Shown here: positions 1 to 64,000 of the stretch, piece after piece
Numbering within the stretch: the first letter of the stretch is position 1
Layout of the letters: the number at the start of each line of letters is the position of its first letter
Assembly: GCA_026387335.1 (NCBI GenBank)
Contig: JAPLLX010000004.1
Span: 255,045-319,044, forward strand
Length of the DNA: 64,000 nucleotides
Source: Candidatus Omnitrophota bacterium
GTDB lineage: Bacteria > Omnitrophota > Gorgyraeia > Gygaellales > Profunditerraquicolaceae
Reading direction: 5' to 3'
Translations under genes and position numbers: made by a program
The notes under the pieces: model-generated
Databases searched by the model: none
Told to the model about the DNA's origin: nothing
What the model saw: only the letters and a program-made list of their open reading frames with translations

Positions 1-655
1 GCTCTTTTTCTAACTCGGTATATTCTTCGTTGAGCTGAGCAAACTCGGCCTTAGGGACCCACTCGCTTATTTTTTCTTTTTTATTAAATTCCGTAATCTT
101 AGCTTCGTGAGCCTTAATCTCCTGAAGATGTTTTTCGATCTGATGTTTTTGTATCTCTATTTGTTCGGACTTCTCCCGGATGGTGTCTTCCAACTCCTTA
201 ATCCTGTTATTCAGCTCTCTTACGTCGCGCACGGCATTTACATTCTTGGTAAATTCACTCTGCAGCTCTTTTTCTTTTACGCCAAAGCTTTTTTTCAGCT
301 CGGCGTTTTCCGCCTTAACTTTATTCAGCATCTCCTCGGAGGTAGCCACCCACTCCTGCCTGCGCTTTAATTCTTGCTCCAGTTGCTCGTGTTTATTTAT
401 TGCCTCCTGAAACTGGGCCTTCTCTTTTTCATATTCGGATTTAGCCTTTTCAGCATCCACCTTTATGCTCTTGATTTCTTCCTCTAACCTTAATATTTTC
501 TTCTCTTTTAATTCGGACATGGGGCCATCCGCGGTAAGCCCGGCTTTCTTCTTGGCCTTCGGCGCTTGGCCCTGGCTCCCGGTAGAAAAGACCGAAAGGA
601 GGGCGTAGATAACCAGTCCCACTCCTGATACAAAGAGTATTATTATTAAAATCAT
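1..655 (-). CDS. membrane-anchored coiled-coil protein, N-terminus complete (ATG at 655-653), 3' end runs off the window
   Basis: Own minus-strand translation: MILIIILFVSGVGLVIYALL (TM helix), then more than 190 aa of K/E-rich coiled-coil-like sequence with no stop down to position 1. Absent from the ORF track only because it is truncated by the window edge. Confidence 0.45.
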   Translation of the reverse strand, partial: MILIIILFVSGVGLVIYALLSVFSTGSQGQAPKAKKKAGLTADGPMSELKEKKILRLEEEIKSIKVDAEKAKSEYEKEKAQFQEAINKHEQLEQELKRRQEWVATSEEMLNKVKAENAELKKSFGVKEKELQSEFTKNVNAVRDVRELNNRIKELEDTIREKSEQIEIQKHQIEKHLQEIKAHEAKITEFNKKEKISEWVPKAEFAQLNEEYTELEKE

Positions 656-661
656 TTTAGA

Positions 662-1972
662 TCATCCTTGAGCCTTGCGTAACTTATCCAGGCGCTCTTT
701 AATTTTTGCTTCATACCCTATTTGCGTCGGCTCATAGTAACGGACCCTTTTCCGGGTATACTTTTGTTTCACGTAATGGCCCGGATAATCATGGGCATAT
801 TTATAACCCTTACCGTGCCCCAGGGCTTCCTCGTCCAAAGAAGCATCTTTAAGATGGTCCGGAACATCCTGAACCTTTTTATTCTCTATATCTTGTAAGG
901 CTTTGTCAATCGCTAAATAGCTGGCGTTGGATTTTGGCGCGCAGGAAACATAAATTACCGCCTGAGCCAAAGGAATACGCGCTTCAGGCAGGCCTACAAA
1001 TTCCGCGATTTGTAATGCGGCGTTGGCTAACACCAAAGCCAGCGGATCGGCATTACCTACATCCTCGGCTGCCAGGATACAGACCCGGCGGGCTATAAAC
1101 CTGGGGTCTTCTCCGGAATAAAGCATTTTCGCCATCCAGTAAATGGCCGCGTCCGGGTCAGAGCCGCGCATAGACTTAATGAAGGCGGAAGCGGTATCGT
1201 AATGGCCGTCTTCATCTTTATCATAGACAACAGCTTTTTTCTGAATGGATTCCTGGGCTACCTCTAAATTAAAATTAATATACCCATCCTTGGATTTAGG
1301 CGTGGTTAAAACCCCTACCTCCAAAGCGTTAAGGGCGCGCCGGGCGTCGCCTTCAGAAGTTTTAGCTAGAAACTCCAGGGCTTGCTTATCCGCGTTAACC
1401 TTTAAGTTGCCTAATCCCCGCTCTTTGTCTTTTAGCGCGGAATTTAAAATAACTAAAACTTCATTCTCTTTGAGGGATTTTAATTCACAGACCAGCGAGC
1501 GGGAAAGCAGCGGGGCAGCGAGAGAGAAAAAGGGATTATGGACAGTGGCTCCGATTAATATGGGATTGCCGTCTTCTACATCCGGCAAGAGAACATCCTG
1601 CTGGGCCTTGTTAAAACGGTGGATCTCGTCGATAAAAAGGATGGTTTTTTGTCCGGAATTCGACTCTCTTTGTTTTGCCGCCGAGATTACCTTCCTTAAT
1701 TCCTCGACATTAGAAGTAGTGGCGTTAATAGATATGTAATGCGCTTTAGTCAGGTTGGCGACGCACCAGGCCAGGGAGGTCTTCCCCACTCCCGGCGGGC
1801 CAAACAAAATCAAGGAGCTTAAACGGTCTGCCTCTATCGCCCGGCGCAGGAGCTTACCCTTGCCCAAAATATGGCTCTGGCCCCTAAATTCATCCAGGGT
1901 TTTTGGCCGCATGCGCACAGCCAGGGGTAATTTACTTAAGTCGGTTTTTTTGTCTTCAATAAAAAAGTCCAT
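662..1972 (-). CDS. rarA: replication-associated recombination protein A (AAA+ ATPase RarA/MgsA)
   Basis: Walker A LFGPPGVGKTSLA, Walker B ILFIDEIHRFNKAQQD, conserved MgsA C-terminal region; 436 aa. Confidence 0.9.
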   Translation of the reverse strand: MDFFIEDKKTDLSKLPLAVRMRPKTLDEFRGQSHILGKGKLLRRAIEADRLSSLILFGPPGVGKTSLAWCVANLTKAHYISINATTSNVEELRKVISAAKQRESNSGQKTILFIDEIHRFNKAQQDVLLPDVEDGNPILIGATVHNPFFSLAAPLLSRSLVCELKSLKENEVLVILNSALKDKERGLGNLKVNADKQALEFLAKTSEGDARRALNALEVGVLTTPKSKDGYINFNLEVAQESIQKKAVVYDKDEDGHYDTASAFIKSMRGSDPDAAIYWMAKMLYSGEDPRFIARRVCILAAEDVGNADPLALVLANAALQIAEFVGLPEARIPLAQAVIYVSCAPKSNASYLAIDKALQDIENKKVQDVPDHLKDASLDEEALGHGKGYKYAHDYPGHYVKQKYTRKRVRYYEPTQIGYEAKIKERLDKLRKAQG

Positions 1973-2168
1973 AAAATGAAAATCCCCGCGTAAGTGCCGT
2001 TGGAATGAATAGTCTGAACCATTTGCTTTCAGGTGGGCGCCCTATTGGGCTCCCTTGAAATTAGTGTTGGTTCAACAATTATCAAATTTCCAACGAGCAC
2101 TGCAGGGATATCTAAAAGAACGTTTCTTTCCAATTAAAAGTATAGCACATACCGCAGGAAAATCAAGA

Positions 2169-4187
2169 TTACCTCATCTTGACCCCAAAGGTTTGCATAA
2201 GCGTCCCGCAAAGTAAATCCTGAATCGGTTGAATCTCTTTCTCGGTCAAAGTGCGTTCATTAGAACTATAGAAACAGGATAAAGTTAACCCCCTAAAGCC
2301 CGCGGGTATCTGCTTACCTTTATAATAATCCGTGATCCGGATATCGTTTAATAAGGGCTGGCCCTTCTGTCTTAATGCCAATAGTATATCTTTTACTGAA
2401 AGATCGTCTTTTAAAACAAAACTGATATCCCTGGTGATACCGGGATACTTAGGAAGTGGCGTAAATTTCTTATCCGGCCGGACAAAGGAAAAGAGTTTAT
2501 CCAGTGAAACCTCAAGCGCGAAAACTTCCCGGTTCTTTATGTTCAACCCCTCCAGCGCTTTAGGGCTAAGGCCTAACATTAAACCTACTTTTTCATTTTG
2601 GATACGGATTGCGCAGTTTAAGGCGCCTTGGTTATTAAATTCATAGCCCTGAATACCCAACCTAAGGAAGATTGTTTCTAATATACCTTTTAGATTGAGC
2701 AAACCTGCCTCATCCTTGACTAAACCCTGCTCAAGCAGAAAAGAATTTGTGCCGCTTAAGGCTAAACCTAAAACAAGCTCTTCTTTTGGCTTGGTTTCAC
2801 CGAGGAAGATATTGCCGATTTCGAAAATAGAAACATAATCCTGCTTCTGATTAATATTAAAGCTGACCGCCCGGCCCAATCCGGGTATAAGGGTAGGCCT
2901 GAGGATCTCCTGGTCCTGGCTTAAAGGATTCAGGATCTCTATGGGTTTAGTTAGATTCAGGTCTAAATTATTTAATACCGCCTTATCCAAGAGGCTATAA
3001 GTAGCTACCTCATTTACTCCTAAACCAACCAGAATCGCTTTGATAGCGGAAACCAAATCCCTTTTCTCTCTTACGGTTATCTCGGGTTTTACCGCCGGCT
3101 GGCTAGCCGGAATATTATCATAACCAAAAACCCGGGCCACCTCTTCAATCAAATCCACCTGCAGCTTTATATCCTGCCTAAAAGACGGAACCCCTACTTT
3201 AAAAACTTCCTTGGATTTTTGTCTGACCTTAAACCCCAACCCGCAGAGAATCTGTTTAATCTTAGGCCGCGTTATCTTTACCCCTAATATCTTGGCAACA
3301 TAAACTGTGTCTAAATCCACCCGTATTTCTTTGGGCTTGGTTAACCCACTAGATAAAAATAAAATATCTCCTCCCCCGCAAATTTCTTGGATTAACTGCG
3401 CTGCTCGGAGAGAAGCTTTTTCGACTATAGTTAAATCTACCCCCCGCTCAAACCTGTAACTTGCTTCGCTCTGTAAACCCAGCGCCTGCCTGCCGCGACG
3501 GACCACCACCGGATCAAAAATCGCAGCCTCTAATAAAACATTCCGGGTACTGGTAGTAACTTCAGTCTCTTTACCGCCCATGACTCCGGCAATAGCCACC
3601 GGTTTATTTCTATCGGCAATAACCAAAACCTTGCTTTTTAAATTTCTCTCTTCTTCATCTATGGCCAATAACTTCTCGCTATCTTTCGCCCGGCGCACGA
3701 TTATTTTATCCTGGCTCAGCTTATCCAGGTCAAAGGCGTGCAATGGCTCGCCCAATTCAAATAATACATAATTTGTGATATCCACGACATTATTCACGCT
3801 GCGGCAACCAATCAGTTCCAACCTTTTTCTTAGCCATTCCGGCGAGGGGGCCACCCGCACATTTCTGATTATCCTTGCGCTATAAAGAGGGCAATCTTTC
3901 TTATCTTCAATTTCAATTTTAAAATTGCCTTTGGCTGACCGGACTTTGCCTTTTGGATTCTGGATTTTAAGTTTTGTATTTGTTATCGCGGCTATTTCCC
4001 GGGCCACGCCTAAAACACTTAACCAATCCGGCCGGTTAGGGGTAATTTCGATCTCTAAAACAAAATCCCCGGCCTTTTCTTCCAAGGCTACTACCTCTAA
4101 TCCGGCCATGGTCAATTTAGCGGCCAGTTCTTTAGCCGGTATTTTAATATCTACAAAGTCCTTTAGCCAATTATAGGTTATTTTCAT
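2169..4187 (-). CDS. pheT: phenylalanine--tRNA ligase beta subunit
   Basis: MKITYNWLKDFVD N-terminus, 672 aa, directly downstream of pheS. Confidence 0.93.
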   Translation of the reverse strand: MKITYNWLKDFVDIKIPAKELAAKLTMAGLEVVALEEKAGDFVLEIEITPNRPDWLSVLGVAREIAAITNTKLKIQNPKGKVRSAKGNFKIEIEDKKDCPLYSARIIRNVRVAPSPEWLRKRLELIGCRSVNNVVDITNYVLFELGEPLHAFDLDKLSQDKIIVRRAKDSEKLLAIDEEERNLKSKVLVIADRNKPVAIAGVMGGKETEVTTSTRNVLLEAAIFDPVVVRRGRQALGLQSEASYRFERGVDLTIVEKASLRAAQLIQEICGGGDILFLSSGLTKPKEIRVDLDTVYVAKILGVKITRPKIKQILCGLGFKVRQKSKEVFKVGVPSFRQDIKLQVDLIEEVARVFGYDNIPASQPAVKPEITVREKRDLVSAIKAILVGLGVNEVATYSLLDKAVLNNLDLNLTKPIEILNPLSQDQEILRPTLIPGLGRAVSFNINQKQDYVSIFEIGNIFLGETKPKEELVLGLALSGTNSFLLEQGLVKDEAGLLNLKGILETIFLRLGIQGYEFNNQGALNCAIRIQNEKVGLMLGLSPKALEGLNIKNREVFALEVSLDKLFSFVRPDKKFTPLPKYPGITRDISFVLKDDLSVKDILLALRQKGQPLLNDIRITDYYKGKQIPAGFRGLTLSCFYSSNERTLTEKEIQPIQDLLCGTLMQTFGVKMR

Positions 4188-4188
4188 T

Positions 4189-5202
4189 TTAGAATTGTTT
4201 CAAAAACCTGAGGTCATTCTCAAAAAATAATCTTATATCGTTGATACCGTATTTAAGCATGGCTATCCTTTCTACCCCCAGGCCAAAGGCAAACCCCGTA
4301 TATTTTTTAGCATCAATCCCCACATGTTTAAAAACATGCGGGTGGATCATGCCTGAACCCAGAATTTCCAGCCAGCCCTTTCTTCCGCAAACAGAACAAC
4401 CCTTACCTTTACAGATTATGCAGGATATATCTACTTCTGCCGAAGGCTCGGTAAAAGGGAAAAAGTGCGGGCGAAAACGCATATTTATGGTATTGCCAAA
4501 AATAGCCTTAGCGAATTTTTCCAAAACGCCCTTGAGGTCAGAAAACTTTATCCCCGCGTCTACCATAAAACCTTCTATCTGATGAAACATAAAAGAGTGC
4601 GAGGCGTCCACCGCGTCAGGCCTGTACACCCGGCCAGGGACCACTATCGCTAACGGCGGTTTACGCTCTTGCATCGCGCGCACCTGCACCGGAGAGGTAT
4701 GGCTGCGCAAAAGTAATTTAGCGTAATCTTTAAGGTAAAAAGTATCAAATGCCTCCCGGGAAGGATGTTCCAGCGGTATATTTAATCCGGTAAAATTATT
4801 ATATTCGGTTTCTATCTCCGGGCCGTCGACAATAGAAAAACCTAGGCGGCTGAATATGGAGCAGATTTCATCGGTTATTTGGGTAACCGGATGCAAGTGG
4901 CCTAAGCCTTGAGCAATGCCGGGCATGCCAATATCAAAAGAAGTGTAGGTTGTATTTTCGGATTGAACAGAAAGAGTCTTTTGCTTATCTTCAACTAGCG
5001 CCAGCAGCCTGTTCTTAAGCGAGTTAACCTGCTGGCCAAACGCGGCCCGTTCATCTTTAGATAAAGACGGTATGGTGCTGGTCAATTCGGCGATTACCCC
5101 TTTTCTTCCTAAATATTTCAGGCGGAATTCTTCCAGTCCTTCAGAGGAATGCACGCCCTGAATATCCAGGTCTATCTGGGTAGAAATAGCGTTAATATCC
5201 AT
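4189..5202 (-). CDS. pheS: phenylalanine--tRNA ligase alpha subunit
   Basis: Class II aaRS motifs (FRPHFFPFTEPS, GSGMIHP), 337 aa, pheS-pheT adjacency. Confidence 0.93.
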   Translation of the reverse strand: MDINAISTQIDLDIQGVHSSEGLEEFRLKYLGRKGVIAELTSTIPSLSKDERAAFGQQVNSLKNRLLALVEDKQKTLSVQSENTTYTSFDIGMPGIAQGLGHLHPVTQITDEICSIFSRLGFSIVDGPEIETEYNNFTGLNIPLEHPSREAFDTFYLKDYAKLLLRSHTSPVQVRAMQERKPPLAIVVPGRVYRPDAVDASHSFMFHQIEGFMVDAGIKFSDLKGVLEKFAKAIFGNTINMRFRPHFFPFTEPSAEVDISCIICKGKGCSVCGRKGWLEILGSGMIHPHVFKHVGIDAKKYTGFAFGLGVERIAMLKYGINDIRLFFENDLRFLKQF

Positions 5203-5205
5203 AAC

Positions 5206-5553
5206 TTATTTTTTGGCCAGGCTGACTATTTTCTTAAAAGCCGCGTTATCTCTCACTGCCAAATCCGCTAAAATCTTGCGGTCCAGGTTTATTTTGGCTT
5301 TTTTAAGCCCATTCATAAAAACGCTGTAACTTAGGCCTTCGGCGCGGGCCGCAGCGTTAATCCGCGCGATCCAAAGGGCGCGTATCTCTCTTTTTTTATT
5401 GCGCCTGTCGCGATAAGCGTATTTTAATGCATGTAGAAGGGCGCGGCGGGCCTGCTGGAACTGCTTGGACCTATCTCCAAAAAAACCTTTAGCCTTTTTT
5501 AATACTCTCTTCTTTCTTCTGCGTGTAGCTGTGCTGTGTTTAATCTTGGCCAT
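5206..5553 (-). CDS. rplT: 50S ribosomal protein L20
   Basis: [26 protein letters not shown]... is canonical L20. The true start is taken at the internal ATG (5553), preceded by a GGAGA SD. The ORF-track N-terminal extension overlaps a palindromic element. Confidence 0.9.
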
Positions 5554-5570
5554 TGTATCTCCTTTTAAAT

Positions 5571-5634
5571 AAATAGGGACAGCGACCATTTTTCTCTTCT
5601 AGGCGACCAAGAAAAATGGTCGCTGTCCCTATTT
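5571..5634. repeat. family A palindromic element, copy 1. Perfect 25-bp inverted repeat AAATAGGGACAGCGACCATTTTTCT ... AGAAAAATGGTCGCTGTCCCTATTT with 14-nt centre, centre in flipped orientation
   Basis: Seen directly; near-identical copies at 26448, 56866, 59328 and 61776. Fills the rpmI-rplT intergenic space. Confidence 0.9.
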
Positions 5635-5635
5635 A

Positions 5636-5836
5636 TTAACCATACGGTAACATCCGCTTAAGGTATTTTGTTTCTTTTTTGTTATCTAAAATATCTCTTT
5701 TTCTCAACTTCCTGATCCTCTTCATCTTCTTGCTGGAAGCAAGATGGCTCTTGCCGCCGCGAGAATATTTGATCTTACCTCTTTTGGTAAGCTTGAATCT
5801 TTTGGAAACACTTTTTTTGGTTTTTAATTTTCCCAT
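5636..5836 (-). CDS. rpmI: 50S ribosomal protein L35
   Basis: MGKLKTKKSVSKRFKLTKRGKIKYSRGGKSHL is typical L35; 66 aa. Confidence 0.9.
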   Translation of the reverse strand: MGKLKTKKSVSKRFKLTKRGKIKYSRGGKSHLASSKKMKRIRKLRKRDILDNKKETKYLKRMLPYG

Positions 5837-5850
5837 TTTTATCCTTTCAA

Positions 5851-6366
5851 CTATTTGGGCGCCACTACAAAAGACATAATTCTGCCTTCCATCATTGGCG
5901 GCTTCTCCACCTGTCCGTCGGTTTGCACATCCTGAATGAATTTATCTAAAACCTTTCTTCCTAAGTCCACATGCTCCATCTGCCTTCTGCGGAAAAAAAG
6001 GTTGATCCTGACTTTATCTTTTTTCTTTAAAAAACTAACCGCCTGTTTTACTTTGGTCTCAAAGTCATGGTCGTCAATATTAGGCTTTAGCCGGATCTCT
6101 TTCAACTTACCCTGCTTCTGGTGTTTCTTGGCCTCGCGCTCCTTCTTCTCCTCGTCGTATTTAAATTTACTGTAGTCAACTATGCGGCAGACCGGAGGAT
6201 TGGCGGAAGGCGCGACCTCCACTAAATCCAACTCCGACTGATTGGCTAAATCTAAAGCCCTTTGTATTGCCATTACCCCTAATTGATTACCGTCCGGGCC
6301 GACAACCCTGACCTGCGGAACCCTGATCCTATCGTTAGTGCGGATAAACTTTTTTATAGCAACCAC
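5851..6366 (-). CDS. infC: translation initiation factor IF-3
   Basis: VRVVGPDGNQLGVM...PPVCRIVDYSKFKYDE matches IF-3; infC-rpmI-rplT operon order. Confidence 0.9.
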   Translation of the reverse strand: MVAIKKFIRTNDRIRVPQVRVVGPDGNQLGVMAIQRALDLANQSELDLVEVAPSANPPVCRIVDYSKFKYDEEKKEREAKKHQKQGKLKEIRLKPNIDDHDFETKVKQAVSFLKKKDKVRINLFFRRRQMEHVDLGRKVLDKFIQDVQTDGQVEKPPMMEGRIMSFVVAPK

Positions 6367-6383
6367 CTCCTCTTTCTTGTTGG

Positions 6384-8117
6384 TTAAACAACTTTATCTT
6401 CTATTTCCTTTTTAGCCTTATTTATAAATTCATCCAGGCTCATTGTGCCCAGGTTCCCCTGGCCTTTTTTTCTTAACGCGACCGCGCCAGTTTTTTCCTC
6501 GCGCTCCCCCACCACCAGGCAATAAGGGACTTTGCTTAGCTCGGCATTGCGTATTCTTTTATCTAAGGTTTCATTGCGGCTATCTACTTCCACGCGGATA
6601 CCTTCAAGTTTGAGGGCTTGCTCTATTTTGGCGGCGTAATCCATCACCGTATCTTTAATCGGAATGACCAATACCTGCACCGGCGCCAGCCATAAAGGCA
6701 GATCCCCGTTATAATGCTCGACCAAGGCTCCCACAAAACGCTCCAGGCTCCCCAAGAGAACCCGGTGCAGCATTATTGGTTGCCGCTCTTTCCCTTCCTT
6801 ATCAATATAGGCTAAATTAAACCTCTTGGGAAGAGCAAAGTCGCATTGTATGGTGGCGCATTGCCAGGATCTTTTTAAGGCATCTTTTAATTTTATATCG
6901 ATCTTTGGCCCGTAAAAAGCTCCGTCCCCTTCATTAATATCATAGGCCAGGCCTTTTTCTTTCAGGGCCTCTTCCAGCGCTTGGGTCGCCAATTTCCAAT
7001 CTTCTTCTGAGCCGATATATTTTTCCGGCCGGGTGCTTAATTCAATGCTCACGTCATTGAACCCAAAGACTTTCATCGTCTCAAAAACAAAATCAATGAC
7101 TGCTTTTATCTCCGGCTTCAATTGCTCCGGCAAACAAAAAATATGGGCATCATCCTGGGTAAACCCGCGCACGCGTAAGAGCCCGTGTAAAACCCCGGCT
7201 TTTTCCCGGCGGTAAACTGTCCCCAACTCAAAATAGCGGATCGGTAAATCTTTGTAGCTTCTGGTCTTGGATTTATAAATTAAAATATGGCCCGGACAAT
7301 TCATCGGCTTTAAAACATATTCCTGTTCATCTACTTTGAGAGTAAACATATTATCTTTGTAGTAATCGTAGTGGCCGCTGGTCTTCCATAAGCCCGCCTG
7401 CATAATATGCGGAGTAATGACGATTGCGTAGCCGCGCTTAAGATGTTCTTTCCTTTCATAATCCTCAATAATAGTGCGTAAGAGCGCGCCTTTGGGATGA
7501 TAAAATACTAACCCCGCCCCTGCTTCTTCATGATAAATATCAAAGAGCTCTAAGCTAGGGCCCAATTTTCTATGGTCGCGTAATTTGGCTTCCTCTAAAT
7601 TCTTTAAATGCTCATCCAGTTCTTTTTTGCTCTCAAAACAAGTTCCGTAAATCCTCTGGAGCATCGGATTTGTTTCTATACCGTGCCAATACGCTCCGGC
7701 AACGGATAACAATTTAAAGGCCTTGATTCCTCCGGTGGACTCAATATGCGGGCCGCGGCATAGATCCAGGAAATCCTTACCTGTCCTATAAATTGAGACT
7801 TTTGTCTCGGGCAAGGCGTTGATTAACTCTATTTTATAAGGCTCATCCAGCTTCTTAAATAAATCTAAGGCTGACTTTTTATCCAGCTCTTCCCGGATAA
7901 ATGGCTCGTCTTTGGTGATGATTTCGGCCATCTTCTTTTCAATCCTGGCTAAATCCTCGTCGGTAAAAGCATCTTTTTTGTCAAAGTCATAGTAGAACCC
8001 GTCCTCTATCGCCGGCCCAATGGCTAACTTTACATCGGGCCAAAGCTCTTTGACAGCTTCTGCCATTACATGGGAACAAGAATGTCTTAAAATTTCCAAA
8101 TTCATTTTATCGTTCAT
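6384..8117 (-). CDS. thrS: threonine--tRNA ligase (short form lacking the N-terminal TGS/N1 domain)
   Basis: LEILRHSCSHVMAEAVKELWPDVKLAIGPAIEDGFYYDF and class II core. The ORF-track start (8165) overlaps tRNA-Val, so the start is placed at the internal ATG at 8117. Confidence 0.88.
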   Translation of the reverse strand: MNDKMNLEILRHSCSHVMAEAVKELWPDVKLAIGPAIEDGFYYDFDKKDAFTDEDLARIEKKMAEIITKDEPFIREELDKKSALDLFKKLDEPYKIELINALPETKVSIYRTGKDFLDLCRGPHIESTGGIKAFKLLSVAGAYWHGIETNPMLQRIYGTCFESKKELDEHLKNLEEAKLRDHRKLGPSLELFDIYHEEAGAGLVFYHPKGALLRTIIEDYERKEHLKRGYAIVITPHIMQAGLWKTSGHYDYYKDNMFTLKVDEQEYVLKPMNCPGHILIYKSKTRSYKDLPIRYFELGTVYRREKAGVLHGLLRVRGFTQDDAHIFCLPEQLKPEIKAVIDFVFETMKVFGFNDVSIELSTRPEKYIGSEEDWKLATQALEEALKEKGLAYDINEGDGAFYGPKIDIKLKDALKRSWQCATIQCDFALPKRFNLAYIDKEGKERQPIMLHRVLLGSLERFVGALVEHYNGDLPLWLAPVQVLVIPIKDTVMDYAAKIEQALKLEGIRVEVDSRNETLDKRIRNAELSKVPYCLVVGEREEKTGAVALRKKGQGNLGTMSLDEFINKAKKEIEDKVV

Positions 8118-8125
8118 TTTCTTAA

Positions 8126-8202
8126 TGGTGGGCTCAAGTGGACTCGAACCACCGACCTTCTCCATGTCAAGGAGACACTCTAACCAGCTGAGCTATGAGC
8201 CC
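8126..8202 (-). tRNA. tRNA-Val (anticodon GAC), CCA encoded
   Basis: Hand-folded cloverleaf: acceptor GGGCTCA/TGAGCCC, anticodon stem TCTCC-TTGACAT-GGAGA, T-arm GGTGG-TTCGAGT-CCACT. Confidence 0.85.
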
Positions 8203-8206
8203 TCAA

Positions 8207-8290
8207 TGCCGGGAGAGGGACTTGAACCCACAAGGTCTTGCGACCGCGAGATTTTAAGTCTCGTGCGTTTGCCAATTTCGCCATCCCGGC
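8207..8290 (-). tRNA. tRNA-Leu (anticodon TAA), long variable arm, CCA not encoded
   Basis: Acceptor GCCGGGA/TCCCGGC, anticodon stem-loop CGAGA-CTTAAAA-TCTCG, variable arm GGTCGCAAGACC, T-loop TTCAAGT. One T-T mismatch in the T-stem. Confidence 0.75.
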
Positions 8291-8296
8291 GCAATT

Positions 8297-8971
8297 TTAA
8301 TTAACAATCGTTTTGCTTTTACTCCAGCCCCTTGGAGCAATACAACAGTTATGTGCTATCTTTGATTTTCTTTCTAAACCAAATGCGCCCTTATAATAAC
8401 AGTTCTTTAAAATGCCCGCTGCGGCTAGTTTACCATATTTCAAAGTATACAATTGGTGTATCCTGTGAGGACCAAAATCAGAATGTATTCTTCCCTTGCA
8501 TCCAGTTAAGTCTTCTATGCGTGACTCAAGCCATTTAATAAAAACTTTAGAGCCAGAGAAAATACGCAATGACCACTGCTCATGGTTATTGCTTGGATGT
8601 ATCCAACGCCGCAAGCAGCCATCTCCATCTATTATGCCTCTTAAAAAATCATTAAAGAATTCTTCTGGAATACTGAGCTTTTTTAACTTTAATGATTTGT
8701 TGGGTAAAAGACCGACTGATAATAAAAACTCGTACAAATTCTTATTCGCTATCTGTATGCGATAGGCCTGGTTAACATTGCCTTTATTCTTAATACCTAT
8801 CTTATTCACTAAACCCATGGATATTATAATCTTTGCCAGAAATTGCTTATCTGCCGAAGTTATGTCTATGTGCCTACCATCCTTGGCTAGGCACCCATCT
8901 GTTGTAATCAATCCTACCAGATACCAAAGGTTCGGTCCTGAAATGTGTAATTCTTTTCTATGTGCCGGCAT
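8297..8971 (-). CDS. free-standing LAGLIDADG homing endonuclease (two-motif monomeric type)
   Basis: Two LAGLIDADG motifs, LVGLITTDGCL and LRGIIDGDGCL, about 100 aa apart; 224 aa. Sits 6 nt from tRNA-Leu and 12 nt from tRNA-Cys. Confidence 0.8.
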   Translation of the reverse strand: MPAHRKELHISGPNLWYLVGLITTDGCLAKDGRHIDITSADKQFLAKIIISMGLVNKIGIKNKGNVNQAYRIQIANKNLYEFLLSVGLLPNKSLKLKKLSIPEEFFNDFLRGIIDGDGCLRRWIHPSNNHEQWSLRIFSGSKVFIKWLESRIEDLTGCKGRIHSDFGPHRIHQLYTLKYGKLAAAGILKNCYYKGAFGLERKSKIAHNCCIAPRGWSKSKTIVN

Positions 8972-8983
8972 TTTAATATTCTA

Positions 8984-9054
8984 GGCGCGGAGCGGAATCG
9001 AACCGCTGAATAACTGTTTTGCAGACAGTCGCCTTTCCTCTTGGCTACCGCGCC
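8984..9054 (-). tRNA. tRNA-Cys (anticodon GCA)
   Basis: Acceptor GGCGCGG/CCGCGCC, anticodon stem-loop ACTGT-CTGCAAA-ACAGT, T-arm GCGG-TTCGATT-CCGC; 71 nt, no CCA. Confidence 0.8.
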
Positions 9055-9059
9055 AAAAA

Positions 9060-9602
9060 TTAAACCCTTAACTTTACCTCTTTTACTATTAAGTCGATCT
9101 CTGCCAAGCAGCCGACGCCCGTAGCACCGCAAGCCAGTTTTCCTTTTCGGGGCCCGATAAATTTATAACCTAATGATTTTAATTTTCCGATATTGGCCTG
9201 GGTAATCTTATTATTATACATATTTTCATTCATCGCCGGTGCGATTAACACGGGAGCTTTGGAGGCGCATATCACGCAAGTCAACAAATCATCGCAAATA
9301 CCGCAGGCGATTTTAGCGATAATATTGGCGGTTGCCGGAGCAATAAGAATTAGATCCGCCTTTGTAGCTAAAGAGATATGCTCAATATTCCAGGCCTGCG
9401 GGCCTGCAAATAATCCCCGGTAAACTTTATTCCCGGAAAGGCTCTCAAAGACAACCGGCCTTATAAGTTCTTCCGATTCCGGTGTCTGGATTACAGTAAC
9501 CGAGCAGCCTTCGTCTCTTAGCCGGCGGATTATATCGCAGGCTTTATAAATCGCGATACTGGCAGTTACGCCTAAAACAATATTTTTAACTTTTGCCGCC
9601 AT
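9060..9602 (-). CDS. coaC: phosphopantothenoylcysteine decarboxylase (flavoprotein CoaC domain only, no CoaB ligase domain)
   Basis: IVLGVTASIAIYKACDIIRRLRDEG...LILIAPATANIIAKIACGICDDLL...APAMNENMY matches the CoaBC N-terminal half; 180 aa. Confidence 0.85.
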   Translation of the reverse strand: MAAKVKNIVLGVTASIAIYKACDIIRRLRDEGCSVTVIQTPESEELIRPVVFESLSGNKVYRGLFAGPQAWNIEHISLATKADLILIAPATANIIAKIACGICDDLLTCVICASKAPVLIAPAMNENMYNNKITQANIGKLKSLGYKFIGPRKGKLACGATGVGCLAEIDLIVKEVKLRV

Positions 9603-9605
9603 AAA

Positions 9606-9815
9606 TTATTCTTTTCCTTTTATTTTTTTAGCTTCGATCTTGCCAGCGGAAATTTCATGCAAGGCAACAGTAGAAGGCTTAATATTCGCTTTGTCGTCTA
9701 CAAGTTTGGGCTGTCCTTCGGCTATTTCTAATGCCCTCTTGGCCGCTAAATTTACCAGCTTATAAATTGATTTTTCGCTTTTATCCAGCATCTTCTCTCT
9801 TTCCATGTATCCCAT
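9606..9815 (-). CDS. rpoZ: DNA-directed RNA polymerase subunit omega
   Basis: SIYKLVNLAAKRALEI core; 69 aa; gmk-rpoZ adjacency. Confidence 0.85.
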   Translation of the reverse strand: MGYMEREKMLDKSEKSIYKLVNLAAKRALEIAEGQPKLVDDKANIKPSTVALHEISAGKIEAKKIKGKE

Positions 9816-9818
9816 TCC

Positions 9819-10433
9819 TTATCCCCCCGCTATTGTCTTAAAACCAATTTCCTTTAATATAATCTCCTTTAGCCTCCCTGCGCTTTGCGACAAATTTTCA
9901 TTTTTCAAAACGTAATCGTATCTACGGGAATTTCTCAGCTCATCCCGGGCAAGTTTAATCCTCTTATTTACTTCCTCCTGTTTGGTCTTAGAACAACGGC
10001 CCTCTATCCTCTTGCGCAGCTCTTTTATAGACGGAGGAATAACGAATATCGTTACGGCGCTGTGCGGATATAGCTTCTTTAGTTTAAGCGCGCCTTTCAA
10101 GTCCAGGCAAAGAGCAAGATGCTTACCCTCTTTTAACCTCGCCTCCAGAAAGTCTTTTTTAGTGCCGTAATAATAACCTAAATACCGGGTCCATTCAAGG
10201 ATTTTTTTACCTTTATTCAGACGGTGGAAATCTTGCGGCTTAATAAAAAAATAGTCTTTGGAATGACGTTCCCCTGAACGCTTGGCCCGGGTAGTTACGG
10301 ATACGGATTTAGCCAGCTTGCCCTTTAACAACCGGTTAGCCAGGAGCCGTTTAAGCAGCGTGGTCTTCCCTGACCCTGAAGGCCCGGAAATAATAAAGAT
10401 TAAACCCCGTTTTTTATTCGCGTTGTCTTTCAC
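9819..10433 (-). CDS. gmk: guanylate kinase
   Basis: P-loop ISGPSGSGKTTL, SVSVTTRAKRSGE; 204 aa. Confidence 0.9.
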   Translation of the reverse strand: MKDNANKKRGLIFIISGPSGSGKTTLLKRLLANRLLKGKLAKSVSVTTRAKRSGERHSKDYFFIKPQDFHRLNKGKKILEWTRYLGYYYGTKKDFLEARLKEGKHLALCLDLKGALKLKKLYPHSAVTIFVIPPSIKELRKRIEGRCSKTKQEEVNKRIKLARDELRNSRRYDYVLKNENLSQSAGRLKEIILKEIGFKTIAGG

Positions 10434-11260
10434 TACTCTATATTCTGCGCCTGTTCGCGGATTTTCTCAATCAAACTTTTCATTTTCAGGACCTGCGCGG
10501 ATACGCGGATATCAAAGGTCTTGGCAGCCAAAGTATTCGCCTCCCTCTGCATCTCCTGCGCGATAAAATCCAGCTCTTTTCCGACTGAGCCGCCTAGCGA
10601 AAGCTTGTTTTTAAAATTCCGGATATGAAAAACCAGCCTATCTATCTCTTCAGTCGTATCTGTCTCTTTTATAAAATTAGCCCGCTCTTCATCGCAGGTA
10701 AGCGCTTTTAGTTTCTCCTTTAGGGCAGTTTTCAGCCGCAGCTTGATGCCTACCAGCGTTTCTTTGAGTTCATCCGCTTGTTTGCGTAAATAACCCTGCA
10801 GGGCCCTTCCTTCTTTTAGCCGCGTCTTGGCTAAATTATTCACCGCTTCCTCTACGGCTATTTTTAATTTCGGCCAGATGCTTTCCGGAGAAACCCGCTC
10901 TTCCTCCAGGGCCAACACGCCGGGCAAATGGATCAGGGTATTGATATTTAACCTCTCTTCGATTCTAAATTCTTTCTTGATGCCGTCTATCTTCGCCAAA
11001 TATTTCTTCAACAAGGCTTTGTTAATAAAAACATCCCCCGCTCTCCTGCTGCTTATATTCAGGCTGCAGGTAACCCTGCCCCTTTTAATCCTGGACTCAA
11101 CAGCCTTTTTAATCCTCTCTTCCAGCGATAATGATCCCTCGGGTAGATGCAATAATATCTCCAGGAACTTATGGTTGGTGCTTCTTAATTCCACCGATAC
11201 TTTACCCAACGCTGGAATTATTGTTTCGTAACTTCCAAAACCGGTCATACTTTGAATCAT
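10433..11260 (-). CDS. yicC: YicC family stress-induced protein
   Basis: N-terminal MTGFGSYE..., 275 aa, conserved yicC-gmk-rpoZ neighbourhood. Confidence 0.8.
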   Translation of the reverse strand: MIQSMTGFGSYETIIPALGKVSVELRSTNHKFLEILLHLPEGSLSLEERIKKAVESRIKRGRVTCSLNISSRRAGDVFINKALLKKYLAKIDGIKKEFRIEERLNINTLIHLPGVLALEEERVSPESIWPKLKIAVEEAVNNLAKTRLKEGRALQGYLRKQADELKETLVGIKLRLKTALKEKLKALTCDEERANFIKETDTTEEIDRLVFHIRNFKNKLSLGGSVGKELDFIAQEMQREANTLAAKTFDIRVSAQVLKMKSLIEKIREQAQNIE

Positions 11261-11277
11261 TTTAATTATCCTCTTTT

Positions 11278-11781
11278 TTAAGCCCAGGTTTTCACTTTGT
11301 GTTCTTTGTATAAGAGTTCTTTCTGGGGATACAGCTCCACGATTATCTCTCCCGGCTCAAACCAAAGTTTTATCTCCCTGTTCGCTTCAGGCTCGTTTGA
11401 AGACACGTGGATAACATTTTCATAAACCCCCGACGTAGTGATGCGGCCATAAGATCCGCGTATGGAAGTAGGCTCTGCCTCTTCGGGATTAGTAGCACCG
11501 GCCAGCTCCCGGCATTTTTTTATCGCGTCCTCTCCCCAATAAACCAAAGCCAGCACCTTTTTCCGGTCATGGATTTCGCCTTGCAGGTATTTAACCAGCT
11601 CATTAAAAAAAGGCTTCTCTTTCAAATGCTTGTAATGCTCTTGGGCTAATTCCCGGGAAACGCGGACAATTTTAGCCGCGACAATTTCCAGCTTGGTCTC
11701 GGATAAACGGGTTAAAATATTCCCGGTCAGAGATTTTATAAGCCCGTCGGGTTTAATAAGAATTAATACTGCCTGCTCCAT
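11278..11781 (-). CDS. ndk: nucleoside diphosphate kinase
   Basis: LILIKPDG, GATNPEEAEPTSIRGSYG, active-site His in NVIHVSS, C-terminal REIKLWF. Confidence 0.75.
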   Translation of the reverse strand: MEQAVLILIKPDGLIKSLTGNILTRLSETKLEIVAAKIVRVSRELAQEHYKHLKEKPFFNELVKYLQGEIHDRKKVLALVYWGEDAIKKCRELAGATNPEEAEPTSIRGSYGRITTSGVYENVIHVSSNEPEANREIKLWFEPGEIIVELYPQKELLYKEHKVKTWA

Positions 11782-12629
11782 TATTTGTTACCTCCTCTTA
11801 TGATTTTAGCGATTCTTTCTAAATCTTCCTGCGAATAAAATTCAATAAAAATGTGCCCCCGTTTTTTCATTTTGCTTATTCTCACCTTGGTGGACAAGGC
11901 ATGCTGCAATTCTTCCTCCAGAACTGCCAGGAACGGCTCGCGGCCGGAAGAAACCCTGCGCCTTAGCCCCTTAGGCCTATGCGTCTTAATTAAATTTTCC
12001 AGCTCCCTTACCGAAAGCCCTTTGGAAATTATCTCCTGAGTGAGCCTGCGCTGGGTGTTCGCGTCTTCTATTTCCAGAAGGGCCCGGCCATGCGCAAAAG
12101 AAATACGGCCCTTTTTTAACTCTTCCTGTATTTCGTGCGGAAGCTTAAGCAAGCGTAAAGTGTTGGCAATGGTTGTCCGAGCCTTACCCATCGCCTCACT
12201 TATTTTCTCCTGAGTCACTTGAAATTTATCTATCAGATGCTGATAGGCGTGCGCCTCTTCAATAGGGTTTAAACTCTCTCTTTGGATATTTTCTATTAAG
12301 GCGTATTCCAAGGCATCCCGGTCGTCAACATCTTTAACAATAAGTGGTATCTCTTTTAGCCCCAACAAGTTACAAGCACGTAACCTTCTCTCGCCGGCAA
12401 TTAATTCATAATTATCGCCTCTTCTCCTGACTAAAAGAGGCTGGATTACTCCTTTTTCCTTGATGGATTGAGCCAGCTCTGCAATATGCTCTTGGTTAAA
12501 CTCTTCCCGGGGCTGAAAAGGATTAGGTTTTATCTGATCAGATTGGACATAAAGTATCTCATTTTTAGCAGCTGCTTCTTTTTCTGGGATTAACGCGGTA
12601 ATGCCTTTACCTAAGGCTTTTCTCTCCAT
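11781..12629 (-). CDS. parB: chromosome partitioning protein ParB/Spo0J
   Basis: ParB box QPREEFNQEHIAELAQSIKEKGVIQPLLVRR, HTH LTQEKISEAMGKARTTIANTLRLLKL. Confidence 0.9.
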   Translation of the reverse strand: MERKALGKGITALIPEKEAAAKNEILYVQSDQIKPNPFQPREEFNQEHIAELAQSIKEKGVIQPLLVRRRGDNYELIAGERRLRACNLLGLKEIPLIVKDVDDRDALEYALIENIQRESLNPIEEAHAYQHLIDKFQVTQEKISEAMGKARTTIANTLRLLKLPHEIQEELKKGRISFAHGRALLEIEDANTQRRLTQEIISKGLSVRELENLIKTHRPKGLRRRVSSGREPFLAVLEEELQHALSTKVRISKMKKRGHIFIEFYSQEDLERIAKIIRGGNK

Positions 12630-13426
12630 TAAGACTCTCCTTTTGATTTAGCTGAATCCGGATCTAAGGGTAACCCCATAATCTCCCGGCATAATTCTTG
12701 ATATTTCTGCGCCCCCAATGAATCTTTATCGTAAAGGTAAATCGGCTTGCCAAAACTCGGCGCCTCGGTCAAGCGGATGTTGCGCGGAATTACGGTAGTA
12801 TAAACTTTATCTTTGAAATGCTTCCTCACTTCTTGGATGACTTCCTTAGTCAGATTCGTCCTAAAGTCAGCCATGGTTAAAAGAACGCCTTCAATAGTAA
12901 GCTGGGGATTAATATTATCTCTCACCAGCTTAATGGTGTTATTCAGTTGCGATAATCCTTCTAAGGCGTAATATTCGCACTGCACCGGTATAAGGACTGA
13001 ATCAGCCGCGCAGAGGCCATTAATCGTAAGCAGGCTCAGCGACGGCGGAGAATCAATAATGATGAAGTCAAATTCGGATTTGACTTTTTCCAACGCTTTT
13101 TTTAGCCGGTATTCTCTACCCAAAGAGCCAACAAGTTCCACCTCTGCTCCGGTAAGGTCCAAATTGGATGGCGCGATTAAAAGGTTTGGGATTGCGGTAG
13201 GTTGAAGAACATCTTTAATGTCCAATTCTTCCAGAAGAACATGATAAGTACTTTTTACAACATTATGTTTATTCAGGCCGCTGCCGCTAGTGGTATTTGC
13301 TTGGGGATCTAAATCTATAAGCATAACTCTCTTGCCGGCAACAGCAAGATATACAGCAATATTAATCGCCGAGGTAGTTTTACCTGTTCCACCCTTCTGA
13401 TTACAGATTGTAATTATCTTACCCAT
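12629..13426 (-). CDS. parA: chromosome partitioning ATPase ParA/Soj
   Basis: Deviant Walker A NQKGGTGKTT; 265 aa; start overlaps the parB stop. Confidence 0.9.
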   Translation of the reverse strand: MGKIITICNQKGGTGKTTSAINIAVYLAVAGKRVMLIDLDPQANTTSGSGLNKHNVVKSTYHVLLEELDIKDVLQPTAIPNLLIAPSNLDLTGAEVELVGSLGREYRLKKALEKVKSEFDFIIIDSPPSLSLLTINGLCAADSVLIPVQCEYYALEGLSQLNNTIKLVRDNINPQLTIEGVLLTMADFRTNLTKEVIQEVRKHFKDKVYTTVIPRNIRLTEAPSFGKPIYLYDKDSLGAQKYQELCREIMGLPLDPDSAKSKGES

Positions 13427-13529
13427 TGGTATTTATATAGTTACAAATTGTTGGACGCGGAACAATCCAATTTGAGATGTCTATTTTTGATTAATCTTAT
13501 TATCTTAAATTTGCTGAGATTGTCAAGCA

Positions 13530-13721
13530 TTATTTGTCTTTAATCACACTTACGCGCACCATAGCTGGCTTTGCGCCGGGCATACCAAAAAGCCCCTTCT
13601 CTTCATCAGTAAGAATCTCTATTTTTACTTTATTGCGGGGAAGTTGCAATTGGTGAAGGGCCTTCTTAATCGCCTCTTCTACAGTATTACCTTCTATCTC
13701 TATGCTTTTTCTGCCGGTCAT
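13530..13721 (-). CDS. Jag/KhpB N-terminal domain protein (Jag_N only, lacks KH and R3H domains)
   Basis: IEIEGNTVEEAIKKALHQLQLPRNKVKIEIL...GLFGMPGAKPAMVRV matches the Jag N-domain; located after yidC as in the canonical locus; 63 aa. Confidence 0.6.
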   Translation of the reverse strand: MTGRKSIEIEGNTVEEAIKKALHQLQLPRNKVKIEILTDEEKGLFGMPGAKPAMVRVSVIKDK

Positions 13722-15241
13722 TTTGCCCTATTCATCCGGAGTTGGAATAACAACATAAGAATACTATTAATAAGCCAGTATAAAACTAGGCCAGAAGGCA
13801 TACGATAAAAGATAAAACCAAACATAACCGGCATAATAATAAGCATCATCTTTTGCTGTTCTGCGGAAGCTCCGCCGGATGCTGCTGAAGAAATCTTCTG
13901 CTGGAAGAACATACCGATAGCCATTATTATGGGTAAAATATTCAATTCATTACCTAATACCGGTAAAGATACCGGCAAGGTGAACAAGCGATCTGGTTCG
14001 GATAAATCCTTAATCCAGAGGAACTTGGCTCCTCTTAAAGCTACAGAGCGCATCAGAGCATTATACAAAGCAAAGAATATGGGCATTTGCAATATTAAGG
14101 GTAAGCATCCCCCAAAAGGATTAACCTTATGCAGTTTATAAAGTTCCATTATTTCTTTATTCATTTTCTGCGGGTTATCCTTATATTGCTTCCTAATCGC
14201 CTCTACTTTTGGCTGAATAGCCTGCATTTCCTTCATCGAGCGCATTTGTTTCAAGGAAAGCGGGTAAAGCAGTAAATAGACCAAGATACTTAAGATGATT
14301 ATGGCTAAACCCCAATTATGAAATAGGCGATATAAGAATTCCAGCGCCTGTAAAAGTATTTGCGAAATAAAGTCAAATGTTCCAAAATTGATAATACCGG
14401 CCCAATTTGGATTAACCTGGTTTATTGCTTTTAAGTCTTGGGGTCCCAGGTAAATATGAAATAAATGTCCAATCTGAGCTCCAGGTTGCAAAGTCAGAGC
14501 ATCTGTGCTTAACCCGACTTCAGATTCGACATTGCCAAGTTTTTTAATAAAACCGGAATAAGAATTACTTTCCGGCTCAACAATCAGACAAAAATAACGG
14601 TCTCTTAAACCCATTACTTTTAACTTATCTGATTTGTATTCTTTGGCTGCGGGCTTATGAAAAGATTTTTCTGGCGCGGAGAAATAGATATCTTGATAAC
14701 GGAGTTGCTCATTCTTGCTCGATAAATCCATAATTCCCAGAATAAGGGGGGAGTCGATGACAATGGGAGAGGAAGAAATATTTTGAATTTTAATCTGTAA
14801 GTCTAAGGCATAATTAGAGTTAGAGAATAAAAAATTCTTGGTGACCTTCTTTGCGCCATTCTGAGCAACAAAAGTAATTTCATTCTGGTTACTATTTACT
14901 TTTACATACTTTAGACTTCCATCATCAACCAAAAATCCCAATTTAAGAGGGAAGGGCTCATCGCGTTCCATTTTGAAAACTACTTTATTAATGGCGGCGC
15001 GCTGCTCATTAAAAAAGATCTCGGTATTCTTACGGCTTAGCTGAAGTAATGCCTGTTTCGGTTCTTCAACAGGCAGCCCCGGATTAACAATTTCTTGTTT
15101 AACCTGAACAGGTTCTTTTTGTTCCGTATAATTTGATGTAACTACTTTCTTATCAACTACTTGTGTCTTGGACACCAGGGCGGACCAACTCAACAAGACT
15201 ACCAAAGAAATTCCTATCGCCAGCAATAAACGTTTTTCCAT
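13718..15241 (-). CDS. yidC: membrane protein insertase YidC
   Basis: Periplasmic domain followed by the conserved TM core (PLSLKQMRSMKEMQAIQPKVEAIRKQYKDNPQKMNKEIMELYKLHKVNP); 507 aa. Confidence 0.9.
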   Translation of the reverse strand: MEKRLLLAIGISLVVLLSWSALVSKTQVVDKKVVTSNYTEQKEPVQVKQEIVNPGLPVEEPKQALLQLSRKNTEIFFNEQRAAINKVVFKMERDEPFPLKLGFLVDDGSLKYVKVNSNQNEITFVAQNGAKKVTKNFLFSNSNYALDLQIKIQNISSSPIVIDSPLILGIMDLSSKNEQLRYQDIYFSAPEKSFHKPAAKEYKSDKLKVMGLRDRYFCLIVEPESNSYSGFIKKLGNVESEVGLSTDALTLQPGAQIGHLFHIYLGPQDLKAINQVNPNWAGIINFGTFDFISQILLQALEFLYRLFHNWGLAIIILSILVYLLLYPLSLKQMRSMKEMQAIQPKVEAIRKQYKDNPQKMNKEIMELYKLHKVNPFGGCLPLILQMPIFFALYNALMRSVALRGAKFLWIKDLSEPDRLFTLPVSLPVLGNELNILPIIMAIGMFFQQKISSAASGGASAEQQKMMLIIMPVMFGFIFYRMPSGLVLYWLINSILMLLFQLRMNRAK

Positions 15242-15243
15242 AA

Positions 15244-15459
15244 TTACTCCAATGGATCATATCCGGATCTGCCGGAAAAAGGGTGACAGGCTAATAATCT
15301 CCTAGACCCCTTAAATGATCCTCTCCAAAATCCGTATTTTAAAATTGCCTGCCGGGTATATTCCGAACAGGAGGGACTGAAGCGGCAAGAGGCAGGTAAA
15401 TAGCCTCTTAAATACACCTGATAGGCCTTAATCAGGCCAAGTGACACCCGGGTTAACAT
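15244..15459 (-). CDS. yidD: membrane protein insertion efficiency factor YidD
   Basis: YQVYLRGYLPASCRFSPSCSEYTRQAILKYGFWRGSFKGSRRLLACHPF is a YidD signature; start overlaps the rpmH stop by 1 nt. Confidence 0.85.
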   Translation of the reverse strand: MLTRVSLGLIKAYQVYLRGYLPASCRFSPSCSEYTRQAILKYGFWRGSFKGSRRLLACHPFSGRSGYDPLE

Positions 15460-15596
15460 TAAATAGTAAGCCTTTTTCTGCCTTTTTGCCGGCGCCTGGC
15501 CAATAGCTTACGGCCGTTCTTAGTAGCCATCTTACTGCGAAACCCATGGCGTCTTTTCCCGACAATATTTGTGGGGGTCTTAAGATTTTTCTTCAT
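15459..15596 (-). CDS. rpmH: 50S ribosomal protein L34
   Basis: Own translation: [45 protein letters not shown] (45 aa), with a GGAGTAATA SD. Below the ORF-track size cutoff. Confidence 0.85.
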
Positions 15597-15883
15597 TATA
15601 TTACTCCTTAAACAAGCGCAAAACGCCAGAGGCAACGCTTGTTTACTCCGTGCTATGCACGGAGCTATTGTTATCTAGAATGGTTTTTAATTATAACATA
15701 AACGCTTTTGCCGTCAACCAGTAATTTGGCCGGCCAGGAGAATTGCGCACATTTATTCAGGAGTTATCCCCAATTCCGTCGGGAAAACCATCCCCGGGAT
15801 TAACGGAAACGCAACGCCCGGCTGTAATTTTTTTATGGCATTATTTTTTGCCCGTACTTTCTTTTGGGCGATCTTCTTTCTTA

Positions 15884-15961
15884 TTGACGCGCTGACAAAT
15901 TATTGTATAATGATTGACGTTTATCTTTTTTACTTGCAAGTTGTTTCGCTTCTGCTATAAT
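15884..15961 (+). promoter_or_regulatory. two tandem sigma70-type promoters upstream of dnaA (TTGACG-16-TATAAT at 15884-15911; TTGCAA-16-TATAAT at 15934-15961), in the putative oriC region
   Basis: Near-consensus -35/-10 hexamers with 16-nt spacers, seen directly, about 150 nt upstream of the dnaA ATG. Confidence 0.6.
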
Positions 15962-16108
15962 TATTGGACCGGAGAAGGAAACGGCCATAGAGAAGACCTG
16001 TTGGTAAGGGAATTTTAGGCAAAAATTTAGCCTAAGCTATATCCGCAAAGATGAATTTAGTTTCCACAGATTTATTCAAGGTGTTAATAAACTGTTAATA
16101 ACGAGAAA

Positions 16109-17449
16109 ATGGCTGAAATCACTCAAGCATGGAAACAGGTTCAGGACCAGATTCAAGAAGCCCTTGGCTTGACTATCTTTGAAACTTGGATTTTACCACT
16201 TAAGGCAATATCTCTGAACCAGGACTTATTGGTTTTAGAGGCGCCGGATACTTTCTTTAGGGACTGGGTGAAGAAAAATTACAGCTCAATCATTGAGAAC
16301 GCCTTTAGCGCGGCGGGGTTGGGAAAAATTAAAGTGGAGGTAGAAGCCAGTAGCGCGGTGAGCGCTGAACCCGACCGGGAACTACCGGCTAAAACCCTAA
16401 CCCAGGCTACCCGCGATAATCAGTACGGTTTAAACTTAAACAGCCGCTACACGTTTGACAATTTTGTTATCGGGCCTTCTAACCGGCATGCCCACGCCTA
16501 CTCTATAGCCGTGGCGGATTCTCTGGCCAAAACCTATAATCCCTTATTTATCTACGGCGGGGTGGGGTTAGGCAAAACTCATTTAATCCAGGCCATCTGC
16601 CATCAAATAAAAAATAAACTGGGAGACAGTTTAAAAATTGCCTACCTGCCATCGGAACAATTTACCAATGAGCTTATTAGCGCCATACAGCGCCACTCCA
16701 CAGCGGCTTTCCGGCAAAAATACCGGAACACCGACGTCCTAGTTATTGATGATGTGCATTTTTTTGGCGGGAAAGATTCTACCCAGGAAGAATTCTTTAA
16801 TACCTTTAACGTGTTATATGACGCGCACAAGCAAATAATTTTATCGTCGGATAGGCCGCCCAAGGAAATCGCGGATTTACAGGACCGGCTGGTTTCGCGT
16901 TTTGGCTGGGGGCTGACTACAGATATACAACCTCCGGACCTGGAAACGCGAGTGGCGATATTAAAGAAAAAAATTGAGCGCGAGCCGGTCTCTGTACCCG
17001 ACGACGTTATATTTTTTATTGCCCAGTTAATTAAAACTAATATCCGGGAGCTGGAAGGCGCTTTAGTCAGGACCATGGCTTATTCTTTAATGGAAGAAAA
17101 ACCCATAACTCTGAATTTAACCAAAGAGGTCCTGAAAGACCTCTTGAAAGAACCGAAGAAATTAATAACCGTGGATTTTATTCAACGCTGCGTTGCCGAA
17201 GACTTCGGTATTGCTTTGGCAGAACTCAAAGCCAAAAAAAGAAATAAGACAATAGTCTTACCTCGGCAAATAGCTATGTATTTAAGCAGGGAGTTAACGG
17301 ATCTATCCTTGCCTGAGATTGGCCAGTTTTTTGGCGGGAAAGACCACACAACAGTCTTGCATTCTTATAATAAAATAAAAGGGGAGTTGGGGGAGAACCC
17401 ATCCTTACAGGAAAAGGTAGAACGTATTATACAAATAGTCAAACATTAA
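16109..17449 (+). CDS. dnaA: chromosomal replication initiator DnaA
   Basis: AAA+ motifs [25 protein letters not shown]-terminal DNA-binding domain; 446 aa. Confidence 0.95.
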
Positions 17450-17593
17450 ACCCCCAGGTTATTCAAGGTTATTTTTTGTTTTAGTTATGTTGAGTTGGAG
17501 TAGGTTGGGGGGTTTTGAACAGGTTGGTAAGTATCTTATTACTACTGCTTTTTAAGTATTATATTAAATAATGAATAGTAAGGAGAAAGAAAA

Positions 17594-18685
17594 ATGAAAC
17601 TTAAGGTGGATAAAAGTATTTTATTGGGAGGGATACAAACCGTACAAAACGTAATCATAACTAAAGCTACCTTGCCCATATTATCCAATATTTTAATTGA
17701 GGCTCAAAGTAGTAGTTTAAGGCTTACAGCTACGGATTTAGATATTGGGATAAGCTGTGTAATACCTGTTGATGTCCAGGAACAGGGGGCGATCACTCTT
17801 CCAGCTAAAAGGTTTAGTGATATTATTAAAGAATTACCCGCGGATAGCGTTACTATAACCACTAAAAAAAATAACCAGGTTAATATTGAAACCGACTTAT
17901 GCCAGTTTAAAATTATGGGGTTAGCTAAAGAAGAGTTTCCTAAGTTGCCGGAATTTAAAGATAAAGAGGTTATCAAACTAGATCAGGCATTATTAAAAGG
18001 GGCCCTAACCCTGACTTCCTTTTCCGTCTCTATTGATGAATCGCGCTATATTTTAAACGGGATACTTTTTAAGGTCAATAAAAACAATCTGACCCTGGTG
18101 GCTACCGACGGTAAGAGGTTAGCGATTATGGAAAAGAAGTTAAACTCTAACCCGGAAAGAGATATTAGTATAATTGTGCCGGTGAAAACCATCCATGAAT
18201 TAAACCGGAATTTAAAAGAAAGCGGAGAGGTGTCTTTGGTGTTGGGAAGTAATCAGGTGTTGTTTGACTTAGGTAGCGTGATAGTGATTTCGCGCTTAAT
18301 CGAGGGCGAATTTCCGGACTACAAACAAGTGATTCCTGTAGCATCTGAAAATAAGGTGCGCCTGAATAAAGAGCAGTTTTTATTAGCGGTCAAAAGAGCG
18401 GCCTTATTATCTACGCCGGATTATCAAGCGGTCAAGTTTGAAGTTTTTAAGAATAAATTAGTGGTTTCTAAGTCTACTCCCGATGTAGGAGAATCGCGGG
18501 AAGAATTAGCGGTTGTCTATCAAGGGAAAGAGTTGGCCATAGGTTTTAATCCCTCTTATTTAATAGATGTTTTAAAAAACTTAAACGTTGAGGAGATAGA
18601 CCTGGAATTGACTGACGCGGAAAAACCCGGGGTTATCCGGATTAACGGATATGTTTATATTGTGTTGCCTATGCGCCTGAGTTAA
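17594..18685 (+). CDS. dnaN: DNA polymerase III beta sliding clamp
   Basis: 363 aa, three-domain clamp, dnaA-dnaN synteny. Confidence 0.93.
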   Translation: MKLKVDKSILLGGIQTVQNVIITKATLPILSNILIEAQSSSLRLTATDLDIGISCVIPVDVQEQGAITLPAKRFSDIIKELPADSVTITTKKNNQVNIETDLCQFKIMGLAKEEFPKLPEFKDKEVIKLDQALLKGALTLTSFSVSIDESRYILNGILFKVNKNNLTLVATDGKRLAIMEKKLNSNPERDISIIVPVKTIHELNRNLKESGEVSLVLGSNQVLFDLGSVIVISRLIEGEFPDYKQVIPVASENKVRLNKEQFLLAVKRAALLSTPDYQAVKFEVFKNKLVVSKSTPDVGESREELAVVYQGKELAIGFNPSYLIDVLKNLNVEEIDLELTDAEKPGVIRINGYVYIVLPMRLS

Positions 18686-18697
18686 CGCGCTCATTTA

Positions 18698-21432
<2,735 letters not shown>

Positions 21433-21433
21433 T

Positions 21434-23866
21434 ATGTATACCCGCAACGAAAAAATAATTCCGGTTTATATTGAGGACGAAGTTAAAGACTCTTATTTGA
21501 ATTACGCGATGAGCGTTATCGTAGGCCGGGCCCTGCCGGATGTCCGCGATGGGTTAAAGCCCGTGCATCGCCGAATTCTTTATGCCATGCAAGATCTTAA
21601 CCTGGAACACTCTAAACCTTATAAGAAATGCGCGCGTATCGTCGGTGAAACCATGGGTAAGTATCATCCGCATGGCGATGTGGCTATCTATGATACCCTG
21701 GTGCGTATGGCGCAGGATTTTTCTTTGCGTTACCCCTTAGTCGATGGTCAGGGCAACTTTGGTTCGGTTGATGGAGACGCAGCCGCGGCGATGCGTTATA
21801 CCGAGGCGCGCCTGGCCGCGGTTTCTGAAGAGATGCTCGGTGATATTGAAAAAGAAACCGTTAATTTTGGCCCGAACTTTGACTCTTCTTTAAAGGAGCC
21901 GTTACTTTTACCAGCGAGTTTACCGAATCTGTTAGTGAACGGTTCAAGCGGTATTGCCGTAGGCATGGCCACCAATATACCGCCGCATAATTTAAATGAA
22001 GTTTGCGACGCTATTATTTATCTACTGGATCATCCCGAGGCAGAGATTAAGGACCTGATGCGTTATATCAAGGGGCCGGATTTTCCTACCGGAGGGTTAA
22101 TCTGCGGCAAGGCGGGGATTAAAGACGCGTATACTACCGGAAGAGGCAAGTTACTCATACGTTCCCGGGCAACCGTAGAGCATCAAAAGAATGGCAAAGA
22201 TTTAATTATTATTACTGAAATTCCTTACCAGGCGCAGAAATCCGGGCTTATTGAAGCTATCGCGGCTTTGGTCGATGATAAAAAAATTGAAGGCATATCG
22301 GATATCCGCGATGAATCGGATAAGGACGGTATGCGCATTGTGGTTGAGCTTAAGCGCGATATTGAATCCCAGATTGTCTTGAATCAACTTTTTAAACATA
22401 CCCAGCTGGAAACTACCTTTGGCATTATTATGCTGGCCTTGGTGGATAACCGGCCCAAGGTGTTAAATCTACGCCAGGTCTTAGATTGTTATATCGAGCA
22501 TCGTAAGATTGTGATCCGCCGGCGCACCCAGTTTGAATTAGACAAGGCTTTAAGGAGGGCGCATATTTTAGAAGGTCTCAAGATAGCCCTTAAATTTATT
22601 GACCGGATTATTAAGGTAATCAAAACATCAAAGAGCGTGGAAGCGGCCAAAGTAAATTTAATGAAGGAGTTTGAGCTTTCGGAGTTGCAGTCGCAGGCGA
22701 TTCTGGAAATGCAGTTGCAGCGCTTAACCGCCTTAGAGCGCGATAAAATTGACGCGGAGTATGCCGAGCTTTTAAAGAAAATCGAGATCTGCCGGTCGAT
22801 TTTAGCTTCGGAGAAAAAAATCGAAGGGATCATTAAGGAAGAGCTGGAGAATTTAAAGAAAAAATACGGCGATGAAAGGCGTACGGATATAGTGGGTGAA
22901 GCAGAGGAGTTAGAGGTAGAGGATTTAATTGCCGAAGAGGACGTGGTGGTGACGATCAGCCACGGCGGTTACATTAAGCGGCTTCCCGTAGGTTCATACC
23001 GCAAGCAAAAACGCGGGGGCACCGGGGCAACCGGAGCGGAGTTAAAAGAGGAAGATTTTAGCGAGCATCTTTTTGTGGCTTCCACCAAAGATTACCTTTT
23101 GATTTTTACGGACAAGGGGCAGGTGCATTGGTTAAAGGTTTATGAGATACCCCAAGCTAGTCGCGTTTCTAAGGGGAAGGCTATTGTGAATCTGGTGCAG
23201 ATGGAGCAGGTAGCGAAAATCAGTTCTACTATCCCGGTCAAAGATTTTTCACCGGATAAATATTTGGTCATGGTGACTAAACTCGGGCAAATCAAGAAAA
23301 CTAAGTTAGAGGCTTATGGTAATCCGCGTAAAGGCGGGATTATCGGGATTACCCTGGATAAGGATGATGCTTTGATCGGCGTCGAAATGACCGACGGTAA
23401 GCAAGAATTACTGATCGGGACCCGGCAGGGCAAAGCGGTGAGATTTTCCGAAGAGAACGTGCGCGATATGGGTAGAGGCGCGCACGGGGTACGCGCGATA
23501 TCTCTGGGTAAAAAGGACGAAGTTATTGATATGGTTGTCCCCCAAAAAGATTCCACTATCCTTACAGTGACTAGTTTAGGCTTTGCCAAGCGCACAACTA
23601 TAGACGAATATCGTTTAACCAGCCGCGGCGGCAAAGGCGTGATTAACATTAAAGTCACCGCTAAGAATGGCGAGGCAGTAAATTTAAAAAGTGTAAATGA
23701 TAATGATGAGCTGATGGTCATTACCCAAAATGGTATATTTTTACGCTGCGCGATAAAAGATATCCGAGAAACCGGGCGCTCTGCCCAAGGCGTACGCCTG
23801 ATAAAGCTGCAGGCTAAAGACCGGGTTGCCTGTGTTGCTCCGGTAATTGCCGAAGAGGAAGAATAA
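21434..23866 (+). CDS. gyrA: DNA gyrase subunit A
   Basis: [28 protein letters not shown], active-site region, C-terminal beta-pinwheel repeats; 810 aa. Confidence 0.95.
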
Positions 23867-23872
23867 CCTTAC

Positions 23873-23947
23873 GACCCCGTCGTCTAGCCTGGTCTAGGAC
23901 AAGAGCTTTTCAAGCTCTCGACACGGGTTCAAATCCCGTCGGGGTCA
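23873..23947 (+). tRNA. tRNA-Glu (anticodon TTC)
   Basis: Acceptor GACCCCG/CGGGGTC, anticodon stem-loop AGAGC-TTTTCAA-GCTCT, T-arm ACGGG-TTCAAAT-CCCGT. Confidence 0.85.
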
Positions 23948-23957
23948 CTGAATAATT

Positions 23958-25796
23958 ATGTGCGGAATAGTCGGATACGTCGGAGAGAGGGAAGCTCAGG
24001 GTATTTTGTTAAGCGGCCTGAAGCGCCTAGAATACCGTGGTTACGACTCAAGCGGTATCGCCGTAATTAACTCTAAGAAAAGCGCCATATCCTTAAGAAA
24101 ATCTCCCGGCAAAATCAGCGCGTTAGAAAGGTTAGTCAAAGCCAGGCCCTTATCCGGCACTGTTGGTATAGCCCATACCCGTTGGGCGACGCACGGCGCT
24201 CCCACCCAGCCTAATGCCCATCCCCACCAGGATTGTCAAGGCGAGATCGCCCTGGTGCATAACGGGATTATTGAGAATTTTGAGATCCTCAAAAACCGCC
24301 TGATTAAAGAAGGCCATACCTTCCGCAGCCAGACAGACACCGAAGTAATCGTCCATTTAATCGAAAAGTTTTATAAGAATATTCCGCTGGAAGAAGCAGT
24401 GCGGCGCAGCCTTAAACTACTGGTGGGTTCTTTCGCCATCGGGGTTATTTCATCAAGAGAACCGGGAAAGTTAGTCGGAGCGCGTTCCGGCAGCCCTTTA
24501 ATTTTAGGTTTAGGTAAGAATGAGAATTTTCTCGCTTCGGATGCGCCCGCGGTTTTAGAGTCAACCAAAGAAATTGTCTTTCTAGATGAAAACGAAGTAG
24601 TGGTTTTAACCAAGGAGGGCTTTCAGGTTACGGATCTGGAAGGCAGGCCAAGCGCTAAAAAATCCGTACGCATTAATTGGGATATTACCCAGGCTCAGAA
24701 AAACGGCTTTGCGCATTTTATGTTGAAAGAAATCAATGAGCAGCCGAAAATCCTGGAAAGCCTGATAAATTCCAGGATCAACAGGGAATCCGGCAAGATA
24801 GATTTTGAAGAACAAAACATCCCTGAAGAAAAGCTTAAAAATATCAAAAATATATTTATCGTCGCCTGCGGCACAGCGTATCACGCCGGTTTGGTGGGAA
24901 AGTATGTTTTAGAATCCCTCTGCGCTATCCCGACACAGATAGACGTTTCCAGCGAATTCCGCTATCGCGAACTTTTAATCGGTCCGGATACCCTGGTTAT
25001 GGCCATAAGTCAGTCCGGAGAGACCGCGGATACCCTGGCCGGGGTAAGGGAGGCCAAAAAACACGGCGCCAGCGTAATCTCTATCTGCAATGTTTTAGGT
25101 TCGACTTTGACCCGCGAATCCGACGGTATAATTTATACGCACGCCGGCCCGGAAATCGGGGTGGCCTCGACCAAGGCTTATACCGCCCAGTTAACCGCCC
25201 TGTATTTATTCGCTTTTTATCTTGCCGGTATCAGAAACGTTCTTCCCTCGGCTAAAATCAGGAAATACCTGGATGACCTGCGCAAAATTCCCCACCAGCA
25301 GGAGTTAATTCTGAAAGAGCAAAATAATATTGCCAGGCTGGCTCGAAAACATTCGCATTTGGGCTCATTTTTGTATTTGGGTAGGAACATTAATTATCCT
25401 TCAGCCCTGGAAGGAGCGCTTAAACTGAAAGAGATCTCTTATATCCCCGCTGAAGGCTATGCCGCCGGAGAGATGAAGCATGGGCCCATTGCCTTAATTG
25501 ATGAGTACCGGGCGGTAGTTTGTATTGCTCCTGCCTCTAAAGTTTATGAAAAGATGGTCTCTAATATCCAGGAGATCCGCTCCCGGCACGGAAAAATTAT
25601 CGCTATTGCCAGCGTAGGGGACAAAGAAATTACGGAGTTAACCAAAGAAGTCATTTATATCCCTAAGTCCGAAGAATTATTCTCTCCTCTTTTAGTGGCT
25701 TTTCCCCTGCAGTTGATAGCTTACCACATTGCCGTAAAACGCGGCTGCGACGTGGACCAGCCGCGCAATTTAGCTAAGTCCGTAACCGTTGAGTAA
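23958..25796 (+). CDS. glmS: glutamine--fructose-6-phosphate aminotransferase
   Basis: N-terminal MCGIVGY, two SIS domains, C-terminal ...NLAKSVTVE; 612 aa. Confidence 0.95.
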   Translation: MCGIVGYVGEREAQGILLSGLKRLEYRGYDSSGIAVINSKKSAISLRKSPGKISALERLVKARPLSGTVGIAHTRWATHGAPTQPNAHPHQDCQGEIALVHNGIIENFEILKNRLIKEGHTFRSQTDTEVIVHLIEKFYKNIPLEEAVRRSLKLLVGSFAIGVISSREPGKLVGARSGSPLILGLGKNENFLASDAPAVLESTKEIVFLDENEVVVLTKEGFQVTDLEGRPSAKKSVRINWDITQAQKNGFAHFMLKEINEQPKILESLINSRINRESGKIDFEEQNIPEEKLKNIKNIFIVACGTAYHAGLVGKYVLESLCAIPTQIDVSSEFRYRELLIGPDTLVMAISQSGETADTLAGVREAKKHGASVISICNVLGSTLTRESDGIIYTHAGPEIGVASTKAYTAQLTALYLFAFYLAGIRNVLPSAKIRKYLDDLRKIPHQQELILKEQNNIARLARKHSHLGSFLYLGRNINYPSALEGALKLKEISYIPAEGYAAGEMKHGPIALIDEYRAVVCIAPASKVYEKMVSNIQEIRSRHGKIIAIASVGDKEITELTKEVIYIPKSEELFSPLLVAFPLQLIAYHIAVKRGCDVDQPRNLAKSVTVE

Positions 25797-26449
25797 TGCT
25801 TTATATAGTCGCTACCCCTATAGGTAATCTAAAGGACATAACCTTTCGCGCTATCGAAGTATTCAAGAGCGTGGATTTGATTGCCTGTGAAGATACCCGG
25901 CATACCAAGATCCTTCTGGATCACTATGGTATTACTAAGCCCACCACGAGTTTCTTTCAGCATAATAGATTTACCAAGGCCGAATATCTGCTCGGGCTTT
26001 TAAAAGAAGGCAAAAACGTGGCCCTTGTTTCGGATGCCGGCACGCCCGGGATACTGGATCCCGGGTATAATCTGATTAATCTGGCTATCAAGAACGCTAT
26101 AGAGCTGACTTTTATTCCGGGGCCCGCAGCTTTTGTCAACGCTTTGGTGCTTTCGGGAAAACCCGCCCACGAATTCTATTTTGCCGGTTTCCTGCCGAAT
26201 AAAAAAATATCCCGCAAGAATAAGCTGAAAGCGTTAAGCGGCTTAAAATGCACGGTTATTTGCTACGAATCGAGCCATCGCATCTTAGCCAGCCTGGAAG
26301 ATTTAGCGGATGTTTTTGGCGATAGGCAAATCGTGGTTGCCCGGGAATTAACCAAGAAATTTGAAGAAGTTATCCGTTCTACCCCCCAGTTGATCCAGGA
26401 GAAGCTGCGTAATTCTAAGCCCCGCGGGGAATTTGTAATTGTAATTTAA
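25796..26449 (+). CDS. rsmI: 16S rRNA (cytidine1402-2'-O)-methyltransferase RsmI (short, ends inside a palindromic element)
   Basis: LYIVATPIGNLKDIT...ACEDTRHT, tetrapyrrole-methylase fold; 217 aa, ends at ...PRGEFVIVI with the stop codon inside the element. Confidence 0.85.
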   Translation: MLYIVATPIGNLKDITFRAIEVFKSVDLIACEDTRHTKILLDHYGITKPTTSFFQHNRFTKAEYLLGLLKEGKNVALVSDAGTPGILDPGYNLINLAIKNAIELTFIPGPAAFVNALVLSGKPAHEFYFAGFLPNKKISRKNKLKALSGLKCTVICYESSHRILASLEDLADVFGDRQIVVARELTKKFEEVIRSTPQLIQEKLRNSKPRGEFVIVI

Positions 26450-26511
26450 ATAGGGACAGCGACCATTTTTCTTGGTCGCCTAGAAGAGAAAAATGGTCGC
26501 TGTCCCTATTT
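26448..26511. repeat. family A palindromic element, copy 2
   Basis: 25-bp perfect inverted repeat identical to the other copies; overlaps the rsmI stop codon. Confidence 0.9.
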
Positions 26512-26519
26512 ATTTAGCC

Positions 26520-26670
26520 TTGACAAGAGAGGCAGATATGCTATACTTAAACAAATTCAAGATAACCTTTAAGCCCAAGCCCTTGAGAGGCTGGCAAGGT
26601 GAATAAAATGAAAAAAATTGCTGTAAAAAGTAAAGGAAACCCAACTGCAAATCACGCGGTTGGGTTTTTT
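26520..26670 (+). promoter_or_regulatory. pyr operon leader: promoter TTGACA-16-TATACT (26520-26547), PyrR-binding-loop-like motif CCTTGAGAGGCTGGCAAGG (26581-26599), intrinsic terminator/attenuator AACCCAAC...GTTGGGTTTTTT (26638-26670)
   Basis: Motifs seen directly; the architecture matches the PyrR attenuation leaders of Gram-positive bacteria; immediately upstream of pyrR. Confidence 0.6.
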
Positions 26671-26687
26671 GTCGCGGAGGGCGTGCC

Positions 26688-27236
26688 TTGCTACCTATGA
26701 AAGAAAAAGCCAAGATATTAGATAAAGACGCGATTGCCAGAATCGCGACGCGTATCTCCCATGAAATAGTCGAGAAGAATAAAGGCGTAGAAAATCTCTG
26801 CCTTATTGGGATACGGAACCGCGGGGTTTATTTAGCCCAGCGTTTAGCCAAATGTATTAAAAATATTGAAGGCGCGGATATTCCTACCGGAGCGCTGGAT
26901 ATAACTTTATACCGGGATGATCTGGCCCTGGCTTCCGGCCAGCCATTGGTGCGTAAGACCGAAATAGATTTTGATATTAACGGTAAAAACCTGATTTTGG
27001 TGGATGATGTTTTATATACCGGGCGCACGGTAAGGGCGGCTTTGGATGCGTTGATTGACTTCGGCCGGCCAAAATCCATATCGCTGGCGGTTTTGATTGA
27101 CCGTGGCCACCGGGAATTGCCGATCCGGGCGGATTACGCCGGTAAAAATATCCCGACTTCCAAGGATGAAGCAGTAGAGGTGCGCCTGCAGGAGACTGAA
27201 GGCGTAGACGAAGTCGTAATTGTTGAGAAAAATTAA
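26688..27236 (+). CDS. pyrR: bifunctional pyrimidine operon regulator / uracil phosphoribosyltransferase PyrR (TTG start)
   Basis: PRTase motif [19 protein letters not shown]; 182 aa. Confidence 0.88.
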
Positions 27237-28187
27237 ATGGGTTGGATAAGAAAAGACTTGTTGGGGCTGGAAGAACTAAGTCAAGAAGAATTAGAGCTGA
27301 TTCTTTCTACCGCCGAGAGTTTTAAAGAGGTTTCTAGCCGCGAGATCAAGAAAGTTCCGGCGTTACGCGGCAAGACCGTGGTAAATTTATTCTACGAACC
27401 CTCCACGCGTACCCGTGTTTCCTTTGAGGTGGCTGCCAAAAGGCTCTCCGCCGACGTAATTAATATCGCTACCGAAACCTCAAGTGTCAAAAAGGGCGAG
27501 ACCCTTATTGATACCGGCAGGAATATTGAAGCGCTGAAAGCCGATATTATAGTTATGCGCCATAATTTTAGCGGCGCGGCAGTCATGCTCGCTCGTCACG
27601 TTAATTTAAGCGTAGTCAATGCCGGAGACGGCTGGCATGAACATCCTACCCAGGCCCTCCTGGATATTTTTACCTTAAAGGAAAAGCTGGGTAAGCTTGA
27701 GGGTTTGAACGTAAGCATAGTAGGAGATATCGCGCATTCGCGGGTAGCCCGCTCAAATATATGGGGGTTGACTAAATTGGGAGTCAAGGTCACTGTCTGC
27801 GCGCCCAAGATGCTTATTCCGGTGGCGATAGAAAAGATGGGCGTAGCGGTTACCAGCGATATAGATGAGGCCTTAAGAAACGCGGACGCCGTAAATGTCT
27901 TAAGGATGCAGTTTGAACGCGACGGAGAAACCGCGTTCCCTAAGCAGTTGGAATATTTCAAGGAGTTTGGGATCACGCAAGAGAGATTGAAGAAAGCCAA
28001 AAAAGATATTATCGTAATGCACCCGGGGCCGATAAACCGCGGGATCGAGATGTCTAGCGATGTGGCGGATGGGGCAAATTCGGTAATATTGGAGCAGGTC
28101 ACCAATGGTATCGCGGTGAGAATGGCGGTTTTATTTTTGGTAGCCCAAGCCAACGAAAAAATAAAAAACAATGAAGACTTTAATTAA
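27237..28187 (+). CDS. pyrB: aspartate carbamoyltransferase catalytic subunit
   Basis: STRTRVSFE carbamoyl-phosphate binding motif, HPGP; 316 aa. Confidence 0.92.
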   Translation: MGWIRKDLLGLEELSQEELELILSTAESFKEVSSREIKKVPALRGKTVVNLFYEPSTRTRVSFEVAAKRLSADVINIATETSSVKKGETLIDTGRNIEALKADIIVMRHNFSGAAVMLARHVNLSVVNAGDGWHEHPTQALLDIFTLKEKLGKLEGLNVSIVGDIAHSRVARSNIWGLTKLGVKVTVCAPKMLIPVAIEKMGVAVTSDIDEALRNADAVNVLRMQFERDGETAFPKQLEYFKEFGITQERLKKAKKDIIVMHPGPINRGIEMSSDVADGANSVILEQVTNGIAVRMAVLFLVAQANEKIKNNEDFN

Positions 28188-29448
28188 GGGCGGCAGAGTA
28201 GTCGACCCGGCGAATAAAATTGATGCGCTAATGGATATATTAGTGGAAGATTCTAAGATATCCAAAGTAGCTAAAAATATTCAAGGCGCAGCGGATAAGA
28301 TAATTGATGCGTCGGGCAAAATTGTTCTGCCGGGACTTGTAGATATGCATGTGCATTTGCGGGAGCCGGGCAGGGAAGATAAAGAAACAATCTGCAGCGG
28401 CTCAAAGGCTGCTTTAGCCGGCGGAGTGACTAGTGTCCTGGCCATGCCCAATACCTCTCCGGCAATAGACTCAAAAGAAAATATTAAAATTATAAAAACA
28501 GCTATCCAAAAAAGCGCCAAGGCCAATTGTTTCATCTGCGCCGCTATTACTAAAGGAAGGCTAGGAGAAGAGTTAAGCGATTTCGCCAGCCTTAAAAAAG
28601 AAGGCGCGATTGCCCTCTCTGATGACGGCTCGTCGGTAGATAAGGACGCCCTTATGCTGGAGGCGTTTAAGCAAGCCAAAAAAGAGGATATTCTGGTAAT
28701 CTGCCATAGCGAAGATAAAAAGCTGGCAGCTGGCGGGGTAGTAAATTTAGGTTTTACTTCTACGCGTCTGGGGTTGCGCGGCATATCAACCGAGTCAGAA
28801 TATAAAAGGGTTGAGCGCGACATAAGGTTAGCTAAAGAAACCGGCGCCAGGGTGCATATTGCCCACGTAAGCTGCCAAGAATCGCTGGAAATTATTGCCC
28901 GGGCCAAAAAAAATAAGGTCAGGGTTACCTGCGAGAGTGCGCCGCATTATTTTACTTTTAATGAAGAAGCGGTCTTAGGTTATGATCCTAATTTTAAAAT
29001 GAACCCGCCGCTACGCTCTAAAGAGGATATGTTGGCTATCCGTAAAGGTTTGGCCGACGGTTTAATAGACGTGATCGCCTCAGATCACGCTCCGCATACT
29101 GAAAATGAAAAGGATATTGAGTTTGAACGCGCGGAATGCGGGGTAATCGGCTTAGAAACCGAATTAGCCGCAGCTATCACAGAGTTGATAGGCAATAACT
29201 TATTGGACTGGAGTAAACTGGTCCTCAAAATGTCGTTAAATCCCAGCCGGATTTTAGGCCTGAATAAAGGGACATTAAGCGTCGGCGCTGACGCGGATAT
29301 TATAGTAGTTGACCCTGAAAGAGAATGGGTAGTAAAAAAAGAAAATTTCTATTCCAAGTCTAAAAACTCATCTTTTATCGGCCGTTCGCTTAAGGGTTTT
29401 GTAGAATACACGCTTTGCCAAGGTAAGGTGCACAAATGGAATTCATAG
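28171..29448 (+). CDS. pyrC: dihydroorotase
   Basis: LPGLVDMHVHLREPG metal-binding motif, DHAPH; 425 aa. Confidence 0.9.
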   Translation: MKTLIKGGRVVDPANKIDALMDILVEDSKISKVAKNIQGAADKIIDASGKIVLPGLVDMHVHLREPGREDKETICSGSKAALAGGVTSVLAMPNTSPAIDSKENIKIIKTAIQKSAKANCFICAAITKGRLGEELSDFASLKKEGAIALSDDGSSVDKDALMLEAFKQAKKEDILVICHSEDKKLAAGGVVNLGFTSTRLGLRGISTESEYKRVERDIRLAKETGARVHIAHVSCQESLEIIARAKKNKVRVTCESAPHYFTFNEEAVLGYDPNFKMNPPLRSKEDMLAIRKGLADGLIDVIASDHAPHTENEKDIEFERAECGVIGLETELAAAITELIGNNLLDWSKLVLKMSLNPSRILGLNKGTLSVGADADIIVVDPEREWVVKKENFYSKSKNSSFIGRSLKGFVEYTLCQGKVHKWNS

Positions 29449-31757
29449 CCGATTTTCATGTCCATTCTAAATACTCGCGGGCTACCAGCCGCAATATGGA
29501 TGTCAAGAATTTAAGCGAATGGGCGAAGTTAAAAGGAATCACCCTTATAGGCACGGGAGATTTTACGCATCATTTGTGGCTGGAAGAACTAAAACACACC
29601 TTAGAAGATTGCGGGAATGGGTTATACCAGCATAATGGGGTCTATTTTATCCTGACTGCCGAGGTAAGCAGCATATATTCCAAAAAAAATAAAACCTACC
29701 GCATACACAATGTCATCATCGCTCCATCATTTAAAACCGTGGATAAAATAAATGACAAACTCGGCCGGCTGGGCAACCTGGCCAGCGACGGAAGGCCTAT
29801 CTTAGGGCTGGATGCCGCAGAACTGGCGCGGATTGTCTTTGGTATTGATGAAAACTGTATACTTGTCCCCGGGCATATCTGGACGCCCTGGTTTTCCCTC
29901 TTTGGCTCTATGTCAGGGTTTGACAGGATAGAAGATTGCTTTGAAGAGCAGACACCGAAAATATTTGCTTTGGAAACGGGCCTGTCTTGTTATGATGAAA
30001 AAACAGAGGTTTTAACTGAAAATGGCTGGAAGAAGTTCCCTGAAGTCAGCTATTCCGATAAAATTTGCACTTTGAATATTAAGACCGATAGAATTGAATT
30101 TCAAATTCCGCAAAGAATTTCTAATTATATTTATAAAGGGAAAATGTATAAACTCAGAACTAAAAGAGTAGATTTATTGGTAACCCCTAATCATAAGCTA
30201 CTATATAGCCCCTGCGATTTTAGAAACCGTAAGCCTTATTCTTTGAAAGAAGCAGAAAAGTTATTTAATAAATCCAAAATATTGAAAAAAGACGGTATCT
30301 GGATTGGAGAGAAACCAAAATATTTTACACTACCCGAAGTTAAAATGCAGCATGGTAGTAGATATTATTCCGGATTTCGTAATAAAAAAGAAAATCGCTT
30401 ACCTCTAAAACCCTGGCTAAAGTTTTTTGGTTTCTGGCTTGCAGAGGGCTGGACTAGCGAAGGCAAAGAGGGTGATTACAACGTTTGTGTATGTAACAAT
30501 GATGAAAATTTACTTAATGAAATGAAACAACTTCTTGAGTGCTTCGGTTATAAAGCTTATAAACGAGGTAACTTGGTTCGGGTGAGAGATTTTCAGTTAT
30601 TTCATTATTTAAGACAGTTTGGTAAATGTTATGATAAATTTATTCCATTGAATATTAAATCTCTCTCGAAAGAATTGTTAGAGATTCTATTACAATACTA
30701 TATTAAAGGGGACGGGCATATTTACGGAAGATCTGGAAAGGGTTTATCGGCAACAACCACCTCAATTCGTTTGCGTGACGATTTACAGGAGATAGCCCTA
30801 AAAATAGGGATTTCTGCGTATTACAAATTAGGCCAGAAAAAAGGTACCCCATTTTCTTCGCCCAGCACAAAAAAGATATACAAACAAAGAAACGATGCCT
30901 GGATTATTTATTTTATAAGGCGGAATAAACCAATAATTTTACCCTCAACAATAAAAAAACATAATTATACAGAAAAATGGGTAGATTACGAAGGATGGGT
31001 TTTCTGCGTTACTGTTCCTAATCATGTAATTTATATTCGCAGAAACGGTATTCCTCTTTGGTGCGGTAATTCCGACCCAGCAATGAATTGGCGCTTGAGC
31101 GCTTTAGATAAGTTTACCTTAATTTCCAATAGTGATGCACATTCACCGCAAAAAATTGGACGTGAGGGCAATGTCTTTGACTGCGAGCTTGATTATAAAA
31201 CAATAAGAGAAGTTTTAAAGACAAAAGATAAGAAACGGTTTTTATACACCATAGAGTTTTTCCCGGAAGAGGGGAAGTATCATTTTGACGGGCACCGGCT
31301 TTGCGGTATCCGTTGGTCGCCGAAGGAAACAAAAGAACACGCTGGCAAGTGCCCAAAATGCGGTAAGCCGGTTACTGTCGGGGTAGTGAACCGTGTAGAA
31401 AAATTAGCCGATAGGCCGCAAGGTTTTAAGCCCGAGAACGCCATACCTTTTAAACATTTAATACCTTTGGATGAAATAATCGCCGATGCCAAAGGCGTAG
31501 GCAAAACCAGTGTTGCGGTAGAAAGAGATTACCGGAGTTGCCTGAGTAAATTTGGGACAGAGTTTGAAATCCTGATGGCTGCTCCCAAGCAGGATCTGCT
31601 TAAAGGTTTACCTCCTAAAGTTGCGGAGGGGGTTCTAAGAGTACGTGAAGGTAAAGTCGATATTCAGGCTGGCTACGATGGCGAATATGGAATAATCTCT
31701 ATCTTTGGGAAGGAAGAGCCTGGCCAGAAAAACGAAGAACAATTGAGTTTATTTTAA
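29436..31757 (+). CDS. endonuclease Q (EndoQ-like PHP-domain DNA nuclease) interrupted by an intein. Host protein is residues 1-184 plus 546-773 (412 aa).
   Basis: N-extein DFHVHSKYSRATS...LIGTGDFTHHLW...ETGLS; C-extein SDPAMNWR...LISNSDAHSP...CGIRWSPKETKEHAGKCPKCG (Zn-ribbon), as in archaeal EndoQ; 773 aa in total. Confidence 0.8.
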   Translation: MEFIADFHVHSKYSRATSRNMDVKNLSEWAKLKGITLIGTGDFTHHLWLEELKHTLEDCGNGLYQHNGVYFILTAEVSSIYSKKNKTYRIHNVIIAPSFKTVDKINDKLGRLGNLASDGRPILGLDAAELARIVFGIDENCILVPGHIWTPWFSLFGSMSGFDRIEDCFEEQTPKIFALETGLSCYDEKTEVLTENGWKKFPEVSYSDKICTLNIKTDRIEFQIPQRISNYIYKGKMYKLRTKRVDLLVTPNHKLLYSPCDFRNRKPYSLKEAEKLFNKSKILKKDGIWIGEKPKYFTLPEVKMQHGSRYYSGFRNKKENRLPLKPWLKFFGFWLAEGWTSEGKEGDYNVCVCNNDENLLNEMKQLLECFGYKAYKRGNLVRVRDFQLFHYLRQFGKCYDKFIPLNIKSLSKELLEILLQYYIKGDGHIYGRSGKGLSATTTSIRLRDDLQEIALKIGISAYYKLGQKKGTPFSSPSTKKIYKQRNDAWIIYFIRRNKPIILPSTIKKHNYTEKWVDYEGWVFCVTVPNHVIYIRRNGIPLWCGNSDPAMNWRLSALDKFTLISNSDAHSPQKIGREGNVFDCELDYKTIREVLKTKDKKRFLYTIEFFPEEGKYHFDGHRLCGIRWSPKETKEHAGKCPKCGKPVTVGVVNRVEKLADRPQGFKPENAIPFKHLIPLDEIIADAKGVGKTSVAVERDYRSCLSKFGTEFEILMAAPKQDLLKGLPPKVAEGVLRVREGKVDIQAGYDGEYGIISIFGKEEPGQKNEEQLSLF
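29988..31070 (+). mobile_element. intein (361 aa) with LAGLIDADG homing-endonuclease domain, inserted in the EndoQ ETGLS|SDP motif
   Basis: Block A CYDEKTEVLTENGW, block B VTPNHKLLY, DOD motifs FFGFWLAEGWTS and LLQYYIKGDGHIYG, block G VFCVTVPNHVIYIRRNGIPLWCGN followed by +1 Ser. Removing it restores a contiguous EndoQ motif. Confidence 0.8.
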
Positions 31758-31758
31758 C

Positions 31759-31830
31759 GCGCCTGTGGCCCAACGGATAGGGCGCCAGCCTCCGGAGCTG
31801 GATGTGACAGTTCAATTCTGTCCAGGCGCA
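31759..31830 (+). tRNA. tRNA-Arg (anticodon CCG)
   Basis: Acceptor GCGCCTG/CAGGCGC, anticodon stem-loop CCAGC-CTCCGGA-GCTGG, T-arm GACAG-TTCAATT-CTGTC; starts 2 nt after the EndoQ stop. Confidence 0.85.
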
Positions 31831-31854
31831 TAAGAATAGTCTATAAGGAGTAAT

Positions 31855-32313
31855 ATGAAGAAAGTTATAAGTGTGATTGGAGGTAGAAATTGTACGCCTG
31901 AAGTGGAGATAATTGCCCAAGAATTAGGCAAAAAACTCTCAAAAGTGGCGGATATACTCGTTTGTGGGGGTCTAAGTGGAGTAATGGAGGCGGTTTGCTC
32001 GGGTTTTAAGGCTGGCGGAGGCCTAACTATAGGCATTATACCAAGTTACAATAAAAATGACGCCAATAAGTTCGTAGATATAGCCTTGCCTACAGGATTA
32101 GGATTAGCCAGAAATGTTTTAGTAGTTAAGGCCGCGGATGTAGTTATTGCTTTAGCGGGAAGGGCAGGAACCCTTTCGGAAATTGCTTATTGTATTCAAT
32201 TCGGGATACCGGTGATTACCCTGAATTCCTGGGATATTCCCGGGGTAATGAAATTAGATTCTGTAGATGAAGTAGTCAATAAAGTCCGGGAGTTGTTAAA
32301 GAAGGAGCAGTAA
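31855..32313 (+). CDS. LOG/TIGR00725-family Rossmann-fold protein (lysine-decarboxylase-like / SLOG)
   Basis: ISVIGGRNCTPE...VCGGLSGVMEAVCSGFKAGGGLTIGIIP...ALAGRAGTLSE pattern; 152 aa. Confidence 0.6.
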   Translation: MKKVISVIGGRNCTPEVEIIAQELGKKLSKVADILVCGGLSGVMEAVCSGFKAGGGLTIGIIPSYNKNDANKFVDIALPTGLGLARNVLVVKAADVVIALAGRAGTLSEIAYCIQFGIPVITLNSWDIPGVMKLDSVDEVVNKVRELLKKEQ

Positions 32314-33113
32314 TGCCGGAACTGCCGGAAGTGGAAACCATAAAACGCGATCTGGAAAAAGTAATCGTAGGTAAGAAGATTACCGAGGTTTGCGTGCGGA
32401 ATCGCGCGATTATCCGGGAGCCGGCGGTTTCTGTTTTTAAGAAGGGTCTGGAAGGCGTAGTTATCAAAAATATCTTACGCCGGGCCAAAGTTTTGATATT
32501 CGAGTTATCTAACGGCAAATCCTTAGTAATGCACCTTAAGATGACCGGGCAATTAGTTTATCCCGGAGGAGGCAAGAAGAGCCGGGTAGCCTTTCATTTC
32601 TCCGACGGCAAAATCCTGGATTTTAACGACCAGAGGCTCTTTGCTGAATTGCGCCTGTTGGATGATTGGCGGACCTTGAAATTCATTCAAAGCCTCGGGC
32701 CTGAGCCAGCGGATTTAAGTTTAAAGCAGTTTAAAGATATGTTAAAGGGAAAGAAAACCCGGATTAAGCCGTTATTAATGGACCAGTCGTTTATTGCAGG
32801 TATAGGCAACATCTATGCTTCAGAAATTTTATTCCGCGCCAAAATCAATCCTGAGCGCCGGGCGAATGCATTGACGGATAAAGAAAAAGAATTGCTCTTT
32901 AAGGCAATCAGTGATATTTTGAATGCGGCTGTGCGCCACGCCGGCTCCTCCGTTGACGATTATGTGCGACTTTCCGGAGAAAAAGGCGGATACGTGAAAT
33001 ATCATAAAGTCTATGGACGGCAAGGTAAGGCCTGCTTAGTCTGTAAGGCAATAATTAAGAAAATTAATCAGGGAGGAAGAGGCACCTATTTTTGCCCCAG
33101 GTGCCAAAAGTAA
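32313..33113 (+). CDS. mutM: formamidopyrimidine-DNA glycosylase
   Basis: N-terminal MPELPEVET catalytic Pro2/Glu3, C-terminal zinc finger CLVCKAIIKKINQGGRGTYFCPRCQ; 266 aa. Confidence 0.92.
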   Translation: MPELPEVETIKRDLEKVIVGKKITEVCVRNRAIIREPAVSVFKKGLEGVVIKNILRRAKVLIFELSNGKSLVMHLKMTGQLVYPGGGKKSRVAFHFSDGKILDFNDQRLFAELRLLDDWRTLKFIQSLGPEPADLSLKQFKDMLKGKKTRIKPLLMDQSFIAGIGNIYASEILFRAKINPERRANALTDKEKELLFKAISDILNAAVRHAGSSVDDYVRLSGEKGGYVKYHKVYGRQGKACLVCKAIIKKINQGGRGTYFCPRCQK

Positions 33114-33116
33114 GGA

Positions 33117-33689
33117 ATGAAGAAAAGAATAAAGATTAACGGAACAATTATGGCTTTGGCCATTATCCTGGTCGTGCTCTTCCGGGAAGCATTTTTCCGC
33201 CCGAGCAATCCGGGGTGGCTGGAAAATTCTCTAAGGGTAATAGGGCTGCTGGCTATATTTTTGGGCCAGCTTATCCGCGTTTCAGCCAGAGGTTACAAAG
33301 CCGAGCATTCTAAGAATAGCCATGCTTTGATTGAAGGCGGGCCCTATAAAATTGTGCGTAATCCTATGTATCTGGGGATCCTTTTAATCGGGCTGGGCGT
33401 AGTGCTTATGCTTTTTAACTGGTGGGTAGTCCTGCTATTTCTGTTAATTTTTGCTAGCCGCTACTTCCCGTTAATACTTAGCGAAGAGAAGAAATTGCAG
33501 AATATGTTCCCCGGGACTTATGAGGCGTATTGTCGCCGGGTTCCCCGAATGATCCCGCGGCTCGCTAGTTTAATTAAGGAAAGCGGCAGGGAATATTTAC
33601 CGCTAAAACCAGTTTGGTTTAAAAAAGAGATCAACTCGATAATCCCGCTTTTAATATTAATTGTGGCGTTTTTTCTCTGGAGAAGATGA
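33117..33689 (+). CDS. isoprenylcysteine carboxyl methyltransferase (ICMT)/phospholipid methyltransferase family membrane protein
   Basis: Multiple TM helices, LIEGGPYKIVRNPMYLG motif; 190 aa. Confidence 0.65.
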   Translation: MKKRIKINGTIMALAIILVVLFREAFFRPSNPGWLENSLRVIGLLAIFLGQLIRVSARGYKAEHSKNSHALIEGGPYKIVRNPMYLGILLIGLGVVLMLFNWWVVLLFLLIFASRYFPLILSEEKKLQNMFPGTYEAYCRRVPRMIPRLASLIKESGREYLPLKPVWFKKEINSIIPLLILIVAFFLWRR

Positions 33690-34450
33690 AAAATTTTCAA
33701 CTAAAAGCAAAAATATTGGCGCAAACCAAAATAAAGGATAACTACTGGCATTGTGAATTCAGCGCTCCGCAAATCGCTAAAAATGCCCTGCCCGGACAAT
33801 TTATCAATATCCGGGTAAGCGCTAATTTTGACCCGCTTTTAAGAAGGCCGATTAGCCTACACGGAGTAAGCGCAGCCAAGGTAAAGATTGTTTATGAAGT
33901 AGTGGGTAAGGCCACAGAAATCTTAGTGCGCAAGAAAAAAGGCGAGTTTTTGGATATTATCGGGCCTTTGGGCAATGGTTTTGATCTTGGGATGCAGAAG
34001 GCAGAAGGCAGAAGGCAAATATTAGTAGCGGGAGGAATGGGTGTCGCTCCGCTGATGTTTCTGGCGGAAAAATTAAAAGTCCCCAGCCTAGTCTTGATTG
34101 GAGCAAAGACAAAAAAAGACTTGCTCTGTGTCCAAGAATTTAAAAAATTGGGTTGTAGCGTAAAGATTTCTACCGATGATGGTTCGCTGGGATTCAAAGG
34201 CAGGGTAACCGAGTTATTAAGGAATAACTTAACTAAAAGTTGCGCGCTATACGCCTGTGGGCTTAAGCCCATGCTTAAGGTAATTTCAGATATTGCAAAT
34301 GAATATAATATCCCGGCGCAGGTATCCTTAGAAGAACATATGAGTTGCGGAATTGGCGCATGTTTAGGTTGCGTAGTGAAAACAAAAGAAGGTTTAAAGC
34401 GGGTTTGTCAAGAAGGCCCGGTTTTTAAGGCGCAGGATTTAATCTGGTAA
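33686..34450 (+). CDS. pyrK: dihydroorotate dehydrogenase electron transfer subunit
   Basis: FAD/NAD-binding fold plus C-terminal 2Fe-2S Cys cluster (MSCGIGACLGCVV); 254 aa; followed by pyrD. Confidence 0.85.
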   Translation: MKNFQLKAKILAQTKIKDNYWHCEFSAPQIAKNALPGQFINIRVSANFDPLLRRPISLHGVSAAKVKIVYEVVGKATEILVRKKKGEFLDIIGPLGNGFDLGMQKAEGRRQILVAGGMGVAPLMFLAEKLKVPSLVLIGAKTKKDLLCVQEFKKLGCSVKISTDDGSLGFKGRVTELLRNNLTKSCALYACGLKPMLKVISDIANEYNIPAQVSLEEHMSCGIGACLGCVVKTKEGLKRVCQEGPVFKAQDLIW

Positions 34451-34451
34451 A

Positions 34452-35372
34452 ATGATGAAACCCAAAATTTCCGTAGAAATAGGCAAACTTAAATTAAATA
34501 ACCCGGTCATGGTGGCCTCGGGCACTTTTGGTTACGCCGAAGAATTTAAGGATTTTATGGATGTAAAAAAACTCGGCGCCATTGTTACTAAAACTTTAAC
34601 TTTAAAACCGCGTAAAGGTAATCCTATGCCGCGCACCTGTGAGACGGCCGCAGGCATGCTTAATTCCATCGGATTAGAGAATCCGGGTTTGGCAATTTTT
34701 ATCCGGGAGAAACTTCCTTTCTTAAAAAAGACAGGCGTCCCGATAATCATTAGTGTAGCTTCCGAAGAAAAACCCGAAGAATTCCTGGAGTTAGTCGCGC
34801 AACTAAATATCATTGAAGAAGTCGCGGCAATTGAATTGAACATTTCTTGCCCTAATATTCAAGGGAAGGAGAGCTTGATTGCGCAGGATCCCGCGGCTAC
34901 TTATAAAATCGTTCAAGAAGTGCGCAAAATTACCGGCAAAACGCTTATTACCAAGCTTTCTCCCAATGTTACTTCTATCGGTGATATTGCTCAGGCTGCC
35001 GAAGACGCAGGGAGCGACGCGGTGGCCTTAATTAATACCTTAAGCGCGATGAGTATAGATGTAGATAAGAGAAGGCCCAAGATTGCCGCCGGAATAGCGG
35101 GTTTAAGCGGACCGGCAATCCGGCCGGTAGCCGTAAAGATGGTCTGGGAAGTTTTTAATAAGGTGAAGATCCCGATTATCGGTATGGGCGGGATAATGGA
35201 TACCGCAAGCGCCCTGGAATTTATTATTGCCGGAGCCAGCGCGGTAAGCGTCGGAACAGCGAATTTTATTAATCCGGGGGTAAGCCTAGAAATAATAGCC
35301 GGCTTAAAAGAATACCTGGTTAAAAACAAAATCAGCGATATCCGGGAACTTATGGGAGCCTTGAAAATATGA
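34452..35372 (+). CDS. pyrD: dihydroorotate dehydrogenase catalytic subunit (class 1B)
   Basis: NPVMVASGTFGYAEEF, TIM-barrel DHOD motifs; 306 aa. Confidence 0.9.
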   Translation: MMKPKISVEIGKLKLNNPVMVASGTFGYAEEFKDFMDVKKLGAIVTKTLTLKPRKGNPMPRTCETAAGMLNSIGLENPGLAIFIREKLPFLKKTGVPIIISVASEEKPEEFLELVAQLNIIEEVAAIELNISCPNIQGKESLIAQDPAATYKIVQEVRKITGKTLITKLSPNVTSIGDIAQAAEDAGSDAVALINTLSAMSIDVDKRRPKIAAGIAGLSGPAIRPVAVKMVWEVFNKVKIPIIGMGGIMDTASALEFIIAGASAVSVGTANFINPGVSLEIIAGLKEYLVKNKISDIRELMGALKI

Positions 35373-36031
35373 AATCCGAAATAATTCTGGCTTTGGATGT
35401 GGATAGTTTTAGTAAGGCAAAATATTTTGTCAATAAACTTTATCCTAAGATAAAAATATTTAAAGTTGGTATGCAGCTTTATACCGCCCTAGGCCCAAAA
35501 ATAATCCAAATGATCCATAAAAAAGGGGCACAGGTTTTTCTGGACTTAAAATTTCTCGATATTCCCAACACCGTGGCTAAGGCAGTGCGCGAGGCTGTCC
35601 GGCATAAAGTTAAGATGCTCACTCTGCATATTTCCGGCGGTGAAGAGATGCTTAAGGCCGCGGTATCTGCCGCTAAAGATGAAGCCAAAAAACTAAAAAT
35701 TAAAAAACCCTTATTAATCGGAGTTACGGTTTTGACCAGTAAAAAAACTAATCCCAGCGCCGTACTTAGCCTGGCCAAGGCCGGAATTCAGTCTGGGTTA
35801 GACGGAGTGGTTTGCTCGGCGCAAGAAGCCCGCAACCTAAGAAACAAAATCAAAAGAAAATTTGTGATAGTTACTCCCGGGATCAGGTTCCAAGGAGTAG
35901 CCAAGAACGACCAAAAACGGACCGCTACTGTAGACGAGGCGATTAAATCCGGAAGTAATTTTTTAGTCATTGGTCGGCCGATATTAGAGGCCAAAGACCC
36001 GCTTAAGGCGGCTTTAGAATTGCTGCGCTAA
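35369..36031 (+). CDS. pyrF: orotidine 5'-phosphate decarboxylase
   Basis: IILALDV...VFLDLKFLDIPNTV catalytic motifs; 220 aa. Confidence 0.9.
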   Translation: MKSEIILALDVDSFSKAKYFVNKLYPKIKIFKVGMQLYTALGPKIIQMIHKKGAQVFLDLKFLDIPNTVAKAVREAVRHKVKMLTLHISGGEEMLKAAVSAAKDEAKKLKIKKPLLIGVTVLTSKKTNPSAVLSLAKAGIQSGLDGVVCSAQEARNLRNKIKRKFVIVTPGIRFQGVAKNDQKRTATVDEAIKSGSNFLVIGRPILEAKDPLKAALELLR

Positions 36032-36084
36032 CGCCCGAACATATAGGATTGTTCGGCGTGCACTTGTGTGCAAGGAGATAACCC

Positions 36085-36522
36085 ATGTTTAAAAAAATCG
36101 CAGTGTTTATTGCTTCCGTTATATTATTGGTGAATATTTGCGGTTGTGTCGCGTTAATAGCCGGAGGCGCGGCCGGAGGAGCCGGGACAGCGGTTTGGCT
36201 TTCCGGAAAAATGACCCAATATGTAAACGCTCCTCTGGAACAGGTCACCAAAGTTGCTAAAGACTCGCTGCAATCCCGCAATATGGCCATAATGACCAAA
36301 GAAGTTTCTTCTTCAGGGCATGACGTAGTGCAGATAAGAAGCAGAGAGGCCAGCGGTGAAAAAATCCGGATAGACATCCATAAGATTACCGAAACCAGGT
36401 CCCGCATTGAAGTGAGGGTGGGCACAATCGTCAGCAATAAGGAAGCAGCGGATAGGATCTTAAAAGGCATTACCGAACGGCTGCAGCTTTCCTCTCTTGC
36501 GGAACTTAAGCATTTAAGCTAA
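36085..36522 (+). CDS. lipoprotein of unknown function
   Basis: Lipobox LVNICGC after a signal peptide; 145 aa. Confidence 0.5.
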   Translation: MFKKIAVFIASVILLVNICGCVALIAGGAAGGAGTAVWLSGKMTQYVNAPLEQVTKVAKDSLQSRNMAIMTKEVSSSGHDVVQIRSREASGEKIRIDIHKITETRSRIEVRVGTIVSNKEAADRILKGITERLQLSSLAELKHLS

Positions 36523-36525
36523 AAT
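36497..36525 (+). promoter_or_regulatory. promoter for tRNA-Val (TTGCGG-17-TAAAAT)
   Basis: Seen directly; shares the ATTTAAGCTAAAAT -10 region with the tRNA-Asp promoter. Confidence 0.45.
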
Positions 36526-36547
36526 AGATAACTAATTAAATCTCATC

Positions 36548-36625
36548 GGGCGGTTGGCGCAATTGGTTAGCGCGCCTGATTTACATTCAGGAGGTTTACA
36601 GGTTCAAGTCCTGTACCGCCCACCA
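36548..36625 (+). tRNA. tRNA-Val (anticodon TAC), CCA encoded
   Basis: Acceptor GGGCGGT/ACCGCCC, anticodon stem-loop CCTGA-TTTACAT-TCAGG, T-arm ACAGG-TTCAAGT-CCTGT. Confidence 0.85.
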
Positions 36626-36646
36626 TGAATTTAGAAGAAAAACTTG

Positions 36647-36675
36647 TTGCAAGTTAGCTGTATTTAAGCTAAAAT
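36647..36675 (+). promoter_or_regulatory. promoter for tRNA-Asp (TTGCAA-17-TAAAAT)
   Basis: Seen directly. Confidence 0.45.
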
Positions 36676-36693
36676 TTACATCCTTATGTTCGT

Positions 36694-36772
36694 GGGGTCG
36701 TAGCTTAGCCTGGTTTAAAGCGCCTCCCTGTCACGGAGGAGATCGCGAGTCCGAATCTCGTCGGCCCCGCCA
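36694..36772 (+). tRNA. tRNA-Asp (anticodon GTC), CCA encoded
   Basis: Acceptor GGGGTCG/CGGCCCC (one G-U pair), anticodon stem-loop CCTCC-CTGTCAC-GGAGG, T-arm GCGAG-TCCGAAT-CTCGT. Confidence 0.8.
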
Positions 36773-36814
36773 CTTAAAATCCGCCTTTGGCGCAGCGCAG
36801 GATAGAGTAAAATT

Positions 36815-36842
36815 ACTCCGTAAGCACTTTACGGAGTTTTTT
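36815..36842 (+). terminator. intrinsic terminator after tRNA-Asp
   Basis: Hairpin ACTCCGTAA-gcactt-TTACGGAGT followed by TTTTTT. Confidence 0.6.
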
Positions 36843-36884
36843 ATTGTGGTACAATATAAACATTTAGAACTAAAAGGAGGAAAC

Positions 36885-37205
36885 ATGGCTACTATTGAAG
36901 ATTTCCGGAAATTAGAGTTAAAAATAGCTCAAATTAAAGAGGTTAACGAACATCCTAACGCGGAAAAACTTTTGGTCCTGACCGTGGATTTGGGGGATAA
37001 GACCAAGCAGGTAGTTGCCGGGATAAAAAATTTTTATACCAAAGAGACGCTTTTAGGTAAATATGTGGTGGTAGTAGATAATCTTGACCCCGCGGTTTTA
37101 AGGGGAGTAGAAAGCCAAGGGATGGTTTTGGCTGGTTCGGATGAGTCAGGTCTTACTATTATAATTCCCGAGAGGCCGTTAAAATTAGGGAGCGTAGTCA
37201 AGTGA
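36885..37205 (+). CDS. tRNA-binding domain protein (Trbp111/CsaA/EMAP-like OB-fold)
   Basis: KIAQIKEVNEHPNAEKLLVLTVDLGDKTKQVVAGIKNFY...VDNLDPAVLRGVESQGMVL is the Myf/tRNA-binding domain. Start taken at the ATG of MATIED; the ORF-track GTG start is at 36846. Confidence 0.75.
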   Translation: MATIEDFRKLELKIAQIKEVNEHPNAEKLLVLTVDLGDKTKQVVAGIKNFYTKETLLGKYVVVVDNLDPAVLRGVESQGMVLAGSDESGLTIIIPERPLKLGSVVK

Positions 37206-37708
37206 TCAAGCAATTTGTCCCGGAGGTCGCCTGCCTTAAATGCCAGGGCTGCTGCAGATTTAAGGAAATTGACTCAGTCTGGACGCCTTGCCTGTTAGAA
37301 GAAGAGGTCCAGGATCTACTGGATAAGGATATCCCCGCGGCGTATATAAATATGCAAAGAAAGATCCAGCCGGTCCCCAATCCTAAAGGAGAAGGGTTTC
37401 TCTGCGCTTTTCTAGAAAACCAGAGCAATAAATGCAAGATTTATAACCTGCGGCCTTTCGAGTGCCAGCTTTATCCTTTCCTGATTAACCTGCGGAATAA
37501 AAAAGTAGTGCTGACGGTAGATTTAAATTGTCCCTACATAAAAGAGGCTATTAATAAAAAGGAATTTAAGGAGTACGCGGAGTATTTAGCCGCTTACCTT
37601 AATTCCAAAGAGCAGTTAGAGATGTTGATGGATAACCCCCAGATTATCCAGGCCTATGAGGATGTTACGGATTTGATAGAACTTAAGTTTCCCGATGCGC
37701 CTAAATAA
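37202..37708 (+). CDS. YkgJ-family (UPF0153) Cys-cluster protein, putative Zn/Fe-S binding
   Basis: CLKCQGCCRF plus downstream CxxxxxC motifs; start overlaps the upstream stop by 4 nt; 168 aa. Confidence 0.6.
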   Translation: MIKQFVPEVACLKCQGCCRFKEIDSVWTPCLLEEEVQDLLDKDIPAAYINMQRKIQPVPNPKGEGFLCAFLENQSNKCKIYNLRPFECQLYPFLINLRNKKVVLTVDLNCPYIKEAINKKEFKEYAEYLAAYLNSKEQLEMLMDNPQIIQAYEDVTDLIELKFPDAPK

Positions 37709-38633
37709 ACTCTTCCTGCGCGATAAGAATAAATTTAGTTCTTATTTAAACCTGGAAAGACACGCGTTAGCGGTCTATGCCTTCGCCAATATTTATATCT
37801 GGAGAAGATTCTTTGATATACGCTGGGCGGAAATTGCCGGCAGTCTGTGCGTATTTTTTCAGGATAAGATAGGCTCTTTTTTATATATCCCGCCCTTAGG
37901 AAAAACCCGGGATCCGCAGGTAGTGCAGGAAAATTTCAAAATCCTGGAACGTTTGAATAAGAATCCGGAGTTTGCGCATATAGAAAATATTGAGGAGAAA
38001 GATAAAGGGTTTTACGAAGGCTTAGGGTTAGAATGCGCGTTTAAATCATATGATTATCTTTGCCGCAGAACGGAACTGGCGCAGTTACGCGGGAATAAAT
38101 TTAAATCTAAACGCTCCAGCTGCAATTTTTTTACCAAGCGCTACGATTTCAGTTACGCCAAGCTTACTTTAAAAGAGAGGGGTAGCTGTTTTAAATTATA
38201 TAACCTCTGGGCTCAACAGCGTAACTTGGGTAACCCGGATCATATTTATCAGGGTATGTTATCCGATAGCCGGGTTTCCTTAAAAGAAGCGTTGGTTAAT
38301 TACGCGGATTTAGGCTTTCAGGGTGCGGTAGTAAAAATAGATAAAGAGGTAAAGGGCTTTACTTTCGGGTTTCCTTTAAGCCCGGATACCTTTTGTATAT
38401 TATACGAGATAACCGATTTATCCGTAAAAGGCCTGGCCCAATTTATCTTCCGCTCCTTCGCCCAGGAACTTAAGAGTTACAAATATATTAATATAATGGA
38501 TGACTCTGGGCTAGAAAATTTAAAGAAAGTAAAATTATCGTATCACCCGGAGAAATTGGTTCCGGCGTATATTGCTAGAAGAAAACCAACTTCAGGGACG
38601 GTTCTCAACTCAAAGCAAAAGTGTCCCCATTAA
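37695..38633 (+). CDS. DUF2156 (MprF C-terminal-like, aminoacyl-tRNA-dependent transferase fold) stand-alone protein. The last 13 codons and the stop are supplied by a family B palindromic element.
   Basis: C-terminal NLKKVKLSYHPEKLVPAYIA resembles the MprF/LPG-synthase C-terminal motif GLxxFKxKFxPxWxPxY; 312 aa; overlaps the upstream gene by 14 nt. Confidence 0.6.
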   Translation: MRLNKLFLRDKNKFSSYLNLERHALAVYAFANIYIWRRFFDIRWAEIAGSLCVFFQDKIGSFLYIPPLGKTRDPQVVQENFKILERLNKNPEFAHIENIEEKDKGFYEGLGLECAFKSYDYLCRRTELAQLRGNKFKSKRSSCNFFTKRYDFSYAKLTLKERGSCFKLYNLWAQQRNLGNPDHIYQGMLSDSRVSLKEALVNYADLGFQGAVVKIDKEVKGFTFGFPLSPDTFCILYEITDLSVKGLAQFIFRSFAQELKSYKYINIMDDSGLENLKKVKLSYHPEKLVPAYIARRKPTSGTVLNSKQKCPH

Positions 38634-38668
38634 GGGGACACTTTAAGATTGGCTCGAGAACCGTCCCT
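38594..38668. repeat. family B palindromic element, copy 1. Nested inverted repeats: outer AGGGACGGTTCTC...GAGAACCGTCCCT, inner AAAGTGTCCCC-loop-GGGGACACTTT.
   Basis: Seen directly; the copy at 59969-60043 is its near-exact reverse complement. Confidence 0.9.
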
Positions 38669-38676
38669 AATCTGAT

Positions 38677-39522
38677 ATGAATATAGATGAAATAGAATTT
38701 GTAATTTTTGACACTGAAACCACCGGCCTTGATCCGTCTTCCGGGGATAGGATAGTGGAGTTGGCGGCTTTAAAATTTAAAGGCCTGGAAAAAATATCTG
38801 AGTTTCAGGCGTTGGTCAACCCGGGTAAGCCTGTATCCGAGGCAGCCTTTGCGGTCAATAAAATCAGCGCCGAGATGCTCAAAGACGCGCCCCAGCCCGA
38901 AACAGTAATCCCTAAATTTCTAGATTTTATTCAGGGTTCTTGCGTTTGTTCTTACAATGCCTGTTTTGACCTGGAATTTTTAAATAATGAATTAAAAGTT
39001 TTAAACCTGCCGGCGTTAAAAGATATCCTGATAATTGACGCGCTGAAGATGGCCAAGCGCGTTCTTCCGGGCTTAGAGCGTTACGCGCTCTGGTTTGTCG
39101 CGGATACCCTGGGTATAAAAATAAAGCAACAGCATCGGGCGTTCTCCGACGTAGAACTGACCTTAGCTGTCTTTAATAAATTAAAGGATATCCTTAAGAC
39201 CAAGGGCATAACAGATTTCAATAAATACCTTGGGTTATTTAGCGTTAATCCCGCGTTGCTGGAAAATATTAATAACCAAAAGATCGCCCAGATCCAGGAA
39301 GCTTTAAACTTAAGGGCGCAGATTAAAATTGAATATATTTCTGTTTCCAGCGCCCAGGTTACCCGGCGCGAGGTGGTCCCGAAAGAAATTAAACGCGAGA
39401 ACGGCAAAGACTATTTAGTGGGTTACTGCTGCCTGAAGCGCCAGGAGCGCTCGTTTCGGGTTGATAATATATTGCATATAGAGATCGTTAATGAAAACAC
39501 TGGAAATCAAGCTTCCTTTTAA
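38677..39522 (+). CDS. DnaQ-like DEDD 3'-5' exonuclease fused to a C-terminal WYL-like domain
   Basis: Exo I FVIFDTETTGL, Exo III HRAFSDVELT; C-terminal ~90 aa contain ERSFRVDNILHIEI, resembling the WYL motif. Confidence 0.7.
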   Translation: MNIDEIEFVIFDTETTGLDPSSGDRIVELAALKFKGLEKISEFQALVNPGKPVSEAAFAVNKISAEMLKDAPQPETVIPKFLDFIQGSCVCSYNACFDLEFLNNELKVLNLPALKDILIIDALKMAKRVLPGLERYALWFVADTLGIKIKQQHRAFSDVELTLAVFNKLKDILKTKGITDFNKYLGLFSVNPALLENINNQKIAQIQEALNLRAQIKIEYISVSSAQVTRREVVPKEIKRENGKDYLVGYCCLKRQERSFRVDNILHIEIVNENTGNQASF

Positions 39523-40564
39523 GCTTAAAAAATCGGTTTTGGCCTTAGGCCCGCAGACCAAGAATACGATTTGTTGGGCTAAGGCGGATAGAGCCTGGGT
39601 CAGTCCGCTACACGGAGATTTAAGTATACACAAAAGCCTATCTGATTTTGAAAGATGCGCAAAGTATTTTCTAAAAAAACGCCCTAAAATTATTGCCTGC
39701 GATTTACATCCGGAGTATCAGTCAACCCGCTACGCTTTTTCCCTACAGAATAGATACCTCATCCGGCCTATCCAACACCACCACGCCCATATCGCTTCCT
39801 GCATGGCGGAAAATGGGTTAAAGAACCAAAAGATAATCGGCGTAGCTTTTGACGGGACCGGCTTAGGCGTGGACAACACTATATGGGGAGCGGAATTTTT
39901 ACTCTGTGATTATAAAAATTTTTCCCGCGGGGCGCATTTAAAAGAAATCCCACTCGTGGGAGGAGAACGCGCCATATTAGAGCCGAGAAGGTTGGTGGCG
40001 GCCTGGCTTAATTTTGATCAGGCAATAGATAAAAAGCAGTTATTCCGGAAAATATACCTCTGCGGGATAAATTCTCCCTTAGCTAGCAGCATGGGCCGGT
40101 TATTTGATGCTGCCGGGAGCCTTATTTTAGGTAAAGAAAAAGCAAAATTTGAGGCAGAATTGGCGATTGAGCTGGAAAAACTAGCCGCCAAAAATTATCT
40201 TAAAACTGCAGGTTATAAGTTTAAAATTAGCAAATCCCCAGAGGGCTATATTTTAGACCCGTCCGGCATTTTTAAACAGATAGTCAGGGATTTAAAAGCG
40301 AAGAAACCCCGGGAGCAGATCGCCCAAAAGTTTCACGCGACAGTAGCGCAAATGATTTTAAAGACCTGTTTAATCTTAAGGCGGCAAAGTAAGATCAATA
40401 AGGTTGTTTTATCCGGAGGGGTATTCCAAAATAAACTTTTACTTAGTATCTGTTTAGACTTATTATATAAGCAAGGTTTTAAAGTTTTTACGCATCAGCA
40501 GTTGTCTTGTAATGACGCGGGCGTTTCTTTGGGACAGGCCGTTATTAGCGGCTATAGAGGTTAA
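39491..40564 (+). CDS. hypF: HypF-like carbamoyltransferase, Kae1/YgjD-like C-terminal domain only (no acylphosphatase, Zn-finger or YrdC domains)
   Basis: IQHHHAHIASCMAENG and VAFDGTGLGVDNTIWGAEFL are HypF Kae1-domain motifs; followed by hypC and hypD; only 357 aa. Confidence 0.7.
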   Translation: MKTLEIKLPFKLKKSVLALGPQTKNTICWAKADRAWVSPLHGDLSIHKSLSDFERCAKYFLKKRPKIIACDLHPEYQSTRYAFSLQNRYLIRPIQHHHAHIASCMAENGLKNQKIIGVAFDGTGLGVDNTIWGAEFLLCDYKNFSRGAHLKEIPLVGGERAILEPRRLVAAWLNFDQAIDKKQLFRKIYLCGINSPLASSMGRLFDAAGSLILGKEKAKFEAELAIELEKLAAKNYLKTAGYKFKISKSPEGYILDPSGIFKQIVRDLKAKKPREQIAQKFHATVAQMILKTCLILRRQSKINKVVLSGGVFQNKLLLSICLDLLYKQGFKVFTHQQLSCNDAGVSLGQAVISGYRG

Positions 40565-40567
40565 ACT

Positions 40568-40777
40568 ATGTGTTTAGGCATACCCATGAAGATCAGAAAG
40601 ATCAACGCTGATTTTGCCGAGGTTGAATCCGGTAGGCTCTTGCGTAATATCAATATCCAGATGCTCTCCGGGTTAAAATTGGGGGATTATGTCTTGGTTC
40701 ACGCCGGTTTTGCCATCCAAAAAGTTGACCCGGCCCGGGCCAAAGAAACTTTGAGGATAGTCGATGAAATACGTTGA
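40568..40777 (+). CDS. hypC: hydrogenase maturation factor HypC
   Basis: N-terminal MCLGIP, GDYVLVHAGFAIQKVD; 69 aa. Confidence 0.85.
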   Translation: MCLGIPMKIRKINADFAEVESGRLLRNINIQMLSGLKLGDYVLVHAGFAIQKVDPARAKETLRIVDEIR

Positions 40778-41852
40778 TGAATTCCGTTCTCCCCGGCTGG
40801 TTGAGAAAATCGCCGCTAAGATTACCGCGCTAAACCCCGGGAAGAATATTAATATTATGGAAGTCTGCGGAACGCATACGCATAATTTCTTCCGTTTCGG
40901 GTTAAATAAGCTCTTACCTAAAAATATAAGATTAATTTCCGGGCCGGGTTGCCCGGTTTGCGTAAGCCCGCAGGCCTACATTGATGCCGCTATTGAACTA
41001 GCCAAAAACAAAAATATCATTATCGCTACTTTCGGCGATATGCTGCGCATACCCGGAAGCGCGTCCAGCCTGGAAAAAGAAAAAGCGAAATCCGGAAACG
41101 TGGTTGTGGTATACTCTCCACTGGACGCGGTTAGATTGGCTGCCGCTAATCCGGATAAAAAAATAGTATTTTTAGCGGTAGGGTTTGAGACTACCGCTCC
41201 GGCAATAGCCTTAAGCGTCCTGGCCGCCAAAAATGGTAAGCTCAAGAATATCTCTTTTTTTTCCGCGTTAAAACTGATCCCGGCGGCTATTGCTTATTTA
41301 TTGCTGGATAAACGGCTTAAAATAGACGGCTTTTTGTGCCCCGGGCATGTCTCAGCAATCATCGGGACAAAAGATTACGCATTTATCCCGAAAAAATACC
41401 AGATAGCTTGTTGCGTTACGGGATTTGAGCCGGTGGATATTTTGGAAGGGGTATATATGATCCTTGAGCAGATAGTCCGGCATAAACCCTATGTCGCCAA
41501 TCAATATTTGCGCATAGTCACTAAGGCGGGGAATACAAAAGCCAAGAAAATAATGAAGAGGGTTTTTAAAATAAGCGATTCTAACTGGCGCGGTTTTGGG
41601 ATAATAGCGGATAGCGGCCTGGAGTTAAGAAAAGAATTTGCGAGCTTGAACACCGCGCAAGTTTTTCCTCTCCGCTTAAAGAGCAAATCAAAATTCGCCA
41701 GGCTTTGCAGATGCGCGGATATCTTAAAGGGGCTTATTTCCCCGACCAGCTGCTTATTGTTTGCTCGCCGCTGCAGACCGGATAGCCCAATAGGCCCGTG
41801 TATGGTTTCAAGTGAGGGCGCGTGTAATGCTTATTACAGGTTCAGGAACTAA
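40764..41852 (+). CDS. hypD: hydrogenase maturation factor HypD
   Basis: CGTHTH, GPGCPVCV, FETTAP motifs; 362 aa. Confidence 0.88.
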   Translation: MKYVDEFRSPRLVEKIAAKITALNPGKNINIMEVCGTHTHNFFRFGLNKLLPKNIRLISGPGCPVCVSPQAYIDAAIELAKNKNIIIATFGDMLRIPGSASSLEKEKAKSGNVVVVYSPLDAVRLAAANPDKKIVFLAVGFETTAPAIALSVLAAKNGKLKNISFFSALKLIPAAIAYLLLDKRLKIDGFLCPGHVSAIIGTKDYAFIPKKYQIACCVTGFEPVDILEGVYMILEQIVRHKPYVANQYLRIVTKAGNTKAKKIMKRVFKISDSNWRGFGIIADSGLELRKEFASLNTAQVFPLRLKSKSKFARLCRCADILKGLISPTSCLLFARRCRPDSPIGPCMVSSEGACNAYYRFRN

Positions 41853-41868
41853 GAAAGGTAACTAAGGT

Positions 41869-43839
41869 ATGCCTAAAAGCGACTATTTAGGAAAAGAAAA
41901 ACGCCGGTACGTACGTTTAGATACGGTCTTTCCGGTACAATTCTATTTGATTAGCCTTGATGGAAAAAGCACTTTATCCGCAGAGTTGCAGGGCTTTACT
42001 AACAATTTGAGTAAGGGCGGGATATGTTTGTCTGTGCATAACCTGGATTCCCAATCAGCGCAATTGCTCAAAGAACACAAGGCAAATATCTCTTTAATCA
42101 TAGATATACCTATTGCCAAAAAACCTATCCGCGCGGTAGCTTGCGCGGCCTGGTTAAAAGAAGATCTTACGAGCGGCAATAAATGTTACATCGGTCTGCA
42201 TTATGAGTTTATTGATAAGGCCGCTAATAGCAAGCTGATGCGTTATGCTTGGGGCAGGAAGTTATTTATCCCGGTTGCTTTAACGGCGATTATTTTATTA
42301 GGGTTGGTCCTGGCCTTAAACAGTTTTATAAATAATAAACTGGAAGAAGGGAATAGGGCTCTGGTCCGCAAGCTCGCCAGTGTTATCCAGGAGGCCGGTC
42401 TAGCCAAGCAAAAAATAAAGGATGTCAGCCAGGAGAAAGAAAGTTTACAGGGTCAGATCCAGGGGTTAGAGTCGCGGATTAAGGCAACCGAAGATGAGCG
42501 GGCTAAGTTTAAGGATAATACCAGCGTTGAAATCACCGAGCAATCCCGGAAGATATCGGAAAAATCCCAGAAGATAAATGAATTTAATATCTTGCTCCGG
42601 CAGTTATCTCAGGAAAAAGAGAGCCTTAAACAACAGCTGGCCTCGGTTAAGATCAAAGAGAGCGTTATATCCGAAGAGCTTTTTCTAATAGATAAAAAGA
42701 AAGCGACATTAGAAAAGGCGAATCTGGATAATATGTACCAATGGATAAAGGTGCATCAGAATCCGCGCACCGGGTTAGTCATGAGCTTTGAGGGTGACAG
42801 CGATATAAGCGAATGGGCGTTTATATATGACCAATCCCTGGCTGCGCAGGCTTTTACCAACTTCGGAGATTTTGAGCGCGCGCAAAAAATGCTGGATTTT
42901 TTTAGTAACAAGGCCAAGAGAAAAGACGGTTTATTGATGAACGCTTATTATGTTAATGACGGCACTCCCGCGGAATTTATAGTGCATAGCGGGCCCAACC
43001 TGTGGCTGGGTATTGCCATAGCCCAGTATACCCATAAGACTAAGGATAGAAAATATCTTAATCTGGCCGAAGATATCGCCGGAGGTATTATTAGCCTGCA
43101 GAACCAGGATAAAGACGGTGGCCTGCGCGGCGGCCCGAGCGTAGAGTGGTATGCTACGGAGCATAACCTGGATGCCTATGCGTTTTTTAATATGCTATAT
43201 AGCCTGACGAATAATCAAAAATATCTTGCTGCGCGCGATAAGATCCTTGGTTGGTTAGTCAAGCATACCTATGATAAAATGGATATACCGGTTAAACGCG
43301 GCAGGGGTGATTCCACTATAGCTACAGATACTTATGCCTGGTCGATTGCGGCTATAGGCCCACAGAAGCTCAAAGATTTAGGAATGAGCCCGGAGAGGAT
43401 TATGGAGTTTGCCGAAAATACCTGCGTAGCCGAGGTTGCTTATACCAAGCCCGATGGCCAGAGAGTCAGGATAAAGGGTTTTGATTTCGCGCCTCAAAAG
43501 CACGTGGCCCGCGGCGGGGTGGTTTCGTCAGAATGGACCGCGCAAATGGTCATTTCGTTTAAGATAATGGCGGATTATTACCTAAAGAAAGGAATGAGCG
43601 CTAAAGGGAATGATTATCAGCTGAAAGCGGATGAATACCTTTCTTCTTTAGGGAATATGATTATATCCAGCCCTTCTCCGTCGGGCCAGGGGGAGAGCTG
43701 CCTTCCTTACGCCAGCCAGGATTTCGTAGATACGGGGCACGGCTGGTTTACTCCCAAGGGTAAAGATACCGGTTCGGTTTCCGGGACCGCGTACACGATT
43801 TTCGCCTACTATAACTACAATCCCCTGGAATTTAAGTGA
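41869..43839 (+). CDS. PilZ-domain membrane protein with coiled coil and a C-terminal (alpha/alpha)-toroid-like domain
   Basis: N-terminal PilZ (RRYVRLDTVFPVQF ... DLSKGGICL), TM helix LFIPVALTAIILLGLVLAL, ~170 aa coiled coil, C-terminal ~330 aa domain (WAFIYDQSLAAQAF..., six-hairpin glycosidase-like); 656 aa. Confidence 0.55.
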   Translation: MPKSDYLGKEKRRYVRLDTVFPVQFYLISLDGKSTLSAELQGFTNNLSKGGICLSVHNLDSQSAQLLKEHKANISLIIDIPIAKKPIRAVACAAWLKEDLTSGNKCYIGLHYEFIDKAANSKLMRYAWGRKLFIPVALTAIILLGLVLALNSFINNKLEEGNRALVRKLASVIQEAGLAKQKIKDVSQEKESLQGQIQGLESRIKATEDERAKFKDNTSVEITEQSRKISEKSQKINEFNILLRQLSQEKESLKQQLASVKIKESVISEELFLIDKKKATLEKANLDNMYQWIKVHQNPRTGLVMSFEGDSDISEWAFIYDQSLAAQAFTNFGDFERAQKMLDFFSNKAKRKDGLLMNAYYVNDGTPAEFIVHSGPNLWLGIAIAQYTHKTKDRKYLNLAEDIAGGIISLQNQDKDGGLRGGPSVEWYATEHNLDAYAFFNMLYSLTNNQKYLAARDKILGWLVKHTYDKMDIPVKRGRGDSTIATDTYAWSIAAIGPQKLKDLGMSPERIMEFAENTCVAEVAYTKPDGQRVRIKGFDFAPQKHVARGGVVSSEWTAQMVISFKIMADYYLKKGMSAKGNDYQLKADEYLSSLGNMIISSPSPSGQGESCLPYASQDFVDTGHGWFTPKGKDTGSVSGTAYTIFAYYNYNPLEFK

Positions 43840-44474
43840 GAAACAGATTAGGCTTAATTTACAGTAAGCTGCATTCCCATTTCGGGCCGCAACATTGGTG
43901 GCCGGCAGAGAGCCCTTTTGAGGTCATGGTCGGCGCGATCCTTACCCAGAATACCAGCTGGCAAAATGTAGAGAAGGCGATAGCCAATTTAAAAAAACAC
44001 CAAGTATTAAACCCGCGTAAAATTTATAATTTACCGCAGGCTAAACTCGCTCGCTTAATACGCAGCACCGGCTACTATAATCTAAAAGCCAGGCGCCTGA
44101 AAGAGTTCTTGAAGTTTTTTATCAATGAATATGCTGCGAGCGTAAAAAAAATTTCTCAGGCCAAGTCCGGTTCTCTGCGTAAAGAGCTGCTTATGGTAAA
44201 AGGAATAGGCCCGGAAACAGCGGATTCAATCTTGCTTTATGCTTTAAACAAACCCGTTTTTGTCATTGACGCCTACACTAAAAGGATATTCTCCCGCCAT
44301 AAATTACTGCCGCCGGACTGCGCTTATCCGCAAGCGCAAGGTTTATTTATGTCGGGGTTAAAAAAGGACGCGCGATTATTTAATGAATACCACGCTCTTC
44401 TGGTAGCGTTGGCCAAAGCCTATTGCCGTAAGTCCAAACCCAAATGTTCTGTTTGCCCACTGGATTTTCTCTGA
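43836..44474 (+). CDS. HhH-GPD superfamily DNA glycosylase (endonuclease III-like)
   Basis: VMVGAILTQNTSWQNVEKAI, LMVKGIGPETADSILLYAL (HhH-GPD), C-terminal CRKSKPKCSVCP partial Cys cluster; 212 aa. Confidence 0.7.
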   Translation: MRNRLGLIYSKLHSHFGPQHWWPAESPFEVMVGAILTQNTSWQNVEKAIANLKKHQVLNPRKIYNLPQAKLARLIRSTGYYNLKARRLKEFLKFFINEYAASVKKISQAKSGSLRKELLMVKGIGPETADSILLYALNKPVFVIDAYTKRIFSRHKLLPPDCAYPQAQGLFMSGLKKDARLFNEYHALLVALAKAYCRKSKPKCSVCPLDFL

Positions 44475-44507
44475 TATTTTGTTATAATAAGATTAGAGTA
44501 ATTTAAG

Positions 44508-45614
44508 ATGATTAATAAAACACGCCTTATCAGTCTTACCCGTAAGCTTATCCGGATAAATTCTGAAAATCCTCTCCGTGATGAACGTAGAATAGCTGAG
44601 TTTGTGCAGGCCTATCTTAAAAGGCTAGGGTTTAAGACCAGGATTTATGAATTTAAGGCCAGGCGCTCTAACGTGGTGGCGTATTTAGAGAGCCCCGGAA
44701 GCAAGCATGCGTTGCTTATTACGCCGCACCTGGATACTGTCCCCGCCGGAAAGAATTGGAAATTCAATCCTTTTACGGGCAAGATAGCCAACGGCAGGAT
44801 TTACGGCTTAGGCGCGACCGATTGTAAAGGTAATCTGGCTTGCGCTATGGAAGCGATAAACAGCCTAGTTCAAGACGGAAGAGTTTTGGGTTATAACCTT
44901 ATATTTGCGGCTACTGCCGATGAAGAGAGCGGCTCAGGCTTAGGGTTGATCCCGCTTTTGGATAAGAAGATCTTAAAGCCCGACGCCGCGTTAGTCTTGG
45001 ACTGCGAAGATTTTGAAATCATTGTTGCGCAGAAAGGTCTTATACATCTTAAAGTTAAGATAGAGGGCAAAAGAGCTCACGGTGCCTATCCTCATCTGGG
45101 TACTAATGCCATTGACCTGGCCCTGGAAGTTATAAGACAGATAAAAAACTACAAAAAAAACCCTACGGTCAATGTTGGCACAATCAGGGGAGGAGATAAG
45201 GTGAATGTTGTGGCTGACTGGTGCGAATTTGAACTGGATTTCAGGTTCTTGCCGGGAATGCGGCCGAAAGATATAATAAGCCGGCTTAAAAGTATTTTAA
45301 AGAAATACACAAAAAAATACAAAATAGAAATTGCCGGGATCCAGCAGCCTTATCAAATATCCGAAAAGCACCCTTTAGTCGGTTATTTAAAAAAGGCGAT
45401 GGCCAGCCAAAAAATTACGCCGGCCATAGAAGGCTCCGCGGGAGCGACGGTAATCACCTTTTTTCAGCATAAAAACATTCCGGCAATCGCCTCGGGATTC
45501 GGCTCAAGCGGGCAGGCGCATACCCGTAATGAATATGTAAAGATTGATAATCTTTACCGGGGCGCGCAAGTTTTAGAAAAATTTCTTACGGACTATTTAT
45601 CAAAGGAGCGATGA
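44508..45614 (+). CDS. M20-family metallopeptidase (ArgE/DapE-type deacylase)
   Basis: HLDTVP, GATDCKGNLA, ATADEESGS metal-binding motifs; 368 aa. Confidence 0.8.
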   Translation: MINKTRLISLTRKLIRINSENPLRDERRIAEFVQAYLKRLGFKTRIYEFKARRSNVVAYLESPGSKHALLITPHLDTVPAGKNWKFNPFTGKIANGRIYGLGATDCKGNLACAMEAINSLVQDGRVLGYNLIFAATADEESGSGLGLIPLLDKKILKPDAALVLDCEDFEIIVAQKGLIHLKVKIEGKRAHGAYPHLGTNAIDLALEVIRQIKNYKKNPTVNVGTIRGGDKVNVVADWCEFELDFRFLPGMRPKDIISRLKSILKKYTKKYKIEIAGIQQPYQISEKHPLVGYLKKAMASQKITPAIEGSAGATVITFFQHKNIPAIASGFGSSGQAHTRNEYVKIDNLYRGAQVLEKFLTDYLSKER

Positions 45615-46582
45615 TGGAAGGGATTAAAATTCTTAAAAGGCCGCGCTTAAAAAAACCGTATCTTATTGTTGCTTGGCCGGGGATGGGAGAAGTAGCTTTT
45701 AAGGCCGCCTCTTACCTTGTAGAGCAATTAAAGGCGCAGGAGTTCGCTTCTATAAACCCTGAGGATTTCTTTTATCTGGCCGGAAGCGTAGTCAAGGATG
45801 GTTTATTAAACGTGCCGCTTCTTCCGGAGAGTAAATTTTATTTCTGGAAGAATAAAGAAGGCAAAAATGACCTGATTATCTTTTTAAGCAATGCCCAGCC
45901 GGATTTAGCCCGGGCGGAAAGCTATTCCAAGATAATTATCCAGGTAGCTAAGAATCTGAAGACGGAGAAGGTGATTAGTTTTGCTTCTATGCCCCTGGCT
46001 GTTGACCATACTCAGGATTCCGGAGTATGGTTTGCCGCTACTTCGCCGGATTTAAACAATAGCCTTAAAAAATTACATCTGAATAGTTTAAAAGAGGGCC
46101 AAATCAGCGGCATGAACGGTCTCTTTTTGGGTATGGCTAAGAGAGAGGGGCTGGAGGGCGTCTGCCTTTTAGGCGAAATCCCGCTTTATACCATTCAGAT
46201 TGAAAATCCTAAAGCATCTGCCGCCGTCCTAAGCGCCTTAGCCATGATCATAGGTATACATATTGAGACATCCGGACTTATCGCGCAGGCGCAGACTATG
46301 GAAGAAGAGATCAATAAACTTTTAGAATTTTTAAAACTCGCTCCCGCCGCCGCGCAGCCGATCGGCGAAGAGGATATAGAAAAAATAAAAAAGACCTTAA
46401 ACCAGCTTACCAAGCTGCCTGTTTCCATAAAGGAGAGAATAGAGCAGCTTTTCTCTGAGGCCAAGACAGAGATCTCCAAGGCCAGAGAGTTAAAAGTTGA
46501 GCTGGATAAGTGGAGTGTTTATAAAGAATATGAAGACAGGTTTCTGGATTTGTTTAAAAAGACCGGCGAAAAAAATAATTGA
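45611..46582 (+). CDS. PAC2-family (proteasome assembly chaperone 2-like) protein
   Basis: N-terminal KPYLIVAWPGMGEVAFKAASYLVEQL is typical of PAC2/DUF75; 323 aa. Confidence 0.55.
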   Translation: MMEGIKILKRPRLKKPYLIVAWPGMGEVAFKAASYLVEQLKAQEFASINPEDFFYLAGSVVKDGLLNVPLLPESKFYFWKNKEGKNDLIIFLSNAQPDLARAESYSKIIIQVAKNLKTEKVISFASMPLAVDHTQDSGVWFAATSPDLNNSLKKLHLNSLKEGQISGMNGLFLGMAKREGLEGVCLLGEIPLYTIQIENPKASAAVLSALAMIIGIHIETSGLIAQAQTMEEEINKLLEFLKLAPAAAQPIGEEDIEKIKKTLNQLTKLPVSIKERIEQLFSEAKTEISKARELKVELDKWSVYKEYEDRFLDLFKKTGEKNN

Positions 46583-47205
46583 TGGCTGAGAGCATAGAAG
46601 TAGTTTTGTTGGATTTAGGCAATGTCCTGGTTGATTTTGATTATAGAATCAGCGCTAAAAGAATTTCGCATTTTTGCGCCAAGTCCCCGGAAGATATCAT
46701 TAAACTCTTTTTTTCATCCGCGGCCACGCTTTCTTTTGAAAAGGGTGAGATCTCTCCTCAAGATTTTTTTGGCCAGGTCAAAGAGATGTTGGGTCTAAAA
46801 CTCTCTTACGAAGCCTTTGTCCCGATCTGGAACGAGGTTTTTTTCTTAAGCGCGAAAAACCGCGGTGTTTTTAGCCTGGTTAACTATTTAAGAGAGTATT
46901 ATAAGGTAGCCCTGATTTCTAATACCAATATTTTGCACTACGAGTATTTAAAAAAACATTTTCCCGTATTTAATATTTTTCATAATGTATTTGTATCCTG
47001 CGAATTAGGATTAATTAAGCCGGACCATTTGATTTATCAAAAAGTGCTCCAAACTCTGAATGTCCCGGCGCAGAGAGTATTTTATACCGACGATAGAATA
47101 GACCTGGTCCAAAGCGCTAAAGAATTGGGGATTAAGGCTTTTGTTTTTAGCGGAGTCCGGCGGCTTAAGGCCGATTTGTTAAGCTTGAATATTACCGTTA
47201 ACTAA
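46579..47205 (+). CDS. HAD-superfamily hydrolase
   Basis: Motif I LLDLGNVLVDFD, C-terminal motif IV region; 208 aa. Confidence 0.7.
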   Translation: MMAESIEVVLLDLGNVLVDFDYRISAKRISHFCAKSPEDIIKLFFSSAATLSFEKGEISPQDFFGQVKEMLGLKLSYEAFVPIWNEVFFLSAKNRGVFSLVNYLREYYKVALISNTNILHYEYLKKHFPVFNIFHNVFVSCELGLIKPDHLIYQKVLQTLNVPAQRVFYTDDRIDLVQSAKELGIKAFVFSGVRRLKADLLSLNITVN

Positions 47206-47206
47206 T

Positions 47207-48214
47207 ATGCTGACCAAAAGAATATTGCTTGGGCACGGAAGCGGCGGAAGACTGACCCATAACCTCATAAAAGAGGTCTTGCTTAAGAAGTTAAATAATC
47301 CCATCCTTAGGGAACTCTCCGATAGCGCCGTCATCGACTATAAAGAAAAAATCGCTTTTACCACGGATTCTTTTGTAGTCAGCCCGTTATTTTTCCCCGG
47401 CGGGGATATTGGAAAACTGGCGGTAACCGGCACGCTAAATGACCTGGTCATGCTGGGGGCTATCCCGGAGTATCTTTCTTTAGCTTTAATTATGGAAGAA
47501 GGGCTTGATCAGGCTATTTTAGAAAAGATAATTTCTTCCATATCTTTTTACGCCAAAAAATCCGGGGTCAGCATTGTTACCGGAGATACGAAAGTAGTAG
47601 AGAGAGGCGCCGTAGATAAATTATTTATCAACACCTCCGGGATAGGCCGGCTTGTATCCACGAAAAGGCTTTGTTTAAAAAATATCGCGCCGCGGGATTT
47701 AATCATCATCACCGGTAATATCGCCGAGCACGGCTTAAGCGTGTTGGCTAAAAGAAAGGAACTGGATTTAGGATTTAACATTAAAAGCGATTGCAATCCT
47801 TTAAACGGATTAATCATCCCGCTTTTAAAAAAATGCCCGGGAGTAAAATTTATGCGCGACCCCACCCGCGGAGGTGTCGCTACAACCTTAAATGAAGTCG
47901 CCGAGGGTACAAATCTGGGCGTAGTCATCAACGAGAAAGATATTCCGGTTTCCGCAAAGGTCAGGGTTGCCTGCGAGCTATTAGGCATAGACCCCTTATA
48001 TGTCGCTAACGAAGGAAAAGCGTTATTAGTGGTTGATCCTAAAGAGGCCGCTAGAATCGTCCGTTTTTTACGAAGGCACCCGTTAGGCCGCCGCTCAAAA
48101 ATCATCGGCGAAATAGTCAAAGAACCCCAGGGCAGGTTATTACTGCGTACTGTTTTTAACGCGGAACGCGTTTTAGATATGTTGACCGCGCAAACTTTAC
48201 CGAGGATATGTTAA
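47207..48214 (+). CDS. hypE: hydrogenase maturation carbamoyl dehydratase HypE
   Basis: LLGHGSGG N-terminus, PurM-like fold, C-terminal PRIC (the cysteine that carries the carbamoyl/cyano group); 335 aa. Confidence 0.88.
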   Translation: MLTKRILLGHGSGGRLTHNLIKEVLLKKLNNPILRELSDSAVIDYKEKIAFTTDSFVVSPLFFPGGDIGKLAVTGTLNDLVMLGAIPEYLSLALIMEEGLDQAILEKIISSISFYAKKSGVSIVTGDTKVVERGAVDKLFINTSGIGRLVSTKRLCLKNIAPRDLIIITGNIAEHGLSVLAKRKELDLGFNIKSDCNPLNGLIIPLLKKCPGVKFMRDPTRGGVATTLNEVAEGTNLGVVINEKDIPVSAKVRVACELLGIDPLYVANEGKALLVVDPKEAARIVRFLRRHPLGRRSKIIGEIVKEPQGRLLLRTVFNAERVLDMLTAQTLPRIC

Positions 48215-48215
48215 A

Positions 48216-48953
48216 ATGAAATCATCCAGATATATGCGGCGATTCTATCGTGATTGGGCCAAGGCCAAAGAACTTTATTCTACGCGGGTGACTGCGAAAG
48301 AAACAGACTTGCAGATTTTTACCAATAAGCCCTTAAAACCGGATTTTGTTGAAGAGAGGATACGCTCTTACCGCTGGGATATAGAAAATTACATCAACAA
48401 AGACCACCGCTTCCTTACCGCCTTAAAACCTATCCCCGTTGAAATCAACGCCGCCTTAATCGTAAAAGATATGAGCAAGCAGGCGCAAATGGCGAATGTC
48501 GGTCCGATGAGCACCGTTGCCGGAGCAATCGCCGAATTTCTGGGCAAGGATTTATTAAAAGCCGGATACAAAGAAGTGATTATAGAAAACGGAGGGGACA
48601 TCTTCTTAAAAACCCGTAAGACCCGTCGGGTCGGCGTATATGTGGGCCGTTCAAAATTGTGGAACAAGTTGCAGTTAGAGATAAAACCCAAAGATACGCC
48701 TTTAGGTATTTGCACGTCTTCGGGTACGATCGGCCATTCTTTAAGCTTTGGTTGCGCTGACAGCGTAGTGATTATTTCTAAGAGCGCTTCATTAGCTGAT
48801 GCCGTAGCTACCGCGACAGCTAACCGCATAAATTCTAAAGAAGATTTACAGAGGGCTTTGGACTTTGCGCGCTCCATTAAAGGAGTTTTAGGAGTAGTCA
48901 TTATTTTAAAGAATAATCTGATGACCTGGGGAAAGGTGGAATTTGTCCGTTAA
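48216..48953 (+). CDS. UPF0280/ApbE-like protein
   Basis: GPMSTVAGAIAEF...IENGGDIF resembles the ApbE FAD-transferase core; 245 aa. Confidence 0.5.
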   Translation: MKSSRYMRRFYRDWAKAKELYSTRVTAKETDLQIFTNKPLKPDFVEERIRSYRWDIENYINKDHRFLTALKPIPVEINAALIVKDMSKQAQMANVGPMSTVAGAIAEFLGKDLLKAGYKEVIIENGGDIFLKTRKTRRVGVYVGRSKLWNKLQLEIKPKDTPLGICTSSGTIGHSLSFGCADSVVIISKSASLADAVATATANRINSKEDLQRALDFARSIKGVLGVVIILKNNLMTWGKVEFVR

Positions 48954-49065
48954 ATTTCTTGACAAGTACAGTATATTGTGATAAAAAAACATTATAAATA
49001 CAATATTTAGCGTAATCTTTTAGGAGGTATTAAACTTAAATTGGAAAAATAGGCGTAAGTAGGAG

Positions 49066-49095
49066 GGCTCTTTAGCAGATTAAGAGCCTTTTTTT
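49066..49095 (+). terminator. intrinsic terminator-like hairpin 8 nt upstream of the Ddl-like operon start codon (possible attenuator)
   Basis: GGCTCTT-tagcagatt-AAGAGCC followed by TTTTTTT; a sigma70-like promoter TTGACA-16-ATAAAA lies at 48959-48986. Confidence 0.5.
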
Positions 49096-49103
49096 ATAAT
49101 AAT

Positions 49104-50090
49104 ATGAAAATAGTCGGATTAACCTACGATTTAAGGACAGATTACCAGTTTAAAGAAGGCGATCCTCTGGATGCCAACGCCGAATTTGACCATCCTTCAA
49201 CTATCGACGTTATTGCTGACGCCATTGCGGCCAACGGTTTTAAAGTAGAACGCATCGGGAATGCCGGAAATCTTCTGGATAAGATCTCTTCTTTAAAAGT
49301 AGATATAGTCTTTAATATTTCCGAAGGTCTTACCGGAAGGAACCGGGAATCACAGGTCCCTATTCTGCTGGAAATGGCCGGTATCCCATTTGTGGGAGCA
49401 GACGCCTTGACCCTGGGCCTGACTTTAGATAAGGTGATGGCCAAGAAGATTTTTATCTCCGAGAAGATTCCCACCCCGAAATTTTTTGAAGTCAGTTCGG
49501 TCGGCGAGCTGACCAATCTTAACCATCATAAGTTCCCGTTAATAGTCAAGCCGCGCTTTGAGGGTTCTTCCAAGGGTTTAAGCGAGAGTTCCCGGGTAGA
49601 AACCAGAGAAGAGTTGGCTAAGCAGGTTGAGTATGTTATAAGCGCCTATAAACAACCGGCATTAGTGGAAGAATTTATCTCCGGCCAGGAGTTCACCGTA
49701 GCTTTAGTCGGAAACGATCCGGTTGAAGTCCTTCCGATTGTCCAGATCAAGATTGACGGGAGGTTAAAATTAAACGACAAGTTCTATACTTTTGCCCGGA
49801 TCACTTCGGATAGATTAGAATATATCTGTCCCGCGAAGATCTCCAAGGAGTTAAAGAAAACAATCGACAAGTTGGCCCTAAAGACTTATAAGTCGGTAGA
49901 GTGCCGGGATTTCGGCCGGGTGGATTTCCGCGTGGATAATGAAGGCAATCCTTATGTCTTAGAGATTAACCCTCTGCCCTCACTTTCTACGGAAGATGTA
50001 TTTATGCTGTTGGCGAAAAATATCGGCATAACTTATGAGCAGATGATCGGGAAAATCTTAAACAGCGCGATCAAGAGGCATAATCTTTAA
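49104..50090 (+). CDS. D-alanine--D-alanine ligase family ATP-grasp enzyme (short, atypical), paralogue 1
   Basis: VDIVFNISEGLTGRNRESQVPILLEMAGIPFVGADALTLGLTLDKVMAKKIF aligns with the Ddl N-terminal/central domain; ATP-grasp C-domain ...EINPLPSL; 328 aa. Confidence 0.7.
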   Translation: MKIVGLTYDLRTDYQFKEGDPLDANAEFDHPSTIDVIADAIAANGFKVERIGNAGNLLDKISSLKVDIVFNISEGLTGRNRESQVPILLEMAGIPFVGADALTLGLTLDKVMAKKIFISEKIPTPKFFEVSSVGELTNLNHHKFPLIVKPRFEGSSKGLSESSRVETREELAKQVEYVISAYKQPALVEEFISGQEFTVALVGNDPVEVLPIVQIKIDGRLKLNDKFYTFARITSDRLEYICPAKISKELKKTIDKLALKTYKSVECRDFGRVDFRVDNEGNPYVLEINPLPSLSTEDVFMLLAKNIGITYEQMIGKILNSAIKRHNL

Positions 50091-50094
50091 TAAA

Positions 50095-51096
50095 ATGAAA
50101 ATAGCTTTGACTTATAACCTGAAGCAAAAAGACGAAAGCAAACCGGCGGATTATTTTTCGGAGTGCGACAGCGCGGATACGATCAACGCGATTACCAACG
50201 CTATCCGAAAAAAAGGCCATGATGTTGAAGCTATAGACGTGGAATACCCAAAGCTGCTCTCTTATTTCCGAAAAAATTCCGTGGATATGGTTTTTAATAT
50301 TGCCGAGGGCAAATCCGGGAAGTTCCGCGAATCGGAAGTGCCGGCAATCCTGGATTATCTGAATATCCCCTATACAGGCTCGGATACCTTCTCCCTAGCT
50401 TTAGCTTTAAATAAAGCCATTACCAAAAAAATCCTCAAAGCGGAAAATATCCCCACGCCGAATTTTCAACTTTTCATAAAAGGAAACGAAGAGCTGGATC
50501 CAGCGTTAAGGTTCCCATTAATAGTCAAGCCGAATTGCGAGGGTTCCGCCAAAGGTATCTCTAAGGCCAATGTGGTGAGTAATTCTAAGGACCTGTATAA
50601 GAGGGTGAGAGAGACGTTAGAAGTTTATAATCAGGAGGCCTTAGCCGAAGAATTTATTGAAGGCAAAGAGCTTACTGTCGGGATATTAGAAAACGGCAAG
50701 ACAAAAGCCCTGCCGATTTTAGAGATAGATTTCTCTACCTGTAAGAATAGCGGAGAATATTTTTATTCCTGGAAGATGAAGGAGTATCAGGGGGATAAAG
50801 ATCTAGGGTTAGTCCCGGCCTTTCATTGCCCGGCGCGGCTGGATAAAGATATTGAGGAGCGGGTTAAAGAAGTGGCGCTGAGGACTCACCGCGCGATTGG
50901 CTGCGCGGACATCTCGCGCACCGATATCCGTTTGGATAAATTTAATGTTCCGTATGTGTTAGAGATAAACCCCTTGCCGGGATTAGACCCCAAAGAATCC
51001 AACTTTCCGATTATGGCTTACGCCGCCGGGATGAAATATGAAGATCTTATTGAGGCAATAATCTTGAGCGCCTCAGAAAGGAAAGGGCTAAATTGA
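50095..51096 (+). CDS. D-alanine--D-alanine ligase family ATP-grasp enzyme, paralogue 2
   Basis: Same architecture as the upstream gene (VDMVFNIAEGKSGKFRESEVPAILDYLNIPYTGSD ... EINPLPGL); 333 aa. Confidence 0.7.
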   Translation: MKIALTYNLKQKDESKPADYFSECDSADTINAITNAIRKKGHDVEAIDVEYPKLLSYFRKNSVDMVFNIAEGKSGKFRESEVPAILDYLNIPYTGSDTFSLALALNKAITKKILKAENIPTPNFQLFIKGNEELDPALRFPLIVKPNCEGSAKGISKANVVSNSKDLYKRVRETLEVYNQEALAEEFIEGKELTVGILENGKTKALPILEIDFSTCKNSGEYFYSWKMKEYQGDKDLGLVPAFHCPARLDKDIEERVKEVALRTHRAIGCADISRTDIRLDKFNVPYVLEINPLPGLDPKESNFPIMAYAAGMKYEDLIEAIILSASERKGLN

Positions 51097-52280
51097 GTAA
51101 CGTACAGGCAATTGAAAACCAGAAATTGCAGCAGGAGAGTTCTCCTGTAGTACGCAGTACCAAGAAACCGCGCGATTATCAGCAGATAGCAATTTATAAA
51201 GATGTCAATCCTCTGGATTGGGAAGATTGGCATTGGCAGATAAAAAACAGGATTTGTTCTAAAGATATTTTAGCGCAGATTATAAATTTAACTCCCGATG
51301 AGGAGAAAGGTATTGATAAGGCCAAAGGAAGATTATCCATGGCCATAACTCCTTATTGGGGAACGTTGCTTGATCCGGAAGACGCCGATTGCCCTCTAAG
51401 GCGCCAGGCTGTCCCGGTGGTCCAGGAATTAATGATTTCTCCCCATGAAATGACTGATCCTTGCGCGGAAGACCGGGATTCTCCGGCCCCGCACCTGGTG
51501 CATCGTTACCCGGACAGGGTTCTATTATTGGCTACAGACCACTGCGCAATGTACTGCCGCCACTGCACGCGCCGGCGCCTGGTCGGAGACCATGGAGAAA
51601 AAGATTCTAATTCTCCGGATAGGTTTGATGCCGCTATAGAATATATAAAAGCTAACCGTAAAATAAGGGACGTGTTAATATCCGGAGGCGACCCGTTAAC
51701 CCTGGAAGACGAGGAATTGGATGATCTGCTCGGAAAAATCCGCTCTATATCCCACATAGAATTCTTACGGCTGGGTACGCGCATACCCGTCACGCTTCCG
51801 CAGCGCATTACGGAAAACTTGGTGAATATAATGAAAAAATATTCGCCGCTTTGGGTAAGCATTCATTTTAACCATCCGAAAGAGATAACCAAACGCGCTA
51901 AGATCGCCTGCGATATGTTAGCGGAAGCCGGGATTCCTTTGGGCAGCCAGACTGTGCTTTTAAAAGGGATTAACGACCGGCCGTATATAATGAAAAAACT
52001 GGTCCACGAATTACTGCAGATTAGAGTCAGGCCGTATTATATTTATCAATGCGATCCTGTGCGGGGGACCCAGCATTTCCGGACCCCGGTTGCCGTCGGG
52101 ATCAATATTATGGAAAAATTACGCGGGCATACTTCCGGCTACGCTGTCCCGACTTATGTCATTGACGGTCCGGGAGGCGGCGGGAAAATACCCGTCGGGC
52201 CGAATTATATTCTTTCCCAGGCCAAGGGAAAGTACGTCCTGCGTAACTACAAAGGCAAGATCTATACCTACCTGGAATAA
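51093..52280 (+). CDS. kamA: lysine 2,3-aminomutase family radical SAM enzyme (KamA/EpmB-like)
   Basis: CAMYCRHCTRRR radical-SAM cluster motif in KamA context, PLP-binding region; 395 aa; start overlaps the upstream stop. Confidence 0.8.
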   Translation: MSNVQAIENQKLQQESSPVVRSTKKPRDYQQIAIYKDVNPLDWEDWHWQIKNRICSKDILAQIINLTPDEEKGIDKAKGRLSMAITPYWGTLLDPEDADCPLRRQAVPVVQELMISPHEMTDPCAEDRDSPAPHLVHRYPDRVLLLATDHCAMYCRHCTRRRLVGDHGEKDSNSPDRFDAAIEYIKANRKIRDVLISGGDPLTLEDEELDDLLGKIRSISHIEFLRLGTRIPVTLPQRITENLVNIMKKYSPLWVSIHFNHPKEITKRAKIACDMLAEAGIPLGSQTVLLKGINDRPYIMKKLVHELLQIRVRPYYIYQCDPVRGTQHFRTPVAVGINIMEKLRGHTSGYAVPTYVIDGPGGGGKIPVGPNYILSQAKGKYVLRNYKGKIYTYLE

Positions 52281-52334
52281 ACTGTTCGTTTTTTGTCCAT
52301 TAATCTTAGGAATCTCTTCGGAGAGTAGAGAGCT

Positions 52335-54290
52335 ATGGATGTCAGGAATAAACGAAATTTTATCCTTTTAGGGCATGCTCAGTCCGGCAAGACCACACTC
52401 GCGGAGAGCATGCTTTATTTCTCTAAGGCCACCACCCGTAAAGGCAAAGTTGAAGATGGGACGACTGTCAGTGACTACAGCTTTGACGAGATAGAAAAGA
52501 AAAATTCCATCAATTTAAGCCTGCTCTTTTGTGAATATCAGGGTAACCAGATCCAGATTGTGGATACACCCGGTTACGCGGATTTCTTCGGTGAGGTTGT
52601 CGCCGGGGCCCGCGCGGTAGATAGCGCTCTTATTGTGGTGGACGCCACAGCCGGTGTCCAGGTAGGGACTGAGCGCGCCTGGGATATCGCCCAGGAAAAT
52701 AACCTTCCCTGCATGATTTTTATCAATAAGATGGATAAAGAAGGCGCGGATGTGAATAAGGTTTTAGCGGACCTAAAATCCAGCCTTTCCAAAAATTGCG
52801 TAATCATAGAATCTTTGGAAGACCCGCTTTTAATGGAAGCAATCGCTGAGAGCGACGACAGCCTTTTGGAAAAATACCTGGCGGTTTTAAGGCTCTCCCT
52901 GGAAGAGATAAAAAGCGGTCTGGCTCAGGCAGTTATGCAACGTAAGCTCTTCCCCGTTGTGGTTGGTTCGGCGCTTACCGATAAAGGGATTAAAGATTTG
53001 CTGGACGATGTTTTACAATATCTGCCCAGTCCTCTGGATAGGGCTCCCGTAATAGCGGATAATCCGTTAAAAACGGGTGAGAAAAAAGAAGTTATTTTAA
53101 AAGAAGAGGCGTCTTTCTCAGCGTTTGTCTTTAAGAATATTTCAGACCCTTTTGTCGGCCAGCTTACGTTGTTGCGCGTTTTTTCCGGCATGCTTGCGGC
53201 AAATTCGGGTTTTTACAACGTAAGCCGCAGTCTTAAAGAAAGAATAGGACCGATATATTTTCTGCAGGGCAAGGGTGAACGCCAAGTGGACAGCGCGCAT
53301 TGCGGGGATATTGTCGCTATCGCTAAATTAAAGAATACGGGAGTCTCGGATTCGCTGGCGCAGGAAAAAGAGCAGTTTTTATTTGAGCCGATTGTTTTCC
53401 CCGAGCCGGCGATATCAGCGTCGGTCAAGCCCAAATCCCGCGAGGACGAAGAAAAAATTTCTGACGCCTTGCATAAACTGGCGGCGGAAGACCATACGTT
53501 CGGGGTCAGGCACGACCCGCAGACCAAAGAGTTGGTTGTTTCCGGGCTGGGCGACTTGCACTTAGCGGTTATGGTCGGCAGGATGAAAAAAAGATTTAAT
53601 GTCGCGGTGGATTTAGGCACGCCGAAAGTATCCTATAAAGAGACGATCTCTAAAAGCGCTAAGGTGCAGGGTAAATTCAAGCGCCAATCCGGCGGTCGCG
53701 GCCAATACGGAGATTGCTGGTTAGAGGTAAGCCCTTTAGGACGGGGCAAGGGCCTGGAGTTCGTAGATAAGATAGTCGGAGGGGCAATACCGCGCAATTT
53801 TATTCCTTCGGTGGAAAAAGGCGTGCGCCAGGCTTCCTTAGAAGGCGCGGTCGCGGGTTACCCCATTGAAGATATCCGGGTGACTTTAGTTGACGGTTCA
53901 TACCATGAGGTGGACTCTTCGGATATGGCTTTTCAAATCGCCGGGGCGATGGCTTTACGCAAGGCGGTTATGGAAGCCGGCCCGGTATTATTAGAGCCGA
54001 TAATGGATATTGAGATATATATTCCGGAAGAATGCCTGGGAACGATTTCCGGAGATATTAATTCCCGCCGGGGCAGGATCATGGGTATGGAGATAAAAGG
54101 CAAACAACAGGTAGTCAAAGTGCAGGCGCCGCTAGCGGAGATGTTTAAGTACGCCAATGACCTGCGTTCAATAACCGCGGGCAAAGGCTCTTACACAATG
54201 CGTTTTTCGCATTACGAAGAAGTGCCGCATAAGTTTGCCGCATCAATAATCACTCAATATCAAGCCACCAAAAAACAGGAAGAACAATAA
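52335..54290 (+). CDS. elongation factor G paralogue with Tyr in place of the switch II catalytic His
   Basis: G1 GHAQSGKTTL, G3 DTPGYADF (canonical DxPGHxDF), G4 NKMD; full five-domain EF-G length of 651 aa. Confidence 0.75.
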   Translation: MDVRNKRNFILLGHAQSGKTTLAESMLYFSKATTRKGKVEDGTTVSDYSFDEIEKKNSINLSLLFCEYQGNQIQIVDTPGYADFFGEVVAGARAVDSALIVVDATAGVQVGTERAWDIAQENNLPCMIFINKMDKEGADVNKVLADLKSSLSKNCVIIESLEDPLLMEAIAESDDSLLEKYLAVLRLSLEEIKSGLAQAVMQRKLFPVVVGSALTDKGIKDLLDDVLQYLPSPLDRAPVIADNPLKTGEKKEVILKEEASFSAFVFKNISDPFVGQLTLLRVFSGMLAANSGFYNVSRSLKERIGPIYFLQGKGERQVDSAHCGDIVAIAKLKNTGVSDSLAQEKEQFLFEPIVFPEPAISASVKPKSREDEEKISDALHKLAAEDHTFGVRHDPQTKELVVSGLGDLHLAVMVGRMKKRFNVAVDLGTPKVSYKETISKSAKVQGKFKRQSGGRGQYGDCWLEVSPLGRGKGLEFVDKIVGGAIPRNFIPSVEKGVRQASLEGAVAGYPIEDIRVTLVDGSYHEVDSSDMAFQIAGAMALRKAVMEAGPVLLEPIMDIEIYIPEECLGTISGDINSRRGRIMGMEIKGKQQVVKVQAPLAEMFKYANDLRSITAGKGSYTMRFSHYEEVPHKFAASIITQYQATKKQEEQ

Positions 54291-54308
54291 GATAAGGAGT
54301 AGTGTATA

Positions 54309-55010
54309 GTGAAGATTAGTGTAATCGGACTGCCCGGCTTAAACCCCGGAAAACATAATATTAAGGATTCTCGTCTTGATCAAGTGGATAGCATAACTAA
54401 AGCCAAGAAGAGGACCTACATTCAAGTTGAAGTCGTTTCCGAAAACGGGGCAATAGACGCGGACGCGATTTTAGTCGTCAAAAATTCATCCTCGGACGTA
54501 ATCTTAAAAGACCTGGAATTTGTGGAGACGCGGCTGGCGCGGGCCACCGAGGAAGCGGAAAAGAATTTATTTAACAAACTAAAGGGCATACTGGAAAAAG
54601 AGGAATTTATCTCCCGCGCGGCTTTAAACCCCGACGAGAAAAAAGAATTGGTTAAATACGGTTTACTTAGCGCTAAACCGGTTATTGTCGCTAGCGAGCA
54701 AGACCTGGAAGACCAAAACAGTTTATTACTCAGGGCCTTAAAAGAGGGAGGCTTTCTGAGCTTTTTTACAACCGGCGAAAAAGAGACCCGGGCCTGGCTT
54801 ATAAGATGTGGAGATACTGCCTGGGTCGCTTCGGGCGCGATACATTCGGATATACAGCAGGGTTTTATCCGGGCCGAAATTATCGCTTTCCAGGATTTTA
54901 TGGAATGCGGTGGTGAATCCAAGGCTAAGCAGGCGGGTAAAATGCGCCTTGAGCCCAAAGAATACATCATGCAGGACTGTGATCTGGCAAACTTTCGGTT
55001 TAATAAATAG
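54309..55010 (+). CDS. YchF/Obg-like ATPase paralogue with degenerate P-loop and truncated G domain but intact C-terminal TGS domain
   Basis: N-terminal ISVIGLPGLNPGKHN versus canonical GIVGLPNVGKST; DSRLDQVDSI aligns with YchF DPRLDQLAEI; C-terminal TGEKETRAWLIRCGDTAWVASGAIHSDIQQGFIRAEI...GKMRLEPKEYIMQDCDLANFRFN matches the YchF TGS domain; 233 aa versus about 360 for YchF. Confidence 0.65.
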   Translation: MKISVIGLPGLNPGKHNIKDSRLDQVDSITKAKKRTYIQVEVVSENGAIDADAILVVKNSSSDVILKDLEFVETRLARATEEAEKNLFNKLKGILEKEEFISRAALNPDEKKELVKYGLLSAKPVIVASEQDLEDQNSLLLRALKEGGFLSFFTTGEKETRAWLIRCGDTAWVASGAIHSDIQQGFIRAEIIAFQDFMECGGESKAKQAGKMRLEPKEYIMQDCDLANFRFNK

Positions 55011-55022
55011 GGAGAGATTATA

Positions 55023-56537
55023 ATGGTGAAGATTAAACGGGCGTTGATCAGCGTATCGGATAAAACAGGAATATTAGATTTCGCGAAAGAGTTAAATAAA
55101 TTCGGCGTGGAAATCCTCTCTACGGGTGGCACGGCAAAATTATTGCGCGAAAATAATATTCCGGTAAAAGAAGTATCCGAATATACGGGATTTCCGGAGA
55201 TGCTTGACGGCCGGGTTAAAACGCTGCATCCCAAAATACACGGCGGGCTTCTGGCTTTGCGGGATAACCCCGAGCATATGGCTACGCTCAAAGATCATGG
55301 TATCGGTTTAATCGATATGGTAGCGGTAAATCTTTATCCGTTTGAAAAAACCACCCAAAAACCCGGGGTAGCGATAGAAGAGGTGATTGAAAATATTGAT
55401 ATCGGCGGGCCGTCCATGCTGCGCTCCGCCGCTAAAAATCACCGCTCAGTAGCGGTTATCTGTAATCCGGGAAGGTACCCCCAGGTCATCGAAGAATTAA
55501 AGAAAAATAACGGCTGCCTGCCGGATAGCCTTTTACGCGATTTAGGCATTGAAGTTTTTAGCCGCACATCCCAATACGATGGAGCGATATTTGCGTATCT
55601 TAACAAATGGAATAACGGCTCTAAAACAGCAGCAATAGGCATTTTCCCCGATACGCTTACTTTATCTTTTGAAAAAATTCAGGATTTACGTTACGGCGAG
55701 AATCCCCATCAAAAAGCAGCCTTCTACAAAGAAAAAGGGAAGTCGGTAGGGTTGATAAACCTTAAGCAATTACAGGGTAAAGAGTTATCTTTTAATAATA
55801 TATTGGATTTAAATGCCGCTTTGGAATTAGTGCGGGAATTCAGCCAACCAGCTGCGGTAATCGTCAAACATAATAATCCCTGCGGAGTGGCTGAAGATAA
55901 AACTCTGGAAAAAGCATTTTTATACGCCTGGAAGTGTGACCCGCTCTCCGCTTTCGGCGGAATTGTCGCTTTAAACCGTAAGCTGGATTTAAAAACCGCT
56001 AAAGTGATAGCTAAAAGTGGATTCTTAGAATGTATTATCGCTCCCGGGTTTGAACAGGAAACGCTAGAGTTATTTAAAGAAAAAAAGAATTTACGCATTT
56101 TGGAATTTTATGGCTTAGAGCCGATAAACGAGCCGGAGTTTAAACGCGTAAGCGGCGGGTTGTTACTCCAGGATAAAGATTTGGCGACCCTGGATTTAAA
56201 TAACCTGAAAGTGGTTACTAAAAGAAAGCCGACCAAGCAAGAGATGACTAGTTTGATTTTTGGTTGGAAAGTAGCCAAGCATGTAAAATCCAACGCCATT
56301 ATTTTAACCAAGGGGACTAGGGCCGTCGGCATCGGCGCGGGGCAGATGTCCCGGGTGGATTCAGTTATGATTGCTAAGAAAAAATCCGGCAAGTTAAGCG
56401 CCAATTCCTGTTTAGCTTCCGACGCCTTCTTCCCTAAGCCGGACGCTATTTCCTGGGCCCATAAAGCCGGCGCTAAAGCGATAATCCAGCCCGGCGGCTC
56501 AATCGCCGACCAGAATCCAGGCCTGCGACAAATATAA
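55023..56537 (+). CDS. purH: bifunctional AICAR formyltransferase / IMP cyclohydrolase
   Basis: MGS-like N-terminal domain (ALISVSDKTGI) plus AICARFT domain; 504 aa. Confidence 0.92.
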   Translation: MVKIKRALISVSDKTGILDFAKELNKFGVEILSTGGTAKLLRENNIPVKEVSEYTGFPEMLDGRVKTLHPKIHGGLLALRDNPEHMATLKDHGIGLIDMVAVNLYPFEKTTQKPGVAIEEVIENIDIGGPSMLRSAAKNHRSVAVICNPGRYPQVIEELKKNNGCLPDSLLRDLGIEVFSRTSQYDGAIFAYLNKWNNGSKTAAIGIFPDTLTLSFEKIQDLRYGENPHQKAAFYKEKGKSVGLINLKQLQGKELSFNNILDLNAALELVREFSQPAAVIVKHNNPCGVAEDKTLEKAFLYAWKCDPLSAFGGIVALNRKLDLKTAKVIAKSGFLECIIAPGFEQETLELFKEKKNLRILEFYGLEPINEPEFKRVSGGLLLQDKDLATLDLNNLKVVTKRKPTKQEMTSLIFGWKVAKHVKSNAIILTKGTRAVGIGAGQMSRVDSVMIAKKKSGKLSANSCLASDAFFPKPDAISWAHKAGAKAIIQPGGSIADQNPGLRQI

Positions 56538-56584
56538 AATCGCCATGGTTACTACCGGCATAAGGCACTTCAGGCACTAATGAA

Positions 56585-57958
56585 ATGTCCTACCCAGAAG
56601 CTCTCCGATACCTGGAATCTTTTGTCAACTACGAAAAGTTTTCCAGCTACCCTTATCAAGAAGCCTTAAACTTAAAACGCGTTCAGGGTTTTTTAAATTT
56701 AGTCAAGAATCCCGAGCGTTCCTTAAGATTTATCCACGTAGCCGGAACAAAAGGCAAAGGCTCAACCTGCGCTTTTATTACCTATATATTAAGGGAAGCC
56801 GGGTTTAAAACCGGCTTATATACTTCTCCGCACCTAATTGATTTTAGAGAACGCATCAGGATTTTAAATAGGGACAGCGACCATTTTTCTTGGTCGCATA
56901 GACAGAAAAATGGTCGCTGTCCCTATTTAAGTGACTTTGAAGGAATGATCTCTAAGCGCAAACTGGCCAGCTTAGTGGATAGATTAAAACCCGCGCTAGA
57001 AAAATATAACCGCGTTTCAATTTACGGCGCGCTTTCCTTTTTTGAAATATGCACAGTTTTAGCTTTTATGTATTTCAAAGACGAAGGGGTAGACTTAGCG
57101 GTTTTAGAGACCGGATTAGGCGGGAGGCTGGACGCCACTAATATTGTTGAGCCTAAAGTGTGCGTTCTTACCCCCATAAGTTATGAGCATATGGATAAAT
57201 TAGGTCATACCTTAAAGAAGATAGCGGCGGAGAAAGCCGGGATTATTAAAAGAAATTCAATTGTTATTTCCGCGCCGCAAGTGAAAGAAGCAGGAAGAGT
57301 TATCAGTGATAAATGTAAGCAAGAAAATGCCAAACTATTCCTGGTAGGAAAAGATATAAAATATAGCGGCTCGGAGAATAAATTCAGAGTCACTACCCCT
57401 TACGCAGACTACAAAGATTTAAAGATAAGATTATGCGGCCGGCATCAAGTGCTGAACGCCGCAATGGCCCTGGCCGCAGTTAGCGCTCTCGGTAAGTGTA
57501 ATATCAAAGTCCGGATTGATTCTATCAAGAAAGGGCTCTATAATACTTTATGGCCGGGTAGATGCGAGGTCGTGGCTAAAAATCCTCTCATAATCCTGGA
57601 TGGCGCGCAAAACGCCGCTTCGGCAAAGGTTTTAAAAAAAGCGGTTCAAGAAAGGTTTCGTTACCGCAAGCTTATCCTTATACTCGGAGTTTCTAACGAT
57701 AAAGATATAAAAGGGATCGCGGATGAGCTTTATGCTTTAGCCGGTACAGTTATATTAACCAAAGCGAATAATTCGCGCGCAACTGATCCGAGAATCCTCG
57801 CCGGATATTTTAGAAAAAAAGATAAATATATCACTAATGGCCTAGCCGAAGCTAAAATATTGGCCCAGAAGCTGGCTAAAAAGGAAGACCTGATATTAGT
57901 TACCGGCTCTCTTTTTGTGGTAGGCGAATTCAAAAATGATAAATCACGACTTAACTGA
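56585..57958 (+). CDS. folC: folylpolyglutamate synthase / dihydrofolate synthase carrying an in-frame 21-codon palindromic-element insertion
   Basis: Mur-ligase P-loop HVAGTKGKGST, SPHLIDFRERIRI, LETGLGGRLDATNIV; the insertion [21 protein letters not shown] is encoded by a family A element. Confidence 0.85.
   Translation: MSYPEALRYLESFVNYEKFSSYPYQEALNLKRVQGFLNLVKNPERSLRFIHVAGTKGKGSTCAFITYILREAGFKTGLYTSPHLIDFRERIRILNRDSDHFSWSHRQKNGRCPYLSDFEGMISKRKLASLVDRLKPALEKYNRVSIYGALSFFEICTVLAFMYFKDEGVDLAVLETGLGGRLDATNIVEPKVCVLTPISYEHMDKLGHTLKKIAAEKAGIIKRNSIVISAPQVKEAGRVISDKCKQENAKLFLVGKDIKYSGSENKFRVTTPYADYKDLKIRLCGRHQVLNAAMALAAVSALGKCNIKVRIDSIKKGLYNTLWPGRCEVVAKNPLIILDGAQNAASAKVLKKAVQERFRYRKLILILGVSNDKDIKGIADELYALAGTVILTKANNSRATDPRILAGYFRKKDKYITNGLAEAKILAQKLAKKEDLILVTGSLFVVGEFKNDKSRLN
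56866..56928. repeat. family A palindromic element, copy 3, inside the folC coding sequence (63 bp, in frame)
   Basis: Perfect 25-bp inverted repeat identical to the intergenic copies. Confidence 0.9.
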
Positions 57959-59318
57959 TACAATCGCGGCGATTGCCACCCCTGTCGGTGAGGGCGGGAT
58001 AGGGATAGTGCGTATTAGCGGTAAGCTGGCGTTAGCTATCGCGGATAAGATATTTATTTCTCCCGCCGGAAAATTACCATCAACGCTTAAAACTTATACT
58101 ACGCATTATGGGACAATCGTCAAGGGCAAAAAGGTGATTGATGAAGTCATCCTTACGATTATGCGCTCCCCCAAGTCTTACACAAGAGAAGATATAGTTG
58201 AAATAAATTGCCACGGCGGAATAGTCGCTTTGCGGGGAGTGCTGGACCTGGTTTTAGCCAGCGGCGCGCGTATGGCTAGGCCGGGAGAATTTACCAAACG
58301 CGCGTTTCTAAACGGCAGGATTGATCTTACTCAGGCCGAGGCGGTCTTAGATATAATCCGGGCTAAAACCGATTCCGCTTTAAAGACGGGAATTGAGCAG
58401 CTAAAAGGCTCGCTCTCTAAGCAGATAAATAAATACAGGGAACTTTTATTAAACATACTCGCGCAATTAGAGGCAGGTATTGATTTTCCGGAAGAGTTAG
58501 TTTCTACGGAGGATTTAAAAACCATATCCAGAAAACTAGATGAGGTTCATAATGGCTTGGAGGGGTTGATTAAAGATTCCCGCCTGGCCAGGATATTACG
58601 CGAAGGAATACATGTGGTTATCTGCGGAAAACCCAACGTCGGAAAATCATCCCTTTTAAACGCGCTGCTTAAAGAGGAGCGCTCAATAGTCACTCCTATT
58701 GCCGGGACTACCCGCGACACGATAGAAGAGGTAATAGATATTCAAGGAATACCGGTTAGGATAGTGGATACTGCCGGGATATTGGAGCCGCGGGATTTAG
58801 TGGAAAAAGAAGCGGTCAAGCGCTCAAAGGAACAGATTGCCGCTGCGGATTTAATAATTATTTTATTTGACGCTAGCAAGAAGCTCTCCCCGGAAGACCT
58901 CTTTCTTATCCGGAAATTAAAGAAAAAAAAGGTTATCGCTTTAATAAATAAGTCCGACCTTAAGCAGAAAATTGAAAAAGGAAGGTTAGAAAAGATATTT
59001 AAGAGCGTAGTAGATATATCGGCTAAAAAACTGATCAATATAGATCTTTTGGAAAAGGCTATCGCGGATTTAGTTTACGGCGGCTCAGTTGCCCAGGCTG
59101 AATCATTACTGGTGGCTAATTTAAGGCACAGAAATATGATTCAAAAGGCGAAGATTATTATTGCGCAAGCCCGCGAATCGTTAGATAATAGCTTGCCAGC
59201 GGAATTTATTGCTCAGGATTTAAAAGAGGCGTTAGGGCATCTGGATGAAGTATCCGGCAGGAAGTTTTCCGAGGATTTATTGGATAAGATATTCTCGGAA
59301 TTTTGTATCGGTAAATAA
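57936..59318 (+). CDS. mnmE: tRNA modification GTPase MnmE/TrmE
   Basis: N-terminal TIAAIATP, G-domain GKPNVGKSSLLNAL, C-terminal CIGK; 460 aa. Confidence 0.92.
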   Translation: MINHDLTDTIAAIATPVGEGGIGIVRISGKLALAIADKIFISPAGKLPSTLKTYTTHYGTIVKGKKVIDEVILTIMRSPKSYTREDIVEINCHGGIVALRGVLDLVLASGARMARPGEFTKRAFLNGRIDLTQAEAVLDIIRAKTDSALKTGIEQLKGSLSKQINKYRELLLNILAQLEAGIDFPEELVSTEDLKTISRKLDEVHNGLEGLIKDSRLARILREGIHVVICGKPNVGKSSLLNALLKEERSIVTPIAGTTRDTIEEVIDIQGIPVRIVDTAGILEPRDLVEKEAVKRSKEQIAAADLIIILFDASKKLSPEDLFLIRKLKKKKVIALINKSDLKQKIEKGRLEKIFKSVVDISAKKLINIDLLEKAIADLVYGGSVAQAESLLVANLRHRNMIQKAKIIIAQARESLDNSLPAEFIAQDLKEALGHLDEVSGRKFSEDLLDKIFSEFCIGK

Positions 59319-59327
59319 ATAGGATAT

Positions 59328-59390
59328 AAATAGGGACAGCGACCATTTTTCTTGGTCGCCTAGACAGAAAAACGGTCGCTGTCCCTATTT
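59328..59390. repeat. family A palindromic element, copy 4 (mnmE-folE intergenic)
   Basis: Inverted repeat with one arm mismatch (ATGG/ACGG). Confidence 0.9.
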
Positions 59391-59404
59391 AATCAGGGAG
59401 AATT

Positions 59405-59962
59405 ATGAATAAGAAAAAGATTGAGAGAGCAGTGTACGATATATTGGAAGCGATAGGCGAGAACCCGAAGAAAAAGGACCTTCTGGAAACTCCTAAGCGC
59501 GTAGCTGAAATGTACGAAGAAATATTTTCCGGTATCAAGCAGGACCCCGAGAAAGAGTTAGAAGTTATTTTAGACCAGAAACATCATGAAATCATCCTAC
59601 TTAAAGGAATACCTCTCTACTCGATCTGCGAACATCATTTGCTTCCTTTTGTGGGTAAGGCCAGCATAGCTTATATCCCTAAGAGTGGCCGGGTTACGGG
59701 TTTGAGTAAATTAGCCCGGGTGGTAGATATTTTAGCCCACCGGCCGCAAGTACAGGAGCGCCTGACTACCCAGATAGCCGAGATTATTATGTCTAAATTA
59801 AGGCCCTTAGGGGTAATGGTGGTTATTGAGGCTGAACATATGTGCATGTCTTTGCGCGGAGTAAGGAAACCCGGGACGCTTACCATTACCTCAGCCGTGC
59901 GCGGTATATTTAAAGAGAATGAAAAGACGCGCTCAGAGGCCTTAGCTTTGATTAAATCTTAG
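59405..59962 (+). CDS. folE: GTP cyclohydrolase I
   Basis: [10 protein letters not shown] zinc-binding motif; 185 aa. Confidence 0.92.
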
Positions 59963-59968
59963 AATCTT

Positions 59969-60043
59969 AGGGACGGTTCTCAAGCCAATCTCAAAGTGTC
60001 CCCTAACAGGGGACACTTTTGCTTTGAGTTGAGAACCGTCCCT
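59969..60043. repeat. family B palindromic element, copy 2 (reverse orientation relative to copy 1)
   Basis: AGGGACGGTTCTCAAGCCAATCTCAAAGTGTCCCCTAACAGGGGACACTTTTGCTTTGAGTTGAGAACCGTCCCT; preceded by the tandem direct 8-mer AATCTTAGAATCTTAG. Confidence 0.9.
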
Positions 60044-60061
60044 GACTGATGGAGGAATATT

Positions 60062-60400
60062 ATGACGCATAAAAGCCAAGGTAAGTCATCACTAGGGATG
60101 GAAGCCAATATTGCCGCGCTCTTAAGCTACCTTTTGGGTTTTGTCTCCGGGATAATCTTTTACGCTTTAGAGAAAGAAAATAAGTTTGTGCGTTTCCACG
60201 CGATGCAATCGATCGTGGTTTTCGCGTTTTTATTTGTTTTAAACATGGTCGTAAAACTCTTACCTTTAATAGGTTGGACCATCTCCACTCTTTTGGGCAT
60301 AATAGGCATAGTCATCTGGGTTCTCCTTATGGTTAAAGCCTACAACGGAGAATATTTCAAACTGCCGGTTGCCGGAGAGATTGCCGAGAAAAACTCCTAA
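60062..60400 (+). CDS. DUF4870-family small membrane protein
   Basis: ANIAALLSYLLGFVSGIIFYALEKENKFVRFHAMQSIVVF pattern; 112 aa. Confidence 0.55.
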   Translation: MTHKSQGKSSLGMEANIAALLSYLLGFVSGIIFYALEKENKFVRFHAMQSIVVFAFLFVLNMVVKLLPLIGWTISTLLGIIGIVIWVLLMVKAYNGEYFKLPVAGEIAEKNS

Positions 60401-60518
60401 AGAAAGCGCTTTCTAAAACACTGGATATTCCCTTGAAACCCGTAGGAATCAAGGGCATACTAGTAATGCATAGTCAAACAGGCCATTATGCCTGCGCCAG
60501 ACAGGAGAGCGTTAACCG

Positions 60519-60860
60519 ATGCCCGGTAATTATCCTCAAGAAAAAAGGAAGCTAGTCCGTTTTCTCATCACTATACCCTTAAAACACATTAAGATCAGCA
60601 TGAGAAGTTTTAACTCCTCCTGCACTCATGACATAAGCGCGCAAGGCGTAGGCCTGATCACTCCCGAGGAGCTTCCCGTAAATACCCCTTTAATTTTATG
60701 CCTTAAGATTCCGGATAACGGAGAAGAGATATCTTTAGAGGCAGAGGTAGTCTGGTCAACGCGAATGTCTTCTGAGCAATACCGCTCCGGCCTTAAGCTT
60801 AAAAATAATCCGATCAAACCCATCCCCCTCGTATTAAGGACAATTTATTCCAAATTATAA
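60519..60860 (+). CDS. PilZ domain protein (c-di-GMP receptor-like)
   Basis: RKLVRF...DISAQGVGL PilZ signature; 113 aa. Confidence 0.6.
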   Translation: MPGNYPQEKRKLVRFLITIPLKHIKISMRSFNSSCTHDISAQGVGLITPEELPVNTPLILCLKIPDNGEEISLEAEVVWSTRMSSEQYRSGLKLKNNPIKPIPLVLRTIYSKL

Positions 60861-60935
60861 TCTTGATTGACATACCCCGCTGGAAGTAGTATCATATCTT
60901 TAATCGTCTAACTGACCCAATAATAAAAAACTAAG

Positions 60936-61751
60936 ATGACCAAAATTAAAACTCAAGTTTCCATAATCCTCGCGGTTATATTCCTGTCGGGTTGCGCCTG
61001 CTATAGTTTTAAAAAAGGCGAGTCTCCCTACAATAACGGTTTTGTAGCCTCAAGATACGGCAGAGTACTTCCTGAATATACCATCGGTAAAGACAATTCT
61101 GTCCCGGATGAAGCGGTAGCTAAGGAACGCTTCAAAAGGCGTAGGATTGAAGTCGAGGCTTATTATAAAAAAATGGGTTATATTAAAAACCGCTTTAGAC
61201 AGATGTTTATTGACCCGCCTTTTTTTATGATTCAGGCTGTATCCGGTGTGTTCTATATGCCATCAGTAGCTATCAATGATTACAAATATAATCACGATGC
61301 CGCATATAAAGAGAAGATAGACAAACAGGAAGATGCTGAGTATAGGGCTGAAAAAGAGCGGCTCAGGGTTTTAAAGGAGAAACTAAACTCTTACATTCAG
61401 AATGATTTACAGAAAGAAACGCCCGCAGTCGCGCCAACCGCAGAACCGGTTAAAAAAGAATCTTTGCCACCGGAAAAGGCCAAGCCAGTTGTTAGTGAAG
61501 AAGCTCTTGCGCCTAAGGCCGTAGAAGCTCCTGCCAAGGAAGTGGCTGCGAAGATTCCTAACGCGGTTATCGTTGCTAAACCCCTGAAAGGGGTTTCGCC
61601 TTTAACTGTGCAATTTTACGGTTCTAAATCTTCTTCTCCCAACGGCAGGATAATCTCTTATCTTTGGGATTTTGGCGACGGAGATACCTCTACAAAGAAG
61701 AATCCTATGAATACCTACTGGAGCACAACCTACGGCTCGCGTAAACATTGA
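60936..61751 (+). CDS. lipoprotein with Pro/Ala/Lys-rich linker and a C-terminally truncated PKD domain
   Basis: Lipobox LSGCA; PKD-like LTVQFYGSKSSSPNGRIISYLWDFGDGDTSTKKNPMNTY then stops mid-domain, 25 nt before a family A element; 271 aa. Confidence 0.5.
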   Translation: MTKIKTQVSIILAVIFLSGCACYSFKKGESPYNNGFVASRYGRVLPEYTIGKDNSVPDEAVAKERFKRRRIEVEAYYKKMGYIKNRFRQMFIDPPFFMIQAVSGVFYMPSVAINDYKYNHDAAYKEKIDKQEDAEYRAEKERLRVLKEKLNSYIQNDLQKETPAVAPTAEPVKKESLPPEKAKPVVSEEALAPKAVEAPAKEVAAKIPNAVIVAKPLKGVSPLTVQFYGSKSSSPNGRIISYLWDFGDGDTSTKKNPMNTYWSTTYGSRKH

Positions 61752-61775
61752 AGTACTTTCAAAATAAAACTCTTT

Positions 61776-61836
61776 AAATAGGGACAGCGACCGTTTTTTG
61801 TCTATGCGACCAAAAAAACGGTCGCTGTCCCTATTT
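61776..61836. repeat. family A palindromic element, copy 5 (variant arms ...CCGTTTTTT)
   Basis: Seen directly. Confidence 0.85.
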
Positions 61837-62114
61837 AATTCGATTTTTGAGTTTTAGCTGAAATAAAAGATATTGTAAATATTAGGGATACGTCAAAACC
61901 GCCTCTTACTTTCAAAACCCCGAAAATAGCTATTTTTAGCAAAATAAACCCTTCAAATTTATCAAATCCCAAAAATCTCCGCTTCCGACGGAAAAATCAA
62001 AGATTTTACTTGACAAAATGTATAATATGCTTTATCATTTGTTATTATATTATAGTACTTACTATAATACACTATATACTGCTATTTGTTCTGCATTTAA
62101 AAAAAGGAGCACTA

Positions 62115-62345
62115 ATGAACAAAACCTTAATCTCACCTATTGAAATCAGTAAAAAATACAACATCTCCTATCAAACAATAAATTATTACACTAATCTGGG
62201 TTTATTAAAAGTGCGCCGGCGCGAAGGAAATAACCGGTTGTATAACAACAGGGAAGTGCGCTCGGGGTTAAGCAGGATAACGAAATTAAAGAGCCAGGGT
62301 TATTCCTTGCATCTTATCCGCGGGATTGTCATGAAAGAACAATGA
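62115..62345 (+). CDS. MerR-like HTH transcriptional regulator (short)
   Basis: ISPIEISKKYNISYQTINYYTNLGLL resembles the MerR N-terminal HTH. Start placed at the internal ATG (MNKTLIS); the ORF-track start at 62010 adds an implausible hydrophobic leader. Confidence 0.5.
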   Translation: MNKTLISPIEISKKYNISYQTINYYTNLGLLKVRRREGNNRLYNNREVRSGLSRITKLKSQGYSLHLIRGIVMKEQ

Positions 62346-63166
62346 GCTATTACTCGGTATTAGGCCTGAATAAAGAACCTTTTTCCACCAGCCCCGACCC
62401 GGAGTTTTTCTACGAGTCCAACGAGCATAAAGCCTGTCTCCTGCGGGTATTGGTAGAAATACGGCTGCGCCGGGGCTTAAGCGTTATTTTAGGAGATGTA
62501 GGCGTTGGTAAGACCACACTTTCACGTAAGCTTTTTCAGATGCTTAAAGAAAGACCGGATATACTTTTTTATATGGTGTTGGACCCGACTACCCCCAACG
62601 AAGAACTATTTCTGGAGTCATTAGTGCGGACGTTTAATATCCAGGATGAGCTCAAAACTTCACCCAGCATACTGGATTATAAAGAGGCGATCAAAAAATT
62701 TCTTTTTCAAAAAGGCGTAGAGGAAAATAAAACAATAGTTTTTGTTATAGACGAAGCCCAAAAACTTAATCCGGCTGCTTTGGAGATGCTACGCGTTTTA
62801 TTAAATTATGAGACTAATGAATATAAATTATTGCAGCTGGTTTTATTCTCGCAGATGGAGCTTTTGCCCCGGATAAAAGAGATTAAAAACTTTTTTGACC
62901 GGATAGTGCTTAAATATGTTATTAACCCTCTGGATGAAAAAGAGACCAGGGACATGATTAATTTTCGGTTGCAGCAGTCGGGCTTTAACTCAGAGCTGAA
63001 ACTCTTTACCGATGAGGCAATTAGCGAGATCCATCATTATAGCCAGGGTTACCCGCGCAGGATCAACCTGATTTGCCATAACGCGCTAAGGAATCTGATC
63101 ACCTCTAACCGGACAGTGATCGACGCTACCTTAGTGCGGGACCTGATAGCCAGGAGCGCAGTATAA
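62342..63166 (+). CDS. ExeA/GspA/MshM-type AAA+ ATPase of type II secretion / type IV pilus systems
   Basis: Walker A LGDVGVGKTTL, Walker B IVFVIDEAQ; 274 aa. Confidence 0.7.
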   Translation: MSYYSVLGLNKEPFSTSPDPEFFYESNEHKACLLRVLVEIRLRRGLSVILGDVGVGKTTLSRKLFQMLKERPDILFYMVLDPTTPNEELFLESLVRTFNIQDELKTSPSILDYKEAIKKFLFQKGVEENKTIVFVIDEAQKLNPAALEMLRVLLNYETNEYKLLQLVLFSQMELLPRIKEIKNFFDRIVLKYVINPLDEKETRDMINFRLQQSGFNSELKLFTDEAISEIHHYSQGYPRRINLICHNALRNLITSNRTVIDATLVRDLIARSAV

Positions 63167-63168
63167 CA

Positions 63169-63825
63169 ATGGATAAAGGGACCTCCGACGAAAGACTGCT
63201 TAAATTGATTGAAGGTGGCGCCGCGGGCGAAGCTAAACGCAAACAAAATATCGGCATAAGCCCTAAAAAATCATTCTCCGAGCTTATGCAGACGTCTAAA
63301 TTTAATCTAAGTTTGAAGGCGATTAAGGAGTTTAAACCCAATATCGTCGTCCTGAATAAAGGGTTAATGGTGTTGGCGGCAATAGTCACGGTCATACTGA
63401 TCTATAGCCTTTTTAGCGGGCCGGTCTTTTCAGCCTCTAATGCAGCATATTTTACTTCTGCCGATGTCTCTGCCGTAGCCAAACAATTATCCGCGAAAGA
63501 AAATCCGGGTTTGCTCCGCAAAAATATATTAAGCCAGGACATTAAGCGGAATGTTTTCCTGGCTCCGGGAACCAAGCTCACCTCGCTTACAGAAGCCGCC
63601 TCCGCCAATGTAACCGAGGTCGCTAAAGACCTAAAATTAGTGGGGATTATCTGGTCAGCTAACCCGGAGGTAATGATCGAATACGGAAAAGATTCCCGGA
63701 CCTATACCTTAAAGAAAGGGGATTCTTTTAACGGAGATCAATTTAAGGTTAAAGATGTTGCGCGTAACTTTGCGGTCTTAGAAGTTTCTATTGACGGTAG
63801 AGTAAACGAGTATGTGTTAAGATGA
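63169..63825 (+). CDS. bitopic membrane protein, possible GspB/PilP-like partner of the ExeA ATPase
   Basis: Single TM helix LMVLAAIVTVILIYSLF, C-terminal beta-rich domain; 218 aa; sits between the ATPase and the secretin. Confidence 0.4.
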   Translation: MDKGTSDERLLKLIEGGAAGEAKRKQNIGISPKKSFSELMQTSKFNLSLKAIKEFKPNIVVLNKGLMVLAAIVTVILIYSLFSGPVFSASNAAYFTSADVSAVAKQLSAKENPGLLRKNILSQDIKRNVFLAPGTKLTSLTEAASANVTEVAKDLKLVGIIWSANPEVMIEYGKDSRTYTLKKGDSFNGDQFKVKDVARNFAVLEVSIDGRVNEYVLR

Positions 63826-64000
63826 GCCGGCTGCGTTCTTTCTTTATATTTACGGTCATCTGTTTATTGAGTTTTAACTTCCTGTTGGCCCAGGACGCTA
63901 AAGAAGCTAAAATGAACGAACTACTGGAAAAACCTCTGCCAACAGAAGAAAAAAAGATTTCGCTGGATTTAAAAGGCATAGACATCAATGAGCTCTTTAA
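63822..64000 (+). CDS. secretin (PilQ/GspD-like) N-terminus, partial
   Basis: Own translation: MSRLRSFFIFTVICLLSFNFLLAQ (signal peptide) ... KISLDLKGIDINELF (secretin N-terminal motif); runs off the window. Confidence 0.45.
   Translation, partial: MSRLRSFFIFTVICLLSFNFLLAQDAKEAKMNELLEKPLPTEEKKISLDLKGIDINELF

Follow-up and report, generated by a model that had tools for sequence, protein, structure and literature searches.

This work addresses the question of what a 3′-5′ exonuclease of the proofreading type does with a WYL domain at its C terminus. The protein concerned, referred to here as exo-WYL, is encoded in a window of 64 kb (the whole stretch of DNA that was analyzed), the source of which is an Omnitrophota genome. 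Its complete open reading frame (ORF) runs from 38677 to 39522 on the forward strand, as do all of the stranded features described below, and encodes 281 amino acids, with an ATG start and a stop codon at 39520 to 39522. These limits follow from the ORF list and the sequence, and the start aligns with those of the orthologues in an alignment of 27 sequences (alignment A1). An earlier note, made from the letters of this DNA, had described the same ORF as a DnaQ-like exonuclease fused to a WYL-like ligand-binding domain, and each feature that it described is found at the coordinates that it gave. The GC content of the gene is the same as that of its flanks, i.e., native, and a search of the 64-kb window for paralogues yielded neither another DEDDh gene nor another WYL gene.

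Domain architecture of exo-WYL

Both the exonuclease match and the WYL match are far beyond chance. The N-terminal domain (amino acids 9 to 166; 38701 to 39174) is a DEDDh 3′-5′ exonuclease domain, which was retrieved by the Pfam model RNase_T (PF00929) with an E value of 3.5e-36 and a bit score of 125.6, compared to a gathering score of 24, over the full profile (positions 1 to 164). The Exo I and Exo III motifs on which the earlier note had based its assignment can be read in the translation, and so can Exo II; all three were located by motif and in the alignments. Exo I (FDTETTG, amino acids 11 to 17; 38707 to 38727) contains the catalytic residues D12 and E14, Exo II (SYNACFDLEFL, amino acids 92 to 102; 38950 to 38982) contains D98, and Exo III (HRAFSDVELT, amino acids 153 to 162; 39133 to 39162) contains H153 and D158 with the H-x4-D spacing that is the signature of the DEDDh class. 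The five residues are invariant among the 27 orthologues of A1 and are retained in 93 of 94 sequences of a second alignment (A2), which consists of diverse family members with a mean column identity of ∼34%. Such retention suggests that the nuclease has been kept active. With all five catalytic residues intact, exo-WYL is predicted to be a catalytically competent DEDDh 3′→5′ exonuclease.

The NCBIfam models nearest to the exonuclease domain are those for PolC and epsilon-type exonucleases. The only cutoff passed was that of TIGR00573, a domain model named for the epsilon subunit family (98 bits, with a cutoff of 71.5), whereas the equivalog cutoffs for epsilon, PolC, and DinG were all missed widely. 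The epsilon equivalogs TIGR01406 and NF004316 gave 108 bits (cutoff, 222.7) and 104.7 bits (cutoff, 196), respectively. The PolC equivalog gave 144 bits against a cutoff of 873, exo-WYL being a protein of 281 amino acids compared to a polymerase of ∼1,400. The NCBIfam PRK07883 models, which carry the name “DEDD exonuclease domain-containing protein,” match the domain with an E value of 5e-38. Among sequences in the Protein Data Bank (PDB), the nearest to the exonuclease domain were the PolC exonuclease of Thermotoga maritima (2p1j; E value of 7e-26), PolC (9qpc), and a DnaQ domain from Streptococcus thermophilus (8h18).

Structure prediction gave a similar picture. In the full-length AF2 model, which is confident (pLDDT of 90.1; pTM of 0.87), the exonuclease has an alpha/beta fold and is connected by two linker helices to a barrel of five strands. 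The alpha/beta fold is RNase H-like, and Foldseek matched it to DnaQ, the PolC exonuclease, and epsilon with a probability of 1.00, target-normalized TM-scores of up to 0.89, and rmsd values of 1.7 to 2.1 Å. The top structures were the S. thermophilus DnaQ domain, the PolC and DinG exonucleases, and Escherichia coli epsilon. RNase T and ERI1 are also among the structural neighbors, and a profile for Rv2179c-like exoribonucleases also matches 23 of the 94 diverse members. In the Foldseek alignments, identity to DnaQ, PolC, DinG, epsilon, and ExoX is 22 to 36%, and identity to RNase T is 19 to 21%. Judged from sequence and profile comparisons, the domain is clearly nearer to the DNA exonucleases than to the RNases.

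The C-terminal domain (amino acids 203 to 270; 39283 to 39486) is a WYL domain with a five-stranded Sm/SH3-like barrel, an assignment drawn from Pfam, PDB sequences, the structural model, and Foldseek. The Pfam WYL model (PF13280) was matched over positions 3 to 70 of 70 with an E value of 1.6e-12 (47.7 bits, with a gathering score of 21.8), and a scan of the C-terminal 90 amino acids alone gave an E value of 1.3e-13. The string that the earlier note had quoted as resembling the WYL signature, ERSFRVDNILHIEI, corresponds to amino acids 257 to 270 and lies within this match. Within the PDB, the WYL sequences most similar to that of exo-WYL belong to the Pif1-WYL proteins (DdPif1, 8bnv, with an E value of 2.9e-6; SsPif1, 8bns), followed by PafBC (6sj9; 3.1e-6), and further matches include a BrxR-type regulator (7qfz) and CapW. 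The C-terminal 106 amino acids were also modeled separately from a multi-phylum alignment (pLDDT of 84), which yielded a helix followed by five strands. When this isolated model was submitted to Foldseek, the top 30 PDB matches were all WYL domains (PafBC, BrxR, CapW, DriD, and WYL1 of Cas13d), with query-normalized TM-scores of 0.55 to 0.66, and included structures with bound single-stranded DNA (ssDNA), namely, those of CapW (9c5g) and DriD (7tzv and 8tp8). Profile, matches to solved WYL sequences, and fold all place the C terminus with WYL, as the earlier note had proposed, and not with an accessory domain of DnaQ or PolC. The Pfam scan of exo-WYL returned no helix-turn-helix (HTH) family, the N terminus being occupied by the exonuclease. 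A WCX domain is likewise absent: the tail beyond the WYL domain comprises ∼11 poorly conserved residues of low pLDDT, and most orthologues end directly after the WYL domain.

Basic residues and a cysteine are known to line the ligand groove of WYL domains and to be conserved (Makarova et al. 2014, PMC4012209). The conserved groove residues of exo-WYL are R231, C251, K254, R258, and R261. R231, C251, R258, and R261 are invariant in A1 and are present in 80, 85, 78, and 61 of the 94 members of A2, respectively; positions of the WYL domain with at least 90% conservation are Y220, P235, C251, and F260. In a HMMER alignment to DdPif1, the same four residues coincide with R464, C488, R495, and R498, and K254 coincides with R491. 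Using a constant offset of −6 for the step from TePif1 to DdPif1, we infer that they would be equivalent to R470, C494, R501, and R504 of TePif1. These TePif1 residues are required for ssDNA binding, which their quadruple mutation reduces ∼15-fold (bioRxiv 10.1101/163188); on its own, the WYL domain of TePif1 binds ssDNA and does not bind double-stranded DNA (bioRxiv 10.1101/163188; PMC9964779). Other ligands are on record: WYL1 of Cas13d is reported to bind RNA, and one WYL regulator is reported to bind c-di-GMP. A conserved basic groove would also suit RNA or a nucleotide as the ligand, which is a point against reading it as an ssDNA site.

The two domains are joined by a linker (amino acids 176 to 202; 39202 to 39282), delimited from the linker alignment and from two helices of the AF2 model (amino acids 181 to 188 and 192 to 212). 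Across the family, the linker alignment and a motif scan give the pattern h-x-x-L-(F/Q/Y/H)-G, which does not constitute a motif for clamp binding. The string YLGLF (amino acids 184 to 188), which is positioned like the QTSMAF of epsilon, was considered as a beta-clamp-binding motif and rejected: it lies in a confidently modeled helix, and in the wider family its LF is replaced to give LQG, LYG, or LHG. Q-type clamp-binding motifs are essentially absent, with none in the 27 orthologues and one in the 94 family members.

Family spread and genomic context

A scan of GTDB with one genome per species found at least 209 stretches that encode an orthologue of exo-WYL. The best 80 of these 209 are from Omnitrophota or from metagenome-assembled genomes (MAGs) that are labeled Planctomycetales or Patescibacteria and have the same synteny. 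More than 120 close cluster representatives (62 to 91% identity) combine RNase_T and WYL, and all of the named ones are Candidatus Omnitrophota MAGs. An exhaustive HMMER search was run against representatives of clusters formed at 50% identity; of the 150 best, ∼100 matched over their full length (∼255 to 300 amino acids), down to an identity of 28%, and among the 94 diverse members, Pfam detected RNase_T in all and WYL in 87. A profile search with A2 was dominated by Omnitrophota orthologues; a search with a single query, the Chloroflexota-type member P0172 from the largest distant clade, exposed members of the family in Chloroflexota and Thermodesulfobacteriota. This second search retrieved 1,573 clusters at an E value of ≤1e-20, with the same architecture in all matches listed, and the named ones include Anaerolineae, Chloroflexi, and Thermodesulfobacteriota. 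The architecture of ∼275 amino acids is also present in Chloroflexota and Thermodesulfobacteriota, and the family extends to further groups.

The combination of domains was known already. In 2014, WYL fused to a “3′→5′ exoRNase” was included among the enzymatic WYL fusions by Makarova et al. (PMC4012209), and the orthologues are named “exonuclease domain-containing protein” or “WYL domain-containing protein” in databases. The survey of Makarova et al. was oriented toward defense and lists the fusion only, whereas the exo-WYL members described here lie in housekeeping contexts. HTH domains are carried by >90% of WYL proteins (Müller et al. 2019, PMC6789036), and the fusion to an exonuclease is a minority among WYL proteins, yet it is neither rare nor new. 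The description of the fusion as uncommon in the earlier note thus stands insofar as the architecture is a minority one, but it does not extend to the family itself, which is large, conserved, and catalogued since 2014. The protein in the window is a typical orthologue in a large, already annotated, and previously catalogued family. Our literature search found no paper that characterizes an exo-WYL protein experimentally.

To describe the genomic context, the neighbors of exo-WYL in the window (pyr, tRNA_bind, DUF2156, hyp, PilZ, endoIII, and M20 genes) were compared with 80 orthologous loci by tblastn. Immediately upstream is a co-directional block (36846 to 38633), defined by Pfam and by its conservation in the 80 loci. 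It encodes a tRNA_bind (PF01588) protein (36846 to 37205; Pfam E value of 8e-30, with the ATG at 36885 as the likelier start), a CxxCxxCC protein (37202 to 37708), and a stand-alone LPG_synthase_C/DUF2156-like protein (37695 to 38633), and of the 80 loci, 72, 75, and 78, respectively, have these genes on the upstream side of exo-WYL. In ∼50 of the 80, the DUF2156-like gene ends within ∼11 nucleotides (nt) of the exo-WYL start. The block is kept, despite different outer flanks, at a locus where exo-WYL is only 35% identical (L083), and tRNA_bind alone is kept at another where identity is 32% (L081). Farther upstream, a tRNA-Val/tRNA-Asp pair is conserved in 28 of the 42 loci checked for it, and the genes conserved downstream across the 80 loci encode PilZ-like, endoIII-like, and M20 peptidase proteins. 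Because the tRNA pair and these downstream genes are conserved as well, the whole region is an inherited synteny backbone. In Omnitrophota, exo-WYL is a housekeeping gene of the chromosome and is inherited vertically. In other clades, its neighbors are unrelated housekeeping genes (obg/proB, pabB, rpe/fmt/def, nitroreductase, acyltransferase, and hemA/hemC with folE/PTPS), and in the loci examined outside the Omnitrophota clade, tRNA_bind does not stand beside exo-WYL members.

The context of defense and ligand sensing that the earlier note had implied was not borne out. In ∼90 loci examined, no defense, cas, CBASS, or BREX genes were found. For exo-WYL, the PADLOC matches were all generic ones to DEDDh, WYL, and PDC-S48 domains, and the genes of the upstream block gave none; those of the PilZ-like protein were weak LmuB/JetC matches (E value of ≥1.5e-4), located over a coiled-coil segment. 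In PHROGs and phage genomes, the exonuclease domain was matched but never the exo-WYL fusion. As these resources yielded only generic domain-level or exonuclease-only matches, a reading as a defense gene was rejected: exo-WYL is an ordinary gene and not a rare defense gene.

Putative substrate and cellular role

We propose, with a probability of roughly 0.55, that exo-WYL is an active single-strand 3′-5′ exonuclease whose WYL domain would serve as a built-in module for binding single-stranded nucleic acid, with DNA as the favored, putative substrate. This proposal is made because the catalytic domain falls among DNA exonucleases in both sequence and structure. Binding of a single strand by the WYL domain is suggested because ssDNA is the ligand of its nearest relatives and of most WYL domains for which a ligand is known and because the residues that contact ssDNA are conserved. 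If the C-terminal WYL domain of Pif1 is taken as a model, the basic groove (R231, C251, K254, R258, and R261) would grip the 5′-ward part of the strand, and while the strand is held in this way, its 3′ end would enter the exonuclease site. Through tethering of this kind, the enzyme would bind single-stranded or 3′-tailed substrates with high affinity and would probably be processive on them or selective for them. Besides ssDNA as the ligand and tethering as the mechanism, we infer a cellular pathway in which the most plausible role would be the processing of DNA ends, repair, or the support of replication, in preference to antiphage defense or control of transcription.

Pif1 helicases (TePif1, DdPif1 [8bnv], and SsPif1 [8bns]) resemble exo-WYL in that each is a nucleic-acid enzyme with a single C-terminal WYL domain and with neither HTH nor WCX, and the four ssDNA-binding residues of TePif1 have conserved counterparts in exo-WYL. 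However, Pif1 is an SF1B helicase that moves 5′-3′, whereas the catalytic module of exo-WYL is a DEDDh 3′-5′ exonuclease, and the two must therefore differ in the direction in which a strand is handled with respect to the WYL domain. If tethering applies, exo-WYL would be the second case after Pif1 in which a WYL domain is the substrate-binding accessory of an enzyme and not a transcriptional sensor, and it would illustrate the way in which an exonuclease of the proofreading type gains single-strand specificity without a polymerase partner. The regulators PafBC, DriD, CapW, and BrxR share the WYL fold and take ssDNA as their signal (9c5g, 7tzv, and 8tp8; PMC11804915). Unlike these regulators, exo-WYL has neither HTH nor WCX, its output is enzymatic, and no regulated defense or damage operon adjoins it.

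A WYL domain could also act as an allosteric sensor that switches the exonuclease on or off in response to a signal of DNA damage, an oligonucleotide, or a small nucleotide, which would make exo-WYL a direct effector in defense or damage. Such a ligand-gated nuclease is unlikely in our estimation, given its lack of companion defense, cas, CBASS, or BREX genes in the ∼90 loci and its character as a conserved orthologue of native composition in a stable synteny backbone, even though PADLOC models for Cas-associated DEDDh and WYL proteins match both of its domains. The WYL domain is indeed a sensor in PafBC, DriD, CapW, and BrxR, the regulator that is reported to bind c-di-GMP is another instance, and ligand sensing by WYL-enzyme fusions was proposed by Makarova et al. 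(2014, PMC4012209); nevertheless, sensor WYL proteins normally possess the HTH and WCX domains that are missing here, and the closest WYL sequence is of the substrate-binding Pif1 type. If the signal were ssDNA itself, gating by a ligand would be hard to separate from tethering of a substrate. A different function is brought to mind by the upstream block: exo-WYL might be an exoribonuclease for RNA or tRNA that partners the cotranscribed tRNA-binding and DUF2156 (aminoacyl-tRNA-transferase-like) proteins, with the WYL domain binding RNA and the DEDDh domain trimming 3′ ends as RNase T does. The gene order from tRNA_bind through the CxxCxxCC and LPG_synthase_C-like genes to exo-WYL, with its short gaps, its strong tRNA_bind match, and its persistence in divergent loci, is consistent with this idea, as are the structural neighbors RNase T and ERI1, the Rv2179c-like profile matches, and the term “exoRNase” used by Makarova et al. 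(PMC4012209) for the fused domain. The Rv2179c-like matches and the conserved block with tRNA-related genes in Omnitrophota are also to be counted against ssDNA as the ligand. Yet the block lies inside a wider inherited backbone, so the adjacency may be purely historical; members outside the clade have unrelated housekeeping neighbors and no tRNA_bind; and the exonuclease domain is nearer to DNA exonucleases than to RNases. On balance, we consider an exoribonuclease improbable. Its most specific form, an Omnitrophota module of four genes (a Trbp111/CsaA-like tRNA-binding protein, a CxxCxxCC metal-binding protein, a stand-alone DUF2156 protein of the aminoacyl-tRNA-transferase-like kind, and DEDDh-WYL) that would act on the 3′ end of tRNA or another RNA, with the WYL domain binding RNA, is very improbable, but if true, it would constitute an undescribed tRNA-dependent pathway instead of a DNA function.

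The resemblance to polymerase-associated exonucleases raises one more alternative, in which exo-WYL would be a replicative or auxiliary proofreader, i.e., the Omnitrophota equivalent of the polymerase III epsilon subunit or of the mycobacterial noncanonical DnaQ (exonuclease plus BRCT), with the WYL domain in place of the usual recruitment domain. Like DnaQ/epsilon and the PolC exonuclease (2p1j, 9qpc, 1j53, and 8h18), which are its best profile and structure matches (26 to 36% identity; target-normalized TM-scores of 0.75 to 0.89), exo-WYL has the DEDDh fold and every catalytic residue, it passes the TIGR00573 cutoff, and its orthologues are conserved throughout the phylum. There is also a precedent for an exonuclease plus accessory domain as a second proofreader (PMC11348249): the mycobacterial noncanonical DnaQ, like exo-WYL, is a stand-alone exonuclease with a C-terminal accessory domain, and in Rv2191-type proteins, a GIY-YIG domain likewise follows a DnaQ-like exonuclease. 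In contrast to the BRCT and GIY-YIG proteins, the accessory domain here is WYL, and the Q[Y/L]ALF clamp-binding motif is absent. In contrast to PolC and epsilon, exo-WYL is not embedded in a polymerase, every epsilon equivalog cutoff was failed, and with its C terminus occupied by the WYL domain, it has no alpha-binding segment. The near absence of Q-type clamp motifs from both alignments, and the finding that the YLGLF-like string belongs to a structured linker and does not keep its LF across the family, point in the same direction, and we hold a proofreading role to be quite improbable. Since the family is large and spread over several phyla, mostly in uncultured bacteria, the biochemical characterization of one exo-WYL protein would sharpen annotations that are now vague, of which “DNA polymerase III epsilon subunit” and “exonuclease domain-containing protein” are examples and which number in the thousands.

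Junctions with the flanking sequence

At its 3′ end, exo-WYL shares 32 nt (39491 to 39522, by coordinates) with the next ORF, which starts at 39491, and the overlap with a hypF-like gene that the earlier note had reported is thus correct. The overlapping gene is a short hypF that has Kae1-like domains only (Pfam HypF_C and HypF_C_2). Among the 80 loci, short hypF is directly next to exo-WYL in ∼20, is set apart from it by ∼2.1 kb with pabB- and pabC-like genes in ∼30, and is absent from ∼27. The overlap is specific to this sub-lineage, and a general translational or functional coupling to hypF was rejected, as most loci either lack the hyp genes or have pabB- and pabC-like genes in between.

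On the other side, a 76-bp nested palindromic repeat (38594 to 38669; no strand assigned) is located between the DUF2156-like gene and exo-WYL. Its RNA fold has a predicted energy of −46.6 kcal/mol (z = −7.8), and as a strong hairpin that closely precedes the start codon, it was considered as a dedicated regulator or terminator. This interpretation was set aside, and the repeat probably lies outside the function of the exo-WYL gene: it is a dispersed element that occurs sporadically in relatives and has a second copy 21 kb away, at 59968 to 60043.

The upstream tRNA and tRNA-binding block

The exo-WYL gene, which encodes a DEDDh 3'-5' exonuclease with a C-terminal WYL domain, lies downstream of a deeply conserved block (36548-38633) of two tRNA genes and three protein genes, all co-directional. 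The block opens with tRNA-Val(TAC) at 36548-36625 and tRNA-Asp(GTC) at 36694-36772, followed by genes for a stand-alone Trbp111/CsaA-like tRNA-binding protein (tRNA_bind, 36846-37205), a CxxCxxCC (YkgJ-type) protein (37202-37708), and a stand-alone LPG_synthase_C/DUF2156 protein (DUF2156-like, 37695-38633). The three protein genes overlap successively by 4 and 14 nt. The sole PDB relative of the DUF2156-like protein is the uncharacterised entry 2hqy (E=4.6e-27). Together, this stand-alone aminoacyl-tRNA-transferase-like protein and the tRNA-binding protein may constitute an uncharacterised tRNA-dependent pathway in their own right. Elsewhere in the window, Rfam detected one 6S RNA gene plus five additional tRNA genes (6S RNA/tRNA genes at 1979-2111, 8129-8290, and 8983-9054 on the reverse strand and at 23873-23947 and 31759-31830 on the forward strand); these have no relation to the exo-WYL finding.

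Just 5' of the tRNA_bind gene, a terminator-like hairpin with a T-run behind it (36815-36837) partly coincides with a promoter-like site (36828-36855; TTTACG-16-TACAAT, with an upstream TG). This arrangement suggests that the transcription unit containing exo-WYL begins here. The GTG called as the tRNA_bind start (36846) probably lies too far upstream; a better fit is the ATG at 36885 (MATIEDF...).

A palindromic repeat at the exo-WYL junction

The short region preceding exo-WYL is occupied by a 76-bp nested palindromic dispersed repeat (38594-38669), with outer arms of 12 bp (GGGACGGTTCTC/GAGAACCGTCCC), an inner hairpin of 11 bp, and a predicted RNA fold of -46.6 kcal/mol (z=-7.8). The DUF2156-like gene takes its stop codon and last ~13 codons from this copy, whose end lies 8 nt ahead of the exo-WYL ATG. 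A second copy, with 93% identity and reversed orientation, is found in a different short intergenic gap (59968-60043). Among orthologous loci, a further copy is present in L041 (2009-2085) and a partial one in L021 (5947-5981); ~12 loci carry other strongly folding inserts at the DUF2156-like/exo-WYL junction. The repeat looks like a REP/MITE-like element.

Downstream genes

The hypF gene (39491-40564) encodes only the Kae1-like HypF_C and HypF_C_2 domains; the carbamoyl-phosphate-processing half of full-length HypF (~750 aa), with its acylphosphatase, zinc-finger, and YrdC-like domains, is missing. Several Omnitrophota keep this short form (357-373 aa; e.g., L012 6660-7739 and L019 6816-7937) beside hypC and hypD, so it is a feature of the lineage and not the product of a local truncation. 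Also conserved downstream of exo-WYL, and its immediate neighbour where the hyp genes are absent, is a gene for a 656-aa protein (41869-43839). The N-terminus of this protein matches PilZ weakly, a coiled-coil segment is present, and its C-terminal region bears a weak resemblance to glycosyl hydrolase 76. An HhH-GPD glycosylase gene and then an M20 peptidase gene lie 3' of this gene.

Family variant and record titles of relatives

Orthologues with 57-66% identity occur in MAGs titled "uncultured Planctomycetales," "Planctomycetales bacterium," or "Patescibacteria group bacterium" (L015, L019, L020, L029, L031, L032, L034, L036, L037, L052, L057, L062, L069, and L075). In all 13 such loci checked (every one but L069), the upstream block or PilZ gene order is still of the Omnitrophota type, suggesting that these titles are taxonomically imprecise. 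A 457-aa variant, P0402, was retrieved in a search seeded with a distant Chloroflexota-type member; it carries an extra PTS_EIIA_2 domain (PF00359), a possible regulatory extension of the exo-WYL architecture, and variants of this type number nine member sequences.

Follow-up and report, generated by a model that had tools for sequence, protein, structure and literature searches.

The locus comprises three co-directional genes, Lig1, Lig2 and KamA in that order, at positions 49104-52280 of a 64-kb stretch of Omnitrophota DNA; we refer to the whole stretch that was analysed as the window. Lig1 (49104-50090, + strand) encodes an ATP-grasp ligase of the Ddl fold with 328 amino acids, Lig2 (50095-51096, + strand) a paralogous ATP-grasp ligase of 333 amino acids, and KamA (51093-52280, + strand) a short-form lysine 2,3-aminomutase, i.e. 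a KamA/AblA-like radical SAM and PLP enzyme of 395 amino acids that begins with TTG; these coordinates and the ligase lengths reproduce those of a preliminary description of this DNA. Reading of the sequence places 4 nt between the TAA of Lig1 and the ATG of Lig2, and reveals the previously reported stop/start overlap between Lig2 and KamA as a 4-nt TTGA, in which the TTG of KamA and the TGA of Lig2 are combined; GGAAAGG lies approximately 8 nt 5' of the TTG, and KamA is translationally coupled to Lig2. The operon contains no GNAT, transporter or hydrolase gene, and there are no mur or fts genes in the context of the ligase genes; its neighbours in the window include EF-G2 and YchF-like genes.

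Promoter, leader and terminator

Upstream of the operon is a sigma-70-type promoter (48959-48987, + strand), recognized by sequence reading and conservation, in which the -35 element TTGACA (48959-48964) and the -10 element TAAAAA (48982-48987) are separated by a 17-nt spacer; a TG before TAAAAA makes this an extended -10 (TGaTAAAAA, 48979-48987). The extended -10 occurs in 80 of 81 Omnitrophota upstream regions and TTGACA in 73 of those 80, a conserved near-consensus pair that bears out the proposal that the operon has its own promoter. We base the promoter call on conservation, since a generic consensus promoter scan returned sites no more commonly than in shuffled sequences and did not list the TTGACA/TAAAAA pair.

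The promoter is followed by a conserved leader of about 105 nt (48991-49095, + strand) that holds GGAGG (49023-49027) and TTGGAAAAA (49042-49050) and whose 3' end is an intrinsic terminator. An nhmmer profile of the leader detects it once in the window and once in each of 80 loci, and the leader stands 5' of Lig1 in all 73 loci with a parsable upstream region. The terminator hairpin (49061-49095, + strand), identified with RNAfold and from pairing kept across loci, has a core stem of GGCTCTT (49066-49072) and AAGAGCC (49082-49088), a 9-nt loop, a T run (49089-49095) and an RNAfold energy of -14.8 kcal/mol in the window; it ends 8 nt 5' of the Lig1 ATG, exactly where a hairpin had been noted before. 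In 72 leaders the stem has a median length of 9 bp and a median energy of -14.7 kcal/mol, and inner stem positions vary among loci with pairing retained; the distance from terminator to ATG ranges from 0 to 186 nt (median 29.5). No Rfam family matched the leader (best E-values 1.8-2.8, far under the gathering scores), and RNAalifold recovered only the base of the terminator, with no conserved helix beyond it.

Transcription from the operon's own conserved promoter would require read-through of the leader terminator. Of the attenuator that the preliminary description had considered possible, the promoter and the leader terminator prove to be conserved, which makes attenuation plausible, whereas the antiterminator structure looked for in the leader was not found. 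Because transcription must pass the conserved terminator, expression is probably set by attenuation; promoter, leader and terminator together form a conserved unit and a candidate for a new regulatory RNA.

Two Ddl-related ligases and a lysine 2,3-aminomutase

Lig1 and Lig2 are 38% identical (E 4e-71) and both match Pfam Dala_Dala_lig_C (E 2.5e-39 and 1.4e-36), in agreement with their initial assignment as paralogues of the Ddl family. For the AlphaFold2 model of Lig1 (pLDDT 87), the top 50 Foldseek matches in the PDB are all Ddl/Van ligases (TM 0.70-0.78), the best being Ddl at a TM of about 0.78 and 22-25% identity. With the Ddl/VanA family (EC 6.3.2.4) the ligases share the three-domain ATP-grasp fold (TM ~0.78 to DdlB structures), the omega-loop region, and the residues for ATP, Mg and catalysis: K97, K144, E148-S150, E180, E187, R255, D257, E270 and N272 (DdlB numbering) are conserved in Lig1, Lig2 and their 80 and 71 orthologues, and both proteins are predicted to be catalytically intact ATP-grasp enzymes. 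Their size is likewise within the DdlB range; they had been described as unusually short, which is wrong, as E. coli DdlB has 306 amino acids and solved Ddl chains have approximately 306 to 386.

The differences from Ddl, to which overall identity is 22-29%, include the D-Ala determinants. Alignment places GRNRESQV and GKFRESEV where Ddl has its GRGGEDG loop, as the earlier reading of RESQV/RESEV in place of GEDG had it, and the N-terminal GGxSxE of Ddl is absent, its place being taken by YDL...AEFD and an insertion of about 11 residues. Among the Ddl determinants for D-Ala1 and D-Ala2 (the E15-S150-Y216 triad, H63, S281 and L282), which as a set are not retained, S150 is kept; H63 is replaced by E, Y216 by I in Lig1 and by E or D in Lig2, L282 by V or N, and S281 by D in Lig1, while Lig2 keeps S281 and G276. 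The replacements at H63, Y216, S281 and L282 are invariant or nearly so in the 80 and 71 orthologues. Scores on the NCBIfam Ddl models are 183.6 and 203.6 for NF002378 (cut-off 243) and 163.7 and 168.4 for TIGR01205 (cut-off 245.65), and nine clade members score 163-193 (cut-offs 243 and 246). The preliminary description had allowed for ligases that fall within true Ddl with intact D-Ala determinants; in both proteins these determinants are replaced and the Ddl scores lie under the cut-offs. In a phylogenetic tree Lig1 clusters with single-ligase and Elusimicrobiota proteins (bootstrap 95).

KamA carries CAMYCRHCTRRR and aligns with the solved lysine 2,3-aminomutase 2A5H with an E-value of 1.5e-141. 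The radical-SAM CxxxCxxC motif (C125, C129, C132) and the PLP lysine K337 are present (2A5H numbering), and R134, D293 and D330 are kept; in 2A5H we take D293 and D330 to bind the epsilon-amino group and R134 the carboxylate, and in glutamate 2,3-aminomutase the two aspartates are replaced. All of these residues are invariant in 130 ligase-linked KamAs, and R134, D293 and D330 are so in the window KamA, 68 Omnitrophota orthologues and 57 proteins of related clusters. Because KamA retains all residues that bind lysine and the cofactors in the solved enzyme, we infer that it forms beta-lysine. It passes the KamA family model TIGR00238 (341, cut-off 199) and just misses the cut-off of the AblA equivalog TIGR03820 (520.5 against 525.4) because the match stops at model position 360 of 417; on the EpmB model TIGR03821 it scores 242.4 against a cut-off of 369.3. 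KamA has no C-terminal Zn domain, which in the Clostridium enzyme presumably involves C268 and a C-terminal Cys triad: R stands in place of C268, and the chain stops at the equivalent of 2A5H residue 367. All ligase-linked KamAs are of one short AblA-like type.

Conservation and linkage of the trio

Genomes of 80 further Omnitrophota species also have the trio with its leader, so the association of these elements is more than chance. Following up the co-occurrence check that had been proposed, we find the trio to be syntenic: Lig2 is next after Lig1 in 72 of 72 assessable Omnitrophota loci and KamA is next in 66 of 67, the exception being a partial hit, while the flanking genes change among loci. 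With a median identity of 80-82%, compared with 76% for PurH, 60% for MnmE and 55% for FolC, the trio is the best-conserved block of its neighbourhood, and the ligase family appears to belong to the core gene set of the phylum Omnitrophota, of which hardly any members have been cultured. None of the 80 Omnitrophota loci has a GNAT gene, nor does the window operon.

The ligases are conserved about as strongly as EF-G2, which is not usual in pathways for solutes or secondary metabolites.

The wider family is large, with approximately 1,155 clusters at 50% identity matching Lig1 at E below 1e-30; database entries label its members 'D-alanine--D-alanine ligase' or 'ATP-grasp domain-containing protein'. 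Among 80 unrelated metagenome loci, a KamA-LigA-LigB(-GNAT) cluster recurs in which KamA is found in at least 65 (a lower bound, as several loci without KamA have little or no sequence 5' of the ligase) and GNAT in 50. Fusions occur in both orders, ATP-grasp-KamA (P0186) and KamA-ATP-grasp (P0219, P0319, P0335, P0336), and ligase-GNAT fusions are also present among the relatives; the recurrent cluster and the KamA/ATP-grasp fusions connect ligases of this family with lysine 2,3-aminomutase. Within the literature collection that we searched, no paper connects KamA with ATP-grasp ligases.

Lig1-type genes also occur singly. One locus (L087) has one Lig1-type ligase together with KamA; beyond this two-gene module, only L081 among single Lig1-type loci has a KamA, 4 kb away. 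Four further loci with Lig1-clade genes, at least three of them from Elusimicrobiota and the fourth being L173, have no KamA within 7-10 kb, and the Lig1-type family is found in many Elusimicrobiota assemblies. Since the proteins without a nearby KamA have the same active-site signature as Lig1, Lig1-type enzymes need no physical link to KamA, and they may have a more general housekeeping role.

A proposed beta-lysine pathway and its alternatives

To our knowledge, the fates of beta-lysine are few: an acetylated osmolyte, EpmA transfer to EF-P, fermentation, and NRPS-type antibiotic assembly. We consider it an even call that the trio forms one pathway, in which lysine is converted to beta-lysine and then ligated in an ATP-dependent manner into a small amide or peptide; the operon probably makes an undescribed beta-lysine-containing compound. 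KamA would turn free L-lysine into beta-lysine, and Lig1 and Lig2 would convert a carboxylate to an acyl phosphate and couple it to an amine, building beta-lysine into a small amide or peptide, e.g. a di- or tripeptide. Lig1 would be the core partner, a Lig1-type enzyme and KamA being the whole module in one related lineage. The Ddl serine that holds the D-Ala2 carboxylate is an invariant aspartate in Lig1, a replacement which suggests, at the level of sequence, an acceptor amine without a neighbouring carboxylate, e.g. an epsilon-amino group or a diamine; Lig2, in which the serine is kept, would use an ordinary alpha-amino acid, either adding or accepting it. The absence of linked genes for export or further tailoring makes a cytoplasmic product, serving as a solute or a building block, the most likely one.

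This proposal has partial counterparts in known systems. The AblA/AblB pathway to the osmolyte N-epsilon-acetyl-beta-lysine in methanogens and some bacteria likewise begins with a lysine 2,3-aminomutase, as reflected in the AblA score, and the related clusters likewise have a GNAT; however, the Omnitrophota operon lacks a GNAT, the GNATs of related clusters are not AblB-type (no AblB model match at an E of 1e-5 or better, only weak RimI matches), the two ATP-grasp ligases have no AblAB counterpart, and KamA has no C-terminal Zn domain. Carnosine synthase uses a beta-amino acid, and it and the ATP-grasp L-amino-acid ligases offer cases of ATP-grasp-type small-peptide formation. Ngg, in NAGGN synthesis, combines N-acetylation and peptide-bond formation to yield an N-acetylated dipeptide osmolyte (PMC8070244). 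The Ngg/AsnO system shares with our proposal ribosome-independent, ATP-dependent small-peptide formation, and the ligase-GNAT fusions in relatives resemble Ngg, a precedent for GNAT plus peptide-forming activity that supports a small-peptide pathway. To none of these enzymes do Lig1 and Lig2 show detectable specific kinship, their closest solved relatives being Ddl, and a linked aminomutase supplying the substrate is new. A widespread and conserved pairing of lysine 2,3-aminomutase with Ddl-fold ATP-grasp coupling would add a new route for beta-lysine and would define a large ligase family distinct from current database labels; the pathway is small and self-contained, with three genes and lysine and ATP as inputs, and for its product we envisage a novel compatible solute, a natural beta-peptide or a protein modification.

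The last of these is an unlikely but specific alternative, in which Lig1, perhaps with Lig2, would place KamA-made beta-lysine on a protein lysine, e.g. at the EF-P loop tip, as an ATP-grasp analogue of the LysRS-like EpmA. The L087 module parallels EpmB plus EpmA, both systems pairing a KamA-family aminomutase with an ATP-dependent enzyme by which a beta-lysyl amide would be made, and the S281-to-D change in Lig1 suits an acceptor amine without an adjacent carboxylate. The very high conservation also fits, as do the translation-gene neighbours (EF-G2 and YchF-like in the window; rpsU in L087; infB/nusA/rimP near the ligase in L081 and L174; infC/rpmI/thrS in L173), although such a neighbourhood is weak evidence in small genomes. 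Similarity searches with E. coli EF-P find no efp match in the window or loci L001-L171, and E. coli EpmA finds none there except in L091, where a canonical EpmA lies near a related cluster, a further point against this alternative. KamA, moreover, is AblA-like and fails the EpmB model, and the leader terminator before the operon, together with the two ligases, the GNAT and the sigma-54 activators of relatives, suits metabolism better. The partner of KamA also differs in kind from EpmA: it belongs to the ATP-grasp enzymes, which work through an acyl phosphate, and not to the LysRS paralogues, which work through an acyl adenylate. For approximately half of all lysine-type EF-Ps no modification is known (PMC11388002; PMC13602936), and part of that gap would be filled if the Lig1-type enzymes of Omnitrophota and Elusimicrobiota were an unrecognised class of beta-lysyl transferase acting on protein lysine, with the loop-tip lysine of EF-P as the obvious candidate; such a non-homologous EpmA replacement, working via acyl phosphate and not acyl adenylate, is in our view quite unlikely.

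We see a similarly slim chance that repeated action of both ligases yields an oligo- or poly-amide made of beta-lysine, either by itself or combined with a second amino acid, as a cyanophycin-like reserve of nitrogen or charge. Cyanophycin synthetase also forms amides non-ribosomally by ATP-grasp chemistry, and some related ligases are tandem proteins with two modules; a Peptidase_S58 gene comes after the tandem ligase in Anaeromyxobacter and in one other lineage, and because we take S58 to be the DmpA/BapA family, which includes beta-peptidyl aminopeptidases, the arrangement resembles a synthetase/hydrolase pair. Sigma-54 activators flanking 14 related clusters point the same way. Yet the S58-linked relatives belong to separate clades with no KamA nearby, their peptidase is S58 and not the S51 of cyanophycinase, the ligases have no Mur-ligase-like module, the Omnitrophota operon has no hydrolase, and the sequences give no sign of processivity or a primer requirement.

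That the genes have separate jobs, the beta-lysine being used elsewhere while Lig1 and Lig2 join unrelated substrates, is very unlikely: the four loci with a Lig1-type gene and no nearby KamA are consistent with it, but the translational coupling of KamA to Lig2, the synteny across 80 species despite changing flanks, the KamA/ligase fusions in both orders and the recurrence of the cluster in at least 65 of 80 distant loci argue against it. Finally, it is highly improbable that Lig1 or Lig2 is a housekeeping D-Ala-D-Ala ligase serving peptidoglycan. In its favour, both the fold and the closest PDB structures are those of Ddl, some Lig1-clade database entries bear the name D-alanine--D-alanine ligase, Lig1-type genes are single and housekeeping-like in Elusimicrobiota, and neither the window nor any related locus examined (flanks 8-10 kb) holds another Ddl. 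Against it, the determinants for D-Ala1 and D-Ala2 have been exchanged, in Lig1 also by S281-to-D where Ddl holds the D-Ala2 carboxylate; the scores of the members tested all lie at 163-204, under the cut-offs of 243 and 246; the genes adjoin and are co-translated with KamA and have no mur/fts context; and fusions to KamA or to a GNAT occur among close relatives.

Gene order and conservation of the trio

The operon, from a Candidatus Omnitrophota metagenome-assembled genome, consists of three co-directional ORFs on the + strand: Lig1 (49104-50090; 328 aa) and Lig2 (50095-51096; 333 aa), which encode paralogous Ddl-fold ATP-grasp ligases, and KamA (51093-52280; 395 aa, TTG start), a lysine 2,3-aminomutase; our reading of these ORFs, spanning 49104-52280, agrees with the preliminary description. 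Only 4 nt lie between the Lig1 stop and the Lig2 ATG, and the Lig2 TGA and KamA TTG overlap as TTGA, so that Lig2 and KamA are translationally coupled; a Shine-Dalgarno-like GGAAAGG is found upstream of the KamA TTG. A terminator scan of the window revealed no + strand terminator-like site within the three genes or past KamA, and downstream genes may therefore be co-transcribed.

In a scan across species-representative genomes we obtained 80 loci, mostly labelled Omnitrophota and some Planctomycetales or Margulisiibacteriota, with Lig1 orthologues 77-90% identical to the Lig1 of the window. Among loci with enough sequence after Lig1, Lig2 follows in 72/72 and KamA is full length in 66 of 67; the synteny of the trio, which the preliminary description had left to be checked, thus holds. 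The KamA exception, L054 (8990-10970; a 1.19-Mb contig in a long-read-style assembly), has only partial matches to Lig2 and KamA, probably reflecting a frameshift error and not gene decay. Together, these computations show that the three genes are strictly syntenic and translationally coupled. The flanks vary, with UPF0280, HAD or another gene upstream. Median identities to the window are 81.7% for Lig1, 80.4% for Lig2 and 81.0% for KamA, versus 78.1% for EF-G2 (an EF-G paralogue), 75.7% for PurH, 60.2% for MnmE, 59.2% for the YchF-like protein and 55.3% for FolC; no other part of the neighbourhood is as well conserved as the trio.

Directly 3' of the operon, 52335-55010 encodes EF-G2 and a 233-aa protein with the YchF C-terminal domain only; EF-G2 (651 aa) passes the broad EF-G subfamily model and narrowly misses the EF-G equivalog cut-off. 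We considered EF-G2 as a component of the system and rejected it because only 37/68 related loci, about half, have it downstream. An M20 deacylase of the ArgE/DapE family, which takes in DapE of lysine biosynthesis and beta-Ala-Xaa dipeptidases, is encoded at 44508-45614, 3.5 kb upstream of the operon, and is syntenic in 44 Omnitrophota loci; synteny extends over the whole block and so cannot demonstrate a specific link to the operon. The window also contains the chromosomal replication origin region (13718-21432), comprising yidC (13718-15241, - strand) and, after an 867-nt gap, dnaA (16109-17449, + strand), dnaN (17594-18685, + strand) and gyrB (18982-21432, + strand). The GC skew switches sign near 16 kb, and the operon is on the leading strand, ~33 kb from the origin region.

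The ligases and the aminomutase

Lig1 and Lig2 share 38% identity; against E. coli DdlB, whose residue numbers are used here, the figure is 28-29%. Both match Pfam Dala_Dala_lig_C, and their scores with the NCBI broad Ddl subfamily model are 184 (Lig1) and 204 (Lig2) versus a cut-off of 243; an AlphaFold2 model of Lig1 (pLDDT 87) superposes best on Ddl structures (TM ~0.78, 22-25% identity). Residue conservation was scored over 80 Lig1 and 71 Lig2 orthologues. The ATP, Mg and catalytic residues of DdlB (K97, K144, E148-G149-S150, E180, E187, R255, D257, E270 and N272) are all kept in Lig1 and Lig2, so that both ligases should be active. The Ddl substrate determinants are replaced, by residues that are invariant or nearly so among these orthologues: H63 is E in both ligases; Y216 is I in Lig1 and E/D in Lig2; G276 is S in Lig1; S281, the serine that in the DdlB structure binds the D-Ala2 carboxylate, is D in Lig1; L282 is V or N in the ligases; and the N-terminal GGxSxE becomes YDL...AEFD with an insertion. 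The altered GRGGEDG loop of the preliminary description is indeed present, with G-x-x-R-E-S in its place; its remark that the ligases are unusually short is wrong, since DdlB has 306 aa. Computation thus identifies Lig1 and Lig2 as catalytically intact Ddl-fold ligases that are not Ddl.

KamA matches Clostridium subterminale lysine 2,3-aminomutase with E 1.5e-141 over residues 32-395 and exceeds the threshold of the KamA-family model (341 vs 199); it falls 5 bits short of the AblA equivalog threshold (520.5 vs 525.4) because the match ends at model position 360 of 417, and it scores far under the cut-offs of the glutamate, arginine and EpmB models. KamA conserves the cluster cysteines 125, 129 and 132, along with R134, D293, D330 and the PLP lysine K337 (numbered as in 2A5H, the solved Clostridium enzyme); none of these positions varies among 68 Omnitrophota orthologues or among 62 KamAs that are linked elsewhere to related ligases. 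Computation identifies KamA as a lysine-type aminomutase. In the 2A5H structure R134 contacts the carboxylate, and D293 and D330 contact the epsilon-ammonium group; since all three are kept, the substrate should be free L-lysine. Identity as a glutamate or arginine 2,3-aminomutase was rejected, as D293 and D330 are kept and those models score lower. KamA is a short form that lacks the Zn site, with R in place of C268 and no sequence beyond the position of Clostridium residue 367.

Related clusters and the reaction of the trio

We searched 1.84 billion cluster representatives and obtained 1,155 proteins at E <=1e-30, many of them tandem two-module ligases of 600-730 aa. Fusion proteins join the two activities in either order, i.e. 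ATP-grasp then KamA (P0186) and KamA then ATP-grasp (P0219); further fusions include one named 'KamA family protein/D-alanine--D-alanine ligase' by its source, and other proteins combine a ligase or a tandem ligase with a GNAT. When metagenomes were scanned with the tandem ligase type as seed, 80 loci were obtained, with the gene order KamA-LigA-LigB-GNAT; KamA is present in 65/80 (in several KamA-less loci the available sequence starts at the ligase or shortly before it), GNAT in 50/80 and two ligase modules in nearly all. All linked KamAs are of one short AblA-like type, and AblB models found no match among the GNATs of the related clusters. A survey of partners, in which long antisense ORFs of high-GC contigs interfered with the ORF filter, found no recurrent transporter, hydrolase, efp or carrier protein around the 80 clusters; beyond the cluster genes themselves, only a sigma-54 enhancer-binding protein recurs (14/80). 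The fusions and recurring clusters tie the ligase family to a short KamA in several lineages, and the KamA-ligase gene partnership is solid and widespread.

The sigma-54 enhancer-binding proteins, which have receiver or FHA domains, flank 14 KamA-ligase-ligase-GNAT clusters (L092-L171, e.g. L169 8706-10232, and L089 3987-5279), suggesting signal-dependent expression of this version of the pathway.

A simple neighbour-joining tree with bootstrap and one true Ddl as outgroup shows within-family clades, not placement among all Ddl; in this rough tree Lig1 groups with the single ligase of the distant locus L087 and with Elusimicrobiota proteins (bootstrap 95), and separate clades are formed by Lig2, by the two ligase modules of the related clusters, and by both halves of an S58-linked tandem ligase. 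The L087 lineage, with Omnitrophota-like flanks, has a Lig1-type ligase and KamA only. The Lig1 clade is present in many Elusimicrobiota assemblies; among five loci examined, L081 has KamA 4 kb downstream, and the other four (three named Elusimicrobiota, and L173) have no KamA within 7-10 kb, the Lig1-type gene being alone among housekeeping genes, often those of translation or replication. Lig1-clade proteins carry E at 63 (79/79), D at 281 (77/79) and V/I at 216, and their scores of 163-193 are under the Ddl cut-offs; the common signature and sub-cut-off scores therefore indicate the same kind of enzyme as Lig1, not canonical Ddl. These loci show that Lig1-type function needs no adjacent KamA; a KamA may exist elsewhere in those genomes.

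A third ligase type, found in Anaeromyxobacter diazotrophicus and another lineage, is a tandem ATP-grasp ligase (~705-724 aa) with a Peptidase_S58 gene directly after it and no nearby KamA (L083 8001-11432; L090 8001-11329). Peptidase_S58 is the DmpA/BapA family, beta-aminopeptidases included, and the pair has the look of a peptide synthetase with a matching hydrolase; A. diazotrophicus, a carrier of the pair, is cultured. A DUF1015 gene near ligase or KamA genes in both L081 (14456-15559; Elusimicrobiota) and L090 (4722-6068; Anaeromyxobacter) may be a coincidence between two very distant loci. In the window and the fetched loci, the stretches of these genomes that were covered, no canonical ddl, efp or epmA was found except for one canonical EpmA in L091 (990-1886; 39% identity to E. 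coli EpmA), ~4 kb upstream of a KamA-ligase-ligase/GNAT cluster with hsp20 and lon in between; the L091 KamA might serve both the EpmA and the ligase systems.

We rate the trio as a candidate system for ribosome-independent amide ligation fed by the aminomutase, a pathway testable with three genes. Beta-lysine would be the ligase substrate, the acceptor of Lig1 would be an amine without an adjacent carboxylate, and the product may be a small beta-lysine-containing amide or peptide, its chemistry still a guess. ATP-grasp amino-acid ligases and carnosine synthase are near functional analogies, as are the known beta-lysine uses of AblA/AblB and EpmB/EpmA. Another is Ngg, which combines acetylation with peptide-bond formation in NAGGN synthesis (PMC8070244). 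We found no description of a KamA/ATP-grasp pathway in the literature, where subscription journals were incompletely covered.

Protein beta-lysylation would fit the two-gene minimal module of a Lig1-type ligase and KamA and the very high conservation of the trio, and EF-Ps leave room for it, about half of the lysine-type EF-Ps being without known modification (PMC11388002; PMC13602936); however, no efp linkage was found in the loci searched and the related clusters look metabolic, and we consider it unlikely. A beta-lysine polyamide as the product is equally doubtful. That the ligases and KamA are unrelated neighbours, as the Lig1-type genes without adjacent KamA might suggest, is harder still to credit beside the fusion proteins and recurring clusters. 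A divergent housekeeping Ddl is very improbable for ligases of this fold with replaced substrate determinants.

Promoter and leader

Within the conserved 150-nt spacer upstream of Lig1, 17 nt separate TTGACA from TGaTAAAAA; of 81 upstream regions, 80 have the extended -10, and 73 of these 80 also have TTGACA. The leader, a conserved stretch between this promoter and Lig1, is 98-129 nt long in 72/73 parsed loci, carries GGAGG and TTGGAAAAA, and closes with a hairpin (core GGGCUC/GAGCCC) and a T run (median stem 9 bp, median energy -14.7 kcal/mol), in which pairing is kept while inner stem positions differ between loci. The separate promoter and terminator-like hairpin proposed earlier are thus confirmed in the sequence and conserved across loci, and it is reasonable to infer that the operon is controlled by attenuation. 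The terminator-to-ATG distance is 0-186 nt (median 29.5; 8 nt in the window), and the window has no Shine-Dalgarno sequence for Lig1.

A leader profile found exactly one copy per locus in 81/81 sequences, upstream of Lig1 wherever parsable, with none elsewhere in these sequences as in a regulon and none in the distant loci L081-L091. Rfam gave chance-level matches only, RNAalifold found only the terminator base as a conserved helix in 44 leaders, and no antiterminator pairing was seen by eye. A mini-ORF from a conserved TTG (MEKIG or MEK, then a stop; 3-7 codons) occurs in about 80% of leaders, its stop mostly 2-14 nt ahead of the terminator stem; such an ORF is possible, but an SD-to-start distance of 13-16 nt and the lack of a stop before the terminator in about 20% of leaders make it unconvincing. 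Several GGA motifs (GGAGG and TTGGA) lie at 49023-49052, with TTGGA occurring up to three times in most relatives (L001-L080), and this GGA-motif/mini-ORF region may bind a protein or be translated as a leader. An inverted repeat, ATATTGT (48973-48979) and ACAATAT (49000-49006), brackets the -10 and the likely transcription start; it recurs with <=1 mismatch in 49/80 related loci, mostly with a spacer of 19-20 nt, and may be the operator of a repressor or a chance feature of AT-rich DNA.

Follow-up and report, generated by a model that had tools for sequence, protein, structure and literature searches.

What do two consecutive genes for relatives of translation GTPases, both altered at the catalytic site, do directly downstream of a lysine aminomutase gene? 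The question is raised by a 64-kb stretch of Omnitrophota DNA (the window), in which an earlier note had placed an EF-G paralogue followed by a YchF-derived gene. Both open reading frames are present, with plausible ribosome-binding sites, and all features below lie on the plus strand unless stated otherwise. The EF-G paralogue (52335..54290, 651 residues) begins with an ATG at 52335 preceded by GGAGAG. The YchF derivative (54309..55010, 233 residues) begins with a GTG at 54309 preceded by AAGGAG, and is publicly annotated as a DUF933 domain-containing protein.

The EF-G paralogue retains the architecture of EF-G, including the five Pfam domains GTP_EFTU, EF-G_D2, EFG_III, EFG_IV and EFG_C, which correspond to domains G, II, III, IV and V. 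The G1 motif or P-loop (52371..52397) reads GHAQSGKTT, with Gly first as in the EFG II type, where canonical EF-G has AHIDAGKTT; G4 (NKMD, 52725..52736), which confers guanine specificity, and G5 (GSAL) are likewise retained. The earlier description of G1, G4 and all five domains as conserved therefore stands, but it passed over a changed switch I and a shortened G' subdomain. In the alignment to S. aureus EF-G, the switch I region (52470..52520) carries KKNSI instead of RGITI, with the Mg-binding Thr replaced by Ser and the gate Ile by Asn; these changes are kept among orthologues, in which Ser58 is invariant. Both hydrophobic-gate Ile residues are replaced in the same alignment. In addition, about 45–48 residues of the G' beta part are absent, such that residue 165 of the query pairs with S. 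aureus residue 213. The G3/switch II motif DTPGYADF (residues 77–84, 52563..52586) is placed by phmmer on the S. aureus DTPGHVDF, so that Tyr81 (codon TAC, 52575-52577) occupies the position of the catalytic His; the substitution reported earlier is real, and the His is not merely shifted. Tyr is found at this site in 117 of the 120 closest homologues, in which the G motifs are similarly conserved, and consequently it is neither a sequencing error nor a product of chance. Also conserved are the acidic G' helix, the contact site for L7/L12, and the tip loops of domain IV, which are involved in translocation. Domains II–V are closer to canonical EF-G (491 bits, S. aureus) than to characterised EF-G2 proteins, and on this similarity the protein may be a more competent translocase than the latter. 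The AF2 model reaches a pLDDT of only 73.5, and Foldseek gave no separation of EFG I from EFG II.

Judged by motifs and similarity, the paralogue belongs, as an unremarkable member, to the established EFG II/EF-G2 subfamily, in which Tyr for His is the norm. Its score against TIGR00484, the canonical EF-G equivalog, is 638.7 bits, under the cut-off of 659.4, and in place of the EFG I motifs AHxDAGKT, RGITI and DTPGH it carries GHAQSGKT, KKNSI and DTPGY. The EFG II consensus has G1 in the form GhxxxGKT and relaxes the G2 motif RGITI to xxxSx (PMC3150367). Both forms are seen here: GHAQSGKTT, followed by Leu22, aligns with GHAGSGKTTL of T. thermophilus EF-G-2 (PDB 1WDT, Leu25 after KTT), and KKNSI lies over RGITI. 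The EFG II motifs DTPG, NKMD and GSAL are also present. The gene is located outside the str operon, between kamA and purH, and co-occurs with an EFG I gene, as expected for EFG II. The best PDB match of the G domain is 1WDT at 123 bits, the next reaching at most 99. In a neighbour-joining tree of 71 sequences, which carries no bootstrap and is star-like in its EFG II part, the window protein groups apart from EFG I with Tyr/Phe-type proteins, and the long EF-G of Omnitrophota groups with the His-type EFG I. Among the 150 nearest 50% cluster representatives, the catalytic-His site holds Tyr in 71, Phe in 28 and His in 8. The model NF009381 (PRK12740.1-5) was rejected as an EF-G2 marker, as it also gives 800 bits with the canonical long EF-G. 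The earlier view of the Tyr as a special catalytic loss is thus not borne out. In a large subfamily, the 'catalytic His' is usually Tyr or Phe, which annotation pipelines and readers should therefore not call a unique lesion; the EF-G part of the result mostly dispels a false alarm.

The consequences of the substitution for activity differ among the proteins studied. GTP hydrolysis on the ribosome has been reported (PMC3150367) for T. thermophilus EF-G-2, whose sequence at this site also has Tyr (DAPGYGDF). Consequently, the exchange of His for Tyr is by itself no proof of absent hydrolysis, and loss of GTPase activity cannot be established from sequence alone. In M. smegmatis EF-G2, H88 is replaced by Tyr98 and GTPase activity is minimal, and the H88Y mutation leaves the GTPase of M. 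smegmatis EF-G1 almost inactive (bioRxiv 10.64898/2026.05.25.727771). The EF-G2 of B. thetaiotaomicron sustains slow translation without GTPase activity, according to the title of the paper describing it. By analogy with the last two proteins, the window EF-G2 would be GTPase-deficient.

The second gene is the newer part of the result. Its product is a conserved, previously undescribed descendant of YchF in which, as alignments indicate, the YchF frame and the TGS domain survive and the nucleotide-binding motifs have all been lost. Pfam detects only the C-terminal TGS/DUF933 domain (PF06071, 111 bits), and the score against the YchF/OLA1 equivalog TIGR00092 is 126.7 bits against a cut-off of 279.2. 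Alignment to canonical YchF reveals that about 130 residues have been lost through five internal deletions. G1, G2, G3 and G5 lie inside the deleted segments, G4 has changed from NVNE to SEQD, and a 19-residue deletion covers the catalytic-His segment (His114 in E. coli, for which an H114A mutant has been described, PMC11814078). The missing 130 residues and the conserved TGS domain had been recognised correctly, whereas the P-loop, read earlier as degenerate, is in fact deleted: GLPGL pairs with GLPNV, the following 26 residues (from GKS to switch I) have no counterpart, and the 'GK' of NPGKHN is aligned to E. coli NTGVV. The same deletions uphold the view that the protein is non-hydrolysing, as it cannot, on its motifs, bind or hydrolyse nucleotide in the manner of YchF.

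The AF2 model of the YchF derivative has a pLDDT of 91.3 and matches YchF structures in Foldseek with TMq values of 0.79–0.80 (0.80 to 1JAL). The TGS domain (54762..55010) is 55–64% identical to those of canonical YchF proteins. The helical hairpin (54495..54608; AF2 helices 58-78 and 82-96) is shortened, its tip being 13 residues shorter than in canonical YchF. In E. coli YchF, this tip is the main contact with the 50S subunit, and its lysines bind 23S H62 (PMC11814078). The known mode of 50S binding may therefore not be kept, since it is the lysine-bearing tip that has been shortened. A constant length of 233 residues is shared by 120 homologues and 56 Omnitrophota species; no frameshifts or stop codons were seen among orthologues.

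Both genes form part of a larger conserved block. Two Ddl-like ATP-grasp ligases (49104-50090 and 50095-51096) and an AblA-type lysine 2,3-aminomutase, KamA (51093-52280), lie upstream. Downstream, purH (55023..56537) has the same orientation as the YchF derivative and begins 12 bp after it; folC, mnmE and folE come next and, together with purH, probably belong to the same transcription unit as the YchF derivative. Co-transcription is suggested by a single kind of evidence, the short gaps of 54, 18 and 12 bp. Promoter and terminator scans gave counts at the chance level of shuffled sequence, and the only notable site was TTAGCA-17-TATAAT at 49072-49100, upstream of the first ATP-grasp gene. 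Across 56 Omnitrophota loci, synteny extends over the entire block from PAC2 to folE. EF-G2 is present at 29 of these loci and absent from 27, where the YchF derivative comes directly after KamA; most of the others have the order KamA, EF-G2, YchF derivative. The two ATP-grasp genes and KamA are found just upstream of the YchF derivative wherever the locus extends upstream, except in L025, where KamA is absent; in L022, KamA is set apart from EF-G2 by three additional genes. A few short contigs do not reach the position of KamA. EF-G2 is dispensable, because it is missing at the locus in half of the Omnitrophota species.

The reading that best accounts for these observations, with a probability of about 0.7, is that the two neighbouring genes encode accessory, co-transcribed derivatives of translation factors, namely an EF-G2 and a nucleotide-independent YchF derivative. 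EF-G2 has retained the guanine-nucleotide pocket (G1, G4 and G5) without the canonical activation triad, given the exchange of His for Tyr and the replaced gate Ile. It would act as a soluble alternative EF-G, beside the canonical EF-G encoded about 52 kb away, binding ribosomes and supporting slow translocation or modulating translation with little or no GTP turnover. This most likely role is modelled on the EF-G2 proteins of M. smegmatis and B. thetaiotaomicron. The YchF derivative, in turn, would most likely be a nucleotide-independent binder of ribosomes or RNA, acting by means of the TGS domain together with the helical cleft that remains; its ribosome binding is thus presumed from what survives of YchF. 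The protein represents a clean natural experiment, in which a ribosome-associated ATPase that is conserved universally has lost all of its nucleotide motifs and is nevertheless retained, with constant length and under strong purifying selection, in at least 56 species. It can show which functions of YchF require ATP and which require only the TGS domain and the helical scaffold.

Several other explanations have to be weighed against this reading. EF-G2 could be a fully active second translocase, a true isoenzyme that hydrolyses GTP independently of His in the way of T. thermophilus EF-G-2, which carries the same Tyr and was reported active in both GTPase and poly(Phe) assays (PMC3150367; bioRxiv 10.64898/2026.05.25.727771). 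The conservation of G1, G4, G5, the acidic G' helix and the domain IV loops, together with the strong similarity of domains II–V to canonical EF-G, is in line with such a role. However, H88Y kills the GTPase of M. smegmatis EF-G1 and the natural MsmEF-G2 with Tyr98 is nearly inactive (bioRxiv 10.64898/2026.05.25.727771), both hydrophobic-gate residues and the RGITI of switch I are altered as well, and the G' beta part is deleted; full activity is accordingly regarded as possible but rather unlikely. A specialised factor without translocase activity, either for ribosome recycling (spdEFG2/mtEF-G2) or for ribosome protection (Tet(M)/FusB-type), is improbable. A division of labour among EF-G paralogues is known from Borrelia, mitochondria and P. 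aeruginosa, and Tet-type models do match EF-G2 weakly, but the ribosome-protection models NF012153 and NF033148 give 326.6 and 238.4 bits against cut-offs of 775 and 1100. A Tet(M)-type identity was rejected on these scores. As for recycling, mitochondrial and spd-type factors keep the catalytic His, and MsmEF-G2, the characterised Tyr-type relative, cannot recycle ribosomes (bioRxiv 10.64898/2026.05.25.727771). The mitochondrial and spd-type factors also score below bacterial EF-G against the window protein (341 versus 577 bits).

That one or both genes are decaying, functionless remnants is scarcely credible. The loss of catalytic residues and the large deletions in the YchF-like protein might suggest it, but the reading frames are intact, the YchF derivative has constant length in 120 homologues and 56 species and a confident AF2 model, motifs and ribosome-binding sites are conserved, and both genes have a dN/dS of 0.04-0.08, comparable to that of purH and KamA. 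The grounds for rejecting pseudogenes were dN/dS and the conserved length. It is also highly improbable that KamA and the ATP-grasp enzymes attach beta-lysine to EF-G2 or its YchF-derived neighbour, along the lines of the EpmAB–EF-P system of which the position of the genes had reminded the earlier note. The two ATP-grasp genes and KamA are kept directly upstream in 53 of 56 loci (only one ATP-grasp gene being resolved by tblastn in L033 and L037). KamA keeps the lysine-binding residues Asp293 and Asp330, and beta-lysine is therefore probably made. Some ATP-grasp enzymes, such as RimK and TTL, do ligate amino acids to proteins. Nevertheless, KamA is of the AblA type by score (520.5 bits, versus 242.4 for EpmB, TIGR03821, with a cut-off of 369.3); its identification as EpmB or as a glutamate or arginine aminomutase was rejected on curated cut-offs and the two Asp residues. 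No EpmA-like (LysRS-like) ligase or aaRS-like gene was found in 45-60 kb of the window or in related loci, and the neighbouring ligases are Ddl-like, of the small-molecule type. EF-G2 is missing at 27 of the 56 loci while KamA remains, extra genes separate the two in L007 as in L022, and KamA is absent upstream in L025. Moreover, the block from PAC2 to folE is syntenic as a whole, and the adjacency to KamA is therefore not specific.

The EF-G paralogue is not the housekeeping copy, as had been proposed, since a canonical EF-G gene is present in the same genome and starts inside the window. Its 5' part (218 codons, 655..1, minus strand) runs off the window start, so that the earlier statement that canonical genes are absent from the window applies to tuf and ychF but not to fusA. 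No canonical tuf, rpsL, rpsG or ychF was found in the 64-kb window. This fusA part covers the predicted membrane helix at the N-terminus as well as the first portion of a coiled-coil extension, and its product is 96.8% identical to the N-terminus of a 1002-residue EF-G (L100:7307-10315) that scores 1047.8 bits against TIGR00484 (cut-off 659.4). The canonical motifs AHIDAGKTT, RGITI and DTPGHIDF are present in the Omnitrophota EF-G. This canonical EF-G is unusual in itself, with about 1000 residues, a conserved N-terminal membrane helix predicted from hydropathy and a coiled-coil extension of about 300 residues. S12, S7 and EF-Tu were not found by tblastn in any of the Omnitrophota loci with approximate E. 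coli query sequences; the long EF-G is consequently not in a str operon there. According to a 2026 preprint, some Omnitrophota chromosomes carry S12-S7-EF-G-EF-Tu operons, so that a third EF-G may exist. Homologues of the 101-residue C-terminal fragment of a second EF-G (L022:2-307) were found only as contig-end fragments. With four canonical YchF proteins as tblastn queries, 1.87 Mb of Omnitrophota loci, a sample biased to two loci, yielded only the 233-residue gene, and no full-length YchF was among the matches of the pattern scan, likewise a biased sample.

A broader and distinctly doubtful extension is that Omnitrophota have rewired two universal translation factors, with the 233-residue protein as the sole YchF, the canonical EF-G tethered to the membrane and EF-G2 as the sole diffusing translocase. 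In that case, an entire phylum would have turned a universally conserved ATPase into a nucleotide-free pseudo-enzyme, and the lineages with EF-G2 would have in this Tyr-type factor their single translocase able to diffuse freely. The membrane-anchor and coiled-coil EF-G may be the most unusual translation feature of this phylum of ultra-small, possibly host-dependent bacteria, and the predicted anchor would change the view of the role of a soluble EF-G2.

The two proteins can finally be compared with their known relatives. T. thermophilus EF-G-2 (PDB 1WDT/2DY1), the founding member of EFG II, shares with the window EF-G2 the Tyr in DxPGYxDF, the GHxxSGKTT P-loop, the Leu after KTT and a switch I other than RGITI. 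Its gene likewise lies outside the str operon and coexists with EFG I (PMC3150367). In contrast, 1WDT keeps the approximately 45 G' residues that are missing here, and domains II–V of the window protein are closer to canonical EF-G. M. smegmatis EF-G2 (PDB 9K0Z/9K10) also has Tyr for the catalytic His, is not conserved in the SRL-contacting residues of the P-loop and switch I, and is accessory beside a canonical EF-G1 (bioRxiv 10.64898/2026.05.25.727771). It is less similar overall (421.6 bits), however, and diverges further in its P-loop (GPSGG); proposals of a role in stress concern mycobacteria only. The EF-G2 of B. thetaiotaomicron (PDB 8DMF/7UVP) is, like the window protein, an EF-G paralogue, and its paper's title describes it as working without GTPase activity. 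It is much more distant, with 361 bits to the window protein, which scores 488 against NF058620 (cut-off 1000). Its loss of GTPase activity has reportedly been ascribed to a region that it alone possesses. YchF/OLA1 (E. coli YchF on the 50S subunit, 8KIE; H. influenzae 1JAL) and the YchF derivative have the same G-domain core sheet, helical hairpin and TGS domain, the last being 55% identical to that of E. coli YchF. Unlike YchF/OLA1, the derivative is without G1–G5, the catalytic-His segment and the lysine-rich hairpin tip, and it has 233 rather than about 363 residues.

The EF-G2 paralogue (651 aa, 52335-54290) and the YchF derivative (233 aa, 54309-55010) are open reading frames on the plus strand, each with a good ribosome-binding site. 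They belong to a same-strand run that also includes two Ddl-like ATP-grasp genes (49104-50090 and 50095-51096), a KamA homologue (51093-52280) and, downstream of the YchF derivative, purH, folC, mnmE and folE. The gaps around the EF-G2 and YchF-derivative genes are 54, 18 and 12 bp. Both gene observations of the earlier note were borne out; of its interpretation, the non-housekeeping nature of the EF-G stood, but the link to EpmAB-EF-P did not. The genes dnaA, dnaN, gyrB and gyrA, together with a GC-skew switch near 14-16 kb, all lie within the window, which therefore spans the replication origin. Identical and near-identical proteins in public records carry names that assign the organism to Candidatus Omnitrophota.

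Several other genes of the window were recorded. Genes for a HypF C-terminal-only (Kae1-like) protein, for HypD and for a HypE-like protein lie dispersed at 39491-40564, 40764-41852 and 47207-48214, and no hydrogenase structural genes were found within the window. Inside a 773-aa protein (29436-31757, plus strand) lies a LAGLIDADG_3 domain, matched in two stretches of which that at residues 418-469 is the best; the flanks of this domain look intein-like (...GLSCYDE..., ...WCGNSD). A 224-aa LAGLIDADG endonuclease standing on its own (8297-8971, minus strand) is encoded between thrS and the gene of a flavoprotein. For a small membrane protein (60062-60400, plus strand), the precomputed gene table of locus L001 lists PF09685 (MamF/MmsF family).

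The gene order was compared by tblastn in 56 species loci (L009-L064), labelled Omnitrophota or, coarsely, 'Planctomycetales'. The syntenic block comprises PAC2, HAD, (HypE-like, ApbE-like), ATP-grasp1, ATP-grasp2, KamA, the facultative EF-G2, the YchF derivative, purH, folC, mnmE and folE. In 29 loci EF-G2 lies between KamA and the YchF derivative; it is absent from the other 27, where the YchF derivative directly follows KamA with only about 100 bp between them (equivalent to window 52281-54308). Half of the species thus dispense with EF-G2 at this locus. In L007 and L022, KamA and EF-G2 are not direct neighbours, additional genes lying between them, and L025 has no KamA upstream. The two ATP-grasp genes and KamA occur together in nearly all 56 loci, with only a single ATP-grasp gene resolved in L033, L037 and L050. 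The tandem ligases score under the Ddl cut-offs, and their genes are translationally coupled to the aminomutase gene; the product of the three enzymes would contain beta-lysine.

The position after KamA had been likened to EpmAB-EF-P, in which a KamA homologue modifies a translation factor. This analogy fails in its defining features, because the KamA homologue scores as an AblA-type lysine 2,3-aminomutase (520.5 bits) and well under the EpmB cut-off, and no EpmA-like ligase was found in the locus; the loci devoid of EF-G2 also speak against it. The homologue retains Asp293 and Asp330, the residues to which the epsilon-amino group of lysine is bound in 2A5H. The adjacency of KamA, EF-G2 and the YchF derivative is best read as general synteny, and a role of the ATP-grasp and KamA genes in protein modification, though conceivable, found no positive support.

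A second EF-G gene became apparent in L022, where its 3' end lies directly upstream of ATP-grasp1. A metagenome scan using this fragment yielded 80 loci. One of them, L100, carries pheT, a rarA-like gene and then a 1002-aa open reading frame (L100:7307-10315), of which residues 307-996 are a canonical EF-G with AHIDAGKTT, RGITI and DTPGHIDF (TIGR00484, 1047.8 bits). A YchF derivative with 98% identity (P0121) probably sits on the same 476,057-bp JGI contig as L100. The same pair is found on the minus strand of the window (pheT, 2169-4187; rarA-like gene, 662-1972), followed at 655 to 1 by the first 218 residues of the long EF-G, which are 96.8% identical to the L100 protein; the gene extends past the window start. 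The EF-G2 paralogue shares only 37-39% identity with the long EF-G. Consequently, the paralogue is not the housekeeping copy: a canonical EF-G begins at window 655 on the minus strand and is complete in L100. The possibility that the paralogue is the sole EF-G of the genome was checked, and the 5' part of this second, canonical gene was found within the window.

The long EF-G was followed in the window (1-655, minus strand), in L100:7307-10315 and in 31 further loci among L089-L168. Of 32 complete copies, 31 are extended at the N-terminus by about 300-400 residues, giving proteins of about 1000-1100 aa that end in a complete canonical EF-G. The extension opens with a hydrophobic stretch some 20 residues long, MILIIILFVSGVGLVIYALLSVF, a predicted membrane helix (Kyte-Doolittle 19-residue mean 1.9-2.9). 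Next come K/R residues and then a long E/K/Q-rich, coiled-coil-like region (about 300 aa) with weak matches to coiled-coil families. If the predicted membrane anchor is real, the housekeeping translocase would be tethered and EF-G2 would represent the soluble form. To our knowledge, no membrane-anchored EF-G has been described. The long EF-G lies outside the str operon, with pheT and the rarA-like gene upstream and a uvrD-like helicase gene downstream; S12-S7-EF-G-EF-Tu operons are reported in some Omnitrophota chromosomes (2026 preprint). Many public Omnitrophota contigs start or stop inside the long EF-G gene, their products (P0407-P0526) being annotated "elongation factor G, partial". Such assembly breaks may lead to EF-G being undercounted in MAGs.

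In the EF-G2 paralogue, all five EF-G domains are detected by Pfam, and G1 (GHAQSGKTT), G4 (NKMD) and G5 (GSAL) are retained. In a phmmer alignment, DTPGYADF pairs with DTPGHVDF of S. aureus EF-G, and thus Tyr81 (TAC, 52575-52577) occupies the catalytic His position. PGY is found in 117 of the 120 closest listed homologues (74-100% identity, all named Omnitrophota), which agrees with the replacement noticed earlier; the substitution is not due to chance. These homologues share conserved G1 and G4 motifs, and conservation across their G domain equals that of the other domains. The earlier description was correct as to G1, G4 and the five domains but overlooked two changes: switch I reads KKNSI where S. 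aureus EF-G has RGITI, and the beta part of G' lacks about 45 residues in the alignment, while the acidic helix of G', LLMEAIAESDDSLLEKYL, is retained. The domain IV loops KRQSGGRGQYGD and DGSYHEVDSS are also kept. The AlphaFold2 model reaches moderate confidence only, and Foldseek fails to separate EF-G subfamilies.

By its sequence, the paralogue is an ordinary member of EFG II/EF-G2, as several lines of evidence indicate. The top match of the G domain alone among PDB sequences is T. thermophilus EF-G-2 (1WDT, 123 bits; other chains at most 99), which has Tyr at the same site (DAPGYGDF). The EFG II hallmarks described by Margus et al. (PMC3150367) are present: GhxxxGKT in G1, xxxSx in G2, retained G3-G5, Leu after KTT, and a location outside the str operon. 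Among the best 150 matches from a scan of 1.84 billion cluster representatives, the catalytic-His site holds Tyr in 71, Phe in 28 and His in 8; no more than 6 of the 150 are of the canonical AHxDAGKTT/RGIT/DTPGH type. A distance-based neighbour-joining tree, drawn without support values, sets the His-type proteins apart from a large, star-like Tyr/Phe-type clade holding the window protein. The TIGR00484 score (638.7) falls slightly short of the canonical EF-G cut-off of 659.4.

The substitution itself is already known from M. smegmatis EF-G2 (H88 to Y98), whose ribosome-dependent GTPase activity is minimal, and H88Y in M. smegmatis EF-G1 nearly abolishes activity (bioRxiv 10.64898/2026.05.25.727771). 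T. thermophilus EF-G-2, however, is reported to hydrolyze GTP and to function in poly(Phe) synthesis (PMC3150367). The activity of the window paralogue is not decided by Tyr alone. The thermophilic precedent speaks for a fully active alternative factor, which nevertheless appears unlikely. The paralogue lacks the canonical activation residues and keeps the nucleotide pocket and the acidic L7/L12-contact helix of G'. By analogy with MsmEF-G2 and BtEF-G2, it would bind ribosomes and support slow translocation or modulate translation with little GTP turnover. Such a low-turnover, ribosome-binding role is suggested by the literature on homologues.

For the YchF derivative, the TGS/DUF933 domain alone scores (PF06071, 111 bits), and TIGR00092 gives 126.7 against a cut-off of 279.2. 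Alignment to canonical YchFs from the collected loci and to E. coli YchF revealed five internal deletions: 26 residues with the P-loop GKS/T and switch I, 18 with G3 and switch II, 19 with the catalytic-His segment, 13 at the helical hairpin tip, and about 55 after G4, including G5. G4 itself reads SEQD in place of NVNE. The P-loop, taken earlier for degenerate, is instead deleted, and the 'GK' of NPGKHN aligns downstream of switch I. The protein presumably cannot use nucleotide. Full-length YchF homologues of other phyla, in L066, L078 and L080 (Aminicenantes, Clostridia), show the unusual P-loop context MILTIFGYPKTGKT, not GLPNVGKS, and it is their TGS domains that most resemble the one in the 233-aa Omnitrophota protein (56-64%). 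A full-length YchF was not found by tblastn in 1.87 Mb of Omnitrophota loci, a sample biased to two loci.

A gene remnant is contradicted by the fixed length and by the dN/dS. Nearly all of 120 listed homologues are 233 aa long, three deviating by at most 7 residues, and a full-length match is present in 54 of the 56 GTDB species loci; the remaining two are slightly shorter, one being cut by a contig end. The dN/dS is 0.05-0.08, like that of purH and KamA, with dS saturated. These patterns point to a maintained gene. The AlphaFold2 model, built with 46 family members, has a pLDDT of 91.3 and superposes on whole YchF structures with TMq of 0.80 (1JAL) and 0.79 (E. coli YchF on 50S), predicting that the scaffold and the TGS domain are preserved and that the hairpin persists in shortened form. 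With a probability of about 0.5, the YchF derivative acts as a nucleotide-independent ribosome or RNA binder. E. coli YchF grips the 50S subunit mainly via its lysine-rich hairpin tip, and TGS-h5 contacts are discussed for RelA and Rbg1 (PMC11814078). Compared with E. coli YchF, the derivative has this 50S-holding tip shortened but its TGS domain well conserved, which makes the TGS domain the likelier binding module.

Follow-up and report, generated by a model that had tools for sequence, protein, structure and literature searches.

What is a perfect DNA palindrome doing inside the folC gene of an Omnitrophota bacterium, and how did it get there? The question is raised by a stretch of 64,000 nucleotides, here called the window, in which the palindrome is translated along with the rest of the gene. 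The hairpin is quite probably a non-autonomous mobile repeat linked to a RAYT-like Y1/HUH transposase, one copy of which replaced a segment of a FolC loop and was tolerated there. The event in folC is real, but it is of an already known kind. It does offer a concrete and dated example of a transposase-linked hairpin repeat rewriting the loop of an essential enzyme.

The sequence-only reading that preceded this analysis had reported a palindrome at 56866-56928. It is there as claimed, and its perfect arms reach further, to 27 nt each. Together with a 13-nt loop these make up a perfect DNA hairpin of 67 bp (56864-56930, Table 1). The arm sequence can also be given as TAAATAGGGACAGCGACC, and the ends of the element read TAAATAGGG/CCCTATTTA. 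Partial tandem copies show the end AAATAG|GG. The initial 7 nucleotides of the loop TGGTCGCATAGAC repeat the TGGTCGC of the arm. The loop also sets the orientation of the element, and it is present as its reverse complement in the copies at 5568-5637 and 61774-61838.

Table 1. Features of the window that bear on the folC hairpin (positions count from the first nucleotide of the window).
Feature	Position	Strand	Remarks
Host gene folC, coding sequence (457 aa)	56585..57958	+	ORF; FolC structure matches
69 bp differing from the empty allele	56863..56931	+	blastn breakpoints and alignments; replaces 36 bp, L001 10279-10314
Left arm	56864..56890	+	one full terminal inverted repeat, TTAAATAGGGACAGCGACCATTTTTCT
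Hairpin loop, 13 nt, TGGTCGCATAGAC	56891..56903	+	
Right arm	56904..56930	+	perfect reverse complement of left arm
Codons for the element-encoded loop peptide, FolC residues 95-116, 22 aa	56867..56932	+	
Family copy between two minus-strand genes	5568..5637	.	loop in opposite orientation
Family copy beginning at the rsmI stop codon (TAA of TAAATAGGG)	26447..26512	.	common to relative, 100% identical
Family copy between mnmE and folE	59327..59391	.	absent in relative
Family copy downstream of PKD-domain gene	61774..61838	.	compensated A>G/T>C change in arms

The host gene encodes a FolC. Its product is 100% identical to the FolC of an NCBI Omnitrophica MAG, and the Pfam domains Mur_ligase_M, Mur_ligase_C and FOL3_C have been precomputed for a protein identical to it. 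A phmmer comparison with 1O5Z, the FolC of T. maritima, gives E = 4e-59, and Foldseek matches the AF2 model to FolC/FPGS structures with a TM of 0.61-0.75. The Mur-ligase fold with P-loop, omega-loop and C-terminal domain that marks the FolC/FPGS family is present.

A relative with 95-97% nucleotide identity (L001) has no hairpin at the folC site. There, 36 bp encode the ancestral loop TPKTKKIISGA. The hairpin allele has 69 bp in their place, for a net gain of 33 bp or 11 amino acids, and the loop goes from 11 to 22 residues. It had been proposed that the element adds 21 amino acids to the protein. That the element sits in folC stands, but by comparison with this relative it came as a replacement and not as a plain insertion. 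RNA folding of a 123-nt context of the folC hairpin gives -56.3 kcal/mol (z = -10.5); the empty allele folds at 0.0 kcal/mol. Outside this site the two alleles, filled and empty, are only about 3% apart, which makes them directly comparable for activity and expression. The alignments indicate that the insertion is recent, and that it took place after the split from this roughly 97%-identical relative.

From ERIRI to the next matched segment there are 27 residues in the window FolC, versus 3 in 1O5Z. About 11 of the extra residues form a loop found throughout the clade, and the remainder comes from the element. No palindrome-free orthologue was seen to carry the same peptide: NRDSDHF occurs in 0 of the 119 other FolC homologues listed.

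It is scarcely credible that a repeat-induced chimera of the assembly put the hairpin into the folC of this MAG. Only one NCBI contig is known to contain the allele, its folC junction has 0 matches in JGI metagenome contigs, and the exact protein is absent from the contig index. The adjacent purH carries an odd 5-bp deletion that shifts the frame in its conserved C-terminus, and there is some gene decay or assembly error near folC. The insert however preserves the frame exactly: as claimed earlier, folC reads through the hairpin without a stop codon, in the only open frame that the element has (AAT AGG GAC ...). In addition, 13 neighbouring genes are exactly equal in length to those of the relative. 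Independent assemblies, long-read ones among them, show the same family in frame in six further genes that are real, and final assembly k-mers plus read lengths typically exceed the 67 bp of the repeat.

The folC hairpin is one of several. Within the window there are 10 occurrences of the 25-mer arm, making up five hairpins, versus 0.00 in 100 shuffles. Four copies can be compared with the relative; three of these are missing there, and the fourth is shared and identical. This bears out the claim of a dispersed, recently mobile palindromic element that is in frame in folC. The copy between mnmE and folE is a clean addition of 71 bp (59319-59389), located directly after the mnmE stop codon, between TAA and TAA. 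The copy at 61774-61838 on the other hand occupies the place of some 116 bp of intergenic DNA in the relative. Of the three copies specific to the window, two took the place of resident DNA instead of purely adding to it, and we know of no described Y1-transposase reaction that predicts this.

Terminal inverted repeats of about 25 nt, with no coding capacity, are also what would be seen in a classic MITE of a DDE-type insertion sequence (e.g. IS630/IS5-like, with a TA or TTAA duplication). Such a MITE would be unrelated to Y1 transposases. TTAA flanks the folC copy and the 61776 copy on either side. The flanking TTAA/ATAA/TTAT are complementary however, not direct, which makes them part of the palindrome. 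Comparing filled and empty sites at the clean 71-bp insertion reveals no target duplication, and across 123 copies no conserved target motif or duplication was found outside the palindrome. No DDE transposase recurs beside the arms in 113 loci, and Y1 transposase genes are flanked by these arms far above chance, in the correct orientation, as described below. All this makes a DDE origin exceedingly improbable. ERIC, BOX and other MITEs within genes (Delihas 2007; PMC10969869) are similarly small hairpin repeats with occasional in-frame ORF fusions, but they owe their mobility or their origin to DDE-type IS, usually with the target duplications that are not found here.

The link to a transposase was found via solo arms, which are rare: there are 126 hairpins versus 10 solo arms. 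When 1,791 ORFs from 110 hairpin loci were clustered all against all, the only recurrent neighbours were common two-component proteins, and no transposase recurred. In locus L020, perfect 23-bp arms flank 489 bp that hold the remnant of a RAYT gene. The association was then measured in 80 metagenomic loci that encode relatives of the L020 RAYT-like protein. Right arms are found 49 times at -8 to +25 nt of the stop codon, with 0.55 expected, and left arms 47 times within 140 nt upstream, with 2.6 expected. Arms in the wrong orientation number only 2 and 3. Counted per locus, the right arm is at the stop codon in 49 of 77, the left arm is upstream in 39 of 65, and both are present in 32.

Within a given locus, the left and right arms are of matching variants (CGAC, CGCC, ACAC, AGAC, TCAC). 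In two loci, L126 and L145, the arms are identical to those of the window over TAAATAGGGACAGCGACCATTT, or 21-22 nt, and the left arm in the window matches the left repeat that flanks the RAYT-like genes there. In L118 and L120, where the gene is disrupted or frameshifted, the DNA upstream of it showed no left arm. The gene between two close copies in L059 was considered as a candidate too, and is a membrane protein, not a transposase.

The full-length protein bracketed by the arms, which in L126 is 223 aa long, scores 52-56 bits on Pfam Y1_Tnp (cut-off 23). On NCBIfam REP_Tyr_transpos it reaches 70-76 bits, just under the equivalog cut-off of 80, and versus IS200 it gets 18-20 bits. The motifs NHVHF (HUH) and MRYSQYFN/GHLWQGRF are present. 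More than 600 metagenome stretches match the protein, and a PDB sequence search with it returned nothing at E <= 1. Within the 64-kb window, no TIRYT gene was found.

Units of this sort have been described before. TIRtrons combine TIRYT genes with TIR repeat families (Di Nocera et al. 2013, PMC3733652), and correspond to TnpA_REP subclass 2.1 (Quentin et al. 2018, PMC6006769). As in TIRtrons, the protein is a Y1 transposase (HUH plus Tyr) homologous to RAYTs, which are its nearest kin, with a C-terminal extension. Long terminal inverted repeats stand at fixed distances on either side of its gene, and these are not hairpins themselves as REPs are. TIRYT repeats carry the motif GGGGWSAS (PMC3733652, PMC6006769). 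The window arm AGGGACAG agrees with 7 of its 8 positions, and the sister variants with GGGGACAG, which flank the same protein family, agree with 8 of 8 (L121, L127, L129, L157, L161, L162, L169). The repeats are also scattered through the genome as dimers, and MAG ZodW_Metabat.114 holds the L020 unit as well as hairpins with the same arm (L013, L016, L020:910, L067, L106), so that repeat dispersal is seen beside a TIRtron.

There are differences as well. The described hosts are Acidobacteria and Proteobacteria, whereas here they are Omnitrophota, Nitrospirota, Elusimicrobia and others. The dimer hairpin dominates here, as counted above, and its density is high, with 5 copies per 64 kb in the window. 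TIR repeats are here found in frame within genes, which PMC3733652 does not report for them; the intragenic copies in that paper are GTAG and CGTC REPs. The TIRYT/TIRtron class, which has been little studied, is hereby extended to Omnitrophota, Nitrospirota and other uncultured groups, and the head-to-head dimer of repeats is the abundant form in these newly added hosts.

A plausible course of events can be sketched. The hairpin would consist of two complete TIRtron terminal inverted repeats (about 25 nt, core AGGGACAGCGACC), placed head to head with a 13-nt spacer. The TIRtron itself is a unit of roughly 0.75 kb, encoding a RAYT-like Y1/HUH tyrosine transposase (TIRYT; TnpA_REP subclass 2.1). 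By analogy with IS200/IS605 TnpA and the RAYT of E. coli, this enzyme may catalyse the reaction in trans, acting on the single-stranded, folded hairpin. The hairpin would then be pasted into AT-rich DNA, with the target not duplicated. The copies that survive selection are mostly those a few bases after stop codons. In folC, one copy entered after the lineages split, with 36 bp of native loop lost, 69 bp gained and the frame kept. The hairpin allele has since persisted, probably as a neutral passenger.

The same 13-nt core is present in more than 110 loci, in MAGs labelled as at least seven phyla, with labels taken from record titles only. It provides a simple search handle for these elements. 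A full-text literature search for the core sequence returned unrelated primer matches only, and one for Omnitrophota with palindromic repeats gave nothing relevant. Rfam at gathering thresholds reports only tRNAs and 6S RNA, with no match at any hairpin copy. An intrinsic (Rho-independent) terminator was considered and rejected: such terminators have a short GC-rich stem, a loop of 3-8 nt and a T run, and here the 13-nt loop is too long and the T tract too weak (tail ATTTAA).

Most copies are between genes. Of the intergenic positions, 82 are tandem, 13 convergent and 4 divergent, and the median distance to the upstream stop codon is 6 nt. In-frame copies in genes with Pfam domains make up 7 of 123 (about 6%). 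Their hosts are FolC, MutL, SMC, AckA, AroA, a PMT-type glycosyltransferase and a giant protein. Removal of the insert at the RNA or protein level, as in an intron or intein, was dropped as an explanation: the insert measures 21-23 aa, has no splicing motifs and has the sequence of the repeat.

Might the hairpin be kept in folC for what it does as RNA or DNA? It could tune FolC output by terminating or attenuating transcription within the gene, by offering a site to RNase III, or by making translation pause, and repeated hits on this loop in other lineages would then have the same cause. The stem in folC is very stable (-43 to -56 kcal/mol) and is followed by UAUUUAA, and copies elsewhere occupy the positions of terminators or mRNA stabilisers. 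Three other orthologues have unrelated, clearly folding DNA hairpins in the FolC loop (-19.3, -36.1 and -42.7 kcal/mol), and a fourth has a weak, apparently decayed palindrome (-6.7 kcal/mol). The positions of these inserts within the loop vary between lineages however, which fits tolerance and not targeting. In addition, the closest relative does well without a hairpin, intragenic copies in unrelated proteins are always at linkers or loops, and a simple terminator scan of 55000-64000 flagged no hairpin copy. A role of this kind is very unlikely.

A tolerated replacement, the preferred reading, depends on the loop. The surface loop that the earlier reading expected for the insert agrees with the AF2 model, which has a predicted disordered loop between the strand at 91-94 and the helix at 124-144. 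Residues 99-116 have a pLDDT below 50, and residues 95-120 are without secondary structure. No other part of FolC varies as much in length over 100 homologues as this loop, which has a modal length of 13 aa and reaches 37 aa in the tail of the distribution. Other lineages already have unrelated inserts in it, some as long as about 35 aa. FolC would tolerate the insert because this is a disordered, hypervariable surface loop, located after the ERIRI strand and before the next helix of the ATPase domain.

The hairpin did destroy 12 native codons, and the allele might be inactive or decaying, with the cell relying on a paralogue or on salvaged folates. This is distinctly unlikely. The native loop is partly deleted, and the dN/dS of folC is 0.18, at the upper end of the range of its neighbours (0-0.18, median near 0.04). 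The neighbouring purH is frameshifted, and the inspection for paralogues covered 64 kb. But a dN/dS well below 1 points to purifying selection, and mnmE next door likewise has 0.18. Two genes downstream of folC, folE is under strong constraint (0.011). The 457-codon frame is intact, all residues that are invariant across 26 FolC orthologues are kept, and the predicted model retains the FolC fold. Going by sequence and model, the window FolC is probably still functional.

The folC insertion had been likened to the palindromic elements of Rickettsia. RPEs are about 100-150 bp long and CGTC-tagged, with no known transposase (PMC3733652, PMC10969869). They occur in Rickettsia, and nearly half of the RPE-1 copies are intragenic (Ogata et al. 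2000, as reviewed in PMC10969869). The behaviour is indeed alike: a palindromic repeat goes in frame into housekeeping genes and adds a loop peptide that the fold tolerates. The identity is not. The element here is 63-69 bp long, lacks the CGTC tag, is linked to a transposase through its arms and is found in several phyla, and its share of in-frame copies is far from nearly half.

REP/REPIN-RAYT systems (Nunvar 2010; Bertels & Rainey 2011, PMC3116915) can be compared as well. There too, a hairpin 50-70 bp long is made of two inverted units, which also stand on both sides of the cognate Y1 transposase gene. That transposase is characteristically encoded once per genome and vertically inherited. 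Copies are at the 3' ends of genes, between tandem or convergent ones, where the end of the element often supplies a TAG stop. REPs are however imperfect palindromes of 20-40 nt tagged with GTAG, while the arm AAATAGGGACAGCGACCATTTTTCT is not itself palindromic, having only an AAAT/ATTT stem, and has no terminal GTAG. The protein also falls just below the REP_Tyr_transpos cut-off, and has an extra C-terminal domain of about 85 aa.

In a wider interpretation, the loop of FolC, like comparable ones in MutL, SMC, AckA and AroA, would be a true hot spot, hit repeatedly by several unrelated hairpin-repeat families in Omnitrophota. Insertion of transposase-linked hairpins by replacement would then be a regular way for these bacteria to remodel the surface loops of proteins, and the same TIRYT unit would pass between phyla that share groundwater and sediment habitats. 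This is unlikely as a whole. In a stronger version, the folC hairpin may also act on the mRNA.

For annotation, the peptides NRDSDHF, KIGTATIF, KMVAVPIF and KNGRCPY in MAG proteins are translated repeats. The TAAATAGGG end of the element has stop codons in two of its three frames. The element's own TAG terminates the upstream ORF in 19 of the 82 tandem cases, and many gene ends in hairpin-bearing genomes are set by the stop codons of the repeat.

The FolC of the window is 100% identical to an NCBI protein on a 328-kb contig, and the window belongs to a Candidatus Omnitrophica MAG. Within folC lies a perfect inverted repeat with arms of 27 nt and a loop of 13 nt. The 25-mer of the arm occurs 10 times in the window, which makes five hairpins, and not once in 100 shuffles. 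The loop, TGGTCGC[C/A]TAGA(A)C, is found in both orientations among these copies, and one of them carries a compensated A>G/T>C arm change. Folded as RNA in a 123-nt context, the folC copy reaches -56.3 kcal/mol (z = -10.5). Given the shuffles, this fold and an uninterrupted folC frame, the in-frame palindrome described by the sequence-only reading is real and not a product of chance. Of the three frames through the hairpin end, TAAATAGGG, two contain stops; folC uses the sole open one, AAT-AGG-GAC.

Coordinates of folC, the hairpin copies and related features
Feature	Sequence	Positions	Strand	Remark
folC	window	56585-57958	+	open frame runs through hairpin without stop
Family hairpin	window	5568-5637
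Family hairpin	window	26447-26512
Family hairpin	window	56864-56930		in frame in FolC
Family hairpin	window	59327-59391
Family hairpin	window	61774-61838
In-frame copy	L033			MutL linker
In-frame copy	L065			SMC hinge
In-frame copy	L066			PMT_2 glycosyltransferase
In-frame copy	L042			giant response-regulator protein, tail
In-frame copy	L032	4840-4883		acetate kinase (AckA), near N-terminus
In-frame copy	L111	7907-7953		EPSP synthase, near N-terminus
FolC-loop palindrome	L114	3283-3387		other Omnitrophota lineage
FolC-loop palindrome	L116	3328-3393		other Omnitrophota lineage
FolC-loop palindrome	L117	1294-1362		other Omnitrophota lineage
FolC-loop palindrome	L115	3283-3330		other Omnitrophota lineage
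Second palindromic family	window	38594-38668
Second palindromic family	window	59969-60043
Second palindromic family	L001	13279-13357
6S RNA gene	window	1979-2111	-	Rfam, 64 bits

The nearest FolC to that of the window, P0002 (90-92% amino acid identity), comes from a 511-kb ENA contig. The syntenic 21 kb around it, L001, has 95-98% DNA identity to the window, and at all three sites common to both it lacks the 13-nt core. Judged by blastn breakpoints, 69 bp of the window's folC (56863-56931) face 36 bp in L001, which encode TPKTKKIISGA. The 11-aa pattern of this loop recurs in farther orthologues (YPKTKNQKPNI and HPETKSQKPKI, for example), so L001 shows the ancestral state. The plain insertion of 21 aa that had been proposed does not survive this alignment: the folC event is a recent replacement of 36 bp by 69 bp that makes the protein 11 aa longer on balance.

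Against the relative, the copy between mnmE and folE cleanly adds 71 bp right behind the stop codon of mnmE, and comparison of filled and empty site reveals no duplicated target. At 61774-61838 the copy sits where the relative has about 116 bp of its own. Counting folC, two of the three new window sites show replacement of resident DNA, and so, apparently, does AckA. In that protein the repeat peptide NRDSDLFSLENRSLSL seems to take over from a native segment about as long, judging by a Pfam alignment in which the net length does not change.

The rsmI-end site holds an identical copy in window and relative. Together with the copies found only in the window, this means that the family is older than the split of the two and has been active since. 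RsmI is 217 aa long in 120 of 120 homologues, so the element left the protein unchanged. The rsmI stop in the window is the element's first TAA (26447-26449); the relative's rsmI region, L201, has an extra TAA before it (around 2152-2157).

Two neighbouring genes also differ. The PKD-domain gene (window 61417-61757, L001 14729-15270) is 70 aa shorter than the relative's; an internal block is variable, and close to the 3' end 57 bp have been deleted in frame. In purH (55023-56537), the window lacks 5 bp (GAGAT, at 56505-56540) found in the 97%-identical relative. The last ~27 residues are frameshifted, and the conserved ...KYKIAMVTTGIRHFRH end is lost, though another frame still encodes it; the gap is a true lesion or else an error of assembly.

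The matched blocks around the FolC loop are 3 residues apart in T. maritima FolC (1O5Z) and 27 in the window FolC. An AlphaFold2 model of the latter (mean pLDDT 80, pTM 0.78; TM 0.61-0.75 to FolC/FPGS structures) predicts no secondary structure for residues 95-120, between strand 91-94 and helix 124-144, and pLDDT is below 50 at 99-116. In a set of 100 homologues, the loop has a mode of 13 aa as measured (48/100), with a tail to 37 aa. The folC loop folds at -43.3 kcal/mol in the window, versus 0.0 for the empty allele. Three other orthologues have unrelated palindromes in this same loop (-42.7, -36.1 and -19.3 kcal/mol), and a fourth, in L115, has a weak and apparently decayed one (-6.7 kcal/mol). 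Their position inside the loop differs among orthologues, which points to a loop that tolerates inserts rather than one that is precisely targeted. The L115 and L116 palindromes carry the widespread ...CTCGCAATGAC (LLAMT/LAMT) repeat.

The window FolC retains every residue that is invariant across 26 orthologues. For the part of folC downstream of the insert, comparison with the relative gives a dN/dS of 0.18, from 32.5 non-synonymous and 47.5 synonymous differences; this is the top of the neighbours' range of 0-0.18, yet far below neutrality. The allele is probably functional. A second length-variable spot (alignment columns 258-296, window residues ~224-226) has inserts of 7-29 aa in the homologues P0079, P0021, P0022, P0010, P0016 and P0013, and may be a further repeat-accepting site.

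The family is not confined to this lineage. At least 110 loci match AGGGACAGCGACC-N15-45-GGTCGCTGTCCCT when each species is represented by one genome. The MAGs listed are labelled, by record title only, as Omnitrophota, Planctomycetia, Nitrospirota, Elusimicrobia, Deltaproteobacteria, Aminicenantales, Aerophobetes and Actinomycetota. Hairpins far outnumber solo arms in these loci (126 versus 10). Bins with different phylum labels share an identical 13-nt core, the AT-rich bases immediately outside and inside it remain complementary, and loops vary widely from genome to genome.

Among 123 copies listed, the intergenic ones are mostly tandem (82, with 13 convergent and 4 divergent) and lie at a median of 6 nt from the upstream stop. 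The element's own TAG ends the upstream ORF in 19 of the 82 tandem cases. Seven of the 123 lie in frame inside genes with clear Pfam domains. The SMC gene with the hinge hairpin (L065 2422-7740, Omnitrophota) also has a LAGLIDADG-domain intein in its P-loop region. Hairpins overlap the 5' end of a secretin gene (L067 3199-3257) and of a Memo/AMMECR1 gene (L064 2582-2636); the secretin start region and part of its signal peptide (MLRKWSLSLLILV...) may derive from the hairpin's right arm.

In locus L020, two solo arms pair as perfect inverted repeats of 23 bp. The 489 bp between them hold a REP-associated tyrosine transposase reduced to its C-terminal half (NCBIfam E = 1.3e-9). Homologues of this fragment were aligned, and 80 metagenomic loci encoding relatives were searched for arms. 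A right arm (up to 3 mismatches, -8 to +25 nt around the stop codon) is found in 49 cases versus 0.55 expected from arm density elsewhere, and a left arm within 140 nt upstream of the gene in 47 versus 2.6; wrong orientations number only 2 and 3. Within a locus both arms have the same variant (CGAC, CGCC, ACAC, AGAC or TCAC), and the arms of L126 and L145 are identical to those of the window over TAAATAGGGACAGCGACCATTT. Full-length transposases are ~223 aa, start with MPRIAR...HHITQRGNYRQ, and carry NHVHF as well as MRYSQYFN, the latter with GHLWQGRFYS behind it. Their Pfam Y1_Tnp scores are 52-56 bits (cut-off 23); IS200 gives 18-20 bits, and NCBIfam REP_Tyr_transpos 70-76 bits, below its cut-off of 80. 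No such gene lies within the 64-kb window.

Directly inside the left arm is TTGACA, with a TAnnnT box ~17 nt on (L122, L125, L143, L145, L192); this looks like a promoter for the transposase that is part of the element's end. Partial tandem copies of the left end just outside this arm (window 59319-59329, L122, L143, L145; AAATAGG, ACAAAATAG x4, AAAATAGGG x3) may be footprints of the cleavage/joining site.

A gene-and-repeat unit of this build is known from the literature. Di Nocera et al. 2013 (PMC3733652) named it TIRtron, and its enzyme TIRYT; they give GGGGWSAS as the repeat motif, where the arms here have AGGGACAG or GGGGACAG, and found TIR repeat families to be moderately abundant and often dimers. 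For Quentin et al. 2018 (PMC6006769), TIRYTs are the same as TnpA_REP subclass 2.1, whose members are extended at the C-terminus. The window hairpin thus consists of two full terminal repeats around a 13-nt spacer and is a REPIN-like, non-autonomous derivative. The proposed mobile and likely tolerated in-frame palindrome stands; its family is that of TIRYT-associated terminal-repeat dimers rather than Rickettsia palindromic elements (RPEs). For GTAG/CGTC REPs, intragenic copies, a repair-gene bias and TAG stops supplied by the REP end are known (PMC3733652), and in-frame MITE fusions are "not unusual", RPEs being the extreme case (PMC10969869).

Most likely, TIRYT acting in trans would mobilise the hairpin's folded single strand, like IS200/IS605 TnpA and RAYTs, and the hairpin would insert without target duplication. 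Selection would then retain copies just behind genes or, rarely, in loops in the one open frame. The interest is in an essential enzyme whose filled and empty alleles match closely, in one FolC loop used recurrently by several hairpin families, and in the extension of TIRtrons to uncultured phyla.

The second palindromic family has arms of ~35 nt (AGGGACGGTTCTCAA...AAAGTGTCCCCT / AGGGGACACTTT...), and its copy after folE is common to window and relative. Its inner GGGGACAC matches the published GGGGWSAS, and a related GGGGACACTTTCC hairpin is in the FolC loop of L114. The window also has seven tRNA genes.
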